Under the pieces are notes generated by a model, which searched no databases, was not told the DNA's origin, and was given only the letters and a program-made list of their open reading frames with translations. The position numbers and the translations under genes were made by a program. Shown here in pieces: positions 1-64,000 of a stretch of DNA of 64,000 nt; position 1 is the stretch's first letter, and the number at the start of each line of letters is the position of its first letter. This stretch comes from Actinomycetes bacterium (GTDB taxonomy: Bacteria; Actinomycetota; Actinomycetes; JACCUZ01). The stretch is from assembly GCA_038246545.1 (NCBI GenBank), contig JBBRVW010000018.1, positions 6,490 through 70,489 of the forward strand, read 5' to 3'.

Positions 1-2155
<2,155 letters not shown>

Positions 2156-2163
<8 letters not shown>

Positions 2164-3151
2164 GGTCACGTTCCGGGACGTCGGGCCGGATGACGAGAAG
2201 GACCTGCGCCGCTGGTACGACCTCGCTTCCGTCACGCACAGGGCGGACCGCCCCGGGGACCCGGTGCCCGGGTTCCACGCCTGGGCCGGGCACGTCACGA
2301 CCCCGATGCCCGGCTCGGAGGTCCACCTCGCCGTGGCCGAGGTCGACGGGCAGCTGGTCGGCTGGCTGGGCCTGTACCTGTCGACCCGGGAGAACCTCGA
2401 CGCCTGCCCCGCCGAGCTCGCGGTGCACCCCGACCACCGGCGCCGCGGCCACGGACGCGCCCTCGTCGACGAGTGGGCCCGGCGGGCCGAGGCATGCGGC
2501 CGAAGCCGCCTGCTCACGGAGGCCGCCGAAGGCGCCGGTGCCGCATGTGCCGCGGCACTGGGGTTCCGGGACGTCCTGGCAGACACCCAGCGCCGGCTCG
2601 ACCTCACGGCGCTCGACGAGACCCGGCTGGCGGACCTGCTGGCCGACGCCCGGGCGCACGCGGCGGGCTACACGCTGGTGCGGTGGATCGGCGCCAGCCC
2701 CGCGGAGCACCTGCCGGGCATGGCCGCCCTGCAGAGCCGGATGACGACGGACGCCCCGCTGGACGACCTCAGCTGGGAGCAGGAGGTCTACGACGCCGAC
2801 CGGCTCCGGGAGAACGAGCGGATCTGGGTCGACCGCGACACCCGGCTCTGCACGACGGCGGTCGTCCACGACGCCACCGGCGACCTGGTCGGATCGACGA
2901 CCGCGGTGCTGTTCGCCGACTGCGACGACGGCGCCTACCAGTGGCAGACCATCGTGTCGCCCGAGCACCGGGGCCACCGGCTCGGCATGCTGCTCAAGAT
3001 CGAGAACCTGGCGTTCCTGCGCGCGCACGAACCAGCCCTCCGCACGGTCGACACCTGGAACGCCGACTCGAACGCGCACATGCTGCGCGTCAACCTGGCG
3101 ATGGGCTTCGAGGTCGTGCGGCGGTGGTCGGAGTACGAGAAGGCAGTGTGA
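2156..3151 (+). CDS. tandem-GNAT (two acetyltransferase domains) protein, paralog B
   Basis: Same architecture and clear sequence similarity to the upstream gene along the whole length (HRRRGHGRAL...; HRGHRLGMLLK...TWNADSNAHMLRVNLAMGF). 4-nt ATGA overlap with paralog A. Confidence 0.75.
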
Positions 3152-3169
3152 CCGGGACCAGGACCCCGG

Positions 3170-3658
3170 TCAGCCCTCGTCGTCCCACGGCCCGGGCGCG
3201 TTGACCGCCCATCGACCGGACTGAAGCCGCACCCGGCTGAGATCGTCACCACCGCACGGGCAGGACGGGCGGTGGGTCCAGTCGACGCCGACATCGAGGG
3301 CGAACCAGACCTGCTTTCCGCCGTCGACCCTGGCGACGCCCCAGTCCTCGGCGAGCCTCTCGACCAGCTTGAGCCCGCGGCCACCCTCAGCGGTGCGAGC
3401 CGCGGCGCGTGGCCGTGGCAGGTCGGCTGACGCGTCGGTGACCCCGATCTCGGCGGTGCCCTCGGCGACCGCGACCGACACCGTCACGTCAGTGCGGGCA
3501 TGGAGCACGGCGTTGGTCACGAGCTCGCTGGTGAGCAGCTCGGCGTCCACCGCGAGAGCCTCGAGCTCCCACCGACGCAGGGCCGAGGAGACGAAGGCCC
3601 GGGCCTCGGCGACCGCCGAGGTGGAGCCGGCGAGCTCCGTGCTCGCAACGCGACACAT
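3170..3658 (-). CDS. anti-sigma regulatory factor / HATPase_c (RsbW-like serine kinase fold)
   Basis: Motifs LTSELVTNAVLHA...EGGRGLKLVERLAEDWGV. ATG at 3658 preceded by a GGGGAGA Shine-Dalgarno sequence. No partner STAS or sigma gene adjacent. Confidence 0.65.
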   Translation of the reverse strand: MCRVASTELAGSTSAVAEARAFVSSALRRWELEALAVDAELLTSELVTNAVLHARTDVTVSVAVAEGTAEIGVTDASADLPRPRAAARTAEGGRGLKLVERLAEDWGVARVDGGKQVWFALDVGVDWTHRPSCPCGGDDLSRVRLQSGRWAVNAPGPWDDEG

Positions 3659-3729
3659 GCGCTTCTCCCCACTGCGGAGCTCGCTGCTGAACCCCTCTGG
3701 GGACTGCATGCCCAGCCGTCTCCTGCCGA

Positions 3730-3746
3730 ATCCCCGCATCGGGGAT
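3730..3746 (-). terminator. possible terminator hairpin about 20 nt downstream of era stop
   Basis: ATCCCCG-CAT-CGGGGAT perfect 7-bp inverted repeat. No U-tract. Confidence 0.25.
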
Positions 3747-3766
3747 CATCGACCGCCGGGGGGAGG

Positions 3767-4687
3767 TCAGAATCCGAGCTTGCGCAGCTGGCGCGGGTCG
3801 CGCTGCCAGTCCTTTGCCACCGTGACGTGCAGGTCGAGGAAGACAGGGGTGCCGAGGAAGGCCTCGATCGCCGCCCGGGACCGGGTGCCGATGTCCTTGA
3901 GCCGGGCGCCCTTGGGGCCGATCACGATGGCCTTCTGGGTCTGCCTCTCGACGTAGAGATAGGCGTAGATGTCCAGCAGTGGGCGATCCGGGTGGCGGTC
4001 CTCGCGCGGGCGCATCTCCTCGATCACGACGGCGATCGAGTGCGGCAGCTCGTCGCGCACCCCCTCCAGCGCCGCCTCCCGGATCAGCTCGGCGACCAGG
4101 ATCATCTCGGGCGCGTCGGTCAGCTCGCCGTCGAGGTAGAGCGGCGGCGACTCGGGCAGCAGGGCCGCGAGCAGGTCGCCGAGCAGGTCGACCTGGTCGC
4201 CGGCCGTCGCCGAGACCGGGACCACCTCTGCCCACTCGATACCGACCTCGCGCCCGAGGTCGGCCACCGCCATCAGCGCCTCCGCGACCCGGTCCCGCGC
4301 GACCCGGTCGGTCTTGGTGACGACGGCGACCTTCTTGGTGTGGCCGAGCTCGGCCAGCTCGCGCGCGATGTAGCGGTCGCCGGGCCCGATCTTCTCGTCC
4401 GCCGGCAGGCAGAGGCCCACCACGTCGACCTGCGACCAGGCGGTACGAACCTCCTCGTTCAGCCGCTCGCCCAGCAGGGTGCGGGGCCGGTGCAGGCCGG
4501 GGGTGTCGAGGACGACGAGCTGGGCGTCCGGGCGGTGCACGATGCCGCGCACGACACGGCGCGTCGTCTGCGGCTTGCTCGAGGTGATGACGACCTTCTC
4601 GCCGACGAGGGCATTCGTCAGGGTCGACTTCCCGGCGTTGGGACGGCCGACGAAGGCGATGAAGCCGGCCCGGTGCGCGGCGGTCAC
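3767..4687 (-). CDS. era: GTPase Era
   Basis: GRPNAGKSTL P-loop, TTRRVVRG and a KH domain C-terminus. GTG start at 4687 overlaps the upstream stop (GTGA). Confidence 0.9.
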   Translation of the reverse strand: MTAAHRAGFIAFVGRPNAGKSTLTNALVGEKVVITSSKPQTTRRVVRGIVHRPDAQLVVLDTPGLHRPRTLLGERLNEEVRTAWSQVDVVGLCLPADEKIGPGDRYIARELAELGHTKKVAVVTKTDRVARDRVAEALMAVADLGREVGIEWAEVVPVSATAGDQVDLLGDLLAALLPESPPLYLDGELTDAPEMILVAELIREAALEGVRDELPHSIAVVIEEMRPREDRHPDRPLLDIYAYLYVERQTQKAIVIGPKGARLKDIGTRSRAAIEAFLGTPVFLDLHVTVAKDWQRDPRQLRKLGF

Positions 4688-5847
4688 GGCATCACGGCCG
4701 GGTCGGCCACGGTGCCGGCTTCCTGCGCCAGCCGGTCCCGGCGGGCGCCGGCCAGGTGTGAGGAGACCGCGTTGATGACGGCAGCCAGGGGCACCGCGAT
4801 GAGCGCACCGAAGATGCCCGCAACCTCGGCACCGACGGCGATGGAGACAACGATGGCGAGAGGGTGCACCCGCACGAGACGCCCCATCAGGAAGGGTTGC
4901 AGCACATGGCCCTCGAGCTGCTGCACGGCCACGACCCCGACCAGCATGATGAGCGCCGTCACCGGGCCGACCGCGACGAGCGCGACAGCGACCGCGACGA
5001 TGCCGCTGATCGCCGCGCCGACGACCGGGATGAAGGCACCGAGAAACACCAGGACACCCAGCGGCAGGACGAGGGGCAGCCCCAGGACCAGCGCAACCAG
5101 CGAGATGCCGAGCGCGTCGGTCGCGGCGATGACCAGGGTCGCCCGCACGTAGGCCGTCAGGACGGCCCAGGCCCGCTCGCCGCTGCCGTGCACCCGGTCC
5201 CGAGCCGGCTCGGGGAACAGCGAGACGAGCCAGCGCCAGATCCCGCGGCCGTCGTAGGTGAAGAAGATCGTGGCGAACAGCGCGATGAACAGGCCCGCGA
5301 GCAGGTGCCCCGCCGTCGTCGCCGTCTTGACGACCGTGCCGCCGAGATTGCCCTGCCCGGAGCTCACGCCCGTGCGCACCTTGTCGAAGAAGTCGGACAG
5401 CTGGGCCGGGCTCAGCCCGAGCCGGGTGAGGTAGTGCTCCAGCTTGTCCAGGCTGCCGTTGAACGAGTCGCGGAGGTCGCCGAAGCCGGAGGAGAACTGT
5501 TGGGCGACGAGGGCCACGAGCGCCGCCATGCACGCGATGCCGCCGACGACCACGAGCATCGTCGCCACACCGCGCGGCAGGTTCCACCCCACCAGGCGGT
5601 CGGCTATCGGCGACAGGGCGGCTGAGATGAGCAGTCCGATGATCACGGGCACGAGCACCACCGAGAGCACCGAGAACACGCGCAGGAACACGTAGACCGC
5701 GCCCACCACGAGCAGCAGCCGCCAGGCCCAGGCCGCCGAGAACCGCAGCACGTAAGGCGTCTCAACGCCGTCGAGGGGCGTGGGGTCGTGGGGGTGGACG
5801 GCCGGCACGACGGGCGAGGGCGCTGCCGGACGGCGGGTGCGGAACAT
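4684..5847 (-). CDS. AI-2E family (PerM/UPF0118) membrane transporter
   Basis: Polytopic membrane protein with typical AI-2E pattern (...ATIFFTYDG..., LPLVLPLGVLVFLGAFIPVVGAAISG). Confidence 0.75.
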   Translation of the reverse strand: MFRTRRPAAPSPVVPAVHPHDPTPLDGVETPYVLRFSAAWAWRLLLVVGAVYVFLRVFSVLSVVLVPVIIGLLISAALSPIADRLVGWNLPRGVATMLVVVGGIACMAALVALVAQQFSSGFGDLRDSFNGSLDKLEHYLTRLGLSPAQLSDFFDKVRTGVSSGQGNLGGTVVKTATTAGHLLAGLFIALFATIFFTYDGRGIWRWLVSLFPEPARDRVHGSGERAWAVLTAYVRATLVIAATDALGISLVALVLGLPLVLPLGVLVFLGAFIPVVGAAISGIVAVAVALVAVGPVTALIMLVGVVAVQQLEGHVLQPFLMGRLVRVHPLAIVVSIAVGAEVAGIFGALIAVPLAAVINAVSSHLAGARRDRLAQEAGTVADPAVMP

Positions 5848-5863
5848 GCGCTGACGGTAACCG

Positions 5864-6229
5864 TCAGGTGCCGGAGCGACCCAACCCGCGGGGCGCGCCC
5901 GGTCGAGGCGTCCCGTCGGGCGCCGCGCCGATCACCGTCGGGACCGCGAGGTCAGCGAGCACGGCCAGGTCCTCCGCGGACAGCTCGTCGGCCGCGGAGA
6001 CCACCACGGCTGCGTCCAGCCGGTCGGCGCCACTGGAGACCGCAGCGGCCACCGCCGCCTGCAGTGCGCTGAGCCGCAGCGACGGAAGCGCGACGGTCGC
6101 GGCGGCGTAGGTGCGGCCGATGTCGTCGCGCACGGCAGCCCCCTCGACCGCCTGGGAGCGTGCCCGGGCCGCCCGGGCCAGTGTCACGAGCTTGGCGTCC
6201 TCCGCCGGGAGCTCACGGCTCGCGGGCAT
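5864..6229 (-). CDS. small conserved hypothetical protein in the era operon
   Basis: 121-aa Ala-rich ORF. Position between corC-like and era matches the Mtb Rv2365c slot. A deaminase-like fold is only an inference. Confidence 0.4.
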   Translation of the reverse strand: MPASRELPAEDAKLVTLARAARARSQAVEGAAVRDDIGRTYAAATVALPSLRLSALQAAVAAAVSSGADRLDAAVVVSAADELSAEDLAVLADLAVPTVIGAAPDGTPRPGAPRGLGRSGT

Positions 6230-7517
6230 CGGCAGCCTCCAGGCCCGCGTCGTCGGGTTCCTCGTCGACCTGGCGCACCAGCACCGTGCCGATCCGATTG
6301 CGACGGCCCTGGGCGCTCTCCGCGGTCAGCTCGATGCCGTTGAGCCACACCTGGGCGCCAGGGATCGGCACCCGGCCGAGGTGCTTGGCGAGCAGGCCGC
6401 CGACGGTGTCGACGTCGTCGTCCTCGAGCTCCACGCCGAGCCGTTCCGAGAGCTCGTCGAGGTGCAGGCGGGTGCTGACGCGCAGCGACCCGTCGTCGAG
6501 CTCGTCCACCAGCGGCGGCTCGACGTCGTACTCGTCGGCGATCTCGCCGACGATCTCCTCGAGGACGTCCTCGATGGTCACGATGCCGGCCGTACCGCCG
6601 TACTCGTCGACGACGATCGCGACGTGGGTCTGCTGGGACTGCATCTCGCGGAGCAGCTCGTCGACCGGCTTGCTCTCCGGGACGAAGACGGCCGGGCGCA
6701 TGACCGAGTCGACCTTCTCGATCGACTCGCCGTCTCGGTGCACGTAGGTTCGCCGGACCAGGTCCTTGAGGTAGACCACCCCGAGAACGTCGTCGAACCC
6801 CTCGCCGATGACCGGGATGCGACTGAATCCGCTGCGCAACGCGAGCGACAGGGCCTGCCGGAGCGTCTTGGTCCGCTCGATGAAGACGACGTCGGTGCGC
6901 GGCACCATCACTTCGCGCACGATCGTGTCGCCGAGCTCGAAGACCGAGTGGATCATCACTCGCTCGCGGTCCTCGATGAGCTGGTTCTCCTCGGCGAGGT
7001 CCACCAGGTCGCGCAGCTCGGCCTCGGTCGAGAACGGGCCCTCGCGGTAACCCTTGCCGGGGGTCAGGGCGTTGCCCACGAGGATCAGCAGCTGCGGCAC
7101 GGGACCCAGCACCCGGGCGAGCGGGTGCACCAGACGAGCGGCGGCGAGGGCCACCGGACCGGGGTGCTGCCGGCCCAGCGTCCGCGGCGAGACGCCGATG
7201 GCGACATAGGAGATGACGACCATCGACGCAGCGGCAGCGAGTGCAGCGCGCCACACGGTGTCGAAGAGGTTCAGCGACGCGATCGTGACCAGGACGGTCG
7301 CGACCAGCTCCGCCGAGACACGCAGCAGGGTGAGCAGGTTGAGGTAGCGAGCGGGGTCGTCGAGCACCTGCCGCAGCCGCTGGGCGCCGTGGCGCCCCTG
7401 CCGCTCGTAGTCGTCGGCGGCGACGCGCGACACCTTCGACAGCGCGGCCTCGGCGCCGGCGAACAGGCCCGCCACCAGCACCAGGAAGCCGGCGAGGACC
7501 AGCTGGAGCACCGTCAT
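6213..7517 (-). CDS. CNNM/CorC-HlyC family transporter (DUF21 + CBS pair + CorC_HlyC)
   Basis: N-terminal TM region, CBS-domain motifs and C-terminal transporter-associated domain. ATG at 7517 overlaps ybeY stop (ATGA). Confidence 0.85.
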
Positions 7518-8002
7518 GCGTGGCCGTCCTCGCGCGCGGCCGCCCAGTCCTCGAGCAGCCGGGACTGCAGGCCGAACATCTCGCGCTCCTCGTCGGGCTC
7601 CGCGTGGTCGTAGCCGAGCAGGTGCAGGATTCCGTGGGTCGTGAGCAGGTCGAGCTCCTGCTCGGTCGGGTGACCGGCGGCCGCTGCCTGCTCGGCCGCG
7701 ACGGCGGGGCAGAGCACCACGTCGCCGAGCAGCCCGGGCTCGGGCTCCTCGTCGTCCTTGCCCGGCCGCAGTTCGTCCATGGGGAAGGACAGGACGTCGG
7801 TGGGTCCCTCCTCGTCCATCCACTGCACGTGCAGCGACGCCATCGTCTCGACGTCGACCGCCAGCACCGACAGCTCGGCCTGCGGGTGCACGCGGAGTCG
7901 GTCGAGCACGAAGCGCGCCAGGGCGGCGATCCGCTCGCCGTCGACAGCCGCGCCGGACTCGTCGTTGACCTCGATGCTCACAACGTCTCCGTGGTCGGGC
8001 AC
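7514..8002 (-). CDS. ybeY: rRNA maturation endoribonuclease YbeY
   Basis: Signature [11 protein letters not shown] zinc-binding motif. Start is GTG at 8002, or GTG at 7981 giving MSIEVNDE. Confidence 0.85.
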
Positions 8003-9027
8003 TAGCGTCGTCGGCGGCCGGAGGATCCCGTGCCGCCCTGCCGGCCCTGCGTGGCGTCGTCGGCGGCGTCGAACCGGCCGTAGGCGTCGACGATGTCGCT
8101 CACCAGCCGGTGCCGCACCACGTCCTGGCTGGACAGCCGGCAGAACTCGACGTCGTCGATGCCGTCGAGGATGCCCTGCACGACCCGCAGCCCGCTCTGG
8201 GTGCCGCCTGGCAGGTCGACCTGGGTGACGTCGCCGGTGACCACCATCTTGGAGCCGAAGCCGAGCCGGGTGAGGAACATCTTCATCTGCTCGGCCGAGC
8301 TGTTCTGCGCCTCGTCCAGGATGATGAACGCATCGTTGAGCGTCCGTCCCCGCATGTACGCCAGGGGGGCGACCTCGATGGTGCCGGCGGTCATCAGGCG
8401 CGGGATCGAGTCAGGGTCGACCATGTCGTGCAGAGCGTCGTAGAGCGGCCGCAGGTAGGGGTCGATCTTCTCGTAGAGGGTGCCGGGGAGGAAGCCGAGC
8501 CGCTCCCCCGCCTCGACGGCCGGCCGGGTCAGGATGATCCGGTTGACCTGCTTGGCCTGCAGCGCCTGGACGGCCTTGGCCATCGCGAGGTAGGTCTTGC
8601 CGGTGCCTGCCGGCCCGATGCCGAACACGACCGTGTTGCGGTCGATCGCGTCGACGTAGCGCTTCTGGTTGAGCGTCTTGGGCCGGATGGTGCGACCGCG
8701 GTTGGACAGGATGTTGAGGGTGAGCACGTCGGCCGGACGCTCACCGGTCTCGGTCCGCAGCATGGCGACCATCCGCTCCACCGACTCGGCGGAGACGCCC
8801 TGACCGGTGCGCAGCACGGTGACCAGCTCGTCGAAGAGCCGCTCGGCGAGCGCGACCTCGCCGGGCTCGCCGCTGATGCTGATCTCGTTGCCGCGCACGG
8901 AGATGTCGGCGGTCGGGAAGGCCTGCTCGACGACGCGCAGCAGCTCGTCCCTCGTGCCGAGGACGGCGACCATCGGCTGGCTTGGCGGAACGACGACGGT
9001 CGTCCGGGTCTGGGGTGACTCAGTCAT
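8002..9027 (-). CDS. phoH: PhoH-like ATPase (YbeZ)
   Basis: Walker [12 protein letters not shown] and PhoH core ([23 protein letters not shown]). ATG at 9027. Confidence 0.85.
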
Positions 9028-9077
9028 GTGGGTATCGATGCTAGGCGATGTACGCGCGCCCGGCCCAGCGCGCTCGT

Positions 9078-10427
9078 TCAGGCACCGAACGGGCGCGGGT
9101 CGCGAGTGACGGGGTAGGTCGCCCAGTAGAGCCGGTCGACGGACCCGTCGGCGGCGCGGACGACCCGCAGCACCTCGCCCTGCTCGCGGCCGGAGACGAC
9201 GCGGAACCGGTCCGGTCCCTCCTCTGCGAGCACCGCCGGGGGCCGCTTCGGGCCGCCCGACACCGGCCGCACCTCGAGCCTGCCCTCCCGGGCCGAGAAG
9301 ACGTAGGGCGTGCCCTCGGCCCACCACTGGCCGAGCAGCTCCTCGACGTGCGCCGGCACCGCCGGGCCGGGGCGCCAGGTCTCGGCGACGTCCGGGTCGT
9401 CGGCGAGGACGCGCAGCACGAGGTCGACGGCAAGCCCGCCCGGGTCCGCCGACGCCGAGGTATTGACCAGGACGACGGCGCCGACCTTCTCCGGCCGGCG
9501 CACGGCCAGGCCGGCGAGGAAGCCCGGCATGGCCCCGTCGTGGCCGACGACGACCTTGTCACCGCGACGGTGCAGCATCAGGCCGAGACCCCAGCCGAGG
9601 GTCCATGCGTCAACGTCGTACATCGCCTGCGGGTAGCACATCTCGTCGACCGTGGACGGGGCGAGGACCGCGGGGTCGGGGTCGGCCAGGAACGACGCCC
9701 AGCGACCCAGGTCGTCGACGGTGCTCCAGAGCTCGGCGGCCGGCGCGAACGCGTTGCCGGGGAACTCCGGCTCCTCGATGAGCCGGTCGGCGTAGGGGTC
9801 GGTGAAGTAGCCACGGGCGTACGGCGCCGCTCGGCGGGTCGTCGTGCGGTCGAGCCTGAGCGGGGTCAGCACCCGATCGCGCAGCGCCTCCTCCCACGTG
9901 CTGTGGCGCAGCCGCGCGACCACCTCGCCCAGCAGCGCGTAGGCGAGGTTCGAGTAGTGCCACCGCTCCGCCGGGGCCAGCACGGCCTCGGCCTCGGCCA
10001 GCCCGGTGAGCAGCTCGTCGAGGTGCGGCCCCTCGGGCTGCTCCCAGACCTGGCCGACCGGTTCGCGCTGTAGGCCCGACAGGTGCGCGAGCATCCGGCG
10101 CACGGTCAGGCCGCCGTGTGCGGTGCCCGGCAGGTGGCGGTCGAGCGTGTCGTCGAGGCCCAGCAACCCCTCGTCGCGGCACTGCATGACCAGCACCGCC
10201 GTGAACGTCTTGGTGATGGAGCCCATCCGGAACTGCGTGTCCCCGGTGGGCAGCGCCTCACGGTCGTCGGCGTCGGTGGCGCCGACGAAGCCCCGCCAGA
10301 GCGGTGCGCCGCGGCGCACGACGCCGGCGGCCAGGGCGGCTGCGCGCCAGTCGGACTGGTGCGCGGCGACCTCGCGGTCCAGCCGGGCGAGGGTGCCGGC
10401 AGGCAGCGGCCGGTCGGCAGCGCTCAT
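9078..10427 (-). CDS. serine hydrolase, beta-lactamase/transpeptidase-like fold
   Basis: SITKTF (SxxK) active-site motif near the N-terminus, about 450 aa. Confidence 0.7.
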   Translation of the reverse strand: MSAADRPLPAGTLARLDREVAAHQSDWRAAALAAGVVRRGAPLWRGFVGATDADDREALPTGDTQFRMGSITKTFTAVLVMQCRDEGLLGLDDTLDRHLPGTAHGGLTVRRMLAHLSGLQREPVGQVWEQPEGPHLDELLTGLAEAEAVLAPAERWHYSNLAYALLGEVVARLRHSTWEEALRDRVLTPLRLDRTTTRRAAPYARGYFTDPYADRLIEEPEFPGNAFAPAAELWSTVDDLGRWASFLADPDPAVLAPSTVDEMCYPQAMYDVDAWTLGWGLGLMLHRRGDKVVVGHDGAMPGFLAGLAVRRPEKVGAVVLVNTSASADPGGLAVDLVLRVLADDPDVAETWRPGPAVPAHVEELLGQWWAEGTPYVFSAREGRLEVRPVSGGPKRPPAVLAEEGPDRFRVVSGREQGEVLRVVRAADGSVDRLYWATYPVTRDPRPFGA

Positions 10428-10798
10428 CCGGGGGGCCAGGTCAGGTCGCGGCCGGCCAGCACGTGCCCGTGCACGTGGAAGACGCTCTGTCCTGACCCGG
10501 CTCCGGTGTTGAAGACCAGGCGGTAGTCGTCGTGCCCGTCGGCGCGGGCCACCTCGGCGCCGAGCCGCACCAGCTCGGCCAGCGCCTCGGGGTCGGCAGC
10601 CGCCAGCGTGGCGACGTCCCGATGGTGCCGCCGCGGCACGACCAGCACGTGGGTGGGGGCGGCCGGCGCGAGGTCACGAAAGGCGAGCACCCGCTCGCCA
10701 CGGTGGACGACGTCGGCCGGGACCTCGCCGGCGACGACCTTGCAGAACACGCAGTCCGCGGCGCCGTCCGTGGCGCCCGGGACGTCCTCGTCAGCCAT
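10424..10798 (-). CDS. HIT family protein (histidine triad hydrolase)
   Basis: CVFCKV...HVHGHVL histidine triad. ATGA overlap with the downstream hydrolase gene. Confidence 0.8.
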   Translation of the reverse strand: MADEDVPGATDGAADCVFCKVVAGEVPADVVHRGERVLAFRDLAPAAPTHVLVVPRRHHRDVATLAAADPEALAELVRLGAEVARADGHDDYRLVFNTGAGSGQSVFHVHGHVLAGRDLTWPPG

Positions 10799-10955
10799 GA
10801 CGTGACCTTACCGAGAGGGTCACGGGCGGCGTGGCGGGCTGCGGCGCGGTGCCTACGGCCGGTAGACCGGAGAACCGGTCGGTAAACCGACCGGCCGAGC
10901 CGCACGTCGTACCTGTGTGACCGGTCTGATGACGAGAGCTGCGACGAGGAGCGGC

Positions 10956-11471
10956 ATGACCATCCCGGCGGAGCGCGTCTGGGCGGCCGACGAAGCCGTG
11001 ACCCAGCTCTACGCGGCGCACTACCGCTCGCTCGTCCGGCTCGGCGCCCTGCTGCTGCGCGACACCGCCGTCGCCGAGGAGGTCGTGCAGGACGCCTTCG
11101 TCGCGATGCACGGCGCCTGGCGCCGGCTGCAGGACCCGGACCGGGCGCTGGCTTACCTGCGCCGGTCGGTGGTCAACGGGGCGCGGTCGGCGATGCGACG
11201 GCGCGAGGTGGCCACCAGGCTGGCGCCGCGACCGGCACCCGACGAGGCGAGCGCCGAGCACGGCGCGATGTTGGCCCTCGAGCACGCCGAGGTACTCGGC
11301 GCGCTGCGTGCCCTGCCGGGGCGCCAGCGCGAGGTGCTGGTCCTGCGCTACTACGTCGACCTCTCGGAGGCCGACATCGCCGACGCCCTCGGCATCAGCC
11401 GGGGAGCCGTCAAGAGCCACGCGTCCCGCGGCATGGCCGCGCTCCGCTCCGCCCTGGAGGCGACCGCATGA
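10956..11471 (+). CDS. ECF (sigma-70 family) RNA polymerase sigma factor
   Basis: Region 2 (VVQDAFVAMHGAWRRL) and region 4 helix-turn-helix (REVLVLRYYVDLSEADIADALGISRGAVKSHASRG). ATG at 10956 has a GAGGAG Shine-Dalgarno sequence. The ORF could also start at 10917 or 10929. Confidence 0.75.
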   Translation: MTIPAERVWAADEAVTQLYAAHYRSLVRLGALLLRDTAVAEEVVQDAFVAMHGAWRRLQDPDRALAYLRRSVVNGARSAMRRREVATRLAPRPAPDEASAEHGAMLALEHAEVLGALRALPGRQREVLVLRYYVDLSEADIADALGISRGAVKSHASRGMAALRSALEATA

Positions 11472-12514
11472 CCAGTCCCCACGACCCGCGCGACGGGTCC
11501 CACGACGACCAGCTGGCGGCGCGACTGCGCGACGCCCTCACCTCGGAGGCCGACATGGTCCAGCCCTCGGACGACGGTCTGCAGAACATCCGCACCGGCA
11601 TCGACACCGCCCACCGACCGTGGTGGCGGCACCCGGCGACGCCCGCGCTGGCGGCGGCCCTCGTGCTCGGTCTGATGGCCGGCGGCATCGCGGTCATCGC
11701 CGGCGGGGGTGACGACGAGGTGACCGTCGGCCCGGCGAGCGGGACACCGACGGCCGACGACGGGACCGCCTCCCCCACGACGCCGTCGGACTCGCCGTCG
11801 ACCGGCACGCCCACGCCGGTTCCGATCGAGGGCGACGTCTACGTCTACTACGTCATGGACGACGGGCAGGCGCCGCGGCTGTACCGCGAGCAGCGCCCCA
11901 ACCCCGGCATGGGCCCGGTGGATGCCGCGTTGGCCACCTTGTTCAACGAGGCGCCTGTGGACCCGCAGTACCAGTCGCCGTGGCCGGCTGGCACCACGGT
12001 GCGCGACTACTCGACGTCCGGCGACACGGCCACCCTCGACGTGTCCGACTACCCCAAGTTGGGCGCGCGGGCCGAGGAGATCGCCGTCCAGCAGCTCGTC
12101 TACACCGTGACCGCCAACGACAAGGCTGTGACGAAGGTGCGTCTTCGCATCGACGGAAAGGCTCCGCCGTCCGGACACGTCGACTGGTCCCAGCCGGTCA
12201 GCCGCGCGCCGATGCTCGACGTGCAGGGCCTGATCTGGCTTCTCACGCCGACCGAGGGCGCGAGCGTGTCGTCGCCGGTCGACTTCACCGGCTACGGCAC
12301 CGCCTTCGAGGCAACGATCAGCTGGCAGCTGCGCCAGGACGGCAAGGTCGTCGACGAAGGGACGGTCATGGGTGGCTCGAACGGCGAGTTCGGGGAGTTC
12401 ACCGGCTCGCTGGGCGACCCGCCGGCCGGCGACTACGAGCTGCGCGCGTTCGAGGCGTCCGCCAAGGACGGCAGCCCCCAGCACGTCGACACCAAGACCT
12501 TCACCGTCGAGTAG
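11468..12514 (+). CDS. putative membrane anti-sigma factor with extracytoplasmic GerMN and Gmad2 (Ig-like) domains
   Basis: Translationally coupled to the ECF sigma (ATGA). About 60-aa cytoplasmic N-terminus, one TM helix (AALVLGLMAGGIAVIAG), a Thr/Pro-rich linker, then GerMN-like and Gmad2-like domains. Confidence 0.55.
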   Translation: MTSPHDPRDGSHDDQLAARLRDALTSEADMVQPSDDGLQNIRTGIDTAHRPWWRHPATPALAAALVLGLMAGGIAVIAGGGDDEVTVGPASGTPTADDGTASPTTPSDSPSTGTPTPVPIEGDVYVYYVMDDGQAPRLYREQRPNPGMGPVDAALATLFNEAPVDPQYQSPWPAGTTVRDYSTSGDTATLDVSDYPKLGARAEEIAVQQLVYTVTANDKAVTKVRLRIDGKAPPSGHVDWSQPVSRAPMLDVQGLIWLLTPTEGASVSSPVDFTGYGTAFEATISWQLRQDGKVVDEGTVMGGSNGEFGEFTGSLGDPPAGDYELRAFEASAKDGSPQHVDTKTFTVE

Positions 12515-12544
12515 GCGACCCCACCCGCGGTCCTCATGACGTCG

Positions 12545-12599
12545 AGTGGCGCGAAGTGGCTGCTTCTCGACTCGTCAAGCAGCCATGTCGCGCCACTCA
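12545..12599. terminator. bidirectional terminator hairpin between convergent genes
   Basis: 22-bp near-perfect inverted repeat GAGTGGCGCGAAGTGGCTGCTT / AAGCAGCCATGTCGCGCCACTC with an 11-nt loop, in a locally lower-GC spacer. Confidence 0.5.
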
Positions 12600-12623
12600 A
12601 CGAGGAGATGCAGCCTGTAAGCG

Positions 12624-13322
12624 TCAGGCCCAGCGGGGCGTGCGCGCCAGCAGGACGGCGAGCGCGGCCGTTCCGGCGGTGGAGGTGCGCAGCACGGTCG
12701 GCCCGAGCCGGTACGCCGCCGCCCCGGCCGCGCCGAAGACCGCAAGCTCCTCGGGGCTCAGGCCGCCCTCCGGGCCGACCACCAGCACCACCTCGCCGCT
12801 CGCGGGCGGGCCGAACGACGCGAGCGGCGCAGCGGCATCCTCGTGCAGCAGCACCCCCGCCGCAGCGCTGCTCAGCCGCTCGGCGACGGCGGCCGTCGAG
12901 GCCAGCTCGGCGACGACGGGGAACCGGGCGCGGCGGGACTGCTTCCCGGCGGCGGCGGCCGTCGTCCGCCACCGGGAGAGGGCCTTGTCGCCCCGCCCCT
13001 CGCGCCAGCGGGTGACGCAGCGGGATGCCGCCCATGGGACAACCTCGTCCACCCCGACCTCGGTCATCGTCTCGACCGCGACCTCGCCGCGGTCGCCCTT
13101 GGGCAGCGCCTGCACCACGACGAACCACGGCGAGAGCCGCGGCTCCTCGATCAGCTCGAGCACGTCGACCTCGACGGCGTCCTTCCCGGTCACCGCGGCG
13201 ACCCGGCCGGTGGCCCGCCGCCCCGCGCCGTCGACGAGCACCAGCGGCTCGCCCACGCCAAGCCGGGTCACGGTCGCGGCGTGCCGGCCCTCAGGCCCGT
13301 CGAGCCGGACCCGGCCGGGCAC
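12624..13322 (-). CDS. rsmE: 16S rRNA (uracil1498-N3)-methyltransferase RsmE
   Basis: RsmE-like sequence (LVLVVGPEGGLSPEE, TVLRTSTAG). Listed start is GTG. Upstream in-frame sequence [13 protein letters not shown] suggests the true start is a few codons upstream at a non-canonical codon. Confidence 0.75.
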   Translation of the reverse strand: MPGRVRLDGPEGRHAATVTRLGVGEPLVLVDGAGRRATGRVAAVTGKDAVEVDVLELIEEPRLSPWFVVVQALPKGDRGEVAVETMTEVGVDEVVPWAASRCVTRWREGRGDKALSRWRTTAAAAGKQSRRARFPVVAELASTAAVAERLSSAAAGVLLHEDAAAPLASFGPPASGEVVLVVGPEGGLSPEELAVFGAAGAAAYRLGPTVLRTSTAGTAALAVLLARTPRWA

Positions 13323-13357
13323 CAGCCGGTCGCCGGGGACGACGAAGACAGGCGCGC

Positions 13358-14491
13358 TCAGCGGGCGCCGTCGTTGAAGGCGTCGCGCAGCCGGCCGAAG
13401 AAGCTCGAGCGCTGGCTGGTGACGGTGCCGACGTCGGGGCCGTCCTCGCCGCGGACGGCCGCGAGCTTGCGGAGCAGCTCCTCCTGCTCGCCGTCGAGCT
13501 TGGTCGGGGTGGCCACCTCGACGTGCACGACGAGGTCCCCGCGACCCGGGGAGCGCAGGTGCGCGACGCCGAGACCGGTGAGGGTCGAGGTCGCACCGCT
13601 CTGGGTCCCCGAGCGCAGCTCGACCGGCTTCGGCCCGTCAAGCGTCTCGATGCTCACGGTCGTGCCGAGCGCCGCGGCGGTCATCGGCACCGACACGGTG
13701 CAGTGCAGGTCGTCGCCCTGCCGGCGGAACAGGGGGTGCGGCCGCTCGACGACCTCCACGAACAGGTCGCCCGTGGGCCCGCCGCCCGGGCCCGCCTCGC
13801 CCTCGGCGGTCAGCTGGATCCGGGTGCCGGTGTCGACACCGGGCGGCACCTTCACCGTGAGGGTCCGGCGGGTCCGCACCCGCCCGTCACCACCGCACTC
13901 GTGGCAGGGCTCCGGGATGACGGTCCCGAAGCCCTGGCAGGCGGAACACGGCCGGGCGGTCATGACCTGCCCCAGGAAGCTGCGGGTCACCTGCTGGACC
14001 TCGCCGCGGCCGTGGCAGACCTCGCACCTGCGCGGTGAGGTGCCCGGGGCGGTTCCTGCTCCGCGGCAGGTCGGGCAGCCGACGGCGGTCTCGACCTGGA
14101 GGTCGCGGGTGGCGCCGAAGGTCGACTCTGCCAGGTCGACCTCGATCCGGATGAGCGCGTCCTGGCCGCGACGCTGCCGCGGCCGGGGGCCACGTGCCTG
14201 CCCGGCACCGGCACCGAAGAAGGCGTCCATGATGTCGGAGAAGCCGAAGCCCGAACCGAACCCGCCACCGGTGGAGAACGGGTCGCCGCCGAGGTCGTGC
14301 AGCTCGCGCTTCTGGGGATCGGAGAGCACCTCGTAGGCGCGGGTGACCTCCTTGAAGCGCTCCTCCTCGCCCGGGTTCACGTCGGGGTGCAGCTGGCGGG
14401 CCAGCTTGCGGTAGGCCTTCTTGATCTCCTCGGGCGTGGCGTCGCGGGCGACGCCGAGGACCTCGTAGAAGTCCTCCTGGGTGGCGGCCAT
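13358..14491 (-). CDS. dnaJ: chaperone DnaJ
   Basis: J domain with HPD (LHPDVNP), Gly/Phe region and four CxxCxGxG zinc-finger repeats. Confidence 0.9.
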
Positions 14492-15516
14492 CAGCCCTGA
14501 CCCTCGCCGACTATCCGACCGACGTACCGAGCCACCGCGCGCACCGCTCCCATCGTCCCGGGGTAGTCCATCCTGGTCGGCCCGAGGACGCCGAGCTTGG
14601 CGAGCACCTCGGACTCCGTGCCGTAGCCGACGCTGACGACCGAGGTCGTCGTCAGCCCGGCATGCGGGTTCTCGTGACCGATCCGCACCTGGAGCACGGA
14701 CGGGTCGGCGGCCTCACCGAGCAGCCGGAGCAGCACCATTTGCTCCTCCAGCGCCTCGAGGACCGGACGGATCGTCTGCGGGAAGTCCGGCCCGAACCGC
14801 GCGAGGTTGGCAGTGCCACCGAGGACGACCCGCTCCTCGGGCTCCTCGACGAGGCTCTCCAGCAGCGCCGACAGCACCGCGTTGACGGCGGGGCGCTGCT
14901 CGACGGTGAACCGCTCGGTGAGGTCCTCGAGCCGGACGGCCGCGTCGGGCAGCCGGACCCCGGCCGTCGAGGCGTTGAGCTGGGCCCGCAGCTCGCCGAG
15001 CAGCGAGTCGGGCAGCTCGGCGCCGGTCTCCACGACCCGCTGCTCGACCCGGCCGGTGCTGGTGATGAGGACGAGCAGCAGGCGCGTGGTCGACAACGGC
15101 ACCAGCTCGACGTGCCGGACGCTGGACCGCGACAGCGACGGGTACTGCACCACGGCGACCTGCTGGGTCAGCGTCGCGAGCAGTCGCACCGTGCGGGTCA
15201 CGATGTCGTCGAGGTCGAGGGCGCCGTCGAGGAAGGACTGGATCGCCCGTCGCTCCGCGGTCGACAGCGGCTTCACCGTGGACAGGCGGTCGACGAACAG
15301 CCGGTAGCCCTTGTCGGTGGGGATGCGGCCCGCGCTGGTGTGCGGCTGGGCGATGTAGCCCTCGTCCTCGAGCGCGGCCATGTCGTTGCGGATCGTGGCC
15401 GGCGAGACGCCGAGGTTGTGCCGCTCGACGAGCGCCCTGGACCCGACCGGCTCCTGGGTGGACACGTAGTCCTCGACGATGGCGCGCAGGACCTCGAGCT
15501 TGCGGTCCTCGAGCAC
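14491..15516 (-). CDS. hrcA: heat-inducible transcription repressor HrcA
   Basis: [18 protein letters not shown]...GSR winged-helix N-terminus. GTG at 15516. Stop overlaps dnaJ start. Confidence 0.9.
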
Positions 15517-15560
15517 GTGCGCACCTCCCGCATCCGGTCCGGCCTCTGTCGTCCCACAGG

Positions 15561-15587
15561 CTGGCACTCCCCGCGGCAGAGTGCCAG
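15561..15587. promoter_or_regulatory. CIRCE operator (HrcA binding site)
   Basis: CTGGCACTC-N9-GAGTGCCAG perfect inverted repeat matching the CIRCE consensus TTAGCACTC-N9-GAGTGCTAA. Lies 45 nt upstream of the hrcA start in the divergent promoter region. Confidence 0.6.
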
Positions 15588-15708
15588 TGTACGACGGCCG
15601 CAACCGGCGCGGGCTGCCGCGACGCACCGCCCGCACCCCGGGACCGTCCGGTGCCGGACGGCGCGTCCGCTGGCGCAGGGCGACCAGGTGCCGACAGGCT
15701 GGCTCTCG

Positions 15709-16542
15709 ATGGACCGCTACCGCACGGACGTGCTCGCCCAGGGCTGGCGTCCGGCCCGACGCCCGGTGCCTACGGTCGAGGCCGGGCCCGGCCTCGTCGT
15801 CGAGGACGTCGAGACCGGGTTCTGCGGCGCGGTCGTCCGCTGCGAGAAGACCGCCGCGGGGCTGACCGTCACCCTCGAGGACCGGCACGGCAAGCATCGC
15901 GTCTTCCCGCTCGGCCCCGGCTTCCTCGTCGACGGCGCAGCGGTGCGGCTGGTCCGCCCCCGTGCACCCGGAGCGCCGGCCGGGCCGCGTCGTACCGCCT
16001 CCGGGTCGGTCGCCGTCGCCGGTCAGCGGGCCCGCGTCGCGCGGCAGAGCCGCATCTACGTCGAGGGCAAGCACGATGCCGAGCTGGTCGAGAAGGTGTG
16101 GGGCGACGACCTGCGCATCGAGGGCGTGGTCGTCGAGCATCTCGGCGGCATCGACGACCTCCCCGCGGTGGTCCGCGGCTTCGGACCCGGTCGCGACCGC
16201 CGGCTCGGCGTACTGGTCGACCACCTGGTCCCCGGCAGCAAGGAGTCCCGGCTCGCGGCGCAGGTGGTCTCGCCGCACGTCCGGGTCCTGGGCCACCCCT
16301 ACGTCGACGTGTGGCAGGCCGTGCGGCCCGCCGCCCTGGGCATCGACGCCTGGCCCGAGGTTCCCCGCGGGACGCCGTGGAAGGAGGGCGTGTGCGCCGG
16401 CCTCGGCTGGCCGGTGGACCCCCCGGCTGCCTGGCGCCGGATCCTCGGCGCCGTGACGGGCTACGCCGACCTCGAGCCAAGCCTGCTCGGCCGGGTCGAG
16501 GAGCTCATCGACTTCGTCTCCGACGTGGTCGACCACCCCTAG
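15709..16542 (+). CDS. DUF3097-like conserved actinobacterial protein
   Basis: 278-aa ORF from an ATG inside the long artefactual ORF 14662..16542. Divergent from hrcA, as in many actinobacteria. Confidence 0.6.
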
Positions 16543-16582
16543 CCCGTCGAGCCGACGCGCCCCCAGCGAGAGGAACCCTGCC

Positions 16583-17461
16583 ATGACGACTCCCCCGCCC
16601 GAACCGCCCGGCGGAGCCGGCGGCGACCCGTTCGCCGCACCCACGCCGCCTGGCAGCGATCCCTACCGGCTGCCGGTCGACCCGCCGACCACGCCGCCGA
16701 CCCCACCGCCACCGACCCCACCGCCCGGCCCGGCAGCGCCGGGGTACGGCTACGGCCAGCAGCCGGCGTACGGCCAGCCGACCTACCCCGGCGGTGGCGC
16801 CGCATACGGCCAGCAGCCGCCAGGGCTCGGCGACGCGCTGACCTACGGGTGGGAGAAGTTCAAGGCCAACCTCGGTCCGATCCTCACGGCCGTGGTGATC
16901 TACGTGGTGGGCGCGATCATCGTGTTCGGGATCCTCTACGCGACCATCTTCGCCGCTGCTCGCGGCGGCGACGCGGGCTTCGTCGGTGCGCTCTTCGTGT
17001 TCGCCCTGATGACCGTCGCGCTCGTGCTGCTGATCTTCCTCGTCCAGGCGGGACTGATCCGCGGCGCACTGGCCATCACACGGGGCGAGACACCCACGAC
17101 CCAGCACTTCTTCACGACCGACCACCTGGGACCGGTCGTCGCGGCCTCGCTGCTCATCGCGCTCGCGTCGGGGGTGGGCACGATCCTCTGCTACATCCCG
17201 GGCGTCATCGTCAGCTACCTGACGCAGTACGCGCTGTTCTTCGTCATCGACAAAGACATGGGCGCGATCGACGCGATCCGCGCCAGCGTGCAGTTCACGA
17301 TCGCGCACCCCGGCACGCTGATCGTCTTCGCCGTCGTGAGCGTCGTCATCCTCACCGTGGCCTCGATCGCGTGCCTGCTGCCGCTCCTGGTGGCCTTCCC
17401 CGTCGTCCTCATCGCGCAGGCCTACCTCTACAAGCGGCTGCAGGACGAGCCGGTCGCCTGA
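16583..17461 (+). CDS. integral membrane protein with Pro/Gly/Tyr/Gln-rich N-terminal low-complexity region
   Basis: N-terminal [48 protein letters not shown] followed by about 5 predicted TM helices. Confidence 0.55.
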
Positions 17462-17468
17462 CCGGACA

Positions 17469-18689
17469 TCAGGCCAGCAGGTCGCGCACCACCGCGTCGG
17501 CGAGCAGCCGGCCGCGCAGCGTCAGGGCTGCGCGGCCGTCCTCGTGCGCGGCCGACTCGAGCCGCCCGTCGTCGACCGCGCGCCGGGCGCCGTCACGTCC
17601 GGCCGCGCTGAGCTCCGCCAACGGCAGGCCCTCGCGCAGCCGGACGGCCAGCAGCGCCCGCTCGTCCCGGCGCTGCTCGGGGGTGAGCACCTCGCGGGCC
17701 TGCGCGGGGCTGGCGCCTGCCGCGAGCCGACCGGCGTACGCCGTGGGGTGCCGCACGTTCCACCAGCGCGTGCCGCCCACGTGGCTGTGCGCTCCGGGTC
17801 CGACACCCCACCAGTCGTGGCCCTGCCAGTAGCCCACGTTGTGCCGGGCGCGCTGGTGGTCGCCGCGTGACCAGTTGCTCACCTCGTACCAGTCGTAGCC
17901 GGCCGCGGCGAGCACCTCGTCGGCGAGCAGGTAACGGTCGGCGAGCTCGTCGTCGTCCGGTGCGGGGATCTCGCACCGACGGACCTGCCCGGCCATCCGG
18001 GTCCCGTCCTCGACCACCAGCGCGTAGGCGCTGACGTGGTCGGGCGACATGGCCAGCACCGCATCGAGGCTGCGCCGCCAGTCGTCCTGCGACTCTCCGG
18101 GAGTGCCGTAGATGAGGTCGAGGCTCACCCCCTCGAAGCCTGCGGTCCGCGCCCAGGCCACAGCCTGCGGCACCCGCTCGGGGTCGTGGGTGCGGTTCAG
18201 GGTCGCGAGGACGTGCGGCACTGCCGACTGCATGCCGAAGGAGATGCGGGTGAACCCCGCGGCGCGCAGCGCCGCGAGCGACGCCTCGTCGACGCTGTCC
18301 GGGTTCGCCTCCGTGGTGACCTCCGCATCGGCACACAGCCCCAGCTCGTCCCGCACCACTCCGAGCAGCCGCCCGAGGTCGCGGGGGTCGAGCACCGTCG
18401 GGGTGCCGCCGCCGAAGAAGACGGTCGCGGCCGACACGTCGGCGTCGCCGAGCACGCGCCGGGCGAGCCGCACCTCGGCCGCCGCCGTCGACGCGTAGGA
18501 CGACTGCGACGCGCCGCCGCCGAGCTCGACTGCGGTGTAGGTGTTGAAGTCGCAGTACCCGCAGCGGGTCGCGCAGAACGGGACGTGCAGGTAGACCCCG
18601 AACGGCCGGACGCCGAGTCCGGCCAGCGCGGCAGGCGGCAGTGCCCCGTCCGTCGGCACCGGCTCGCCGTCCGGCAGCGCGGAGGGCAT
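17469..18689 (-). CDS. hemW: radical SAM heme chaperone HemW (coproporphyrinogen III oxidase-like)
   Basis: CATRCGYCDF radical-SAM cysteine triad near the N-terminus, HemN-like C-terminus. Confidence 0.85.
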   Translation of the reverse strand: MPSALPDGEPVPTDGALPPAALAGLGVRPFGVYLHVPFCATRCGYCDFNTYTAVELGGGASQSSYASTAAAEVRLARRVLGDADVSAATVFFGGGTPTVLDPRDLGRLLGVVRDELGLCADAEVTTEANPDSVDEASLAALRAAGFTRISFGMQSAVPHVLATLNRTHDPERVPQAVAWARTAGFEGVSLDLIYGTPGESQDDWRRSLDAVLAMSPDHVSAYALVVEDGTRMAGQVRRCEIPAPDDDELADRYLLADEVLAAAGYDWYEVSNWSRGDHQRARHNVGYWQGHDWWGVGPGAHSHVGGTRWWNVRHPTAYAGRLAAGASPAQAREVLTPEQRRDERALLAVRLREGLPLAELSAAGRDGARRAVDDGRLESAAHEDGRAALTLRGRLLADAVVRDLLA

Positions 18690-18710
18690 CAGCGCACCCT
18701 CAGGTCGACG

Positions 18711-20537
18711 TCACGACGACGGGTACATCTCGGTGATGAGCACCGCGTGCCGCTCGGCGACCGCCTTGCGCCGCACCTTGAGGCTCGGCGTCAGCTCGCC
18801 GTCCTCGATGGTGAGGTCGTGGTCGAGGATCCGGAAGGCCTTCACGGTCTCCCAGCGGTTGAGCCGCGTGTTCATGGCGTCGACGGCGGCCGACACCTCG
18901 GCGCGCACGTCGTCACGCTGGCTGAGCTCGCCATAGCTGCCCCTGGCACCGTGGTGCTGCGCCCACTGGGTGAGCGCGTCCTCGTCGAGGGTGATGAGCG
19001 CCGCGCAGTAGCTGTGCCCGTCGCCGAGCACGACGATCTGGCTGGCCAAGGCGCACGAGCCCTTGAAGAGGATCTCGACGGCCTGCGGCGCGACGTACTT
19101 GCCGTTGGAGGTCTTGATGAGGTCCTTCTTGCGGTCGGTGATCCGCAGGAAGCCGTCGGCGTCGAGCTCTCCGATGTCGCCGGTGCGGAACCAGCCCTCG
19201 CTGTCGAGCGCCTCGGCCGACTGCTCGGGCAGGCCGTGGTAGCCGGACATGACACCGGGGCCGCGGAGCAGCACCTCGCCGTCGTCGGCGATGCGCACGT
19301 CGGTGCCCGGGAAAGGCAGCCCGACGGTGCCGAACTTGAAGCGCTCGGGCCGGTTGACGAAGGTCCCGGCGCTGGTCTCGGTGAGGCCGTAGCCCTCGAG
19401 GACCACGATGCCGGCCGCGTGGAAGAACTCCGCGACGTCCTGGGACAGGGCTGCGCTGCCCGAGACGAGGAACCGCAGCCTGCCGCCGAAGCGCTGGCGC
19501 AGCTTGCTGAAGACCAACTTGTCGGCGACCGCGTGCTGCGCCGCGAGCAGCGGGCCCGGTGTCCGGCCGTCGCGCTGCAGCCGGCCGACCTGCCGTCCGA
19601 CCCCCATCGCCCAGGTGAAGATCCGCAGCCGCAGGCCGCCTTCCTCCTGGGCCATCGTGACGACCCGGCCGCGTACCTTCTCGAAGATGCGCGGCGCGGC
19701 GGCCATGAACGTCGGCGAGACCACGGCGAGGTTGTCGATGATCCGGTCCACCCGTCCGTCGACGGCAGCCGAGGACCCGGTGGCGACCTGCGCCGCGAGC
19801 AGCACCTTGCCGAAGGCGTGCGACAGGGGCAGCCAGAGGTACTGCACGTCCTCGGAGCTGAGCAGCCCCTCGCTGTCGACCGCGACGCCCACGTAGACCC
19901 AGCAGTCGTTGCTCAGCCGGACGCCCTTCGGGCGTCCCGTGGTCCCGCTGGTGTAGATGAGCGTCGCCAGGTGCTCCGGCCTGATGGCGTCGACCGTGCG
20001 GTCCACGAGGTCCGGCTCGCTGGCCAGCCGCGCTGCTCCGCGTCGGGCGAGCTCGTCCAGGTCGATCACCCAGTCGCCGTCGGGGGTTCCGTCGAAGGTG
20101 ACCACGGTGCGCAGGGCCGGCAGCTCGTGCCGGTGCTCGCGCAGCTTGGCGAGCTGGGCGTCGTCCTCGGCGAACGCGAGCACAGCGCCGGAGTCCGCGA
20201 CGATGTACGCCACGTCGTCGGGGTTGCTGGTCGGGTAGACGGTCGTGGTGGCCGCCCCGGAGCACATGATCGCGAAGTCGGCGAGCACCCAGTCGACCCG
20301 GGTAGTGGCGATGAGGGCGACCCGCTCCTCCGGTTGCACCCCGAGGTCGAGCAGCCCCGCCGCGAGCGCCGCGACCCGGTCCCCTGCCTCCCGCCAGGAC
20401 ATCGACGCCCAGCCGTCCCCCACCGGGCTGCGGTAGGCCTCCCGCTCCGGGGTGGTGGCCACCCGGTCGAGGAACATCCGCCCTACCGACGGCGGTCGTG
20501 GCTGGGTCGTCGGCCGGTCGTCGACTGCGGAGCTCAT
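18711..20537 (-). CDS. long-chain-fatty-acid--CoA ligase (AMP-dependent synthetase/ligase)
   Basis: AMP-binding signature YTSGTTGRPKGV and a FACL-type C-terminus. Confidence 0.8.
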   Translation of the reverse strand: MSSAVDDRPTTQPRPPSVGRMFLDRVATTPEREAYRSPVGDGWASMSWREAGDRVAALAAGLLDLGVQPEERVALIATTRVDWVLADFAIMCSGAATTTVYPTSNPDDVAYIVADSGAVLAFAEDDAQLAKLREHRHELPALRTVVTFDGTPDGDWVIDLDELARRGAARLASEPDLVDRTVDAIRPEHLATLIYTSGTTGRPKGVRLSNDCWVYVGVAVDSEGLLSSEDVQYLWLPLSHAFGKVLLAAQVATGSSAAVDGRVDRIIDNLAVVSPTFMAAAPRIFEKVRGRVVTMAQEEGGLRLRIFTWAMGVGRQVGRLQRDGRTPGPLLAAQHAVADKLVFSKLRQRFGGRLRFLVSGSAALSQDVAEFFHAAGIVVLEGYGLTETSAGTFVNRPERFKFGTVGLPFPGTDVRIADDGEVLLRGPGVMSGYHGLPEQSAEALDSEGWFRTGDIGELDADGFLRITDRKKDLIKTSNGKYVAPQAVEILFKGSCALASQIVVLGDGHSYCAALITLDEDALTQWAQHHGARGSYGELSQRDDVRAEVSAAVDAMNTRLNRWETVKAFRILDHDLTIEDGELTPSLKVRRKAVAERHAVLITEMYPSS

Positions 20538-20592
20538 GCCCCGAAACTAACGCGTCGCCAGACGGTCGGCGCAAAGCTCGGCGGGCGGCACG

Positions 20593-21258
20593 TCACCGGT
20601 CCCGGGCGGCCAGGTCGCGGCGGACGGCGTGCTCGAGGTCGGCGGCGAGGCCGGCCTGCTCGGCGAGCAGCCGTCGCAGCCGGCCCGCGTCGGTGTGCCG
20701 CAGGTGGAAGACGTCGCCGACCGTCACGCCGTGTGCCGGCAGGTCGACGACGCTGACGGCGTCGCGGGCACCGACGGTGCCCGGGGCGACGACACGGAGG
20801 TAGGCGCCGCTGGCGCCGTGCTCGGTGAACCGCTTGACCCAGTGCGGCTCGTCCATGAAGCCCTGGAAGGTGGCGCACGGGATCCGCGGTGAGGTGACCT
20901 CCAGGACGAGCCCGTCGTCGCCGACCTGCCAGCGTTCGCCGATGACGGCACCGGTGACCGCCAGGCCGGCCGTGTCGAGGTTCTGGCCGAAGGAGCCGGG
21001 CGCCAGCTCGCGGCCGAGCTCGGCCGCCCACCAGGCACGGTCGTCGTCGGCGTAGGCGTAGACCGCCTGGTCGGGGCCGCCGTGGTGCCGGCTGTCGAAG
21101 ATCTGGTCGCCGGCGAGCCCGACGCCCCCGTCGGCCGGTGCGGTCACCGGCACGCGTACCTCGACGGGCCGCTTGTCGATGGCGGTCTGGTCGAGGTCGC
21201 CGCGACGGTCCGGCACCAGTGCGTGGACGACGTTGACGGACGTGATGCGGGCGGGCAC
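20593..21258 (-). CDS. MOSC domain protein
   Basis: MOSC beta-barrel pattern with conserved Cys (SPRIPCATF). GTG at 21258 is the preferred start; the ORF could extend to 21300. Confidence 0.65.
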   Translation of the reverse strand: MPARITSVNVVHALVPDRRGDLDQTAIDKRPVEVRVPVTAPADGGVGLAGDQIFDSRHHGGPDQAVYAYADDDRAWWAAELGRELAPGSFGQNLDTAGLAVTGAVIGERWQVGDDGLVLEVTSPRIPCATFQGFMDEPHWVKRFTEHGASGAYLRVVAPGTVGARDAVSVVDLPAHGVTVGDVFHLRHTDAGRLRRLLAEQAGLAADLEHAVRRDLAARDR

Positions 21259-21296
21259 GAGCCCCGACGCTAGCGGCAGCTCCGACGGGCCGCGCG

Positions 21297-23204
<1,908 letters not shown>

Positions 23205-23267
23205 CCTCCCACGCGGCCAGCCGTTACTGGCGCGCGCCGATGGCGGCCCGGCGGCGATGATGGCGCG

Positions 23268-24203
23268 ATGCAGCAGAAGCGGCCCGCGGCCGCCGGCACG
23301 CGCATCGCGTGGGCCGACGTCCCCGACCACGTGCGGGGCGACGTCGAGGCGGGCCTGGGCTCGCCGGTCGTGTCCGCCCGCACCCAGCACGGCGGGTTCT
23401 CCCCCGGAGCGGCGGTGCGCCTCGTGTGCGCCGACGGCACGCGGGCGTTCGTCAAGGCCTGCGGGTCCGGGCTGAACCCGGACACCCCGGACCTGCTCCG
23501 CGCCGAGATCGACGCGCTGGCACTCCTGCCGTCGTCGGTCCCGCATGCCCGGCTGCTCGCGTCGTACGACGACGGCGCCTGGGTGGCACTGACCCTCGAG
23601 GACGTCGAGGGCCGGCACCCCGCGATCCCGTGGACCGGGCGCGACCTGGCGCCGACGCTCGCCGCGCTCGAGCGCACCGGGCGGACCCGAGCACCGAAGC
23701 GGCTGCCGGCCTTCGCCGACGTGGCTCAGCTGCTCACTGCCTGGGACGAGGTGGCGGCCGACCCCGTGGCCGTGCCCGACGAGCTGGTCGACCGGCTGCC
23801 GCAGCTGCTCGACCTGCAGAGGACTGCCCTGCAGGTCACCGCCGGTGACCGGCTGGTGCACTGGGACGCCCGCGCCGACAACATCCTGCTGCGCGACGGC
23901 AAGGCGGTGCTGCTCGACTGGGCCTGGGCCTGCAGGGGCGCCGGCTGGCTGGACACCCTGCTGCTCGCCATGGACCTCCGGGTCCAGGGCGGCCCGGACC
24001 CCGACGAGGTGCTCGGATCCTCGCCGGTGACCCGCGACGTGCCGCCGGGGCACCTGGCCGCGGTGGTCGCGTGCATGGTCGGATTCTGGTTCGAGCGGGC
24101 CCGCCACCCCGCGCCGCCGGGGCTGCCGACGATCCGCGCCTGGCAGCAGCACTGCGCCGCTGCCGCCCACGACTGGCTGGACCGGGGTGCGCTGTGGTCG
24201 TGA
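23268..24203 (+). CDS. aminoglycoside/choline-kinase-like phosphotransferase (APH family), paralog A
   Basis: Brenner motif region [12 protein letters not shown] and DWAWAC(R)G. ATG at 23268 lies within the artefactual ORF 22461..24203. Confidence 0.65.
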
Positions 24204-25171
24204 CCGCGCGGCCGCCGTACGACCGGACGGCAGTCCGACCGGCGTGGGCCGAGCTGCCCGCGGAGGTGCGCGACCTGGTCGCGGACCAGGCCGGGTCGGC
24301 CGTGGTGCGCGCCGACGTCGCCGGCGGTGGGTTCACCCGGGGGTTCGCCGGCCTGCTCGGGCTGGCCGACGGTACCGAGCTGTTCGTCAAGGCTGCTTCG
24401 GAGGAGGAGCGGCCGGTCGCGCACCGGTCGTACCGGACCGAGGCCGACGTGCTGCGGGTGCTGCCGGGTGCCGTGCCGGCGCCGAGGCTCCGGTGGACCG
24501 ACGAGGTCGGTCCTTGGGTGGTGCTGGGTATCGAGCCGGTGCGCGGCCGCATGCCGGGGCTGCCCTGGACCGACGTGGACGTCGACCGCGCCGTCGCGAC
24601 CTGCGAGCAGCTGGCCGACGCGCTGCACCCGGCCCCGCCGGGCCTGGCGCTGGACCGGCTCGCCGACGAGAGCGAGGGAGACGGCGCGTGGCTGCGCTGG
24701 TACGCCAGCGTCGCAAGCGGCGAGCTGGTCAGCGACCTGCTGTCTCCGTGGGCACAGCGTTCCCTGCCCGAGCTGCATCGGCTGCTGTCGGTGTCAGGAG
24801 CAGCGGTCGACGGCGACACCGCCTGCCACGGCGACCTGCGGGCCGACAACATGCTGCTCGGTCCGGCCGGCCAGGTCTGGGTCTGCGACTGGAACTGGCT
24901 GCTGCTCGCCGCCCCGTGGACCGACGCCGTGGGGCTGCTGGTGACTGCCCACGCCGACGGCGTCGACGTCGACGCCGCGCTGGCCCGGTCGATGCTGCTC
25001 GACGGCGTCGACCCGGAGGCAGTCGACGCGTGGCTGGCGCTGCTGGCGGCGTTCATGTGCGGTCAGGCGGCTGCTCCGCCACCCGACTTCGCCTCGTCCT
25101 GGCTGGCGGCGCACCGGGCCTATTACGGCACCGCCGCCCTCTCCTGGCTGGAGCACCGCCGCACCCGCTGA
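24194..25171 (+). CDS. APH-family phosphotransferase, paralog B
   Basis: [12 protein letters not shown]...VCDWNW catalytic motifs. GTG start overlaps the paralog A stop. The two proteins are clearly homologous. Confidence 0.65.
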
Positions 25172-25190
25172 GCGGCCCGGACGCGGGGAA

Positions 25191-25217
25191 GCCCCGCCGG
25201 ACGGTGTCCGGCGGGGC
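25191..25217. terminator. bidirectional terminator hairpin between convergent APH-B and M6 protease A
   Basis: GCCCCGCCGGA-CGGTG-TCCGGCGGGGC, 11-bp perfect inverted repeat. Confidence 0.5.
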
Positions 25218-25240
25218 CTCCTCGGTATTGCGTCAGGCAC

Positions 25241-27679
25241 CTACTTGCTCGGACCGACCGAGATCGTCATGTACTTGCCACCGGACGCCTGGCCGAGGAC
25301 CTTGATCGCCGTCCCGGTCTTCGGGACGTCGACGCTGGTCCAGCCGACCTGGTACCGGCCCTCGTGCGCCGCCGTGTGCCCGTCGGTCGCGTACCACCAG
25401 GTCTTGGTGTCGTCGAAGGTCGGGACTGCCGGCTTGGATGCGATCGTCGTGGCGACGCTGTCCTTGTGCACAGTGATCGCATCGGTGCGCTCGAGACCGA
25501 AGGTCGAGTCGTACGACTGGATCCGCTGCCGCATGTACTGACCGTCCGAGGCCCAGTGCTCGAACGACGGGTGGGCGTCGACCGGCAGTGCGAGGCCGCC
25601 GCCCGGGTGCTCGCCCACGTTGTTGTTCGAGAAGGACTCGTCCCAGTAGGTCACGAGCATGCCGTTCTGGTACGGGTAGTTCTCGACCCAGTCGGGCTTG
25701 GTGTTGAGGAACCCGAAGTTGTACGCAGTCCTCAGCGACGCGTCGTAGCCGTCGTACTGACGGTTCTCCGCGAGGTAGGCGTTGAAGTGCTGCGTGGTCG
25801 CGTTTCCGGCGTCGAGCGTCGTGAACCCGTTGTAGGTCCACGCTGCCCGGTCGGCGTCGCTCTCGGCGCCGTCCACCGGGTTGCCGGTGATCGCCATGTT
25901 GTCGACGACAGCCCCCTTGCCACCGGTGTTCGCGTCGGTCTCGTAGCGCCACCGCACCAGGGCCGGACCGGAGCCGGGCAGGCTGGCGGTGAGTGTCTCG
26001 TAGACCCCGCCGCTGGAGCCGGCGATGCCGGTGCCGCTGCCGTTGAACGAGCCCTCGTCCGCTGTCGCCGGCTCGGACAGGTTGGTGAGGACCGGCTCCC
26101 AGGTGGTGCCGTTGTCGTGCGAGACCTCGAGGAACACGTAGTCGTAGTGCGGTTCCGTGTCGAACCAGAAGTCCGCCGTGAGCGTCGACCCCGCGGCGTA
26201 GGTCACCGGCTTGGTCATGGTGTGGCTGAAGTTGTCACCCATGCCGCTCCAGTACGCGAAGCCGCCGGTCTTCGGCGCGACGACGAAGGTCTTCTTGTTC
26301 TTGTCCGGCAGGACGACGAACAAGGCTTGGGCCTTCTTCGTGGCGGCGTCGTTCGGGCCGAGCTGGACGGTCTTCTTCTTGTCTCCGGAGTGCACCGTCT
26401 CGTAGAAGCTGCCACCGGGGCAGGTCGGGCAGCCGAGCCAGCCGAGCTGGAACTTCTCCCAGGCACCCAGGTCGGTCGGCGCGTCGCCGATGCCGTCGGG
26501 GCGGCCGTCACCGATGTTGGCGCCGGACGACATCAGCGTCCAGAACGCCGTGCTGTTCTCGGCACCGCCGGTGTTGCCCGAGGTGTCGTAGAGGTCCGGC
26601 AGGCCGAGGTCGTGGCCGAACTCGTGCGCGAAGACACCGAGCCCGCCGTTCTCCGGCTGCATCGTGTAGTCGTAGACCCAGACACCGGTCGGGTTGTTCG
26701 GCACCAGCGAGCTCGACACGAGACCGCCGTTGCTGCCGACGTCGACGCCGACGCCGAACGGGCCACCGGACTGGAGGTTGGCCGCCGAGCGGTGGCTCCA
26801 GATCGCGTCGGTGCCCTGGTTCGGGTCGCCCGCGGCCTCGTCGCCGCCGGCGTGCACGATCTGGAAGTGGTCGATGACCCCGTCGGGCTCGTCAAAGTTT
26901 CCGTTGCCGTTGATGTCGTAGCGGTCCTGCTGGTCGAACGTCTTCAGGTAGGCCGTGATCTGAGGCATGGTCATGCCCGAGTCCAGCTTGCTCTTCACCC
27001 ACATGGCTAGCGCGTCTCGCACGAGCGCCTTGGAGGTGTTGCAGACGATGCTGCCGCAGTAGTCACGGCCGTAGAGCGCCTCGTTGAACGGGACCTTGAC
27101 CCACTCGGTGACGGTGCCGTCGACCGAGTAGCGGCCCGACGACTGGGTCTCGTAGTACTTCTTCATTCGGTTGAAGTACATGTCCTGGTAGTGGGCCTGG
27201 TTGTAGTCCGGCTGCCAGAGCGTGCTGTTGTCGACCGACCGGTCCGGCTCGGGGATCTCGTTGTTCTGCGGTCCTGTGACGTCGGTGGCGCTGCCATCCG
27301 GCGGCGGGCCCTGGAAGATCGGGTTCGGGTACTGGTTGTCGCCGAAGTCGACGAGGACCACGAAGATCTTGTCGGTGCCCTCGTTGGCGAGTTTGACGTA
27401 CTGACCCTTGCCGACCTTGACGACCTTCTGCTGGGCTGCCTTGTCGCCCTTGAGACGCTTCTCGAGGGCGGCCTGACGCTGCTGGTTCTGCTGCTTGGCG
27501 CGCGGGCTCGACAGGTTGTCGGAGAACTTGCCCTTCACGTTCTTGGCGATCTTCTCGGCCGTGGGGGTGGCCGGTGGCGCGGCGGTCGCCGGTGTGGCGG
27601 CGAGCAAGCCGGCGGTGATGAGGCTGCCGGCGGCGAGGGCGGCGAACAGGCCGCGCGTCCTCTTCGTGGGCTCGGACAA
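25241..27679 (-). CDS. secreted M6 family metalloprotease (immune inhibitor A-like), paralog A
   Basis: N-terminal signal peptide (LFAALAAGSLITAGLLAATPATAA), HEFGHDLGLPDLYD zinc-binding HExxH, large C-terminal beta-rich region. Confidence 0.8.
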   Translation of the reverse strand: MSEPTKRTRGLFAALAAGSLITAGLLAATPATAAPPATPTAEKIAKNVKGKFSDNLSSPRAKQQNQQRQAALEKRLKGDKAAQQKVVKVGKGQYVKLANEGTDKIFVVLVDFGDNQYPNPIFQGPPPDGSATDVTGPQNNEIPEPDRSVDNSTLWQPDYNQAHYQDMYFNRMKKYYETQSSGRYSVDGTVTEWVKVPFNEALYGRDYCGSIVCNTSKALVRDALAMWVKSKLDSGMTMPQITAYLKTFDQQDRYDINGNGNFDEPDGVIDHFQIVHAGGDEAAGDPNQGTDAIWSHRSAANLQSGGPFGVGVDVGSNGGLVSSSLVPNNPTGVWVYDYTMQPENGGLGVFAHEFGHDLGLPDLYDTSGNTGGAENSTAFWTLMSSGANIGDGRPDGIGDAPTDLGAWEKFQLGWLGCPTCPGGSFYETVHSGDKKKTVQLGPNDAATKKAQALFVVLPDKNKKTFVVAPKTGGFAYWSGMGDNFSHTMTKPVTYAAGSTLTADFWFDTEPHYDYVFLEVSHDNGTTWEPVLTNLSEPATADEGSFNGSGTGIAGSSGGVYETLTASLPGSGPALVRWRYETDANTGGKGAVVDNMAITGNPVDGAESDADRAAWTYNGFTTLDAGNATTQHFNAYLAENRQYDGYDASLRTAYNFGFLNTKPDWVENYPYQNGMLVTYWDESFSNNNVGEHPGGGLALPVDAHPSFEHWASDGQYMRQRIQSYDSTFGLERTDAITVHKDSVATTIASKPAVPTFDDTKTWWYATDGHTAAHEGRYQVGWTSVDVPKTGTAIKVLGQASGGKYMTISVGPSK

Positions 27680-27877
27680 GGGGTCCCCTTCGTCTGTGGG
27701 CTACGGCACGCCCGACCGGCATGTGACGGTTGTCATCCGGTCGGGCGCTGCACCGTAACCCCCTCCTGGTGGGTCACGGAAGGTGTGGCTACCCCCTTCT
27801 TGCCAGCCCGTTGCTCCGAACGGGTGATCGGCTCACGCTGCGTGACGTCGCGTTGCGGCGTCACGCACCACGCTGGC

Positions 27878-27911
27878 GGAGGGCCCGGCACCTCGCGGGT
27901 CCGGGCCCTCC
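27878..27911 (-). terminator. terminator hairpin 20 nt downstream of M6 protease B stop
   Basis: GGAGGGCCCGG-N12-CCGGGCCCTCC, 11-bp perfect GC-rich inverted repeat. Additional palindromes at 27710..27746 and 27840..27866 in the same spacer. Confidence 0.45.
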
Positions 27912-27931
27912 GTCGTCGTCCTGCGGGCGGC

Positions 27932-30319
27932 TCAGCCGCCGCCGGACTGGGTCACGCCGTTGGCGGTCAACGTGTACGTCGGGTAGGCCGTCGACGTCTC
28001 GGTCGGGTCGTCGGCGGTGACCAGCGCGGCCACCGTCGTCGTACCCCGCTTGTTGCCGACCAGACGGGTGAGGTCGCCGTTGTCCGCGTTGGCGACCCAC
28101 AGGCCCCGGTTGGCGTTGTACCGCAGCGGCAGCGAGCCGACGTAGGCCTTCTTGCCGTCGCCGTAGGCCACCAGCTGCACGGTCCAGCCTGCCACCGGCA
28201 CCGGGTGCGCCTGCGTGAGCGACTGCCACGCCGACAGGTCGGTACCGTCGGAGACCAGCTGGCCGCCGACGGTGACGTTGTCGACCCAGAACCCGTCGCC
28301 GACCGTCGCCGCGTCCGTGATGTAGCGGAACGCGATGTCGATGGACTGGCCGGCGTACTTCGACAGGTCGAACGTCTCGGTGCCGGAGCTCTGGTCGTCG
28401 GTCGTGGTGACGTCGCCGTCCGGGTTGGGCGACGGGCCGTCCAGCCCCGGCAGGTTCGCCACCACGTTGGCAGCCGCAGCCGGGTCGTGCTCGCTGGTGG
28501 TGTTGCTCTCGTTGTCCGGGAGGCTGACCCACTTCTGCTGTGCCGGGTCGTAGACCTGGACGTAGGCGAAGTCCCAGCCCAGCTCGGTGCCCCAGGTGAG
28601 ATCGGCCGACAGGACCGCCTGGCTCGGGTCGGTCGGCACCGTGACCTGCCGGGCGATACCCCGGTCGAGGTCGTCGCCCTGCCCGGAGTACAGCCGGCCG
28701 CCGTCGACGGTCCACTCCACGGGCGCCGGGTCGTAGCTGCCCGCGCCCTGGAAGGTCAGCGCCTCCAGGTCCTTGGCGTTGACGTGGCCGAACCGGTCGC
28801 CCAGCCGGACGTAGTCAGCGCCGTTGGGCGGGGCGCCCGGCGACGAGTAGGCCTGCGGGGTGTCGAAGTTGATGATCGACTTCAGCGTCGGCGCCGTGTA
28901 GTCGCGCTTGTCGCCGCCCTTGAGCCTGGCGCCCTGGTCGATCTGGTAGTCCAGCGCCATCATCGCCTGCCACTGGTGCACGACCTCCTGCGCCGTGATC
29001 CCGCGGTAGCCGAACCGGTTCATCACCGTCTGCAGCCCGACCAGCCCGTTGCCCTGCTCCTTGTGCAGCGCGGACATGAACGCGTCGCCGCCGAACCGCC
29101 CGTGCAGGTACTCCATGATCGAGTACGCCGCGCCGTAGTCGCACAGGATCTCCGGACCACCCTGGTCACCCCACTGGGTCAGCGAGTTCTCCGGGCCGCC
29201 GAAGTTGTCGCCGAGGTAGCCCTGGAAGCAGGAGATGTGCCGGTCGGCAGCGTCAGCCGTCGGGAGGTTGTTCGGGTCGACGTAGCCCACCAGGGTCTGC
29301 GCCCAGTCGGACAGGCCTTCGTTGACCCAGTTGACCTCGTCGGCGTCCTGGTCGTGCTCGAGCAGGTGCTGGTACTCGTGGGCGAAGGTGCCCTCGTACT
29401 GATGCGGCCGAGGAGTCACGCCGGCGGAGTCACAGCCGGTGCCGTTCGGCCGGTCATCGGGCGGGGTGGCCCCGGTGCGGTGCAGCCAGTCGAACGAGTC
29501 GATGTTCATGATGTTGCGATCGAACGTGTCGGCGTACAGCGAGGAGAAGAACCCGGCGATGTAGGTCTGTCCGGCCGGGGTGTTCGGGTCGTAGTAGTTG
29601 TCGTCGCGCACGTTGTCGACCAGGGTGACGACCTTGTCCGCCGGGCCGGCCCAGTAGTCCGCGTCTACACCGAGGATCTCGTTGAACGGCGCGCCGAAGG
29701 TCGGCTGGAGATCGGTGCCCGGCCGCGGCTTCAGCGCCGAGAACGCCTCGGTCTCCTTCGGGTACATGTTCGTGTCGAACTCGGTGATGAAGCTCTGCAC
29801 CTGCGCATCGGTGACCGTGATCTCCTGGCCACCGAACACCGTGTTGCGGCACTCACCGGTCGAGCCGGCCGGGAAGTCCAGTGCCTGCGAGTAGGTGCCG
29901 TCACCGTTGTCGCGCACGGCGACCCAGATCTCGATGTGGTCCCCCACGCCGACCAGCTGGAACGACTTGACGTAGTACCTGCCGAGGGCGTCGTTGAGCG
30001 CGAGCCAGGTCTTCACCGTGCCGACCGGAGGCGACTCGCCGGACGCGGCGGCGGCCATTGCGCGGCGCTGCGACGCCTGTTCCTGGGCGGCCTGCTCCTT
30101 CGCGGAGCTGGGCGGCTGGAGGGTGTCGAGCTTCCCGGACAGCACGTCGGCGGGTGTGCCGACGGGGATGTTCCGGTCCTTGGCGGTCGCCGCGGCGGCT
30201 GCCTTGGCGTCGGCCTTCGTGGGGCCTGCGGTGGTGCCGGCAGACGCTGCGGTGGTGGCCGGTGTCACGGCCATCGCCACTGCTGCTGCCACGGCACACC
30301 ATCGTGTGGTGCGACGCAT
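27932..30319 (-). CDS. secreted M6 family metalloprotease (immune inhibitor A-like), paralog B
   Basis: Signal peptide (MRRTTRWCAVAAAVAMAVTPATTAASA), HEYQHLLEHD zinc-binding motif, same overall architecture as paralog A but highly diverged. Confidence 0.8.
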   Translation of the reverse strand: MRRTTRWCAVAAAVAMAVTPATTAASAGTTAGPTKADAKAAAAATAKDRNIPVGTPADVLSGKLDTLQPPSSAKEQAAQEQASQRRAMAAAASGESPPVGTVKTWLALNDALGRYYVKSFQLVGVGDHIEIWVAVRDNGDGTYSQALDFPAGSTGECRNTVFGGQEITVTDAQVQSFITEFDTNMYPKETEAFSALKPRPGTDLQPTFGAPFNEILGVDADYWAGPADKVVTLVDNVRDDNYYDPNTPAGQTYIAGFFSSLYADTFDRNIMNIDSFDWLHRTGATPPDDRPNGTGCDSAGVTPRPHQYEGTFAHEYQHLLEHDQDADEVNWVNEGLSDWAQTLVGYVDPNNLPTADAADRHISCFQGYLGDNFGGPENSLTQWGDQGGPEILCDYGAAYSIMEYLHGRFGGDAFMSALHKEQGNGLVGLQTVMNRFGYRGITAQEVVHQWQAMMALDYQIDQGARLKGGDKRDYTAPTLKSIINFDTPQAYSSPGAPPNGADYVRLGDRFGHVNAKDLEALTFQGAGSYDPAPVEWTVDGGRLYSGQGDDLDRGIARQVTVPTDPSQAVLSADLTWGTELGWDFAYVQVYDPAQQKWVSLPDNESNTTSEHDPAAAANVVANLPGLDGPSPNPDGDVTTTDDQSSGTETFDLSKYAGQSIDIAFRYITDAATVGDGFWVDNVTVGGQLVSDGTDLSAWQSLTQAHPVPVAGWTVQLVAYGDGKKAYVGSLPLRYNANRGLWVANADNGDLTRLVGNKRGTTTVAALVTADDPTETSTAYPTYTLTANGVTQSGGG

Positions 30320-30641
30320 TCGGTGATCCCCTCGCTGCTGTCGATGAGTGGTGACTCTCCGTGGAGATGGAGAGCTTCCGGCACTCTCATCCGCAAACCC
30401 GCAGTAATCAAGACTTTCGCGGTAATTTTCTGGTGCTTCCGCACCAGAGGGCAGGGCGATGCCGGATCAGCCCGCAGGTCGGCGGGTGCCGCGGGCCAGG
30501 GGGCGGCCGCGGCCACCGGCCTCGGTTTGGCCGGAACCGGGCGGGGTTGCTAACCTGTCCCGTCGCACGCTGTGCGCAGCCGTCGCATGCCCCTCGGGCG
30601 TGGCGGCACCCCCGACCGATCACACTCTTTGAGGCTTCTTC

Positions 30642-30902
30642 GTGGCGAACATCAAGTCCCAGCTCAAGCGGATCAAGACGAACGAGAAGGCGCGGCTGCG
30701 CAACAAGGCCGTCAAGTCCTCCCTCAAGACGTCGGTCCGCAAGTTCCGCGAGGCCGTCGATGCCGGTGACCGCGACACGGCGACCACGCTGCTCGTGACG
30801 GCCGGGCGCCAGCTGGACAAGGCCGCGAGCAAGGGCGTCATCCACAGGAACCAGGCCGCCAACCGCAAGTCGGCGATGGCCAAGCGGGCCGCCTCGCTCT
30901 GA
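30642..30902 (+). CDS. rpsT: 30S ribosomal protein S20
   Basis: [23 protein letters not shown]... GTG start preceded by GAGG. Confidence 0.9.
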
Positions 30903-30930
30903 GCGAGCCCCCCGCAGCACGTCGAGGGCG

Positions 30931-31941
30931 TCACCCCACGGGGTCGGCGCCCTTCGTCGTGCTCCGGCCCGGGGCCGCGCCCTCGCGGGCGTTGACGATG
31001 GCGCCGACGGCGCGCTCGAGCGCGTAGACCGGGTCGGTGCCCCCGCCCTTGATCTGCTCGTCGGCCCTGGCCACGGCGAGGATGCCGGCGGCCACGCCGT
31101 CCGGTGTCCAGCCGGCCAGCTGGCCGCGCGCCTTGCGGACCTGGAACGGCGCCAGCCCGAGGTCGCGGGCGATGTCGTCGGGCCGGGCCGACCGGGAGGC
31201 ACCGGCCACCTTGGCCAGGGTCCGCAGCCCGGCCGCGAACGCGGCGTTGATCGGCACCGGGTCGACCCCGGTGGCCAGCGCGTGACGCAGCAGCCGGAGC
31301 GCCTCCTCGTAGCGGCCCTCGACGGCGGCGTCGGCCACCTTGAAGCCGGTCACCTCGACGCGGCCGGAGTGGTAGCGCTCGACCACCTCGACGTCGACCG
31401 TGCCGGTGGTGTCCGAGACCAGCTGGCTGCACGCCTGCGCGAGCTCCCGGAGGTCGCTCCCGAGGGCGTCGACCAGCGCCACGGCCGCGGCCGGCGCGAC
31501 CCGGCGGCCGGCCGCCTTGAACTCGCCCTGGACGAAGGCGACCTTGTCGCTCTCCCACTTCACCTGCTTGCACTCGACGACGACGGCGCCGGCCTTCTTC
31601 ACCGCGTCGAGCAGTGACTTGCCCTTGACGCCCCCGCCGTGCACCAGCACCAGAACCACGTCGTCGGGCGGGTCGGCGACCGCGTGCCGCAGCTCGTCGG
31701 CGAGCGCCTCGGCGGCCTCCGCGAGGTCCCGGACGACGATGACGGTGGTGCCGCCGAACAGCGACGGGCTCGCCAGCCCGGTGACCCGGCCCGGCTCCAG
31801 CCCGACGGACGACAGGTCGTGGACCTCCGCGTCCGGGTCGGCCGCACGCACCGCGGCGACAACCGTGGCCACCGCCCGGTCGCGCAGCAGGGCCTCGGGG
31901 CCGGCGACGAGGGTGAGGGGGGCGGGGCCGGGAGCGGGCAT
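30931..31941 (-). CDS. holA: DNA polymerase III subunit delta
   Basis: HolA-like. Start is ATG at 31941, or GTG at 31980 which would overlap the comEC 3' end. Confidence 0.75.
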   Translation of the reverse strand: MPAPGPAPLTLVAGPEALLRDRAVATVVAAVRAADPDAEVHDLSSVGLEPGRVTGLASPSLFGGTTVIVVRDLAEAAEALADELRHAVADPPDDVVLVLVHGGGVKGKSLLDAVKKAGAVVVECKQVKWESDKVAFVQGEFKAAGRRVAPAAAVALVDALGSDLRELAQACSQLVSDTTGTVDVEVVERYHSGRVEVTGFKVADAAVEGRYEEALRLLRHALATGVDPVPINAAFAAGLRTLAKVAGASRSARPDDIARDLGLAPFQVRKARGQLAGWTPDGVAAGILAVARADEQIKGGGTDPVYALERAVGAIVNAREGAAPGRSTTKGADPVG

Positions 31942-31969
31942 CGCGGTCAGGCTAGCCGCACCCGACCGT

Positions 31970-34311
31970 TCAGCCGGCACGGACCAGCCTCAGCTGCCGG
32001 CGGTCACCGACGACGAGCAGGGTCCCCTCGCGGTCGGTGCGGCCGACCACGACGCCGCTGCGGCGCAGGGCCAGCATCGTCGACCGGGCGGGGTGGCCGT
32101 AGTCGTTGTCGAAGCCGACGCTGACGACCGCCAGCCGCGGCCGGGCCGCGGCCAGCAGGGCTGGGTCCTGGTAGGCCGAGCCGTGGTGGGCCACCTTCAG
32201 GACGTCGACGGTCCCGAGCGGGTGACCGGCCGCCTGCAGCCCCGCCAGCAGAGCCCGCTGGGCCGGTGGCTCCACGTCGCCGGTGAGCAGCAGCCGCACC
32301 CCGTGGGTGCGGACGAGGAGCACCAGGCTGGCGTTGTTCGGCACCGAGCCCTCGCCGATGACCCGTGACGGCCAGAGGACCTGCCACGACAGCGTCCCGA
32401 CGGTCATCCGCTCCCCCACGACAGCGGTGGTCAGCGGCACCCGCGCCCGGCGGGTCCACCGGTGTACCCGCGCCAGCTCGCCGGCCGGCTCGTCGTAGGT
32501 GCCCGTCACCACCTCCCCACGCTCCGGCCCCGCAGGACGCCGGGAAGGCCCTCGACGTGGTCCGCGTGCAGGTGGGTGAGGAGCACCATCGCGACGCGCC
32601 GCACGCCCAACCCTCGCAGGCAACGGTCGACGGCGCGCGGGTCGGGACCCGCGTCGACGACGACAGCCGCGCCGGCGCCGGACGCAAGGACGAGGGCGTC
32701 GCCCTGACCCACGTCGCACACCGCGAGCAGCCAGCCGCGCGGCGGCCAGCCCGGTGAGGCAGCGGCCGCCGCGAGGCCCACGGCCACCACGACCACCACC
32801 CCGGCTGCGACGGCGGGCCGACGTCCGAGACCGCGGGCGACGAGGACCGCTGCACCGGTTGCCACTGCCAGCACCAAGGCCCCAGTGACCGAGCCGGGCC
32901 AGGGCACGGCTGCGTCCGGGACGGCAGCCGCGCGGTGGGCGACCGCGGCGATCCATGCGACGGGCAGCTCGGCGACCCGCGCCAGGACCTCGGCTGCCGG
33001 CGGGCTGACCGGGGCCACGGCGGCAGCCAGCACCCCGAGCACCGTGGCCGGAGCCACCGCCGGCGCCGCCAGCAGGTTCGCCGGCACCGCGACGAGGCTG
33101 ACCTGCCCGCTCAGCAGCACGATCACCGGCGCGCACAGCAGCTGCGCGGCCATAGCCACCGCCAGGGCCTCGGCGACCGGCCGCGGCAGCCCGCAGGCCC
33201 GCCAGGCCGCCGCCCACGCCGGGGCGAGCAGCACCAGTCCGGCCGTCGCCAGGGCGGACAGCACGAAGCCGTAGGAGCGCGCCAGCCACGGGTCTGCCAG
33301 CAGGAGCACAGCCACCGCCGCACCGAGCGCGCCAAGCCCCCGACGCCGCCGTCCGGTCGCCAGCGCCAGCAGGCCGACGCCACCCATGACGGCCGCCCGC
33401 AGGACCGACGGCTGGGGACGGGCCAGCACGACGAAGCCGACGACAGCCAGCGCCGCGGCGGCCGGCAGCACCCGCCCCCGCAGCCCGACCCAGCGACCGG
33501 CGAGCAGGACGAAGGAGGCGACCACCGCCACGTTCGAGCCCGACACCGCCACCAGGTGCGTCATGCCTGACGTGCGCAGGTCGGCGTCCAGCGCGGCCGT
33601 CACCCGCGACGTGTCGCCCACGACCAGTCCGGGCAGCAGCCCGCGCGGGTCGCGCGCCAGTCCGTCGGCCGCATCGCGCAGCCCGGCCCGCAGCCGCCCC
33701 GCGGCGCGCTGCACCGCCGGCGGTCGGCCGTGCAGCTCCGGTGGCCCGCGGACCACCACGACCGCCGCCTCGCCGTGCCCGGCGCGGGGCTGTCCGAGCC
33801 GGCCGGACCAGGAGACCGCCTGCCCGGGCAGCAGTCCCCGCCACCGGAGGTCGCGCGCCAGCAGCACCACGGCAACCCGGGTGCGGAACCCCCCGCCGCG
33901 CGCACGGACCGATGTCACTCGTGCGGGGACCACGACAAGATCGCCGGCCCGGTGGTCGCCTCGCGTGCCGCCGTGCCGGACGGCCGGGTCGCCGGTCACG
34001 GTCCCGGCCAGCTCGGCGGTCGCGCCGTCGGCGGCGAGCGCGGCCAGCCCGCTGCCGGCGACCGCGGCGACGTGGAGGCCCGCCACACCAGCGCCGCCCG
34101 CGAGGCACAGCAGCCCCGCCACGGCCACTGCCGCGACCCGGCGGCCCAGCACCCACCCGACGGCCAGGGCAGCCGCGAGCGCGACGACCGGCGCGAGCAC
34201 CCAGAGCGGCCGCCCGCCGGTGACCGTGAAGGCGCCGACCCAGACCGCGACGGCCGGGACCACCAGCCTCGCGTCGGTGCGCACGCCCTCGGGCCGACCG
34301 GCCGTGGTCAC
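31970..34311 (-). pseudogene. comEC: DNA internalization competence protein ComEC/Rec2, apparently frameshifted
   Basis: N-terminal 601-aa reading frame (competence domain, start of metallo-beta-lactamase domain LLTHLHADHVEGL) stops at 32506. The metallo-beta-lactamase domain continues in another frame (VTGTYDEPAGEL...VLKVAHHGS...) to 31970. One indel near 32490..32530 would fuse them into an about 776-aa ComEC. Confidence 0.6.
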
Positions 34312-35156
34312 AGCGTCACCAGCGGACGCAGGTCGGACAGCGTCGCCTCGCCGATGCCCGACACCTCGCCCAGCTCGTCGACGGCGGAGAACCGGCCGTG
34401 CGCGGTGCGCCAGTCGAGCACCCGCTGCGCGAGCACCGGCCCGATCCCCGGCAGCCCGTCGAGCGCCTCGAGAGTCGCCCCGTTGAGGTCGACCGGCGCG
34501 CTCGGCCCGGGTACCGCAGCCGCGGCGCCCGCGACGGGTGCGGCGATCACCGCCGGCCCCGTGCCGCGGCGCTGAACCACCACCTGCTCGCCGTCGACCA
34601 GCGGGCGGGCCAGGTTGACGCTGGCGGTACGCGCCCGGTCGGTGGCTCCACCGGCGGCGCGCACCGCGTCGGCGACGCGGGAACCGGCGGCAAGCCGCAC
34701 CAGCCCCGGGTGACGGACCGCCCCGACGACGTGCACGACCACCTCGGGCTGGTCACCGGCCGCGACCGTCGCGTTCGGTGGACTGCTCGCGACTGCGTCC
34801 GCCCCCGCGCTGGACGGCGCCTCGCGCTGCACCCTCGGTGCGGCCTGGGCGGCCGGCTGGGCCCGCCACACCACCACCAGGGCCACCAGCACCGCGACGA
34901 CCACGACGAGGACGAGGCCGGTGACGGCCCGGCGGCTCGGCACGAGCGCGGGGACCGTGCGCTGCCGGGTCGCCGGGTCCGGCGGGCGGGTGGGCACCCA
35001 GCCGACCGGCTGCTCCGGAACGGCCGGCAGGGGCGGCACGGTGGTGGGGGCTCGCTCAGCCACCGCACCAGGGCGAGGAGCCAACCGGGCCAGCAGGCGT
35101 TCCCCCGCGAGGGAGGACTGGTCGGGGCGGCGGTGCCGTGCACGTCGGGAGCTCAC
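34308..35156 (-). CDS. comEA: competence protein ComEA (helix-hairpin-helix DNA-binding)
   Basis: C-terminal tandem helix-hairpin-helix (VDLNGATLEALDGLPGIGPVLAQRVLDWR). GTG at 35156 with a GAGG Shine-Dalgarno sequence. Stop overlaps comEC start (GTGA). Confidence 0.75.
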   Translation of the reverse strand: MSSRRARHRRPDQSSLAGERLLARLAPRPGAVAERAPTTVPPLPAVPEQPVGWVPTRPPDPATRQRTVPALVPSRRAVTGLVLVVVVAVLVALVVVWRAQPAAQAAPRVQREAPSSAGADAVASSPPNATVAAGDQPEVVVHVVGAVRHPGLVRLAAGSRVADAVRAAGGATDRARTASVNLARPLVDGEQVVVQRRGTGPAVIAAPVAGAAAAVPGPSAPVDLNGATLEALDGLPGIGPVLAQRVLDWRTAHGRFSAVDELGEVSGIGEATLSDLRPLVTL

Positions 35157-35308
35157 GACCTCGACGTTAGGAAGCCGGCACCCCCCAGCGGGGTTCCGGC
35201 GGCCGATCGGTGGACACCCCACCGCCTGTGGACGACCGGCGCCGCGCCGCCGACCGGGCGACGGTCAGCCGGTGCCCGTCGGGCGTCGGTCGGGCGTCAG
35301 TCGGGCGG

Positions 35309-36157
35309 TCAGTGCGGTGCGACGACGACGGCCAGCATCCCGGGACCCACGTGGGCGCCGACCACGGCACCGACCTCGCTGACGACCAGCCGGTCCAGTC
35401 CGGTCATCCGTCCCCGGAGCCGCCCGGCCAGCGCCTCGGCCCGCTCCGGACTGGCCAGGTGGTGCACCGCGACGTCGACCGGGCGGCTGCCGGCCGCGGC
35501 CACCGCGACCTCCTCGAGCCGGGCGATCGCCTTGGCGGCGGTGCGCACCTTCTCCAGCGGCTCGATGTGCCCGTCGACCATCTGCAGCAGCGGCTTCATG
35601 GCCAGCGCCGACCCGACAAGGGCGGCCGCTGCGCCGATCCGCCCGCCCCTGCGGAGGTGCTCGAGCGTGTCGACGTAGAAGACGGCGGTCGAGGCCGAGG
35701 CTCGACGTCGAGCGGCGTCGGCGACCTCGTCCTCGGGCCGGCCCTCGGCTGCCGCAGCCGCCGCCGAGAGGACGGCGAAGCCCAGCCCCATGCCCAGCGT
35801 CTCGGAGTCGACGACCTCGGTGGGCACCGGCGACTCCTTGGCGGCCAGCCGGGCCGACTCGACCGTGCCGGACATCTGCGCCGACAGGTGCACCGACACG
35901 ACCGCCCCGCAGCCGGCGTCGGCAGCCCGCTGGTAGGCCGCCGCGAACGCCGCCGGCCCGGGCCTGGACGTCGAGACCGGCTGCCAGCGACGCAGCGCGT
36001 CGGCGACCGTTCCGGCCGAGGCCTGGTCGAGCTCGTCGTACGACGTGCCGCCGATCACCACCTGCAGCGGCACCACCTCGATGCCGCTCTCGCGGACCAG
36101 CTCGGCCGGCAGGTACGCCGTCGAGTCGGTGACGACCCCGACCCGGTGCTCCGACAT
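35309..36157 (-). CDS. DegV family fatty-acid-binding protein
   Basis: VVTDSTAYLP N-terminus and DegV fold pattern. Confidence 0.8.
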   Translation of the reverse strand: MSEHRVGVVTDSTAYLPAELVRESGIEVVPLQVVIGGTSYDELDQASAGTVADALRRWQPVSTSRPGPAAFAAAYQRAADAGCGAVVSVHLSAQMSGTVESARLAAKESPVPTEVVDSETLGMGLGFAVLSAAAAAAEGRPEDEVADAARRRASASTAVFYVDTLEHLRRGGRIGAAAALVGSALAMKPLLQMVDGHIEPLEKVRTAAKAIARLEEVAVAAAGSRPVDVAVHHLASPERAEALAGRLRGRMTGLDRLVVSEVGAVVGAHVGPGMLAVVVAPH

Positions 36158-36232
36158 GCGGTGAGGCTACCGACCGGGCCGCGGGCGCGCGGGCAGGTCG
36201 GCCCGGGCGGGCCGGTCAGCCGCTCAGCCCGC

Positions 36233-39097
36233 TCAGCCCGGGACGACGTTGACCAGCTTGGGTGCCCGCACGACGACCGTCCGCACCCCGCGGCCCTCCA
36301 GGGCCCGCTGCACCGCCTCGGACGCCAGCGCCTTCTCGCGCAGCGCGTCCTCGGTGATGTCGGCCGGCACCTCCAGCCGGTCGCGAACCTTGCCCTGCAC
36401 CTGCACGACGCAGGTCACGGTGTCCTCGACCAGCAGGGCCGGGTCGGCGACCGGGAAGTCGACATAGGTCAGCGACCCGTGGTGGCCCAGCCGCGACCAC
36501 AGCTCCTCCGCCAGGTGCGGGGCCAGCGGCGCCACCATCAGCACCAGCGCCTCGGCGACCTCGCGGTGCGTGACTCCGGTCTTGACCACGTGGTTGTTCA
36601 GCTCGATCAGCCGGGCGATGGAGGTGTTGGCTCGCAGGTTCTCCATGTCGGTGCGCACCGTATCGATGGTGCGGTGCAGCAGCCGGCGCGTCGCCTCGTC
36701 AGCAGGCTCGTCGACGACGCGCACTGCACCGGTCTCCTCGTCGACGACGTTGCGCCACAACCGCTGCAGGAACCGGTGCGAGCCGATGACCGCGCGCGTC
36801 TCCCACGGCCGCGACGCGTCCAGCGGGCCCATCGACATCTCGTACAGCCGGAACGTGTCGGCGCCGTACGTGTCGCACATGTCGTCCGGCGTGACCATGT
36901 TCTTCAGGCTCTTGCCCATCTTCCCGTAGTCACGGTTGACGGGCCGGCCCTCGTGCAGGTAGGTGACGACGCCGTCCACCAGCTCCTGCGTGACCTCTTC
37001 GGCCGGGACGTACAGGCCGCGCTCGTCGGTGTAGGCGAAGGCCTGGATCATCCCCTGGTTGAACAGCTTGTGGAAGGGCTCGCTGCTCGACACGTGGCCC
37101 AGGTCGTGCAGCACCTTGTGCCAGAACCGCGCGTACAGCAGGTGCAGCACCGCGTGCTCCGCGCCCCCGACGTACAGGTCGACACCACCGGTGTGCCCCT
37201 CGCCCTGCGGGCCCATCCAGTACCGCTCCACCTCCGGGTCGACGAACCGCTCGGTGTTGGTCGGGTCCAGGTAGCGCAGCTCGTACCAGCAGGAGCCGGC
37301 CCACTGCGGCATGGTGTTGGTCTCGCGGCGGTACTGCTTCGGCCCGTCGCCCAGGTCCAGGGTCACCTCCACCCAGTCGGAGTTGCGCGCCAGCGGCGGC
37401 TCCGGCTCGGACGTCGTGTCGCCCTCGGGGAAGGTCCGCGGCGAGTAGTCGTCGACCTCCGGCAGCTCGACGGGCAGCATCGAGTCAGGGACGGCGACGG
37501 GCAGGTCTTGCTCGTCGTAGACGATCGGGAACGGCTCGCCCCAGTAGCGCTGCCGGCTGAACAGCCAGTCGCGCAGCTTGTAGGTCACGGTGCGCCGGCC
37601 TTTGCCCTTCGACTCCAGCCAGTCGATGATCCGCGCCTTGGCCTCGGTGACGCCCAGCCCGTCCAGGCTGATCTCCTCGTTGGCGGAGTTGATCGCCGGG
37701 CCGTCACCCGTGAACGCCTCGCCGTCCCAGCTCTCCGGCGGCGCCACGGTACGGACGATCGGCAGGCCGAAGCGCTTCGCGAACTCCCAGTCACGCTCGT
37801 CCTGGCCGGGCACCGCCATGATCGCGCCGGTGCCGTAGCCCATCAGGACGTAGTCGGCGACGAACACCGGCAGCGCCTGCCCGTTGGCCGGGTTGGTCGC
37901 GTGGCCACCGGTCCACACTCCGGTCTTCTCGCGGCCCTCGGTCTGCCGCTCCAGGTCGGTCCTCAGCTCCGCCGACCGCCGGTACGCCTCGACGGCGTCG
38001 CGAGGCGTCGCGTGACCGCCGGTCCACGACGTCGGTACGTCGCCGGGCCAGGCACCGGTAGCCAGCAGGTCGACGGCGGGGTGCTCGGGCGCGACCACCA
38101 TGAACGTCGCACCGAACAACGTGTCGGGCCGGGTGGTGAAGACCTCCAGGGCGCCGCCGTCGCTGGCGAACTCGACCACCGCCCCCTCGGACCGGCCGAT
38201 CCAGTTGCGCTGCTGCAGCTTGATGGACTCCGGCCAGTCCAACGTGTCCAGGTCGGCAAGCAGCCGGTGCGCGTAAGCGGTGATGCGCATCTTCCACTGC
38301 CGCAGGTCGCGCTTGAAGACGGGGAAGTTGCCGCGGTCGCTGCGCCCCTCGGAGGTGACCTCCTCGTTGGCCAACACGGTGCCCAGGGCAGGGCACCAGT
38401 TGACCGGGGCGTGCGAGACGTAGGCCAGCCGGTGCGCGTCGACCACCCGTCGGCGCGCCACCTCGTCCAGGTCCGCCCACGGGGTGCCGTCGGCGACACC
38501 GGGCACACCGGTCGGCAGCGGCCGGGCGCCGGACGCGAGCAGGGGCACCAGCTCGTCGACCGGACGGGCCCGGTCCGCCTGCTCGTCGTACCAGCTCGAG
38601 AAGATCTGGTTGAAGATCCACTGCGTCCAACGGTAGAAGCCGGTGTCGATCGTCGTGACGCTGCGGCGCGGGTCGTGGGCCAGCCCCAGCCGTCGCAGCT
38701 GGGCGCGCATCGTGGCGGTGTTGGACTCCGTGGTGACCCGCGGGTGCTGGCCGGTCTGCACGGCGTACTGCTCGGCGGGCAGGCCGAACGCGTCGTAGCC
38801 CAGCGCGTGCAGCACGTTGTGCCCGGTCATCCGCTTGAACCGGCCGTAGACGTCGGTCGCGATGTAGCCCAGCGGGTGGCCGACGTGCAGCCCGATGCCG
38901 GAGGGGTACGGGAACATGTCCAGCACGTACTTCTTCGGCCGCGCGGCGACCTTGTCCGGCTCCGCCATCGGGCCGGCCGGGTTCGGCGCCTCGAAGGTGC
39001 GCTCGGCGTCCCACCGGTCCTGCCAGCGGCTCTCGATCTCGCCGGCCATCGCCGCGGTGTAGCGGTACGGCGCCTCGTCGCGGGGGGTGTCGGTCAT
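36233..39097 (-). CDS. leuS: leucine--tRNA ligase
   Basis: [18 protein letters not shown] (HIGH) and KMGKS (KMSKS) motifs, about 954 aa. Confidence 0.95.
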
Positions 39098-39142
39098 GTC
39101 GTCGCGCCTCTTCGGGTCGTCTGCCGGGTCCGGACATGGAAA

Positions 39143-39164
39143 AGCCCCTCGACGTGGAGGGGCT
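39143..39164 (-). terminator. intrinsic terminator downstream of the GGDEF gene
   Basis: AGCCCCTC-GACGTG-GAGGGGCT hairpin followed on the minus strand by TTTTCC. Confidence 0.45.
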
Positions 39165-39308
39165 GCCGCGCTGACGTGGTGCTGGTCAGCGCGGCTCGGT
39201 AAGGAGCAGTCCGTACCTCACCTCGGCAGCGTACCGGATCGCCAGGGTCTGCTCATATGCCGACGTGCCCGGACCAGAGGCGGGCAGCAGGTCCGCCACT
39301 GAAGAGAG

Positions 39309-40439
39309 CTACTCCGCGACGGGAGGCGGCGAGCCGGCAGTGGGCGGGTGGTCGACCACGGCCCGCCGCTGTGGGAGGGCGCCCGCCTCCTTGCGCAGGG
39401 ACCGCCTCAGGTACATCTCCTGGTCGGCCTTGCCGAGCAGCGTCTCGAGGGTGCCGGAGTCCCAGGGAGCCAGCATCGCGCCGCCGGCGCTGACCCGCAC
39501 CGGCCAGACCTCGGCCGGGACCTCGTCGGTGAGCACGACACCGTCGCGCACCCGCCGCTCGAGCTCGAGCGGGGCCATGCCCGCGCCGGGGCCGACGACG
39601 CAGAACTCGTCGCCGCCCCAGCGGGCAACGACGTCGGTGGCCCGGGTGGCCGCCCGCAGCGCCTCGGCGACCGCGACGATCACCTCGTCGCCGATGGCGT
39701 GGCCCATGGCGTCGTTGACCCGCTTGAGGCCGTCGATGTCGACGAAGATGCAGTGCACCGCGTCGCCCTGGCGGCGGGCCTGCTCGACCATCTGGCCGCC
39801 GACCATCGCGAGGCCCCGGCGGTTGGCCAGGCCGGTGAGGTGGTCGCGCACGGCAGCGGACTCGGCTTCGGTGCGGGCCGAAGCCAGCTCGCGGACGTTC
39901 GCCCGGCGCAGGTGGTTGACGACCAGCGAAAGAAGCGTCGCGATGCACATCCCGACGATGAAGTGCGGCCACTGCGGGGTGGCCCCCACGAGGAAGGCGC
40001 CGACCCCCCAGGTGCCCCACGCCAGGTAGAGGGTGGCCGCCAGCCAGCGCAGGGACAGCAGCACCGCGCCCGCACCGACGATGAGGAGCATGACGTTGGT
40101 GGTCTGGCGCGGCTGGTCGACCATCACCAGGTGTAGCACCGAGGCGCAGACGGCGAGCAGCACCATGCCCGAGGTGACGGCGTGAGCGAGCTGGTCGGGC
40201 AGCCGGTGCCGGCGAACGGCGAGCGCGAAGCCACCGAGCAGCACGGCCGCGCCGGCGGCGGTGGCCACCAGGACGACCCGAGAGCTGCCGTCGAGCATGA
40301 GCAGGTGCAGCGGGACGAAGGCAACGAAGAGCAGGGCGAGGCAGGCCGCGAGGCCCGGAACTGCAGCCGTCACCGCCGCGTCGTACGTCTCCTCGAGCGT
40401 CGGCGACACACGGCTTCTCTCGACAGGACGACCAGGCAC
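39309..40439 (-). CDS. membrane-anchored diguanylate cyclase (GGDEF domain)
   Basis: About 6 N-terminal TM helices then a GGDEF domain with intact RWGGDEFCV active site. GTG start at 40439. Confidence 0.8.
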   Translation of the reverse strand: MPGRPVERSRVSPTLEETYDAAVTAAVPGLAACLALLFVAFVPLHLLMLDGSSRVVLVATAAGAAVLLGGFALAVRRHRLPDQLAHAVTSGMVLLAVCASVLHLVMVDQPRQTTNVMLLIVGAGAVLLSLRWLAATLYLAWGTWGVGAFLVGATPQWPHFIVGMCIATLLSLVVNHLRRANVRELASARTEAESAAVRDHLTGLANRRGLAMVGGQMVEQARRQGDAVHCIFVDIDGLKRVNDAMGHAIGDEVIVAVAEALRAATRATDVVARWGGDEFCVVGPGAGMAPLELERRVRDGVVLTDEVPAEVWPVRVSAGGAMLAPWDSGTLETLLGKADQEMYLRRSLRKEAGALPQRRAVVDHPPTAGSPPPVAE

Positions 40440-40762
40440 CTTGACACCGTAGGGCCGACGGCGCGCGAGCGGGAGGCCCTTGCCCGAGGGAGCAGCCCGG
40501 ATGGAGCAGCATCCGGGCGACCCGGTACGCGCCCCGTCGCGCAGGGCAACCAGGCCCGGTGCCGGACCCGGGTCTTCACCGGCTCGTCACCCGCCGGGCC
40601 GGGCGAGGCACCCGCGCGGTCACTTCCGGCGCACAGCCTGAGGAGGTGACTCGTCTCGTCGTCAGCTGGTACCGCGTCCGCCACAGCGCCAGCCATCGTG
40701 GGCGGTGCCGCTGCTGGATCTGCGAGGGCTGAGCCGCCGGCGCAGGGGCCCTCGCGTGGTCC

Positions 40763-41653
40763 TCACCGGAAGGGCCGCGCGGCGGTCGCGGACGGCGGCG
40801 GCCGCCGTCGACGGGTTACTCGCTCGGGCCGTGCCACGGCGTCGAGCACGGCCCACACGACCTTGCCGCCGTCGGGGTGCGGGAGCACGCCCCAGGCACT
40901 GGTGAGCTGGGCGACGATGGCTAGGCCGCGCCCGTCTTCGTCCGAGCGCCGCCCGTGCTGCTCGACCGGCGGGTCATGACTGTGGTCCCGAACCGCTATG
41001 CGGATCGACCGTCGGTGCTCGGCGACGGTCAGGTCGATGTCGGTGCCGGCGTGGATCATCGCGTTGGTGACGAGCTCGCTGGCGACGAGGCAGGCGTCGG
41101 CGATCTGCTGGGTCAGCCGCCACTCCAGCAGGGTTCGGCTGACGAGGTCTCGTGCGGCTCGTGGCGCGGTCGGGTGGGGCGCAAGTCGCCGCGACACCAC
41201 AGCGGGGCGGGCGGCCTGAAGGATCGCCGACAGGGCCAGTGGCAGCGATGCGGTGACCATGAGTCGGCCACCGAGGAGGTCGGTTCGGAGTGCCTGTCCG
41301 CCTCGCGCGCCGAGGCAGGTCATCGCCACAGGGACACCGGGCCAGTCGCGTGGGTGCCTGCCAGCCGAGGCGAGCTTCAGAAGCGCACCGGGTGCGCTGA
41401 CGTCGACCACTCGGGACATGTCGCAGGCCACACCACGCGGTCCTTGTGCCAGAGCGAGCCGGATCGCGTGGTCCAGCTCTTCGACGATATCGCCGAGGGG
41501 ACCCGCGACGTCCAGGACGATGACCTGACCCACGGGGTGGGTGTCGACCGACGTCCGCTGCGTCGCCGCGTCGCTCCGTGGCCGGCCCGCTGTCCCGTCG
41601 AATCGGCGGGCCGGCACTGCCGTGAGGTGTGGCTGCTTCGATGTCCGCGCCAT
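40763..41653 (-). CDS. single-chain STAS (anti-sigma antagonist-like) + HATPase_c (anti-sigma kinase-like) fusion protein
   Basis: N-terminal STAS-like region (VIVLDVAGPLGDIVEELDHAIRLAL...) fused to an RsbW-like ATPase (LVASELVTNAMIHAGTDIDL...DGRGLAIVAQL). Confidence 0.6.
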   Translation of the reverse strand: MARTSKQPHLTAVPARRFDGTAGRPRSDAATQRTSVDTHPVGQVIVLDVAGPLGDIVEELDHAIRLALAQGPRGVACDMSRVVDVSAPGALLKLASAGRHPRDWPGVPVAMTCLGARGGQALRTDLLGGRLMVTASLPLALSAILQAARPAVVSRRLAPHPTAPRAARDLVSRTLLEWRLTQQIADACLVASELVTNAMIHAGTDIDLTVAEHRRSIRIAVRDHSHDPPVEQHGRRSDEDGRGLAIVAQLTSAWGVLPHPDGGKVVWAVLDAVARPERVTRRRRPPPSATAARPFR

Positions 41654-41902
41654 GACGCTCGAACTACCTTCGGTCGTCCTGACCCACAGGACGAGACCAC
41701 CGGGTCCTGACGCGGCCGCGGCGTCGAGCGAGCGCGATCGGGGTCTGGGAGGGCGCCGAACCCGACGCTACGCTCGCGGGTCCGACGAAGCCAATTGACC
41801 TTTGCTGACGGACGGCGCGACCGGACCACCCGGCGGCGACCCGGACCGGAGCCGTCGATCTTGTCAACCTGTCAAGCTGTCAATCTCCGGTACCCGGACG
41901 AG

Positions 41903-42001
41903 GGCACCAGAGCCGACTCTGGCCGCCTCCCGACAGGGGAAACGGCCAGGTCATCGAGGTGGAGCTGAGGGGGCTCGAACCCCTGACCCCCACACTGCCA
42001 G
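41903..42001. repeat. att-like direct repeat carrying a displaced tRNA-Ala 3' half (left island boundary)
   Basis: About 99 bp with about 90% identity to 45274..45372. Includes GGTGGAGCTGAGGGGGCTCGAACCCCTGACCCCCACACTGCCAG (tRNA positions 32-75) plus about 55 nt of tRNA-downstream sequence. The 5' half of the tRNA is absent here. Confidence 0.6.
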
Positions 42002-42149
42002 CTTGGCCGACGGTCGTCCGCCTCCGATCGTGCATGTCGTTTCCGCAGGTCCGCGCAGTATGACGGGGCCGTGCGGACCCCTGCGAACTGCCTCGGATTG
42101 AAGCAGTGGCCACCAAAGTGGCACCAGAATCGCAGCGGCAGCCTCGTCG

Positions 42150-42981
42150 TCACCTCCTGCTGGTCGGGACGTCCCGTCGCGGGGAGCGCTCAGCTTTCGG
42201 ACTCAACGGCGATGTTGCGGATGCCACCGGGGCGACCTGCCGTGATCCACGTTCGGTACAAACCCCAGCGATCAGTAGGGAGGCGCCGAGGCTGGCCAGC
42301 GGAGGGCCCCGCGCGAGGTTCACCACCAGCGTGAACGTGACGACCCGGGCACCCAAGACGTTCAGCAGGGGATGGCCTCGGCGTCTGTCGTGGGGGGAGA
42401 ACACAGCCATCGCCGCTAGTCCGGCCAAACGGCTCAGGAAAACCGAGACGGCGTAGAACAGGACGAGTTCCTGGTCACGCCCGCCGGCAGCAGCAGTGAC
42501 TGCCCCCGCGGCCACGTTGAACACGACGACCCCCCAGAACGGGGTGTGATGAGCGTTCGTCCGGCCCAGCGGATGCCTTCAGTGGTACCGGTCCGGCTGG
42601 TGTGTCGAGCCAGCGCCTTGAGCAGGCCCGGGCCGGCCTGGAACGAGGAGCTTGCGGCCGACAGCAGCAGCAGTGCGCTGACCAGCTGGAACGCCGCGAA
42701 CAGAGGCCCGGGCGCGGCCACCCGGCGAGCTCAGCGATCTGGGTGCTGTCCGCGGGCGGGATTCCGACCTGGAGGTCCATCGTTGGAACCAGCGGCGCCA
42801 GGTCGCCACGCAGCGCGCGCAAGGCAGCCTCGACGGCGTAGGCCACGGACGACACCGGGTCGGCCATGATGGCGTAGGAGAACGCCAGCAGCGGGGCGGG
42901 CCGAGAACGGAGGGCAATGCCGAGCCGGACGGTCCGGTGGTACCGGCTGGGGCCGTGTTCTGGGTCCGGGGGCATGGCCAC
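42150..42981 (-). pseudogene. fragmented, truncated membrane transporter (permease N-terminal region split over three frames)
   Basis: Pieces LLAFSYAIMADPVSSVAYAVEAALRAL..., LFAAFQLVSALLLLSAASS... and FNVAAGAVTAAAGG...LVLFYAVSVFLSRLAGLAA... lie in different frames on the minus strand. The gene ends abruptly near the island boundary. Confidence 0.35.
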
Positions 42982-43044
42982 CGTTCGAGGCCGCGGGCAA
43001 CCGCGAAAGGTCGGCTTCGGGGCCGGCGTTGCTGGGCGATGCGG

Positions 43045-44037
43045 TCAGCCGCCGTGGTCCTCGGCGGAAGGAGTGCGACGTCGGCTGCTTACCAGCGCGG
43101 CCCGCTTGGCCGAAAGTCGCGACCAGACTGCCTGCTGGAAGGCCAGTGTCCCCCAACCGGCCAGGGCCATGCCGGTCAGGTTGACCAGCAGCTGCAGTCC
43201 ACTGCCCGCCACCTCGTGCCAGGCGCCGAAAGCCAGGCCGAGAGCCACGTTGCCCGAAGCCGGCACGGTGGTCACTGAGATGAACACCCCCGACAGACCA
43301 CCCACTTTCGCCGACGTCAAGGACAGCACTCCGGCGGCGGCGGCGGCGATGGCCACCAGGAAGGACCACTTGTCAGGCGTGTAGATGAAGTCGGTCTGTG
43401 GACGTCGTCCGACGACGTCAGCCCGCTCGACCCATCCGACGGCCCGCGCGAGCAGAGCGAGCAGTGTCGCGATCACGATGGAGGTGCCGAAACCCAGCAA
43501 CAGCGTACTCAGCGCGCGTCCCAACAGGGTTCGGCGTCGTCGGACGAGTGCCAGGCCTAGCGCCGCGATAGGAACGAACTCCGGTCCAAGCACCATCGCC
43601 CCAATGACGAGGATCTGCGAGTCCAGCACGATGGCGATGCTCGCGATCAGCGTTGCCAGTGACATGAAGCTGAGATAGGTCCAGTTCAGCTCCGAGTCCT
43701 CGTAGGCGCGCTGGGTGACCTCCGCCCACACGACCGAGTCCGAGCTGCTGCCCGGCGTCAACCGCTCCGCGTCGAACCCGCGCTGCGACAGCCAGGCCTG
43801 CACCGGCTCGAGGTGGATCGTGCCTTCCTCCGGGACACCGAGGTCACGCAGCCTGTCAACGACCTGGTTGGCGCCCTCCCTGGCGATGTCGGCAAGGATG
43901 ACGTCACCTTCTGGGAGCAGCGACGCACCGCGGAGAACAGCGAGGCTGCTGACGGCTCCGTCCCGTTCGAGCATCTCGACCACCGGCCCCGAGAGCGCAG
44001 TCGTGGTCGACACCCGCAGCTGCAGCACGTTGGACAT
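43045..44037 (-). CDS. DUF389 (TIGR00341-like) membrane protein
   Basis: 330-aa intact ORF with a soluble N-terminal domain and about 6 TM helices. ATG at 44037. Confidence 0.6.
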   Translation of the reverse strand: MSNVLQLRVSTTTALSGPVVEMLERDGAVSSLAVLRGASLLPEGDVILADIAREGANQVVDRLRDLGVPEEGTIHLEPVQAWLSQRGFDAERLTPGSSSDSVVWAEVTQRAYEDSELNWTYLSFMSLATLIASIAIVLDSQILVIGAMVLGPEFVPIAALGLALVRRRRTLLGRALSTLLLGFGTSIVIATLLALLARAVGWVERADVVGRRPQTDFIYTPDKWSFLVAIAAAAAGVLSLTSAKVGGLSGVFISVTTVPASGNVALGLAFGAWHEVAGSGLQLLVNLTGMALAGWGTLAFQQAVWSRLSAKRAALVSSRRRTPSAEDHGG

Positions 44038-44242
44038 CCTCGCTCACCGCCGGGCCCAGCCATCCACCTGCGGCACGCCGACACGCCGGTCCATGGCGCC
44101 CGCCGGGCTCGTCTGGCCGCGCCTCGCGTCAAGAACGCGTCAAGATCGCAGACCGCGGCGTCAGGACGGCGTTAACGACTCCGCTACCACACCCGCGGCA
44201 CTGGAAAGAGGTTCGCGTGAGCAACATGCTGTCTGCGCCGAG

Positions 44243-45260
44243 GTGACAGCCAAGGTCCGAGCCGTGGAGCGCCGGCGCGATGAGGGCGTCGCGGCGGCTT
44301 CCGGCCGCGGGTCTACTCTGTCGGAATGGCTTGAGCACTGGCTCGAGCAGATCGCCGCTCGACGAGTCCGACCCAGGACTCTTGAGAGCTACCGAGCGAC
44401 CGGTCCGGCTCCACATCGGCCCTAGCATCGGCGCGCAGCGGCTCGCGAAATTGCAGCCCGAACAGGTCGAGGCGATGTACGGCCAGATGCTCGCCTCGGG
44501 CCTCTCCGCGTCTTCCGTACTGCGCACCCACCGCATCCTCAGCCGTGCTCTCAAGGTCGCCATGCAGCGCGGCAAGATCACCCGCAACGTGTGTACTCTG
44601 GTGGACCCGCCGACACCGAAGCGGTCCGAAAGCAGCCCGCTGACTGTCGACGAGGCGCGGCGGGTGCTGAATGCTGCACAAGACGTCAGGAATCCGGCTC
44701 GCTGGACGGTTGCCCTGGCGCTCGGCCTGCGACAGTCCGACGCGCTCGGCCTGGCGTGGTCCGACGTCGACCTGGCTGGCGGGACGCTTTCGGTCCGGCT
44801 GGGGCTCCACCGTGTCTCCGGTAAGGGGCTCGTGTTCGAGGAGCCCAAGTCGGCCCGCAGTCGCCGAACTCTGGCCCTGCCAGCCCAGCTCGTCGACGGG
44901 CTTCGTCTCCAGCGCCTGGCGCAAGACAGGGAACGTGAGGTCGCCGGCACCGAGTGGCAGGGTCAGGACTTCGCATTCGCCCAGGCCAACGGACGCCCGC
45001 TCGATCGCCGCTCCGACTGGGAGCACTGGCGAGCCCGCCTCACCTCGGCCGGAGTCCGGCGGGTCCGCCTGCACGACGGACGGCACACGGCTGCGACCCT
45101 GCTGCTCACGGCCGGAGTACACCGAGGGTCGTCATGGAACTGCCCGGCCACTCCCAGATGCGCACGACCACCGACGTCTACAGCCACGTTATGCCAGCCC
45201 TCGCCCGGGAAGCCGCCGAGCAGATGGGGACGGCCCTGTTGGGGCCCTGACCGAAACTAG
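44243..45260 (+). pseudogene. int: tyrosine-type site-specific integrase with two frameshifts and a short N-terminus
   Basis: Frame 1 is ...TLSEWLEHWLEQIAARRVRPRTLESYR, then stop. Frame 2 is VRLHIGPSIGAQRLAKLQPEQVEAMY...VRLHDGRHTAATLLLTAGVH. Frame 3 is PRVVMELPGHSQMRTTTDVYSHVMPALAREAAEQMG, with catalytic R..HxxR..Y. Shifts lie near 44396..44402 and 45122 (apparent loss of one C in a run). Confidence 0.65.
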
Positions 45261-45273
45261 TGGCCACCAAAAT

Positions 45274-45372
45274 GGCACCAAAGACGACACTGGCCGCCTC
45301 CCAGAAAGGGAAACGGCCAGGTCATCGGGGTGGAGCTGAGGGGACTCGAACCCCTGACCCCCACACTGCCAG
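45274..45372. repeat. att-like direct repeat overlapping the 3' half of the intact tRNA-Ala (right island boundary)
   Basis: Matches 41903..42001. It spans from about 55 nt downstream of the tRNA 3' end to the anticodon loop. Confidence 0.6.
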
Positions 45373-45403
45373 TGTGGTGCGCTACCAGCTGCGCCACAGC
45401 CCC
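45329..45403 (-). tRNA. tRNA-Ala (anticodon GGC)
   Basis: Reverse complement GGGGCTGTGGCGCAGCTGGTAGCGCACCACACTGGCAGTGTGGGGGTCAGGGGTTCGAGTCCCCTCAGCTCCACC folds as a cloverleaf: 7-bp acceptor stem with G3:U70 (Ala identity), D-loop AGCTGGTA, anticodon loop CTGGCAG, T-loop TTCGAGT, discriminator A. CCA is not fully encoded. Confidence 0.85.
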
Positions 45404-45490
45404 TTGCCACTACGTGCGGTACTGCCGCTCGCACGGCCGAGCCAGTCTAACGGGTACCCCGCACGGGCACGAATCGAGCCATGGTCCCGG

Positions 45491-46111
45491 CTACTCGTCG
45501 TCACCCATGACGGGCTCGGGCAGGCTGCCCGCGTTGTGCTCCACCAGCCGCCAGCCGGCGGGAGGCACCTCCTCGAGCACCGACCAGCAGCAGTTGGCCA
45601 GTCCCCCGACGACCGCCCACCGGTCCAACGGCAGGTCGAGCATCGCGCCGATCGCGGCCCGGGCCGAGCCGCCGTGCGTGACGACCACCAGCGTGCCGCC
45701 CGGCGGCACCTCGCCGAGCGCGTCGGCGATCGCCGGGACCACGCGGGCGGCCACCTCGGTGCGCCGCTCGCCACCACCGGCCGGGACGTCGTCGCCGGCC
45801 CGCCACGAGGTGTAGATCTCGTGGTCGGCCGCGTCGATCTCGGTCGCCGTGCGTCCCTGCCACCGGGCGCCGTAGGTCTCGCGCAGCCGCTCGTCATGGC
45901 GCACGTCCAGCTCGCAGAGGCAGGCCAGGGCGGCCGCCGTGGAGCCGGCGCGCACCAGGTCGGAGGAGACGATCGCGGCCGGCTCGAGCGTGGTCAGCAG
46001 GCGAGCGGCCCGCTCCGCCTGGGCGACCCCGACCTCGTCGAGCTCGATGTCGCTGCTGCCCTGGAACCGCTCCTCGAGGTTCCACGAGGTCTGCCCGTGC
46101 CGCCAGAGCAC
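45491..46111 (-). CDS. histidine phosphatase family protein (phosphoglycerate-mutase-like; GpgP-like)
   Basis: VVLWRHGQTSWN (RHG catalytic motif) and HGG later. Only in-frame canonical starts are GTG at 46111 or ATG at 46318; the latter overlaps rsfS by 180 nt. Position matches Mtb Rv2419c next to rsfS/nadD. Confidence 0.6.
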   Translation of the reverse strand: MLWRHGQTSWNLEERFQGSSDIELDEVGVAQAERAARLLTTLEPAAIVSSDLVRAGSTAAALACLCELDVRHDERLRETYGARWQGRTATEIDAADHEIYTSWRAGDDVPAGGGERRTEVAARVVPAIADALGEVPPGGTLVVVTHGGSARAAIGAMLDLPLDRWAVVGGLANCCWSVLEEVPPAGWRLVEHNAGSLPEPVMGDDE

Positions 46112-46137
46112 GACCCGCCGGCCGGTGCTCCCGCGGC

Positions 46138-46557
46138 TCAGGACGCGGCCCCCTCGACCCCGCCGCCGAGGTGGGACCGCTGGCTGTGGGCCGACCGGAC
46201 AGACTCGGGCAGCTCGACCGTCGGGCAGTCCTTCCAGATCCGCTCGAGAGAGTAGTAGACCCGCTCCTCGGCATGCTGGACGTGAACGATGATGTCGACG
46301 TAGTCGAGCAGGATCCAACGGCCCTCGCGCTCGCCCTCGCGGCGGACCGGTTTGGCGCCGAGCGTGCGCAGCCGCTCCTCGATCCCGTCGACGACGGCGC
46401 GCACCTGGCGGTCGTTGGAGGCCGAGCAGAGGACGAAGACGTCGGTGATGACAAGCTGGTCCCCCACGTCGAACGCGAGGATGTCGTCGGCAAGCTTGTC
46501 GGCGGCGGCTTCGGCAGCGGCTACCGCGAGCTCACGGGCACGGGGGGAGACGGTCAC
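46138..46557 (-). CDS. rsfS: ribosomal silencing factor RsfS (Iojap family)
   Basis: DVFVLCSASNDRQVRAVVDGIEE...WILLDYVDIIVHV pattern. Confidence 0.85.
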   Translation of the reverse strand: MTVSPRARELAVAAAEAAADKLADDILAFDVGDQLVITDVFVLCSASNDRQVRAVVDGIEERLRTLGAKPVRREGEREGRWILLDYVDIIVHVQHAEERVYYSLERIWKDCPTVELPESVRSAHSQRSHLGGGVEGAAS

Positions 46558-46590
46558 GGCCCCAGTTTCTCACGCGTCGGGGGTACCGCC

Positions 46591-47973
46591 TCACGGCCGG
46601 AAGTCCGAGCCGAGGATCACGATGACGTCGGCGACGTTCTGGCCCCGGTCACTGGGCGTCACCGCCTCGGCTGGCAGCCCGAGCGCGGCGGCGACCCGCC
46701 GGCCCTTCTCGAGGCTGGCCTCAGTGCCGTCGACCACCTGGATCGAGCTCGGCGAACTGTCGAAGCTCGAGGCGTTGCCGCCGCTCTTGAACTGGAATCC
46801 CGCGTCGACCAGCTTCGTGCGCGCCCGTTCGGCCAGGCCCGGGGTGCCGACACCGTTCTCGACGAGCACCCGGAGCGTGCCGCCGCTCGCGTCCCGCACG
46901 AGCGCGCCGGGGAACTTCTCGCGCAGCGCGGCATCGACGTCGCCCGCATTGATCCCGTACGCCGGAACCGGGCCGCCGGTATCGATCTCGTTGACGGGCA
47001 GCACGTCGCTCACCAGGCCGGCCGGACCCGCAGCGGCTGCGCGCATCACGGCGAGCCGCGAGGCCAGCGCAGCCTGGTCCAGGGTCGAGGTCGACCCGGA
47101 CCCCGCGGTCGCGAGGAAGGCGCCGATCCCCGTCTGGTCGGCGGGCAGCTTCGCGAGCAGCGTCGAGAGCACGTCGTCGAACCTCGCCAAGCGGGCCTGC
47201 TCGGGCTCGCTGTCGGCGAGGTAGGTCGCGTAGCCGGCGGCCGCGCGGCCCGCGAGCAGCTGGTTGCCGGCCCGCACCACCACGGTCTGGTCGCCGTTCG
47301 GCGCGGTGTCGACGACGTCGACGTCGACGGCCGCCTCGACGCCGCCGACGGCGTCGACGAGGGCTGCCAGCGCCTGCGTGGTGAGCGTCCAGGTGTCCTC
47401 GACCCGCAGTCCGAGCAGGTCGGTGAGGGCGGCCGCCGCCGCGGTGGGGTCGCCCAGCGTGGTCGTCTCGCCGAACGCCATGTCGCCGGAGCCGACCACG
47501 TCGACGCTGAGCCGGGACGGCACCAGCAGGGCGACCGCCGAGCCGTCGGCCTTGGTGGTGCCGACGATGGCGCTGGCTGACGCCGTGCCGTCGGCGCCGG
47601 TGACCTGCACGAGGGTCACCTGCTGCGTGTCGGCCGCGGCCGTCTGCGTCGGCGGCGCATCGCTGCCCCCGGGCCGCAGCAGCAGCCACACCCCGACGCC
47701 GACGAGCAGCACGGCGAGGACACCGGCGGTCACCAGCAGGGACTGTTGCCGCCGGACCTGGCGCCGGGCCGCGCGCTCGGCATGACGACTCCGGCGCACG
47801 ACGACGGTCGGGCCGGGCGCGGCGGCAGCACTGACGGCGGCCGCCGGTGGCTCGGCAGTCGTCGTCGGAGCGACCGGCGAGGTCTCCGACGGCACCACGG
47901 GTCCGGCCCCGAGCCGCTTCGCCAGGTCCACGTCCCGCAGCGGGTCGGGCTCGGGCCGCCGGTGCTTGCTCAT
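46591..47973 (-). CDS. LytR_C domain-containing membrane-anchored protein
   Basis: Disordered N-terminus, one TM helix (LLVTAGVLAVLLVGVGVWLLL), C-terminal LytR_C-like domain (LRVLVENGVGTPGLAERARTKLVDAGFQF...VIVILGSD). Confidence 0.6.
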   Translation of the reverse strand: MSKHRRPEPDPLRDVDLAKRLGAGPVVPSETSPVAPTTTAEPPAAAVSAAAAPGPTVVVRRSRHAERAARRQVRRQQSLLVTAGVLAVLLVGVGVWLLLRPGGSDAPPTQTAAADTQQVTLVQVTGADGTASASAIVGTTKADGSAVALLVPSRLSVDVVGSGDMAFGETTTLGDPTAAAAALTDLLGLRVEDTWTLTTQALAALVDAVGGVEAAVDVDVVDTAPNGDQTVVVRAGNQLLAGRAAAGYATYLADSEPEQARLARFDDVLSTLLAKLPADQTGIGAFLATAGSGSTSTLDQAALASRLAVMRAAAAGPAGLVSDVLPVNEIDTGGPVPAYGINAGDVDAALREKFPGALVRDASGGTLRVLVENGVGTPGLAERARTKLVDAGFQFKSGGNASSFDSSPSSIQVVDGTEASLEKGRRVAAALGLPAEAVTPSDRGQNVADVIVILGSDFRP

Positions 47974-47980
47974 CGGCCGT

Positions 47981-48553
47981 TCATCCCGTGACCGGGTACA
48001 AGCGGTGCTTGGCGACGTACTGGACGACGCCGTCGGGGACGAGGTACCAGACGGGCTCGCCCCGGCTGACGCGGGCCCGGCAGTCCGTTGACGAGATCGC
48101 CATGGCCGGCACCTCGAGCAGGCTCACCCGGTCGGCCGGCAGCCCGTCACCCGAGAGGGTGTGACCGGGTCTCGTCACGCCGATGAAGTGCGCCAGCGCG
48201 AACAGCTCGTCGGCGTCCTTCCAGGTGAGGATCTGGGCCAGCGCGTCGGCGCCGGTGATGAAGAACAGCTCGACGCCGGAGTCGCGCTGCCCGCGCAGGT
48301 CGGTGAGCGTGTCCACGGTGTACGTCGGCCCGGGCCGGTCGATGTCCACCCGGCTCACGGTGAAGCGCGGGTTGGACGCCGTGGCGATGACCGCCATCAG
48401 GTAGCGGTGCTCTGCGGTGGTGACCGCCCGGTCGTCCTTCTGCCACGGCTGACCGGTGGGGACGAACACCACCTCGTCCAGCGCTAACCGCGCGGCAACC
48501 TCGCTCGCAGCCACGAGGTGCCCGTGATGGATCGGGTCGAAGGTGCCGCCCAT
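47981..48553 (-). CDS. nadD: nicotinate-nucleotide adenylyltransferase
   Basis: [12 protein letters not shown] (HxGH) motif at the N-terminus. ATG at 48553. Confidence 0.85.
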
Positions 48554-48618
48554 TACCCCCAGACGGGACGGCGGCGGGACGGCGGACGGAGTCACGGGGG
48601 GCGGCGGCGGGGGTCCGC

Positions 48619-48768
48619 TCAGCGGTCCTTGCCGAACGCGAGGGTCAGGAGCATGGCCATGGTGAGCAGGCCGAACGCGAGCAGGCCGATCGCCCACGGC
48701 TCCAGCGGCAGGTCACGGCCGTGGGACTCGCCCTTGACGGCGAGGAGGCGGACGACGGCAGCGGTCAT
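48619..48768 (-). CDS. putative 49-aa single-pass membrane protein
   Basis: ATG at 48768 with GGAG 8 nt upstream. [49 protein letters not shown]. Confidence 0.35.
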
Positions 48769-48910
48769 GGCGGAAGCACTCCTGTCGGGCTGGGAAATGC
48801 CGGTCGATGCTGGCCGCAGTCTTCCACAGCGGGACGGCCGGGAGGCCGACCCCTGAGGCCCGGGTCGTGTCCCCCGACCCCATCTCGGCTCGCGAGCCGA
48901 GAGGCACGAC

Positions 48911-49243
48911 CTAGAACGGGCGGATGCCGCCGGCGGGGACCAGCACCGGCGCCGGGCTCTCGGTGGCGCGCCGCTGGTAGGTGAGGCGGTCGACGACCTC
49001 GAGGCCTGATACCCGCCACGGTGGCAGCCCGGCCGTGAGCCGGTGCTCGCCCCAGAGCCGCAGCGCCAGCGCCGCGGCGTCCTCCAGGTCGCGGGCCTCC
49101 TCCCAGTAGCGCAGCTCGGCCCGGTCGGGTGCGTAGCGCCCGGAGAGGAGGAACGGTCGCTCGTGAGCCAGCCGCTCGAGTGCTGCGCGGACGTCACCGG
49201 CCTCGACGGCCTCGCCGACGACGGTGAGAGTGACGTGCCACAT
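48911..49243 (-). CDS. hypothetical protein (110 aa)
   Basis: ATG at 49243 with a GGAAAG Shine-Dalgarno-like sequence. MWHVTLTVVGEAVEAGDVRAALERLAHERPFLLSGRYAPDRAELRYWEEARDLEDAAALALRLWGEHRL... Confidence 0.4.
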   Translation of the reverse strand: MWHVTLTVVGEAVEAGDVRAALERLAHERPFLLSGRYAPDRAELRYWEEARDLEDAAALALRLWGEHRLTAGLPPWRVSGLEVVDRLTYQRRATESPAPVLVPAGGIRPF

Positions 49244-49346
49244 GGGGCGGCTTTCCGGCGGTGCGACAGGCTGCTGGGCGGCGGAGTCCATCCCCACAGG
49301 TCGGGCCACGTCGCTCACCCGTGCAGCCTCCGTTCGTCGTACGTGC

Positions 49347-50450
49347 TCAGCCGCCCAGGAGCACGATGCCGTCGCGGTGGACGACCTCGCGGCCGAAGGC
49401 GGGCCCCAGCTCCCTGGCGAGGTCCGGTGTCGACCGGCCGAGCAGCCCGGGCAGCTCTGTCACGTCAAAGTTCACCAGTCCGCGCGCCACTGCGTGGCCG
49501 TTTTGGTCAAGGAGGTCCACCGGATCGCCCGCCACGAAGTCGCCGGTAACCGACGTCACCCCCGCCGCGAGCAGCGACATCCGGCGGTCGACCACGGCGC
49601 GGACCGCCCCGGCGTCGAGCTCGAGGCTGCCGCGGGGGGTCGTCGCGTAGGCCAGCCAGAGCATCCGGGTCGGCAGCCGCGTCGTCGCAGGATCGAACGT
49701 GGTGCCCACGTCGGCCCCTGCGAGCACCTCGCGCGCCTGCGCCGCGGAGGCCACGACCGCACGCACGCCGGCGGCCGCGGCGATGCGGGCGGCCTCGACC
49801 TTGGTGGCCATCCCGCCCGTGCCCACGCCTGCGCCGCCGCGCCCCAGCCGTACCCCGACGAGGTCCTCGGGACCGGTGACGCGGCCGATGCGGCGGGCGC
49901 CGGGACGGCGGGGGTCGCCGTCGTAGAGGCCGTCGACGTCGGAGAGCAGCACCAGCAGCTCGGCGCGCACGAGGTGGGCCACCAGGGCCGCCAACCGGTC
50001 GTTGTCGCCGAACCGGATCTCCTCGGTGGCCACCGTGTCGTTCTCGTTGACGACCGGGAGCACACCGAGGTCCAGCAGCCGGTACAACGTCCGCTGGGCG
50101 TTGCGGTAGTGACCGCGCCGCACCACGTCGTCGGTGGTCAGCAGCACCTGCCCGACGGTGATGCCGTGCCGGGCGAAGGCCTCGGTGTAGCGGTGCACCA
50201 GCAGGCCCTGGCCGACGCTGGCGGCCGCCTGTTGGGTCGCCAGGTCACGCGGCCGCCGGGTCAGGGACAACGGCCCGAGCCCGGACGCGATCGCGCCGGA
50301 GGACACCAGCACGACCTCGCGGCCGCCGGCGTGTGCCGCTGCCAGGGCATCGACGAGGGCCTCGACCCGGCGCGCGTCGAGGCCGCCGCCGGGGGCGGTG
50401 AGCGAGGACGAGCCGACCTTGACGACCACGCGGTCGGTGCGGCCGTCCAT
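49347..50450 (-). CDS. proB: glutamate 5-kinase
   Basis: VVVKVGSSSLT...VLVSSGA... amino-acid kinase fold and a C-terminal PUA domain. Confidence 0.9.
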   Translation of the reverse strand: MDGRTDRVVVKVGSSSLTAPGGGLDARRVEALVDALAAAHAGGREVVLVSSGAIASGLGPLSLTRRPRDLATQQAAASVGQGLLVHRYTEAFARHGITVGQVLLTTDDVVRRGHYRNAQRTLYRLLDLGVLPVVNENDTVATEEIRFGDNDRLAALVAHLVRAELLVLLSDVDGLYDGDPRRPGARRIGRVTGPEDLVGVRLGRGGAGVGTGGMATKVEAARIAAAAGVRAVVASAAQAREVLAGADVGTTFDPATTRLPTRMLWLAYATTPRGSLELDAGAVRAVVDRRMSLLAAGVTSVTGDFVAGDPVDLLDQNGHAVARGLVNFDVTELPGLLGRSTPDLARELGPAFGREVVHRDGIVLLGG

Positions 50451-50469
50451 GGCTGCGCTCGTCAGTCCG

Positions 50470-51825
50470 TCAGCGGCCGTCGAGGCGGAGGTCGGTGCCG
50501 CGTCGGCCGTGCAGCAGCTCGGCGCCGGCCTGCAGCGTGGGCTCCCAGTCGAAGACCACACCCTCGTCGCCGGCACCGATGACGACCTCGGCGCCGGCCT
50601 CGGCGCCGGCGGCCAGCAGCGCTTCCTCGATGCCGAGCCGGGCCAGCCGGTCGGCCAGGTATCCGACGGCCTCGTCGTTGCTGAAGTCGGTCTGGCGCAC
50701 CCACCGGGTCGGCTTGCTCCCGGTGATGACGAACCGCTCGCCGTCCTTGACGACGGTGAAGCCCGAGTCGTCGACGGCGGTCGGGCGCAGGACGATCCGG
50801 GTGGCCTCGAGCTCCGGTGCCTCGTCACGGGCCTGCTGCACCCGGGCGGCCATGGCGAACGACAGCTCGCGCAGCCCGTTGCGGGTGGCGGCGCTGACCG
50901 GCAGCACCTGGAGGCCGCGCGCCTCGAGGTCGGCCGTGACCATCTCGGCGAGCTCCTGCGCGTCGGGCACGTCGAGCTTGTTCAACGCCACGAGACGCGG
51001 CCGGTCGTCGAGGCCGCCGTAGGCCGACAGCTCGGCCTCGATCGCGTCGAGGTCGCTGAGCGGGTCGCGGCCGGGCTCGATGGTGGCCATGTCGACGACG
51101 TGCACGAGCACGCTGCACCGCTCGACGTGCCGGAGGAACTGCAGCCCCAGGCCCTTCCCCTCGCTCGCGCCCGGGATCAGCCCGGGGACGTCGGCCACGG
51201 TGTAGCGGATCTCGCCGGCCTGCACGACACCCAGGTTGGGCACGAGGGTCGTGAACGGGTAGTCGGCGATCTTGGGCCGTGCGGCGCTGAGCGCCGCGAC
51301 CAGGCTCGACTTGCCGGCGCTAGGGAAGCCGACCAGAGCGACGTCGGCGACGGTCTTGAGCTCGAGGACGATGTCGCCGCCGCCGCCGGGCTCGCCGAGC
51401 AGCGCGAAGCCGGGCGCCTTGCGGCGGGCCGAGGCGAGCGCCGCGTTGCCGAGCCCGCCACGACCCCCCTGGGCCGCCACGTAGCTGGCACCTGCGCCGA
51501 CGAGGTCGGCGAGCACCTCGCCGGTCGGGCTCTTGACGACGGTGCCGTCGGGGACGGCGAGCACCATGTCGTGGCCGTCGGCACCGCTGCGGTTGGCGCC
51601 CTGGCCGGGCTTGCCGCTGGTCGCCTTGCGGTGCGGCGCGTGGTGGTAGTCCAGCAGCGTCGTGACGTTCTGGTCGACGTGGAGCAGGACGTCGCCACCG
51701 CGACCGCCGTTGCCGCCGTCGGGACCGCCGAGCGGCTTGAACTTCTCCCGGTGCACGGAGCTGCAGCCGTGGCCACCGTCGCCGGCGGCGACGTGCAGCA
51801 CGACGCGGTCGACGAAGGTGGTCAC
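50470..51825 (-). CDS. obg: GTPase Obg/CgtA
   Basis: Obg fold N-terminus ([26 protein letters not shown]), G domain GFPSAGKSS...DVPGLI, C-terminal OCT domain. Confidence 0.9.
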
Positions 51826-51868
51826 AGGTCCTGCTCTCTCATGTGGTGCTCAGCTGGTGCTGGAACAG

Positions 51869-51904
51869 CAGTGGGGACCATGGCCGAGACCATGATCCCC
51901 ACTG
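51869..51904 (-). terminator. terminator hairpin downstream of rpmA
   Basis: CAGTGGGGA-N18-TCCCCACTG, 9-bp perfect inverted repeat in the rpmA-obg spacer. Confidence 0.4.
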
Positions 51905-51954
51905 GTTGTCGTGCGATCCCACGGCAGGCACGACTGCCGCGGCTGCGGCGGGTG

Positions 51955-52236
51955 TCAGCTGGCGTCGGCGGTGACGGCTGCGACGGCGGCCGGGACGATG
52001 TTGACCACGCGACGACCGCGGCGGCTGCCGAACTCGACGGCGCCGGCGGCCAGGGCGAACAACGTGTCGTCACTGCCCCGGCCGACGTTGAGGCCGGGGT
52101 GGAAGTGCGTGCCGCGCTGACGGACGATGATCTCGCCGGCGTTGACGACCTGGCCGCCAAAGCGCTTGACGCCGAGCCGCTGCGCGTTGGAGTCGCGCCC
52201 GTTGCGGGTGGACGAGGCGCCCTTCTTGTGAGCCAT
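51955..52236 (-). CDS. rpmA: 50S ribosomal protein L27
   Basis: [29 protein letters not shown]... Confidence 0.9.
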
Positions 52237-52288
52237 CGATGTGCCTTTCGCGTGGTGCCGGGTGTCGGGTCGGCGGAGAGCCGGACTG

Positions 52289-52612
52289 CTACGAGGAGGA
52301 GCCGGTCTCGATGCCGGTGACCTTCACCTGCGTGTGCTTCTGCCGGTGACCCTGCCGCTTGCGGTAGCCGGTCTTGTTCTTGAACTTGAGAATGTCGATC
52401 TTGGGCCCCTTGGTGGCGGCGACGACCTCGACGGTGACGGTGGCCTTGGCGAGAGCGGCCTTGTCGCTGGTCACCGAACCGCCGTCGACCAGCAGCAGGA
52501 CAGGCAGCTCGACGGTCGCGCCCGGCTCGGCATGGACCCGGTCGATCTCGAGGACGTCACCGACGGCCACCTTCTCCTGGCGGCCACCAGCACGGACGAT
52601 CGCGTACACCAT
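52289..52612 (-). CDS. rplU: 50S ribosomal protein L21
   Basis: [24 protein letters not shown]... ATG at 52612. Confidence 0.9.
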
Positions 52613-52801
52613 CGGGGACTCAGCCTTACTCTCTGCACTCGCGTCACGGGATCTCGGCGCACCTGGCACGGCGCACGAGGGAACCGGCGTCTGTTCGACG
52701 CCGGGCGTAGGGACAGTCAAGGGTACGGAGGCGGGCGCCGCCCGGTCAAACCGGCCGGCGCCCCCTGCCCGCACGTCACCAGGTGGTGACCGTTCCACCC
52801 G

Positions 52802-55438
52802 TCACAGGGTCGTGACGGGGCTGGTCGCCTTCCGCCGACGGCGGGAGCGGCCGCTGGCGGCTGGCTCGGCCGCCGGCTCCCCCGCCTCGGTGCCCGCAGG
52901 TTCGGTGGCGACCGGCTCGGAGCCCACGGTCGCGGCGCCGGGTGCCTCGACCGGGTCCTCCACGGCGACCGGGTTGTCGTCGGCGGCCGTCCGGCCCTCC
53001 TCGGACGCGGTGGACCGGCGGCCCCGGCCGCCCGACCGGCCGCCGCCCGCGGGCTCCGCCGCGTCCTTGGCGTCCTTGGCGTCCTTGCCGTCCTTGGCGT
53101 CGTTGCCGTCCTTGGACTCGCCGCGGCTGCCACGGCCACCGCGGCCGCCCTTGCGCTCGCCGTCACCGCCGCCGTTCTTCTTCTCGACCGGCTCGGTGTG
53201 GATGTGGTAGCCGCGGCCGTTGCAGGCCTCGCAGGTCTCGGCGAACACCTCGTGCAGGCCCTGGCCGACCCGCTTGCGGGTCATCTGGACCAGGCCGAGG
53301 GAGGTGACCTCGGCGACCTGGTGCTTGGTCCGGTCGCGGCCGAGGCACTCGAGCAGCCGCCGCAGGACGAGGTCCCGGTTGCTCTCGAGCACCATGTCGA
53401 TGAAGTCGATGACGATGATGCCGCCGAGGTCACGGAGCCGGAGCTGCCGGACGATCTCCTCGGCCGACTCGAGGTTGTTCTTGGTGACGGTCTCCTCGAG
53501 GTTGCCGCCGGCGCCGGTGAACTTCCCGGTGTTGACGTCGACCACGACCATCGCCTCGGTGCGGTCGATGACCAGGTAGCCGCCACTCGGCAGCCAGACC
53601 TTGCGATCCAGCGCCTTGGCGAGCTGCTCGTCGACGCGGCCCTCGGTGAAGACGTCCTGCTCGCCGGTCCAGCGCGACATCCGGTCCCGCAGGTCCGGCG
53701 CCACGTGACCGACGTAGGCCTCGAGCATGTCCCACGCGTCGTCGCCGGAGACGACGAGCGAGGCGAAGTCCTCGTTGAAGATGTCGCGGACCACGCGAAT
53801 CGTCATGTCCGGCTCGCCGTAGAGCAGGGCCGGCGCGGCCGCACCCTTCTCCGACTTCTTCTCGATGTCCTCCCACTGCGCGGTGAGCCGCGCGACGTCA
53901 CGGGAGAGCTCCTCCTCGCTGGCGCCCTCGGCCGCGGTGCGGACGATGACGCCGGACCCCTCGGGGACGACCTTGCGCAAAATCGCCTTGAGTCGCGACC
54001 GCTCGGTGTCGGGCAGCTTGCGACTGATGCCGGTCATCGAGCCACCCGGGACCAGGACGAGGTACCGGCCGGCGAGCGAGACCTGGCTGGTGAGCCGGGC
54101 ACCCTTGTGGCCGATCGGGTCCTTCGTGACCTGCACCAGCACCGGGTCGCCGGACTTCAGCGCCAGCTCGATCCGCCGGGGCTGCCCGTCGAGGCCGGCC
54201 GCGTCCCAGTTGACCTCGCCCGCGTAGAGCACGGCGTTACGGCCCTTGCCGATGTCGACGAATGCCGCCTCCATGGAGGGCAGCACGTTCTGCACCCGGC
54301 CGAGGTAGACGTTGCCGACGAGGGCACCGCCGCCCGACGCGCTGGTGGTGCTCACGTAGTGCTCGACCAGGACGCCGTCCTCGAGCACCGCGATCTGGGT
54401 GCGCTCGCCGGCCTGACGGACGATCATCTGCCGGTCGACCGCCTCACGGCGGGCCAGGAACTCGGCCTCGCTGATGACCGAGGGGCGGCGTCGGCCCGCC
54501 TCGCGGCCCTCGCGGCGACGCTGCTTCTTCGCCTCGAGCCGCGTCGACCCCTTGACCGAGCGCACGCCGTCGTCGTCCTCACGGTCGCGCGAGCGGGTGC
54601 TCTTGCGGGGCTCGCGGACCTTGGTGACGGTCTGGGGCGGGTCGTCGCCCGCCACGTCGTCGCCGCCGTCCGAGCCGCTCCGCCGGCGCCGCCGACGTCG
54701 ACGGCGGGTGCCCGCGGTCTCGTCGTCCTCGGTGCCGGACTCGCCCGGCTCGTCGCCGGCAGCCTCGTCGTCGGTCGCCTCGGCGGCCTCCGGCGACTCG
54801 TCGTCCGTGGACGCGTCGGACTCGCCGCGGCCGCGGCCGCGGCGGCCCCGGCCACCCCGACGACGGCGGCGGGTGCCGGCGGTCTCGTCGGTCTCGTCGG
54901 TGTCGTCGGTCTCCTCGGTGCCGTCGGCTACCGCGGTGCCCTCGTCGGCGGCCGCGGCCGCCTTGGCGGCAGCCGCACGCCGACGGGGGGTCACGACCGG
55001 GTCGGGAGCCTGGAACAGCAGACCGGGCGCGACCGGACCGCCGGCCTCGGCCGTCGGGTCGCCGCCCGGCCCGTCGCTCCCCGCGGAACCGGCCCCGGGC
55101 TCGGCCGCCGCGGCCTTCTTGCTGGTGCGCTTGCGGGTGGTCTTCTTGGCCGGGGGCGCTTCGGCTGACGGCGCATCGGCAGCGGCCGGCTCGTCGGCGG
55201 CAGCAGCCGTCTTCTTGCTGGTGCGCTTGCGGGTGGTCTTCTTGGCCGGGGGCGCTTCGGCGGACGGCGCGTCGGACGCCGGGGGGGCGCCGGGGCCGGC
55301 CGACGGCTCGGCGGGGGCCGCGGGCGGCCCGGCCGGGCGGCTGGCCGCCCGGCGGCGGCGGCGCGGGGCCTCGTCGGTGCTGGTGGTGAGGTCGGCGGCG
55401 GCGCCGCCCGAGGGCTGGTTGGGCTCGGTGTCGAGCAT
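52802..55438 (-). CDS. rne: ribonuclease E
   Basis: Disordered Arg/Ala/Asp-rich N-terminal and C-terminal tails flank the S1 and catalytic core (GNVYLGRVQNVLPSMEAAFVDIG...VIVRTAAEG...GGIIVIDFIDM...). ATG at 55438. Confidence 0.9.
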   Translation of the reverse strand: MLDTEPNQPSGGAAADLTTSTDEAPRRRRRAASRPAGPPAAPAEPSAGPGAPPASDAPSAEAPPAKKTTRKRTSKKTAAAADEPAAADAPSAEAPPAKKTTRKRTSKKAAAAEPGAGSAGSDGPGGDPTAEAGGPVAPGLLFQAPDPVVTPRRRAAAAKAAAAADEGTAVADGTEETDDTDETDETAGTRRRRRGGRGRRGRGRGESDASTDDESPEAAEATDDEAAGDEPGESGTEDDETAGTRRRRRRRRRSGSDGGDDVAGDDPPQTVTKVREPRKSTRSRDREDDDGVRSVKGSTRLEAKKQRRREGREAGRRRPSVISEAEFLARREAVDRQMIVRQAGERTQIAVLEDGVLVEHYVSTTSASGGGALVGNVYLGRVQNVLPSMEAAFVDIGKGRNAVLYAGEVNWDAAGLDGQPRRIELALKSGDPVLVQVTKDPIGHKGARLTSQVSLAGRYLVLVPGGSMTGISRKLPDTERSRLKAILRKVVPEGSGVIVRTAAEGASEEELSRDVARLTAQWEDIEKKSEKGAAAPALLYGEPDMTIRVVRDIFNEDFASLVVSGDDAWDMLEAYVGHVAPDLRDRMSRWTGEQDVFTEGRVDEQLAKALDRKVWLPSGGYLVIDRTEAMVVVDVNTGKFTGAGGNLEETVTKNNLESAEEIVRQLRLRDLGGIIVIDFIDMVLESNRDLVLRRLLECLGRDRTKHQVAEVTSLGLVQMTRKRVGQGLHEVFAETCEACNGRGYHIHTEPVEKKNGGGDGERKGGRGGRGSRGESKDGNDAKDGKDAKDAKDAAEPAGGGRSGGRGRRSTASEEGRTAADDNPVAVEDPVEAPGAATVGSEPVATEPAGTEAGEPAAEPAASGRSRRRRKATSPVTTL
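55115..55280. repeat. 96-bp tandem repeat (about 1.7 copies) inside the rne N-terminal disordered region
   Basis: CTTCTTGCTGGTGCGCTTGCGGGTGGTCTTCTTGGCCGGGGGCGCTTCGGC... is repeated at 55115 and 55211. It encodes a duplicated 32-aa unit ...AAADEPAAADAPSAEAPPAKKTTRKRTSKK... Confidence 0.6.
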
Positions 55439-55630
55439 TCGGGTGGTCTCCCGTCGTGCTCCCGGGCGCCGGGCGGGCGGCCGGTCCACCAGATGAGTGG
55501 ACCGGTCCCGCTCCCCGCGGCGCCGCGCGGGTGCTAGGTCTCATGGTCCGCCCGCCGGGAGGCGGACGGCCGTGCGAAGTCTGTGGTGCGTCCGTCGCGT
55601 CCCGCGGCCAGGGGGCGGCGCTGGGGCGGT

Positions 55631-56416
55631 TCAGACGCCGGCGGCGTCGCGGTCCGGTGCCAGTGGGTCGGACACCGTTCCGGCCGTCTCGTCGAGGGGG
55701 CCTTGCGCCAGCCTCGTGACCGCGGGGGTCACGGGCGGCGCGAGCGCGCCGATCGAGGCGAGTCCGGCAAGGACGTCGTCGGGTCGGACGGCCGGTGTGA
55801 CATGGCGTACGACCAGTCGCAGTATCGCACACGGGGCATCTGTCACGTCCCCGGCGCGCGGGTCGGCCGCGGCGCTGAGTGCGACGACCGCCTCCCGGGC
55901 GTCGAAGGTGCGCAGCCCGTTCTTCGTCATCCGGGACACCTCGGCCCGGTCGGCGGCCAGGAACGCCGCCACGGCGACCTCGGCGGCTGCCGCCTCGACA
56001 CCGGGCAGCCGGACCTCCCACACCGACGCCTCGAGCCGGTCGGACAGGCCCTCGGCCTTGGTGTTCTCCGGCGGCGGCGCCACCTCGACCATCTCGAGCA
56101 CGTCCAGGTCGTCGGGCAGCGAGGCGTCCAGCGCGGCCCGCAGCCGCTCCGGGTCGCAGCGCTGGGCCAGGCCGATCTCGAGGTACTCCGCCTCGCTCGC
56201 GACTCCCGTGGGCGCCGCTCCGGCATAGCTGACCTTGGGGTGCGGCGAGAAGCCCGCGGAGTACGCCATGGGCACCGCGGCACGCCGTAGGGCACGCTCG
56301 AACGCGCGCTGGAAGTCGCGATGGCTGGTGAACCTCAGCCGGCCGCGCTTGGTGTAGCGCATCCGCAGCCGCTGCACGGTGGGCGGCGGCGGCGGACCCT
56401 CAGGCTTGCGGGCCAT
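55631..56416 (-). CDS. TIGR03936-like (DUF2344) protein partnering the TIGR03960 radical SAM enzyme
   Basis: MARKPEGPPPPPTVQRLRMRYTKRGRLRFTSHRDFQRAFERALRRAAVPMAYSAGFSPHPK..., characteristic of this family. Confidence 0.7.
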   Translation of the reverse strand: MARKPEGPPPPPTVQRLRMRYTKRGRLRFTSHRDFQRAFERALRRAAVPMAYSAGFSPHPKVSYAGAAPTGVASEAEYLEIGLAQRCDPERLRAALDASLPDDLDVLEMVEVAPPPENTKAEGLSDRLEASVWEVRLPGVEAAAAEVAVAAFLAADRAEVSRMTKNGLRTFDAREAVVALSAAADPRAGDVTDAPCAILRLVVRHVTPAVRPDDVLAGLASIGALAPPVTPAVTRLAQGPLDETAGTVSDPLAPDRDAAGV

Positions 56417-57116
56417 GCAGCACCTCCCCCGGCTCGCTGGTCAGCGCGGTGCTCGCCAGAGTGATCGGCACCATCCGCGAGCCGGCCGGTCCGGTGTGGT
56501 GGTCGTAGCGGACCAGCTCGAGTGTCGCCACCGTCAGGTCACCGAGCATCTCCGTCCGGCGCGCCTCGACGTGGTCGACCAGCGCAGAGGGCCGGGCCAC
56601 CGGCGCTGCGAGGTGCAGCAGCGACATCCACCACTGCTCGCCGCGGTAGGCCAACTCGAAGACGTCGCCGCCGAGCGCGGCGGCCAGCGCGGGCCGCAGC
56701 GCCCGGGCGGCGTCGTCGGCGGGCTCGCACGAGGCGATCACGCCGCCCGGGGTCAGCCCGAGCCCGGTGACCGCGAAGGTTGCCGGGCCCGCGACGGACG
56801 CGGCCCGCTCGGTCGCGTCGGCGAAGTGCCGAGCGGCCGGGTCGGCGAGCGTCACCCCGGGCCGGTGCGGTTCGAGCGAGAAGATCGTCAGGTGGGCCGA
56901 CCCGGTGGAGCCGGTGGCCCACTGGTCAGCACCGGCCAGCGCGACGAGGTCTGCCGTCTCGGCGGCGAGCCGGTCGGCCAGGCCGGCGCCGGGCCGGACG
57001 ACCACCGACAGACCCCAGCGGCGCGAGCCCGCCGTCGGCGGCAGGTCCAGGGTCGGCCGACCCTCGAGCAGGGCGGCCCGCCCCCGGTCGTGCAGGGTGT
57101 CGACGGTGACGCTCAC
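56400..57116 (-). CDS. hypothetical protein inserted between the radical-SAM pair (possible 2H phosphoesterase-like)
   Basis: 238 aa. GTG start overlaps the upstream stop (GTGA) and its stop overlaps the downstream gene by 17 nt. One H-x-T-x motif (HLTIF); a second one is degenerate (HLAAP). Confidence 0.45.
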   Translation of the reverse strand: MSVTVDTLHDRGRAALLEGRPTLDLPPTAGSRRWGLSVVVRPGAGLADRLAAETADLVALAGADQWATGSTGSAHLTIFSLEPHRPGVTLADPAARHFADATERAASVAGPATFAVTGLGLTPGGVIASCEPADDAARALRPALAAALGGDVFELAYRGEQWWMSLLHLAAPVARPSALVDHVEARRTEMLGDLTVATLELVRYDHHTGPAGSRMVPITLASTALTSEPGEVLHGPQA

Positions 57117-59077
57117 TCGGCGGGCGTCCCGGCAAGCACCTGGTCACGGGCGGAGTTCAGGACCGTGAGCGGGATCAGCGTCGCCCCGGTCGGGCCCTGC
57201 TGGATCTCGGTGCCCATCTGCGGGCAGACGCCGCAGTCGAAGCACGGGGTCCACCGGCAGTCCTCGACCTCGGTGCCGGTGAGAGCGTCCTGCCAGTCCT
57301 CCCAGAGCCAGTCGCGGTCGAGGCCGGAGTCGAGGTGGTCCCACGGGAGCACCTCGGCGTAGTCGCGCTCGCGCACGGTGTACCAGTCGACGTCGACCGG
57401 CTCGTCGGCGAACGCCTGCTCGGCCGAGGCCATCCACCGCTCGAACGAGAAGTGCTCGCTCCAGCCGTCGAACCGGCCGCCGTCCTCGTAGACCGCCTCG
57501 ATGACCTTCCCGACCCGGCGGTCGCCACGGGACAGCAGTCCCTCGACGATGCCCGGCTTGCCGTCGTGGTACCGGAAGCCGATCGCCTTGGCGAACGAGC
57601 GGTCCGAGCGCACGGCGTCGCGCAGCTTGGCCAGCCGCGAGTCGGTCTCCTCGTGGCCGAGCTGGGCCACCCACTGGAACGGGGTGTGCGGCTTGGGCAC
57701 GAAGCCGCCGATCGAGACGGTGCAGCGGATGTCGTTGCGGCCGGTGACCTGGCGTCCGGTGGCGATGACCTTCTTCGCGAGGTCAGCGATCTGCAGCACG
57801 TCCTCGTCGGTCTCGGTCGGGAGACCGCACATGAAGTAGAGCTTGACCTGCCGCCAGCCGGCCGAGTAGGCCGCCGTCACTGTGCGGATCAGGTCGTCCT
57901 CGGTGACCATCTTGTTGATGACCTTGCGGATCCGCTCGCTGCCGCCCTCGGGGGCGAAGGTCAGCCCGGACCGCCGGCCGTTGCGGGTGAGCTCGTTGGC
58001 CAGGTCGATGTTGAACGCGTCGACCCGGGTCGACGGCAGTGACAGCGAGGTCTGGGTGCCCTCGTAGCGGTCGGCGAGACCCTTGGCCATCGGCGCGATC
58101 TCGCTGTGGTCGGCGCTGGACAGCGAGAGCAGCCCGACCTCCTCGAAGCCGGTCGCCGCCAATGCCTTCTCGACCATCTCGCCGACGCCCGTGAGGGAGC
58201 GCTCGCGGACCGGGCGGGTGATCATGCCCGCCTGGCAGAACCGGCAGCCGCGCGTGCAGCCGCGGAAGATCTCGACCGACGCCCGCTCGTGCACCGACTC
58301 GGCGAGCGGCACGAGCGGCTGCTTCGGGTACGGCCACTCGTCGAGGTCCATGACGGTGTGCTTGGAGACCCGCCACGGGACCCCGGGCCGGTTGGGCGCG
58401 ACCCGCTTGATGCGGCCGTCGGCGAGGTACTCGACGTCGTAGAACGCCGGGACGTAGACGCCCCCCGTGCGCGCGAGTCGCATGAGCAGCTCGTCGCGAC
58501 CCCCCGGCCGGTCCTCTGCCTTCCAGCGGCGCACGACCTCGCTGATCTCCAGCACGGCCTGCTCGCCGTCGCCGAGCACCGCCGCGTCGACGAAGTCGGC
58601 CACCGGCTCGGGGTTGAACGCCGAGTGGCCACCCGCGACCACGACGGGGTGGTCGACCGTGCGGTCGCGTGCGTGCCGGGGCACGCCGGCGAGGTCCAGC
58701 GTCTGCAGCAGGTTGGTGTAGCCGAGCTCGGTCGCAAAGGACACGCCCAGCAGGTCGAACGCAGCGATCGGCCGGTGCGCGTCGACTGTGAAGGCCGGCA
58801 GCTCGTGCTCACGCATGACCTGCTCCATGTCCGGCCACACCGCGTACGCGCGCTCGGCCAGGATCCCCGCCCGCTCGTTGAGCACCTCGTAGAGGATCAT
58901 CACGCCCTGGTTGGGGACGCCGACCTCGTACGCGTCGGGGTACATGAGGGCCCAGCGGACGTCGCAGGAGTCCCAGTCCTTGACGGTGGAGTTCAGCTCG
59001 CCACCCACGTACTGGATCGGCTTGCTGACGCTCGGGAGGAGCGGCTCCAGACGGGGGAAGAGGGACTCGACTGGCAT
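57113..59077 (-). CDS. TIGR03960-like B12-binding-domain radical SAM protein
   Basis: FRGCTRGCRFCQAG radical SAM cluster motif after an N-terminal B12-binding-like domain. ATG at 59077. Confidence 0.75.
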   Translation of the reverse strand: MPVESLFPRLEPLLPSVSKPIQYVGGELNSTVKDWDSCDVRWALMYPDAYEVGVPNQGVMILYEVLNERAGILAERAYAVWPDMEQVMREHELPAFTVDAHRPIAAFDLLGVSFATELGYTNLLQTLDLAGVPRHARDRTVDHPVVVAGGHSAFNPEPVADFVDAAVLGDGEQAVLEISEVVRRWKAEDRPGGRDELLMRLARTGGVYVPAFYDVEYLADGRIKRVAPNRPGVPWRVSKHTVMDLDEWPYPKQPLVPLAESVHERASVEIFRGCTRGCRFCQAGMITRPVRERSLTGVGEMVEKALAATGFEEVGLLSLSSADHSEIAPMAKGLADRYEGTQTSLSLPSTRVDAFNIDLANELTRNGRRSGLTFAPEGGSERIRKVINKMVTEDDLIRTVTAAYSAGWRQVKLYFMCGLPTETDEDVLQIADLAKKVIATGRQVTGRNDIRCTVSIGGFVPKPHTPFQWVAQLGHEETDSRLAKLRDAVRSDRSFAKAIGFRYHDGKPGIVEGLLSRGDRRVGKVIEAVYEDGGRFDGWSEHFSFERWMASAEQAFADEPVDVDWYTVRERDYAEVLPWDHLDSGLDRDWLWEDWQDALTGTEVEDCRWTPCFDCGVCPQMGTEIQQGPTGATLIPLTVLNSARDQVLAGTPAE

Positions 59078-59096
59078 CCGTCCAGAGTAGGTGATG

Positions 59097-60281
59097 TCAG
59101 GAGTAGCGGCGCATGTGCACGTTCTGGAGCAGGCCCACGGCCAGCATGTTCGCGAACATCGACGACCCTCCGTAGGACACGAACGGGAGCGGGACACCGG
59201 TCACCGGCATGATCCCGAGCGTCATCCCGATGTTCTCGAAGGCCTGGAACGCGAACCAGCAGACGATGCCGGTGGCCACCAGGCGGCCGAAGAGGTCCTC
59301 GGCGCGCATCGCGATCCGGCCGGCCCGCCACAGCACCAGCCCGAGCAGGACGACCACGAGGGCGGCCCCCACGAAGCCGAGCTCCTCCCCCGCCACGGTG
59401 AAGATGAAGTCGGTCTGTTGCGCGGGCACGAAACGGCCCTGCGTCTGGGCGCCGTGGAACAGGCCCTGGCCCTCGAAGCCGCCGGAGCCGATCGCGATCT
59501 GTGCCTGCCGCACGTTGAACCCGGCGCCCTTGGGGTCGGCCGTCGGGTCGTAGAACGCCCGGAACCGGTCCAGCTGGTAGTCCTTGAGCAGGCCGGCCTG
59601 GACGGCGACGACGGCGAGCAGCACCGCACCGGCGACCAGGCCGACGACCCAGCGCAGCGGGGCGCCCGAAACGGCGATCACGCCCAGCACGGTCGTGCAC
59701 ACCACGAGTGCGGTGCCGAGGTCGGGCTGCAGCATCACCAGCCCGAGCGGCACGGCGGCGAAGCCGAGGGTCACGACCACGTCGACGTCGCGCGGGCTGT
59801 CCTCGGCGTCGCGCTTCTCCGAGAGCAGGACCGCCATGCCGACGACCAGGGCCACCTTCGCCAGCTCGGAGGGCTGGATGGAGAAGCCGGCGGGCAGCAC
59901 GATCCACGAGTGCGAGCCGTTGATGGTCGAGCCGAGCGGCGAGAGCACCGCGGCGAGGCCGGCGAGGGAGAGCAGGTAGATGACCGGTGCGTAGGCCCGC
60001 AGCATCCGGTAGTCGAACACCGACGCGACCACGGCCAGGACCAGACCGATGGCCACGTTGAGGCAGTGCTTCTTCAGGAATGCCGCGGGGTCACCACCCG
60101 AGTCGAGCGCCGCCTGCCGGGTCGCGGACCAGACGAGCGCGCCGCCGATCGAGCACAGCGCGAGAACCGCGAACAGGAGTGTCCAGTCGATGCGTCGCAG
60201 GGTCGCGTCGCGGTGCAGCAGCCGCGAGCTGCGGCGGGCGGGCGGCACGGTGTAGGGCGCGGGGCGGTAGCCGACGGACAT
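59097..60281 (-). CDS. rodA: rod shape-determining SEDS glycosyltransferase RodA
   Basis: FtsW/RodA/SpoVE family pattern (PSELAKVALVV, QTDFIFTVAGEELGFVGA, MPVTGVPLPFVSYGGSS). Confidence 0.85.
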   Translation of the reverse strand: MSVGYRPAPYTVPPARRSSRLLHRDATLRRIDWTLLFAVLALCSIGGALVWSATRQAALDSGGDPAAFLKKHCLNVAIGLVLAVVASVFDYRMLRAYAPVIYLLSLAGLAAVLSPLGSTINGSHSWIVLPAGFSIQPSELAKVALVVGMAVLLSEKRDAEDSPRDVDVVVTLGFAAVPLGLVMLQPDLGTALVVCTTVLGVIAVSGAPLRWVVGLVAGAVLLAVVAVQAGLLKDYQLDRFRAFYDPTADPKGAGFNVRQAQIAIGSGGFEGQGLFHGAQTQGRFVPAQQTDFIFTVAGEELGFVGAALVVVLLGLVLWRAGRIAMRAEDLFGRLVATGIVCWFAFQAFENIGMTLGIMPVTGVPLPFVSYGGSSMFANMLAVGLLQNVHMRRYS

Positions 60282-62515
60282 CAGCCACCGCCCTCGTCAG
60301 GCCGGTAGGCGCGCAGCTCCTCGACCGCCGCCGGGTACCGGTCGGCCGCGGGGCGCCGGCTCTCGGGCGTCACCACGGTGCCGTCCGGGTTCACCCGCGG
60401 CAGCTGCGTGGCGGGGTGTCCACCGGGAGGCGAGGCCGTCGCGAGGTCCACCTTGCTGCCGTGCACGCCGAAGAGCGTCTTGTAGAGCTCGGCCACCGAC
60501 GGCCCGGAGATGCCGGACCCGGTGCCGCCCTGGCTGACCATCATCACGACGGCGTACTGCGGCCTGGTGGCCGGCGCGAACGACGCGAACCAGGACGTCG
60601 TCTCCTTGCCGTAGACCTCGCCGGTGCCGGTCTTGGTCGCGACCGGCACCTTGTCGATCGGGAACCCGGCACGGAAGAACGGCCCGTACCCGGTGCCCAC
60701 CTCGGTCACCGTGCGCAGCGCGTGCCGAAGCCAGTCCAGCGTGGCCGCCTTCACCGGCAGGTGCCCGGCCGGCGCCGGGTCGATCCGTCGGACCAGCTCG
60801 CCGTCGGGCGACATGATCGCGCTGCCGATGTGCGGCGTGACGAGCGTTCCGCCGTTGGCGACCGCCGCGTAGACCCGGGCCATCTGCAGGGGGGTCACCG
60901 TCGTGTCGCCCTGGCCGATCGCGAAGTTCGCGGCATCGCCGCCGCGGTAGGCCCAGCCGTCGGCGCAGTTCTCCCTCGACAGCTGGAGCAGGTAGGCCGC
61001 CCGCCGAGGGTCGGTCTTCGCGACGTCCGGGTAGCCGGTCTTGGCCTTCGCGCAGTAGAAGTCCTTGGTGGCCTTCCAGTAGGCCTTCTTCCAGGCCCGA
61101 TCGGCGATCCGGCCGTCCGACTCGGCCGGCAGGTCGAGGCCGGTGGGGCGGCCCAGGCCGTAGGCCTTGGCCATCTCCGTGAACGGGTCAAGGGACTTCT
61201 TCTTCGGGTCCAGGCCGCCCATCCGCAGCCAGGTCTCGTAGGCGAACTTGTAGAACACGGTGTCGCAGGAGACCTGGATCGCGCGCAGCATCGAGATCGT
61301 GCCGTAGCCCTGCGACTCGTAGTTCGCCTTCGGCGAGCCGCCGATCGAGTACGACGACGGGCACGGGTACGACGCGTCGACCGAGTAGCCGGCCTTCACC
61401 GCGGCGGGGAGCGACACGGCCTTGAAGGTCGAGGCCGGGGCGAACTCCCCCTGGAAGGCCCGCGACTGGTTCGGGTAGTTGTTCTTCTTGCTGGTGATGG
61501 ACTTGTAGTCCTTGCTGCTGATGCCACCGACCCAGATGTTCGGGTCGTACGTCGGCCAGCTCGCCATCGCGACGATGCCGCCGGTCCGGACGTCCATCAC
61601 GACCACGGCCCCGGAGTCGGCCTTGTGCTTGGCGAAGCCCTTGTTGATGTCACCGGTGTGGCGGGCGCGCATGATGGCGGCCTTGAGCTGCTTCTCGGCC
61701 TCCGCCTGGACCTTGGCGTCGATGGTCGTGACCAGGTAGTTGCCGGGAGTCGGCTGGGTCTCGGTGAGCACGCCGCTCACGCCGCCCTGGTGGTCGACCG
61801 TCAGGGTCTTCACCCCGGGCGTGCCGCGCAGGTCCTCGTCGTACTCGCGTTCGAGACCGGCCCGGCCGATCAGGTCGGTGCGCTGCAGCACGGTCTCGGT
61901 GCGGCCACCGGCGGCGGCACCCGCATCCTTACGGGCGGCCAGCTCCTCGTCGGTGACCGGACCCAGGTAGCCGAGCTCGTGCGCGGCGTTGGCGCTCAGC
62001 GGCTCGGGGTACTCGCGCACCGAGCTGAGCTCGGCGCTGACACCCGGGAAGTCCTCGCGCCGCTCCATGATCTGCAGGGCCATCGCGGTGCTCGCCTCGT
62101 CGGTGACCGGGATGGGCTGGTAGGGCGACCCGTTGAAGCAGCGCGGCGCGGGCGGCGCCCCCTCGCTGCCGCAGAGGCGGGTCCGCTCCCAGACGTCCTG
62201 AAACGGCTCGCCGATCACCTTCGCCACCTTGGCGACGAGCTCGCGGCCACCGTCTCGCTGTCGCAGCATCGCCGTACGGCTGATGGACACCACCAGCGCG
62301 GTGCGGTTGCGCGCCAGCGGGCGTCCGCGGGCGTCGAGGATCATGCCGCGCGCGGCGGGCGTGACGATCGAGCGGGTGCCGTTCTCGGCGGCGGCCGACT
62401 TGTAGTTCTCCGAGGCCACCACCTGGAGGTACCAGAGCCGGCCGAGCAGTGTCGCCAGCAGCGACAGCACGAGCAGCTGGAGGACGACCAGCCGCAGCCG
62501 GCTGCGCTCGCTCAT
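60281..62515 (-). CDS. mrdA: penicillin-binding protein 2 (peptidoglycan D,D-transpeptidase)
   Basis: N-terminal TM anchor, PBP dimerisation domain and transpeptidase domain (STFK active-site serine motif in ...FAPASTFKAV...). Overlaps rodA start and mreD stop. Confidence 0.85.
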   Translation of the reverse strand: MSERSRLRLVVLQLLVLSLLATLLGRLWYLQVVASENYKSAAAENGTRSIVTPAARGMILDARGRPLARNRTALVVSISRTAMLRQRDGGRELVAKVAKVIGEPFQDVWERTRLCGSEGAPPAPRCFNGSPYQPIPVTDEASTAMALQIMERREDFPGVSAELSSVREYPEPLSANAAHELGYLGPVTDEELAARKDAGAAAGGRTETVLQRTDLIGRAGLEREYDEDLRGTPGVKTLTVDHQGGVSGVLTETQPTPGNYLVTTIDAKVQAEAEKQLKAAIMRARHTGDINKGFAKHKADSGAVVVMDVRTGGIVAMASWPTYDPNIWVGGISSKDYKSITSKKNNYPNQSRAFQGEFAPASTFKAVSLPAAVKAGYSVDASYPCPSSYSIGGSPKANYESQGYGTISMLRAIQVSCDTVFYKFAYETWLRMGGLDPKKKSLDPFTEMAKAYGLGRPTGLDLPAESDGRIADRAWKKAYWKATKDFYCAKAKTGYPDVAKTDPRRAAYLLQLSRENCADGWAYRGGDAANFAIGQGDTTVTPLQMARVYAAVANGGTLVTPHIGSAIMSPDGELVRRIDPAPAGHLPVKAATLDWLRHALRTVTEVGTGYGPFFRAGFPIDKVPVATKTGTGEVYGKETTSWFASFAPATRPQYAVVMMVSQGGTGSGISGPSVAELYKTLFGVHGSKVDLATASPPGGHPATQLPRVNPDGTVVTPESRRPAADRYPAAVEELRAYRPDEGGG

Positions 62516-63039
62516 CTCGTGGCCCCGGCGAAGGCCTCGGTGTCCGGCTCCACCCGGCTCGCGACGGCGAGCACCCCGGGGACGACGAAAGCGCTGAGCA
62601 CCACGTCGTAGAGCACCGCGGTGGGCAGCAGGTCCGTGACCGCCCCCCAGGTGATGTTCGGATCGTCCATCAGGGCGCCGAGTCCGGCGAAGAGCAGCAC
62701 CGACGACGCGCCCGCGGCGCCGACCACGACGAGCGGCACGAACGCGGACCGCCGGGTCTCGCCGCGCGCGGCACCGGCGAGGTAGCCGACCAGGGTCAGG
62801 ACCAGCGCCCACCGGCCGACCTCGTGGTCGGCGGGCGGGACGAGGTCAGCGGCCAGCCCGGCGCCGAAGCCCACGCCCAGGCCGAAGGCCGGCCCGTAGG
62901 CCAGGGCCAGCGCGAGGACCACCAGCAGCAGCAGGTCGGGCGTCGCGCCGGGGAGCCGGAGCCGGGCCAGGAGCGTCACCTGCACGGCCAGCGCCACCAC
63001 GACCAGCAGCGCGGCCAGCAGCACGCGAGCGGGCGGCAT
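62512..63039 (-). CDS. mreD: rod shape-determining protein MreD
   Basis: Small polytopic membrane protein immediately downstream of mreC (ATGA overlap). Confidence 0.7.
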   Translation of the reverse strand: MPPARVLLAALLVVVALAVQVTLLARLRLPGATPDLLLLVVLALALAYGPAFGLGVGFGAGLAADLVPPADHEVGRWALVLTLVGYLAGAARGETRRSAFVPLVVVGAAGASSVLLFAGLGALMDDPNITWGAVTDLLPTAVLYDVVLSAFVVPGVLAVASRVEPDTEAFAGATR

Positions 63040-63977
63040 CAGCCGGACCCGGACGCCTGGGGCGTCGCGGTGACGGTCACGGTGACGGTGGGCGTCGGGG
63101 TCGCGGCCGGCTTGGGCGGCAGCACCGAGTCGCGCGGTTCCTTGCGCGGCGGCTCGACGACGACACCGACCAGGTCGAGCGAGGTGAAGTCGACGTACGG
63201 CGAGACGACGGCGGTGCGGGTCTGCGAGCCCGGCGAGCCGCTCACGGTGACGACGCGTCCGACCGGCACACCGGGGACGTACGGAGTGTCGCCCTGCGAC
63301 CCGAAGGTGACCAGCCGGTCGCCCGGCGCCACGGTGGACTGGCCGTCGAGCAGCCGCAGGTCGAGGTCGCCCTGGTCGCGGATGCCCTGACCGGTCGTGA
63401 AGCCGACCTCCAGCGAGGCCTCCAGCCGCACCCCCACCGACGACTCCGGGTCGACGGCGAGCAGCACCGTGGAGGTCGTCGGACCGACTGTCTTGACCCG
63501 CCCGACCAGGCCGTCGCCGTCGAGGACGGTCATGTCGGGTCGGATGCCGTCGCGGGAGCCGGCATCGAGGGTGACGGTCCACGAGAACGTCTGGGCCGCG
63601 CCGACGGCGATGACCCGGGCCGGCACGATCCGGTACTGCCCGGCACCGGCGACCTTGAGCAGGTCGTCGAGCTCCTGGCCCCGCGAGCGGTCCAGAGCCC
63701 CGGTCCGCAGCCGGCGGCGAAGCTCCTTGTTCTGCCGGTCGAGCCGCGCCGCCTCGTCCCGGCCGTCGCCGAGCCCGCTCACCCCCTCGACGGCGTCCGA
63801 GACCGGCTTCGCGATCGCCGCCGCGACCCGCTCCACCGGCCCGAAGAGCGTGGCGGCGAAGGACCGCACACCGTTGAGCGGCGAGTCGTCCCCGCCGCGG
63901 TAGTCGATGGTGATGAGGCTGACCGAGGTGACGAGGAGCAGCGCCAGCAGGACCCGGGTGCGCCGGGTGTCGTTCAT
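63039..63977 (-). CDS. mreC: rod shape-determining protein MreC
   Basis: N-terminal TM helix, coiled coil, MreC beta domain, C-terminal Pro/Thr-rich tail. Confidence 0.85.
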   Translation of the reverse strand: MNDTRRTRVLLALLLVTSVSLITIDYRGGDDSPLNGVRSFAATLFGPVERVAAAIAKPVSDAVEGVSGLGDGRDEAARLDRQNKELRRRLRTGALDRSRGQELDDLLKVAGAGQYRIVPARVIAVGAAQTFSWTVTLDAGSRDGIRPDMTVLDGDGLVGRVKTVGPTTSTVLLAVDPESSVGVRLEASLEVGFTTGQGIRDQGDLDLRLLDGQSTVAPGDRLVTFGSQGDTPYVPGVPVGRVVTVSGSPGSQTRTAVVSPYVDFTSLDLVGVVVEPPRKEPRDSVLPPKPAATPTPTVTVTVTATPQASGSG

Positions 63978-64000
63978 CTCGCGCCGCGCGGAGACATCAC

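What the first reader, a model, noticed from the sequence alone, without database searches (positions are those of the whole stretch)
25241..30319. Two tandem, highly diverged secreted M6 (immune inhibitor A-like) zinc metalloproteases with strong flanking terminators
Both about 800-aa proteins have signal peptides, HExxH motifs (HEFGHDLGLPD / HEYQHLLEHD) and long beta-rich C-terminal regions, but share little primary similarity. That suggests ancient duplication or independent acquisition. InhA-type proteases in Bacillus degrade host antimicrobial peptides; in a soil actinomycete they may process extracellular proteins. Each gene has its own GC-rich terminator hairpin (25191..25217, 27878..27911) and additional palindromes (27710..27746, 27840..27866), suggesting independent regulation.
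Basis: partly seen in the sequence, partly recalled or inferred. Interest (0 to 1): 0.5.

Follow-up and report, generated by a model that had tools for sequence, protein, structure and literature searches.

The report
Two unrelated secreted zinc proteases, adjacent
Two neighbouring genes for secreted zinc proteases are not diverged copies of one another: one is an ordinary InhA-type (M6) protease, probably added recently, and the other has a catalytic domain like staphylococcal lugdulysin (M30) joined to an InhA-type MAM domain, which explains why databases often mislabel its family as M6.

Summary
Two intact ORFs (25241-27679 and 27932-30319, minus strand; 812 and 795 aa) carry signal-peptide-like N-termini and HExxH motifs, and three of the four claimed hairpins are significant.

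- **P1, the downstream gene,** is a textbook M6/InhA protease: Pfam catalytic, MAM and VEG domains, and a full-length match to B. anthracis InhA2.
- **Shared region:** profile-profile comparison finds only the MAM domain in common.

Neither gene is core. In 55 more distant actinobacterial loci, rpsT and lepA are adjacent or nearly so, with no such protease between them. The three closest relatives carry P2 but not P1. P1 lies on a 2,694-bp segment placed just after P2's terminator, so a recent insertion is favoured.

These are ordinary secreted proteases. The modest novelty is an unmodelled, commonly mis-annotated M30-like + MAM family (at least 2,264 clusters) and a lineage-specific protease locus.

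The parts
25241..27679 (-). P1: secreted M6 / immune-inhibitor-A-like zinc metalloprotease, 812 aa, probably made as a pre-pro-enzyme
   Evidence: ORF. Pfam Peptidase_M6 6.6e-82, InhA-like_MAM 1.2e-19, InhA-like_VEG 7.2e-31. TIGR03296 2.8e-66. Full-length match to InhA2, PDB 4yu5, E 1.1e-47.
26438..27403 (-). P1 catalytic domain (aa 93-414), with HEFGHDLGLPD at aa 352-362 (nt 26594-26626)
   Evidence: H352, E353, H356 and D362 are invariant in 33 homologs.
25814..26353 (-). P1 MAM domain (aa 443-622)
   Evidence: This is the only region homologous to P2.
25268..25780 (-). P1 VEG domain (aa 634-804)
   Evidence: Pfam PF20774, 7.2e-31.
27932..30319 (-). P2: secreted Glu-zincin, 795 aa, with a lugdulysin/M30-like catalytic domain, an InhA-type MAM domain and a C-terminal beta domain
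28880..30037 (-). P2 catalytic domain (about aa 95-480). HEYQH...NEG is at aa 314-335 (nt 29315-29380); the catalytic-type Tyr395 is at nt 29135-29137.
28208..28702 (-). P2 MAM domain (aa 540-704)
   Evidence: Pfam PF20773, 5.1e-17. hhalign to the M6 family MAM domain: probability 99.4, E 4.6e-21. Profile hit to InhA2 residues 435-573.
27935..28207 (-). P2 C-terminal beta-sandwich region (aa 705-795), conserved in the family, with no model match
   Evidence: High-pLDDT beta strands, conserved consensus, no Pfam hit.
27864..27925 (-). Hairpin 7 nt after the P2 stop; probable P2 terminator, conserved in L002, L003 and L004
   Evidence: dG -44.5, z -3.2. The same hairpin is present at the same place in relatives.
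25185..27878 (.). 2,694-bp segment (P1 with its 199-nt upstream region and its own hairpin) that is absent from the three closest relatives
   Evidence: blastn boundaries against L002 (about 95% identical flanks), L003 and L004. Junction sequences.
27709..27747 (-). 11-bp-stem hairpin enclosing the palindrome TGACaaccGTCA, 30 nt upstream of the P1 start; candidate leader or operator
   Evidence: dG -33.6, z -4.5. About 70% conserved with the region upstream of the syntenic homolog in L086.
25184..25224 (.). Very stable GC hairpin between the convergent P1 and APH2 genes; probable bidirectional terminator
   Evidence: dG -39.5, z -6.2.
27839..27867 (-). 13-nt-arm palindrome at the edge of the inserted segment; not better than shuffles
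   Evidence: z -1.2.
30642..30902 (+). rpsT (ribosomal protein S20), divergent from P2; boundary of the variable interval
   Evidence: Translation. Pfam Ribosomal_S20p on the syntenic genes.
21297..23162 (-). lepA; the other boundary of the variable interval
   Evidence: Start taken from the gene call on L088.
23268..25171 (+). Two tandem APH-type phosphotransferase genes (23268-24203 and 24200-25171), convergent with P1
   Evidence: Gene calls on L088: the 323-aa product has Pfam APH, the 311-aa product has no Pfam hit on record. The two are about 34% identical to each other.

Best explanation
The region holds two independently acquired genes for secreted zinc endopeptidases that share only an accessory domain. 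P1 (25241-27679) is a canonical M6/InhA-type enzyme. It has a signal peptide and pro-region, a catalytic domain with the HExxHxxGxxD zinc site, and MAM and VEG domains. P2 (27932-30319) is a Glu-zincin. Its catalytic domain has the fold and catalytic residues of the M30 peptidase lugdulysin: zinc held by H314, H318 and E334 of an invariant NEG motif, E315 as the general base, and Y395 as the transition-state-stabilising tyrosine. The catalytic domain is followed by an InhA-type MAM domain and a further beta domain, which probably bind substrate or a surface. Both enzymes most likely degrade extracellular proteins or peptides for a soil actinomycete. Each gene is probably transcribed on its own: a strong hairpin follows each gene, and P1 has a conserved leader of its own. 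The rpsT-lepA interval, which is only about 0.1-3 kb in most sampled actinobacteria, has expanded in this clade and collects secreted-protease genes. P2 was already present in the common ancestor of the window and its three closest relatives. The 2.7-kb P1 cassette was most likely inserted later, directly after the P2 terminator, in the window's own lineage. Shown here: the domain assignments, homologies, conservation and gene presence/absence. Inferred: secretion, enzyme activity, the roles of the zinc-site residues, transcription units and the direction of the indel.
Against: Pfam's M30 model does not hit P2 or any of 48 relatives even at permissive thresholds. Identity to lugdulysin is only 18-19%, and the HExxH-to-Glu spacing differs (16 vs 23 residues). 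P2 is therefore a distant relative and not a certified M30 member. Model coordinates could not be inspected, so zinc-site geometry is inferred from alignment only. No activity, secretion or transcript data exist. For the insertion scenario: no P1 homolog above 70% identity exists among 5.8 billion proteins; P1's GC3 is host-like (0.94); P1-type genes with a similar leader sit in the same interval in L084 and L086; and P1 groups with the L084 copy in 32/40 bootstraps. These points would also fit an old resident that was lost repeatedly. No sigma-70-like promoter was found.
Confidence: 0.8

Rival explanations
1. One reading: both genes are M6 (InhA-like) proteases, ancient tandem duplicates that have diverged beyond easy recognition.
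For: Both have HExxH, a similar length and a shared InhA-like MAM domain. Several databases name P2 relatives 'peptidase M6' or 'immune inhibitor A'. True M6 pairs do occur elsewhere: L084, L086 and the Intrasporangiaceae loci.
Confidence: 0.03
2. The domain assignments stand, but P1 is an old resident of the rpsT-lepA interval that was deleted independently in the L002, L003 and L004 lineages, and was not inserted in the window's lineage.
For: No candidate donor above 70% identity. Host-like GC3. P1-type M6 genes sit at the same position in L084 and L086, with a partly conserved leader. NJ tree places P1 with the clade containing the syntenic L084 copy in 32/40 bootstraps. The interval shows other gene-content changes: the small ORF present only in L002/L003, and APH2 missing in L003.
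Against: It needs two or three deletions that all end at the same point just after the P2 hairpin (hairpin followed by GTGCGT/GTCCGT in L002, L003 and L004). L002 is about 95% identical in the flanks, so its loss would have to be very recent.
Confidence: 0.3
3. P2 is a catalytically dead pseudo-protease, or a binding or adhesion protein that merely retains a zincin scaffold.
For: No curated catalytic-domain model recognises it. It has large non-catalytic beta domains.
Against: H314, E315, H318, E334 and Y395 are invariant in 48 sequences that are 48-81% identical to P2, along with many neighbouring residues. That is the pattern expected under selection for catalysis.
Confidence: 0.05
4. P2 is an M1-type or other Glu-zincin aminopeptidase and not an M30-like endopeptidase.
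Against: Lugdulysin scores about twice as high and covers 303 of its 360 residues at 2.7 A. No M1 model hits. P2 shares the tyrosine equivalent to lugdulysin Y315, in its D-Y-G context.
Confidence: 0.05

Closest known systems
Immune inhibitor A (InhA1/InhA2) of Bacillus thuringiensis and B. anthracis, MEROPS M6, PDB 4yu5/4yu6
   Same: P1 aligns over its whole length (residues 33-798 to InhA2 52-738, E 1.1e-47) and has the same three Pfam domains and the HExxHxxGxxD motif. P2 shares only the MAM domain.
   Different: P1 comes from a high-GC soil actinomycete and not an insect or mammal pathogen, and there is no evidence that it targets host antimicrobial peptides. P2 has a different catalytic domain and no detectable VEG domain.
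Lugdulysin of Staphylococcus lugdunensis (PDB 7bb8/7bb9), a homolog of the S. hyicus ShpI protease; MEROPS M30, the hyicolysin family
   Different: Only 18-19% identity. Pfam Peptidase_M30 does not hit P2. The HExxH-to-Glu spacing is 16 residues against 23, and Glu-to-Tyr is 61 against 47. P2 carries an extra ~300-residue MAM and beta-domain extension: its family is 720-830 aa, against about 400 aa for the lugdulysin chains.
M1 aminopeptidase N / leukotriene A4 hydrolase family (Glu-zincins)
   Different: Much weaker structural match, no sequence-model hit, and different domain architecture.
Other actinobacterial M6 pairs (Phycicoccus, Pedococcus and related Intrasporangiaceae)
   Same: These are P1's closest named homologs (68-69% identity). 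They too occur as pairs of protease genes.
   Different: There both genes are true M6, they are convergent, and they lie between glnA and panB rather than between rpsT and lepA.

Membership tests
MEROPS M6 / Pfam Peptidase_M6 (applied to P1) | Match to the curated catalytic-domain models (PF05547, TIGR03296) above their cut-offs | tested here: met
   PF05547 275.5 bits (cut-off 22); TIGR03296 224.3 bits (cut-off 110.8).
MEROPS M6 / Pfam Peptidase_M6 (applied to P1) | Extended zinc motif HExxHxxGxxD | tested here: met
   HEFGHDLGLPD at residues 352-362; H352, E353, H356 and D362 are invariant in 33 homologs.
MEROPS M6 / Pfam Peptidase_M6 (applied to P1) | InhA architecture: catalytic, MAM and VEG domains, homologous over the full length to a solved InhA | tested here: met
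   PF20773 and PF20774 hits; 4yu5 match over residues 33-798, E 1.1e-47.
MEROPS M6 / Pfam Peptidase_M6 (applied to P1) | Zinc-dependent endopeptidase activity | not testable with these tools
   Requires biochemistry.
MEROPS M6 / Pfam Peptidase_M6 (applied to P2) | Match to the catalytic-domain models (PF05547, TIGR03296) | tested here: not met
   No hit for P2 at E<=0.1, for its catalytic region alone at E<=10, or for any of 48 family members at E<=1. hhalign between the P2 and M6 families aligns only the MAM domain.
MEROPS M6 / Pfam Peptidase_M6 (applied to P2) | HExxHxxGxxD motif | tested here: not met
   HEYQHLLEHDQD: position +3 after the second His is E321 (not Gly) and position +6 is Q324 (not Asp).
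MEROPS M6 / Pfam Peptidase_M6 (applied to P2) | InhA-like MAM domain | tested here: met
   PF20773 5.1e-17, found in 48/48 members; hhalign probability 99.4.
MEROPS M6 / Pfam Peptidase_M6 (applied to P2) | InhA-like VEG domain | tested here: not met
   No PF20774 hit, and no alignment outside the MAM domain in hhalign.
MEROPS M30 (hyicolysin/lugdulysin) (applied to P2) | Match to Pfam Peptidase_M30 (PF10460) | tested here: not met
   No hit in P2 or 48 relatives. A 126-aa lugdulysin fragment itself scores only 24.3 bits.
MEROPS M30 (hyicolysin/lugdulysin) (applied to P2) | Significant sequence-profile homology to a solved M30 peptidase across the active-site region | tested here: met
   The A1 profile hits 7bb8 with E 5.7e-7 for the whole sequence, over profile positions 278-409.
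MEROPS M30 (hyicolysin/lugdulysin) (applied to P2) | Catalytic-domain fold closest to M30 | tested here: met
MEROPS M30 (hyicolysin/lugdulysin) (applied to P2) | Glu-zincin site: HExxH, a downstream Glu as third ligand, and a catalytic Tyr | tested here: met
   H314/E315/H318/E334/Y395 align to lugdulysin H241/E242/H245/Glu268/Y315 and are invariant in 48/48. The ligand roles are inferred from the alignment and from the mutations named in 7bb9; the geometry was not inspected.
MEROPS M30 (hyicolysin/lugdulysin) (applied to P2) | Endopeptidase activity dependent on zinc | not testable with these tools
   Requires biochemistry.
Intrinsic (rho-independent) terminators | GC-rich hairpin followed by a U-tract | tested here: inconclusive
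   Stable hairpins directly follow both stop codons, but there is no U-tract and the consensus scan gives no hit on the minus strand. Tail-less terminators are said to be common in high-GC actinomycetes (my own knowledge), so function remains plausible but untested.

The most novel reading that the evidence does not exclude
P2 represents a large, uncharacterised peptidase family (at least 2,264 clusters at 90% identity, in Nocardioides, Kineococcus, Gaiellales and many soil MAGs). Its catalytic domain is a distant, currently unmodelled branch of the M30/lugdulysin Glu-zincins that has been fused to the MAM module of M6 proteases. That would merit its own MEROPS/Pfam family or subfamily and would correct widespread 'peptidase M6' and 'choice-of-anchor J' annotations. 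In addition, the rpsT-lepA intergenic region in this clade acts as a preferred integration site that collects and exchanges secreted-protease genes (P2-type, M6, S8).
Probability: 0.4. Interest if true: 0.4.

Novelty: new variant of a known kind. Interest (0 to 1): 0.3.

Why it matters
The practical value is in annotation. At least 2,264 protein clusters in this family are labelled inconsistently: 'peptidase M6', 'immune inhibitor A', 'choice-of-anchor J' or 'hypothetical'. The only curated model that recognises them is the MAM domain. Their catalytic domain is in fact lugdulysin/M30-like and is covered by no Pfam or NCBIfam model. Recognising this gives a testable active site (E315, E334, Y395). 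It also gives M30, so far best known from staphylococcal proteases, a possible large set of distant relatives in soil Actinomycetota. In addition, it is a clear example of an accessory MAM module shared between two different zincin subclans. The locus history is a small, clean case of how secreted-enzyme repertoires change between genomes that are about 95% identical in this region. None of this changes general understanding: both genes are ordinary extracellular proteases.

Tried and rejected
1. Single-sequence search of P2 against PDB sequences found nothing at E<=10; only the family profile reached lugdulysin.
2. A homolog search seeded with a 126-aa lugdulysin fragment, meant to build an M30 profile for profile-profile comparison, returned only three short fragments. 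No M30 alignment could be made, and that search was wasted.
4. The literature searches did not find the lugdulysin structure paper. The M30 assignment therefore rests on the PDB entry titles, a statement of ShpI homology (PMC9224237) and the MEROPS table in PMC3890501.
5. The low G+C of P1 (0.67 against 0.725 for the window) was considered as evidence of foreign origin and rejected. GC3 is 0.94, like the host genes, so the dip comes from amino-acid composition.
6. The sigma-70 promoter scan found none. The consensus terminator scan found only chance-level hits on the plus strand inside coding sequence.
7. Rfam found nothing in 25000-31000 at E<=1.
8. A search for conserved neighbours of P2 homologs in 81 loci found no recurrent partner; the maximum was 12 loci, which I attribute to subgroup synteny.
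9. The first tree-building attempt timed out; a reduced version ran.
10. No P1-cassette remnants were found at the L002, L003 or L004 junctions.
11. A lipoprotein or Tat signal was considered by eye and rejected: there is no lipobox before C8 of P2 and no twin-arginine consensus.
Full report
**1. What is there**

The minus strand carries two intact, co-directional ORFs at exactly the stated coordinates. P1 is 25241-27679 (812 aa, TTG start). P2 is 27932-30319 (795 aa, ATG start). Both starts have Shine-Dalgarno-like purine runs upstream.

Both N-termini have a charged n-region, an Ala/Leu-rich hydrophobic core and an AxA-type site. The consensus of 48 P2 relatives keeps that pattern, and the AF2 model is disordered over residues 1-74. 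No signal-peptide predictor was available, so secretion is inferred.

The two proteins share a single weak similarity: 26% identity over 164 aa, E 3e-4.

Neighbouring genes:
- lepA, 21297-23162 (-)
- two tandem APH-type phosphotransferase genes, 23268-24203 and 24200-25171 (+), convergent with P1
- rpsT, 30642-30902 (+), divergent from P2
- holA and comEC beyond rpsT

An independent Logan assembly contig (L001) is 100% identical across the P2-P1 junction. An NCBI MAG contig (L088) matches 27992-22739 with one mismatch. The arrangement is therefore not an assembly artefact.

**2. Hairpins**

Folding as RNA against dinucleotide shuffles gave:

| Position | Location | dG (kcal/mol) | z-score |
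|---|---|---|---|
| 25184-25224 | after P1, between convergent genes | -39.5 | -6.2 |
| 27864-27925 | 7 nt after the P2 stop | -44.5 | -3.2 |
| 27709-27747 | 30 nt before the P1 start | -33.6 | -4.5 |
| 27839-27867 | edge of the inserted segment | -21.9 | -1.2 (not significant) |

None is followed by a U-tract, so the consensus terminator scan misses them. The hairpin after P2 is conserved at the same place in the three closest relatives, which argues for function. Rfam finds no known RNA in 25000-31000.

**3. P1 is a canonical M6 protease**

- Pfam gives Peptidase_M6 (6.6e-82, residues 93-414), InhA-like_MAM (1.2e-19) and InhA-like_VEG (7.2e-31).
- TIGR03296 scores 2.8e-66.
- P1 aligns to B. 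anthracis InhA2 (4yu5) from residue 33 to 798, E 1.1e-47, including VFAHEFGHDLGLPDLYDT.
- H352, E353, H356 and D362 are invariant in 33 homologs.
- All 120 listed homologs have the same three domains. The nearest are 63-70% identical, from Phycicoccus, Pedococcus, Knoellia, Janibacter and Nocardioides.

**4. P2 is not M6 in its catalytic domain**

- The only curated model that hits P2 is the InhA-like MAM domain (5.1e-17, residues 543-690).
- The same is true for all 48 aligned relatives: no M6, VEG or M30 hit at E<=1.
- It also holds for the catalytic region scanned alone at E<=10.
- The motif HEYQHLLEHDQD has Glu where M6 needs Gly and Gln where M6 needs the Asp ligand.
- A profile-profile comparison of the P2 family (A1) with the P1/M6 family (A4) returns one aligned region only, the MAM domain: P2 540-704 to P1 471-626, probability 99.4, E 4.6e-21.

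**5. What P2's catalytic domain is**

- *Sequence profile.* The family profile hits two solved proteins. InhA2 matches over the MAM domain only (E 1.1e-8). Lugdulysin of Staphylococcus lugdunensis (7bb8/7bb9) matches with E 5.7e-7 across the HExxH region, plus a weak match in the N-terminal region.
- *Catalytic residues.* In the profile alignment, P2 H314/E315/H318 align with lugdulysin H241/E242/H245. E334 of the invariant N-E-G aligns with the Glu of WLNEALS (residue 268 by my numbering). Y395 of the invariant D-Y-G aligns with Y315. E242 and Y315 are the residues mutated in the deposited variant 7bb9. All five are invariant in 48/48 relatives that are 48-81% identical to P2.
- *Classification.* The lugdulysin stretch lies within Pfam Peptidase_M30. 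Lugdulysin is described as a homolog of S. hyicus ShpI (PMC9224237). MEROPS places M30 (hyicolysin) in subclan MA(E), the Glu-zincins, and M6 in MA(M) (PMC3890501, Table 2).

P2 is therefore a Glu-zincin with an M30-like catalytic domain joined to an InhA-type MAM domain and a conserved C-terminal beta domain. Because Pfam's M30 model does not hit it, identity is only 18-19% and the ligand spacings differ, I describe it as M30-like, a distant relative, and not as a certified M30 member.

**6. Family size and annotation**

At least 2,264 clusters match P2 at E<=0.001. They come from soil and freshwater Actinomycetota: Nocardioides, Marmoricola, Kineococcus, Microlunatus, Intrasporangium, Gaiellaceae and many MAGs. 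Sources name them 'peptidase M6', 'immune inhibitor A', 'choice-of-anchor J domain-containing' or 'hypothetical'.

The M6 label most plausibly comes from the shared MAM domain. That is my inference. P2 homologs have no recurrent gene partner; the best neighbour cluster is found in 12 of 81 loci.

**7. Locus history**

- *Closest relatives.* The three closest genomes have holA-rpsT-P2-APH-(APH)-lepA but no P1. They are L002 (flanks about 95% identical in DNA, lepA 98.9%, P2 97%), L004 (P2 81%) and L003 (P2 76%). Against L002, the difference is exactly window 25185-27878 (2,694 bp): P1, 199 nt upstream of it and its own hairpin.
- *Junctions.* All three relatives share the same junction: P2 stop, CTGAACGAC, the hairpin, GTGCGT or GTCCGT, then the stop of the convergent gene. 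L003 has this although it also lacks APH2. One insertion in the window's lineage explains this more simply than two or three deletions with the same end point.
- *Points that weaken the insertion reading.* No donor above 70% identity exists. P1's GC3 (0.94) is host-like, so the G+C dip seen is only amino-acid composition. P1-type genes occupy the same interval in two more distant relatives: L084 has rpsT-M6-M6-lepA (lepA 88%), and L086 has rpsT-S8-M6-M6-APH-APH-like. L086 also has a partly conserved leader. P1 is sister to a clade containing the L084 copy in 32/40 bootstraps of a simple NJ tree.
- *Weighting.* I put insertion at roughly two to one over repeated loss.

**8. Are the genes core?**

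No. Among 55 metagenomic actinobacterial loci with lepA 77-83% identical and rpsT found upstream:
- rpsT and lepA are less than 350 nt apart in 31;
- they are 0.35-2.9 kb apart in 21, five of these with an APH-like gene;
- they are more than 6 kb apart in 3;
- none has a P1-, P2- or S8-type gene in the interval.

In the window the interval is about 7.5 kb. The protease cargo is a clade-specific expansion of an otherwise tight divergent gene pair. Its content varies even between near relatives: P2 alone, P2 + M6, M6 + M6, or S8 + M6 + M6.

**9. Mechanism, with shown and inferred steps marked**

- *Shown:* domain homologies, conserved catalytic residues, hairpins and gene presence/absence.
- *Inferred:* both proteins are exported by Sec and probably activated by removal of an N-terminal pro-region, as in InhA2. 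P1 hydrolyses proteins through a His-His-Asp zinc site. P2 does so through a His-His-Glu zinc site with Glu315 as base and Tyr395 stabilising the intermediate. The MAM and beta domains bind substrates or surfaces. Each gene is transcribed separately.
- The likely role is extracellular protein and peptide degradation in soil. Nothing links either gene to host antimicrobial peptides.

**10. Verdict**

The finding is largely ordinary. The modest novelty lies in the unmodelled M30-like + MAM family, which is widely mis-annotated, and in the variable protease locus between rpsT and lepA.

Noticed in passing
window 23162-30642; L084 4984-11389; L086 3752-14517: The rpsT-lepA interval is a variable secreted-protease locus in this clade only. 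The window has P2 + M6, L002-L004 have P2 alone, L084 has M6 + M6, and L086 has S8/PPC + M6 + M6 + APH genes. In 55 more distant actinobacterial loci, rpsT and lepA are adjacent or within 3 kb in 52, and none has such proteases.
   Followed up: partly
window 27680-27800 (-); L086 7880-8000: About 110 nt upstream of P1 is roughly 70% identical to the region upstream of the syntenic M6 homolog in L086, although the proteins are only 63% identical. Shared elements are ACCTTCC, GGGTTACGGT, a TGAC(n4-5)GTCA palindrome inside the 27709-27747 hairpin, and the RBS. Intrasporangiaceae homologs have GGTAACGA...GTGATCAC at a similar place. This may be a conserved promoter, operator or leader of P1-type M6 genes.
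   Followed up: partly
L002 14413-14928; L003 13348-13837; window about 23216-23226: L002 and L003 carry about 515 bp between APH1 and lepA that the window and L004 lack. It encodes a small ORF of about 130 aa that I judged RidA/YjgF-like by eye; no domain search was run. This is a second gene-content difference within 9 kb between genomes about 95% identical here.
   Followed up: partly
window 23268-25171 (+): Two tandem phosphotransferase-type genes with a 4-nt stop/start overlap, about 34% identical to each other. The 323-aa product has Pfam APH; the 311-aa product has no Pfam hit on record. L003 has only one of them. Single APH-like genes also sit between rpsT and lepA in 5 of 55 distant loci.
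   Followed up: no
L088 (NCBI GCA_039930885.1, JBDTTB010000185.1), equal to window 27992-22739: In this MAG assembly the contig carrying P1 starts 61 nt inside the 3' end of P2, while P2 itself is recorded on an 81-kb NCBI or Logan contig. An assembly break at the insertion junction could reflect strain-level presence/absence of P1 in the sampled population, or the hairpins.
   Followed up: no
L066 3903-8366; L028, L061, L062, L075 (about 15-20 kb): L066 (Gaiellaceae) has two tandem P2-type paralogs. In four other loci a true M6 gene (42-60% identical to P1) lies 3-6 kb downstream of the P2 homolog. This is a mild, possibly lineage-dependent tendency of the two protease types to co-locate.
   Followed up: no
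L082, L083, L085, L087: In the Intrasporangiaceae-type loci, P1's closest named homologs sit in a conserved glnE-glnA-...-M6 > < M6-panB arrangement. This is a convergent M6 pair, with an M36-like peptidase gene next to panB in three of the four loci and M20 and M24 peptidase genes also within these loci.
   Followed up: no
L004 about 12395-12440: Between the P2 stop and its hairpin, L004 has three tandem copies of a 15-nt unit (CATGAACCAGCACTG) that L002, L003 and the window lack.
   Followed up: no

Follow-up and report, generated by a model that had tools for sequence, protein, structure and literature searches.

In tDNA islands of the type described in Islander (PMC4383910), a regenerated tDNA and a displaced tDNA fragment mark the island ends, and one class of attP sites is centred on the anticodon (Williams 2002, as cited in Islander, PMC4383910). 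The searched text of Ghinet et al. describes such remnants and related integrases that target the same tRNA gene, and makes no mention of tRNA-Ala; mycobacteriophage Ms6, according to the available text of PMC1762012, recombines in the T-loop of tRNA-Ala through a short core. The locus studied here lies in a 64 kb stretch of DNA from an uncultured soil actinobacterium, which was analysed as a whole and is called the window below, and a sequence-only reading had proposed that it holds an old, decayed integrative element in tRNA-Ala(GGC). Similar to the Islander islands, it has an intact, regenerated tRNA, a same-orientation 3′ fragment at the far end, a tyrosine integrase (here a pseudogene) inside the island beside the tDNA, and an identity block running from the anticodon loop to the tRNA 3′ end, an anatomy that places it by sequence in the anticodon-loop ('A') class of attP/attB. 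In contrast to that class, its integrase is a pseudogene, the island is just 3.4 kb long without mobility genes, and the identity block runs 55 nt past the tRNA to include a whole terminator hairpin. With the elements treated in the searched text of Ghinet et al. it shares the actinobacterial host, the tRNA 3′-part target and the tyrosine integrase, and a TrwC relaxase lies beside the integrase of a relative (L010); unlike them, the window carries no rep, FtsK-like tra or relaxase gene. Only int, DUF389 and the APC permease can be recognised between the junctions, and the AICE hallmarks (RepSA/RepAM/prim-pol plus FtsK/SpoIIIE-like Tra) are absent; likewise, no relaxase homologue (MOBF TrwC or PF03432) was found in the window, which sets it apart from relaxase-bearing ICE/IME. 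Like Ms6 as presented in the available text of PMC1762012, it is an actinobacterial element whose tyrosine integrase targets tRNA-Ala and restores the 3′ end, but it has an identity block of ~100 nt that begins at the anticodon loop, and its family is associated with relaxases, not phage genes.

ARAGORN detected tRNA-Ala(GGC), at 45329-45403 on the minus strand, as the sole tRNA in the 64 kb, as had been expected. The direct repeats of about 100 bp and about 90% identity reported earlier correspond to a 99-nt homology with 9 mismatches (91% identical) between a distal copy at 41903-42001 and a tRNA-proximal copy at 45274-45372, the int-side junction, both on the minus strand and 3371 bp apart, and a repeat search of the window returned the pair 41903-42006 and 45274-45377 (104 nt, 89% identity). 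Of the 99 nt, 44 belong to the tRNA (positions 32-73, which reach from the anticodon loop to its 3′ end), and the other 55 nt follow downstream. Its homology begins at CTGGCAG (tRNA positions 32-38) in the window and also in two independent soil contigs (L065 and L067), where the motif, terminator and tRNA 3′ half stop at CTGCCAG and are followed by non-tRNA DNA. The tRNA fragment of the distal copy (41958-42001) has the orientation of the intact tRNA and one mismatch to it, with a T-loop change at 41973, and the tRNA-Ala sequence is identical in relatives L003-L011. With up to 3 mismatches allowed, two occurrences of the 44-nt tRNA half were found in the window, against 0 expected by chance; as 64 kb hold only these two copies, the distal copy does not belong to a dispersed repeat of tRNA-like or terminator type, at least in the window. 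On its far side, a window-specific stretch of 62 nt (41841-41902) separates the distal copy from the point where homology to L003, the nearest relative, resumes, and three TGTCAA hexamers with a period of 8 lie within it.

The 55 nt past the tRNA are predicted to be the terminator hairpin of tRNA-Ala. A terminator scan and RNAalifold delineated a 13-bp hairpin followed by the tail TGTCGTCTTT at 45290-45320 (minus strand), and 9 of its 13 pairs showed compensatory changes in RNAalifold on 13 sequences, so the proximal copy combines the GC-rich hairpin, T-rich tail and conserved structure of an intrinsic terminator; in the distal hairpin (41919-41949) the stem is preserved, but the tail is poorer. 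None of the 26 stem positions carries any of the 8 mismatches by which the two copies differ in their terminator part. The repeat divergence of about 10%, taken earlier as a sign of age, is therefore real, but much of it is likely an attP/attB difference that predates the insertion, and since that difference would already have been there at insertion, the divergence is not a clean clock. The tRNA-proximal copy probably derives from the attP of the element, which would make the part of the tRNA from the anticodon loop onward element-supplied, and the distal copy would be the displaced native tRNA 3′ half with its native terminator block.

The integrase remnant (44235-45260, plus strand), delineated by PF00589 (E 8.5e-13), three-frame translation and DNA alignment to the integrase gene of L010, directly adjoins the tRNA as claimed, its end being 69 nt from the tRNA 3′ end. 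It corresponds to residues 36-375 of an intact 375-aa homologue, with the start codon and first 35 codons gone, and the repaired protein is 91-92% identical to L010/P0001. The frame is indeed broken, by three 1-nt indels (+1 at 44402, -1 at 45122 and +1 at 45239) rather than the two frameshifts counted earlier. The indels fall in short homopolymer runs of 2-3 nt. Two Logan contigs from other sequencing runs and independent assemblies (L001 and L002) are 99.98-100% identical across the island, with L002 covering all three indels, L001 covering 44402, and both covering the 5′ truncation. Because these independent contigs reproduce the indels, the frameshifts are real, and assembly error was ruled out as their cause. 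Judged by its sequence, the gene is a former member of the tyrosine recombinases and now a pseudogene, and no other homologue of it was found within the window. The junction stretch between its truncated 5′ end and the start of DUF389 (44038-44234) has no homology to L010, and may consist of a deletion scar plus the DUF389 upstream region.

Relatives of the integrase occupy the same site. The Sporichthyaceae MAG L010, from another genus-level lineage, carries an intact, ~92%-identical integrase at tRNA-Ala(GGC), followed by a 965-aa TrwC relaxase/helicase (E 5.7e-70). Between the window and L010, the int-side junction of 149 nt is 97% identical and the host gpgP DNA 73.5%, and dS is 0.36 for int vs. 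0.90 for gpgP; both comparisons indicate that the element moved horizontally. Further, integrases of 69-72% identity in L048-L051 adjoin tRNA-Ala(GGC)-gpgP-RsfS-LytR-NadD, and L048 also has an HTH_17 gene, a PF03432 relaxase and P450 cargo. As the L048 backbone uses a PF03432 relaxase, the integrase module appears common to different backbones, and because the relaxases of L010 (TrwC) and L048 (PF03432) both adjoin int, the ancestral element probably had a relaxase as well. In the ~10 kb available in L010, L048 and L051, neither a second tRNA fragment nor a complete element with both junctions was found.

A tandem repeat occurs in only two copies in the 64 kb (0 expected by chance). The copy GTGGCCACCA-AA-ATGGCACCA (45260-45280, plus strand) lies between the int stop codon and the terminator as a candidate P′ arm, and the copy GTGGCCACCA-AA-GTGGCACCA (42106-42126, plus strand) lies 104 nt inside the distal junction as a candidate P arm; 2-4 TGGCACCA-like repeats were also present at the int-adjacent position in L010, L003, L048/L050 and L051. 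Similar to lambda-type heterobivalent integrases, direct repeats about one helical turn apart flank both sides of the core, and this integrase has an extra N-terminal region ahead of its SAM-like domain, whereas the candidate TGGCACCA-like repeat, overlapping the int stop codon and the terminator tail, is particular to this family. The TGGCACCA-like repeats near both junctions are candidate arm-type integrase sites; for the P arm and the arm-site role, the suggestion comes from the window together with a weak resemblance in L065. A search of metagenome contigs for the distal-junction layout (anticodon-side core, 85-115 nt, motif) gave no match, and a motif-only search gave 11 contigs; nine of them, several being low in GC, matched by chance or were unrelated, so that only L065 and L067 were relevant. 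A GGTCCGC...GCGGACC hairpin, read from the sequence, follows the permease pseudogene on its downstream side, within the P arm (42048-42079). L065 has a similar GTCCGC/GCGGAC hairpin at a comparable place.

As described earlier, the cargo consists of one intact gene plus transporter fragments. The only intact gene in the island (43045-44037, minus strand; PF04087, E 1.9e-30) encodes a DUF389 membrane protein of the TIGR00271 type, 330 aa in length. It is 91% identical in amino acids to the L003 copy with a dN/dS of 0.15, a value consistent with purifying selection on the gene, and being both intact and under such selection, it would effectively be a domesticated host gene. The fragments make up one APC-family amino-acid permease pseudogene (42193-42981, minus strand; mapped by tblastn), which keeps residues ~16-67 and ~265-464 of a ~465-aa protein, has lost ~197 internal codons by deletion and contains at least two frameshifts. 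Pfam gave no match to the permease fragments, single or merged, and its identity was settled by a word-seeded homology search, in which homologues at E 1e-81 (PF13520) are named amino acid or APC permeases; a comparison with a 665-aa AA_permease_2 protein was weakly significant. The GC profile showed the expected dip, with 65-69% inside the island vs. 72-76% in the flanks, and GC3 of DUF389 was 0.82 vs. 0.90-0.92 in flanking genes. Elsewhere, homologues of DUF389 and the permease lie in ordinary chromosomal neighbourhoods without integrases, and their contexts showed no recurring link with integrases, tRNA-Ala or each other; it is the position and composition of the two genes that suggest their status as cargo.

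The nearest relative, L003, holds the DUF389 gene, the last ~70 nt of the integrase and the tRNA-proximal junction (96% identical to that of the window), which bears out the claim that the insertion is old, while the distal repeat copy is absent from it, and an ECF sigma/YciI pair occupies the place that the permease pseudogene, P arm and distal copy take in the window. Because those last ~70 nt of the integrase remain, L003 once had the element, and by sequence it is a further-decayed version of the island and not an empty site; neither of the two genomes simply derives from the other. Between the two, the dS of DUF389 is 0.37 and that of the flanks 0.05-0.15, making the gene about 2.5-7 times more diverged, which would not be expected if one island had simply been inherited vertically. 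In L007, with 73% gpgP identity, the HATPase_c_2 gene comes immediately after gpgP and tRNA-Ala, and nothing island-like separates them. Other relatives carry different, unrelated genes at the locus, where DUF389 is absent outside the window and L003, and no strain-level empty site was found among the relatives.

The repeat that starts at the anticodon loop, the integrase kin at the same tRNA, the GC dip and L007 all bear out the proposal of a decayed integrative element, and the locus is very probably an immobilised remnant of an integrative mobilisable or conjugative element that entered tRNA-Ala(GGC) via its tyrosine integrase. Its attP would have been a ~100-nt look-alike of the target, reaching from the tRNA anticodon loop to the 3′ end and through the terminator hairpin, and strand exchange would have taken place in or next to the anticodon loop, as at a class 'A' tDNA site, with the TGGCACCA-like repeats flanking the core serving as arm-type sites for the integrase N-terminal domain. 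The element-borne copy at 45274-45372 would have completed the tRNA gene and supplied its terminator, and the original 3′ half with its terminator would have been pushed 3.37 kb away to 41903-42001. Deletions would then have taken the integrase 5′ end and the excision and transfer genes beyond it, a region that in relatives holds an HTH_17 excisionase-like gene and a relaxase; the three 1-nt indels would have killed the integrase, and the APC permease cargo would have decayed, with DUF389 kept by purifying selection. On this reading the element has lost the ability to excise by itself.

Several features of the interior would also fit an accretion of two elements, which is possible though doubtful. 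DUF389, the permease, the P arm and the distal fragment would then represent an older island, and the integrase with the proximal junction a later family member that entered the regenerated tRNA, before one deletion took its interior, its distal junction and the older integrase end. The deletion that cut the integrase 5′ end indeed has its other end just upstream of DUF389, the dS of that gene between the window and L003 is far above the divergence of the int-side junction or the flanks, and the content of the locus, a hotspot, differs in every relative; attP-like internal junctions by truncated integrases, as in L065/L067, are expected in tandem arrays, which are documented at tDNAs in Islander (PMC4383910). 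However, the tandem repeat of the P arm is also that of the int-side arm, for which a single element is enough, the interior has kept no tRNA fragment that would make an extra element directly visible, and insertion of a single element is more parsimonious.

It is very improbable that DUF389 and the permease are native genes, with the distal fragment being, for example, a decayed duplicate of tRNA-Ala and the integrase fragment an unrelated insertion. Duplication does occur at the locus, as the three tRNA-Ala(GGC) genes after gpgP in Kitasatospora (L014) show, DUF389 homologues are widespread chromosomal genes, and L003 has DUF389 without the distal fragment, but the start of the fragment coincides exactly with the anticodon loop, where crossover canonically occurs, and its orientation is right; the integrase family is specific for tRNA-Ala(GGC), and a second copy of the arm repeat lies 104 nt inward of the distal fragment. 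The integrase tail in L003 shows that the element was once there too, DUF389 is missing from the locus in all relatives other than L003, and GC and GC3 are below those of the flanks. That the element is still mobile, with the frameshifts being sequencing errors or with excision in trans by another integrase, is hardly credible: both junctions and both arm repeats are intact and the indels lie in homopolymer runs, yet L001/L002 reproduce the indels and the 5′ truncation, the start codon and 35 codons of the integrase are missing, no excisionase or relaxase is left, and the window holds no second integrase homologue.

As a decayed tRNA-targeting island, this remnant is of an ordinary, already well-known type and leaves the general understanding unchanged. 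In it, tRNA-Ala(GGC) beside gpgP emerges as the preferred target of a large, undescribed actinobacterial integrase clade with over 2,800 homologues, which could be of use for detecting islands in MAGs, as a marker, or for obtaining tools for site-specific integration. It is conceivable, and put forward only tentatively, that tRNA-Ala(GGC)/gpgP is a lineage-wide hotspot in soil Actinomycetes, used by one abundant integrase clade whose candidate attP would bring a full terminator to replace that of the target, together with TGGCACCA arm sites in tandem, and that decayed islands there swap interiors by homologous recombination. Such an exchange of interiors, if true, would explain both the raised synonymous divergence of DUF389 and the replacement difference between the window and L003. 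For annotation, 41903-45372 can be marked as horizontally acquired, now fixed DNA, in which int and the permease are to be labelled pseudogenes and DUF389 a passenger gene retained under selection. The neighbouring gene that the sequence-only reading had called STAS encodes a 296-aa protein that showed no STAS match even at E <= 1, and has an HATPase_c_2 domain instead.

The window contained a single tRNA (ARAGORN search of the 64 kb), the intact tRNA-Ala(GGC) at 45329–45403 on the minus strand, as the sequence-only reading had anticipated. A repeat search found 41903–42006 and 45274–45377 (104 nt, 89% identity) to be the sole long direct repeat within 41000–46500, and pairwise alignment with a position-by-position count gave a contiguous homology of 41903–42001 vs. 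45274–45372 (99 nt, 9 mismatches), exactly the coordinates of that reading. In tRNA orientation, the first base of the block is the start of the anticodon loop (CTGGCAG, positions 32–38), and the block spans 44 nt to the tRNA 3′ end plus 55 nt downstream. At ≤3 mismatches, the 44-nt tRNA part occurred only twice in the 64 kb, while none was expected in shuffled sequences; therefore, dispersed tRNA-like or terminator elements do not account for the distal copy within the window.

The 55 nt downstream of the tRNA consist of a 13-bp hairpin (CTGGCCGTTTCCC / GGGAGGCGGCCAG) and a T-rich tail, and the tRNA-proximal hairpin copy was detected by a terminator scan. When the sequences 3′ of tRNA-Ala(GGC) from eleven related genomes were aligned with the two window copies, RNAalifold predicted the same hairpin, with compensatory changes at 9 of the 13 pairs, indicating that the 55-nt block is the putative tRNA-Ala terminator, a structurally conserved chromosomal feature, of which the element carries its own copy. 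The previously noted repeat divergence of about 10% was correct as a figure (9/99), while its interpretation as simple decay is argued against by the mismatch pattern: eight of the nine mismatches lie in the 55-nt terminator part and one in the 44-nt tRNA part, and none of the former falls on the 26 stem positions (chance about (29/55)^8 = 0.006). Such stem-sparing differences would fit two terminators, the element's and the host's, both functional at insertion, with post-insertion drift probably contributing too.

The integrase pseudogene (44235–45260, plus strand; Pfam PF00589, E 8.5e-13) was compared with the intact 375-aa homologue of L010, a Sporichthyaceae MAG locus. DNA homology sets in only at residue 36; the start codon and the first 35 codons have thus been lost, and three 1-nt indels are present (+1 at 44402, −1 at 45122, and +1 at 45239). 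The gene is thus frameshifted as previously described, though by three indels plus the 5′ loss rather than doubly. Assembly error as the source of these lesions was ruled out, because two Logan contigs from other sequencing runs, 99.98–100% identical to the window at the island, span them: L002 covers all three indels, and both L001 and L002 cover the 44402 indel and the 5′ truncation.

The repaired protein is 91–92% identical to those of L010 and P0001. In L010, the integrase (~92% identical) is followed by a 965-aa TrwC relaxase/helicase. Between the window and L010, the 149-nt integrase-side junction is 97% identical and the integrase dS is 0.36 (dN/dS 0.10), while the adjacent phosphatase gene gpgP shows only 73.5% DNA identity (70% for the protein) and a dS of 0.90. 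These results indicated horizontal movement of the element; the integrase gene remained functional during most of its divergence. Its clade is large, with 2,892 proteins at E ≤ 1e-30, and the 69–72%-identical members looked up (L048–L051) also reside at tRNA-Ala(GGC)-gpgP-RsfS-LytR-NadD, one of them (L048) with an HTH_17 excisionase-like gene, a PF03432 relaxase, and P450 cargo. Given this common site and the differing relaxases and cargo, the clade is specific for tRNA-Ala(GGC) and joined to various backbones.

The cargo was found, as first read, to be one intact gene plus transporter fragments: a 330-aa DUF389 gene (43045–44037, minus strand; PF04087, E 1.9e-30) and an APC-family permease pseudogene (about 42193–42981, minus strand) recognized by homology search and tblastn. 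The permease fragments had no Pfam match, and their merged translation matched amino-acid/APC permeases of about 465 aa (E 1e-81); tblastn placed residues 16–67 and 265–464, spread over three frames, and showed a deletion of about 197 codons. In the contexts examined, homologues of DUF389 and the permease elsewhere lie in ordinary chromosomal neighbourhoods, linked neither to integrases nor to each other. The GC profile suggested as a check dropped to 65–69% within the island vs. 72–76% outside, and GC3 was 0.82 for DUF389 and 0.90–0.92 for neighbouring genes.

A genome-collection scan using the adjacent phosphatase (gpgP, PF00300) yielded 45 loci, mostly from uncultured soil Actinomycetes, and tRNA-Ala(GGC) lay just downstream of gpgP in all 21 loci scanned for tRNAs. 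The gene content after the tRNA differs between species in every case: MFS transporter and rhodanese genes (L006), APH-like kinase and PNPOx genes (L009), DUF2252 (L008), the intact integrase and then the TrwC relaxase/helicase (L010), or, in an empty-like arrangement, the HATPase_c_2 gene directly (L007). The locus looks like a long-standing integration hotspot (L003–L011, L026, L035, and L036). In Kitasatospora cinereorecta, a member of a cultured genus, three tRNA-Ala(GGC) genes follow gpgP (L014, 2591–5440), a tandem pair and a third copy at a distance of 2.6 kb, which points to duplication or to island activity here as well.

The nearest relative, L003, has flanks 93–95% identical to the window (gpgP dS 0.05, HATPase dS 0.15) and retains the tRNA-proximal junction, the repeat motif, and, ahead of DUF389, the final ~70 nt of the integrase. 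The element had therefore inserted before the two lineages separated, and calling it old was fair. No distal tRNA copy was found in L003; in the position of the permease pseudogene, the P arm, and the distal junction (window 41843–42884), it has genes for an ECF sigma factor (Sigma70_r2/r4 + DUF6596) and a YciI-domain protein (12136–13916), a pair absent from the window and from the other loci compared. The DUF389 proteins (window 43045–44037, L003 10984–11976) are 91% identical (dN/dS 0.15), and their dS of 0.37 is 2.5–7 times that of the flanking genes, indicating that the history of the interior reaches back further than that of the flanks, the interior being either older than them or exchanged relative to them. 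This could reflect exchange of the interior with a divergent island variant, or the accretion of two elements and their subsequent trimming. Between its GGDEF gene and leuS, L003 also has about 3.4 kb (16434–19839) that is absent from the window.

A 21-nt tandem repeat, GTGGCCACCA-AA-GTGGCACCA, occurs at 42106–42126 and, with one mismatch, at 45260–45280, with no further copy in the 64-kb window. Two to four TGGCACCA-like repeats, about 11–12 nt apart, lie between the integrase stop codon and the terminator in every family member compared (window, L010, L003, L048/L050, and L051), including those with a different terminator stem. Since the second pair of the window sits 104 nt inside the distal junction, a reconstructed attP would have putative arm repeats to either side of its core. 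Repeats on both sides of the core are the layout of lambda-type integrase arm-type sites, which the candidate repeats would share. Half of the arm motif, GGTGCC, forms the end of the terminator tails in L003–L011, L026, L035, and L036, also where no integrase is present. In two soil metagenome contigs (L065, 1126–1400, and L067), a truncated integrase C-terminus is followed by a small ORF, then by the motif and the terminator, and finally by the tRNA-Ala 3′ half; the tRNA sequence ends exactly at CTGCCAG of the anticodon loop and gives way to non-tRNA DNA, with a GTCCGC/GCGGAC hairpin and a CTGC(A/C)ACCA pair further along. Their resemblance to the window P arm is weak. This attP-like junction is probably an internal tandem-array junction or a free attP, and it independently confirms the anticodon-loop boundary.

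The decayed integrative element inserted in tRNA-Ala is real and was correctly read. Islander defines a tDNA island by its regenerated tDNA, the 3′ fragment displaced from it, and a tyrosine integrase alongside, and 2,083 islands of that database belong to its anticodon-centred attP class (PMC4383910); the window island shows this anatomy and matches this class. Actinobacterial element remnants, and related integrases targeting the same tRNA, are described by Ghinet et al. (PMC3218068) and in the AICE review (PMC2440964). The island does not belong to the AICEs or ICEs, because no rep, tra, or relaxase gene is left. Mycobacteriophage Ms6 shares the tRNA-Ala target, while its site is in the T-loop (PMC1762012) and the window block starts from the anticodon loop. 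The island is thus a degraded, immobile one of a well-known kind, and the integrase clade that made it is ordinary, if not specifically described; mildly unusual are only the inclusion of the whole terminator in the identity block, the conservation of the arm-like repeats, and the excessive divergence of DUF389.

Beside the island, a 1330-aa open frame (35210–39202, plus strand) antisense to leuS (36233–39097, minus strand) was dismissed as a gene, being a spurious long antisense ORF typical at about 72% GC. The 296-aa neighbour (40763–41653, minus strand), previously labelled STAS, instead carries an HATPase_c_2 domain (RsbW-like kinase) at its C-terminus; a search of the N-terminal 150 aa for STAS was negative even at E ≤ 1. 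Within a 62-nt stretch (41841–41902) missing in L003, some 210 nt upstream of this gene, three TGTCAA hexamers (TTGACA on the minus strand) with an exact 8-nt period occupy 41862–41883; they may represent an array of regulator or promoter sites, or else a scar.
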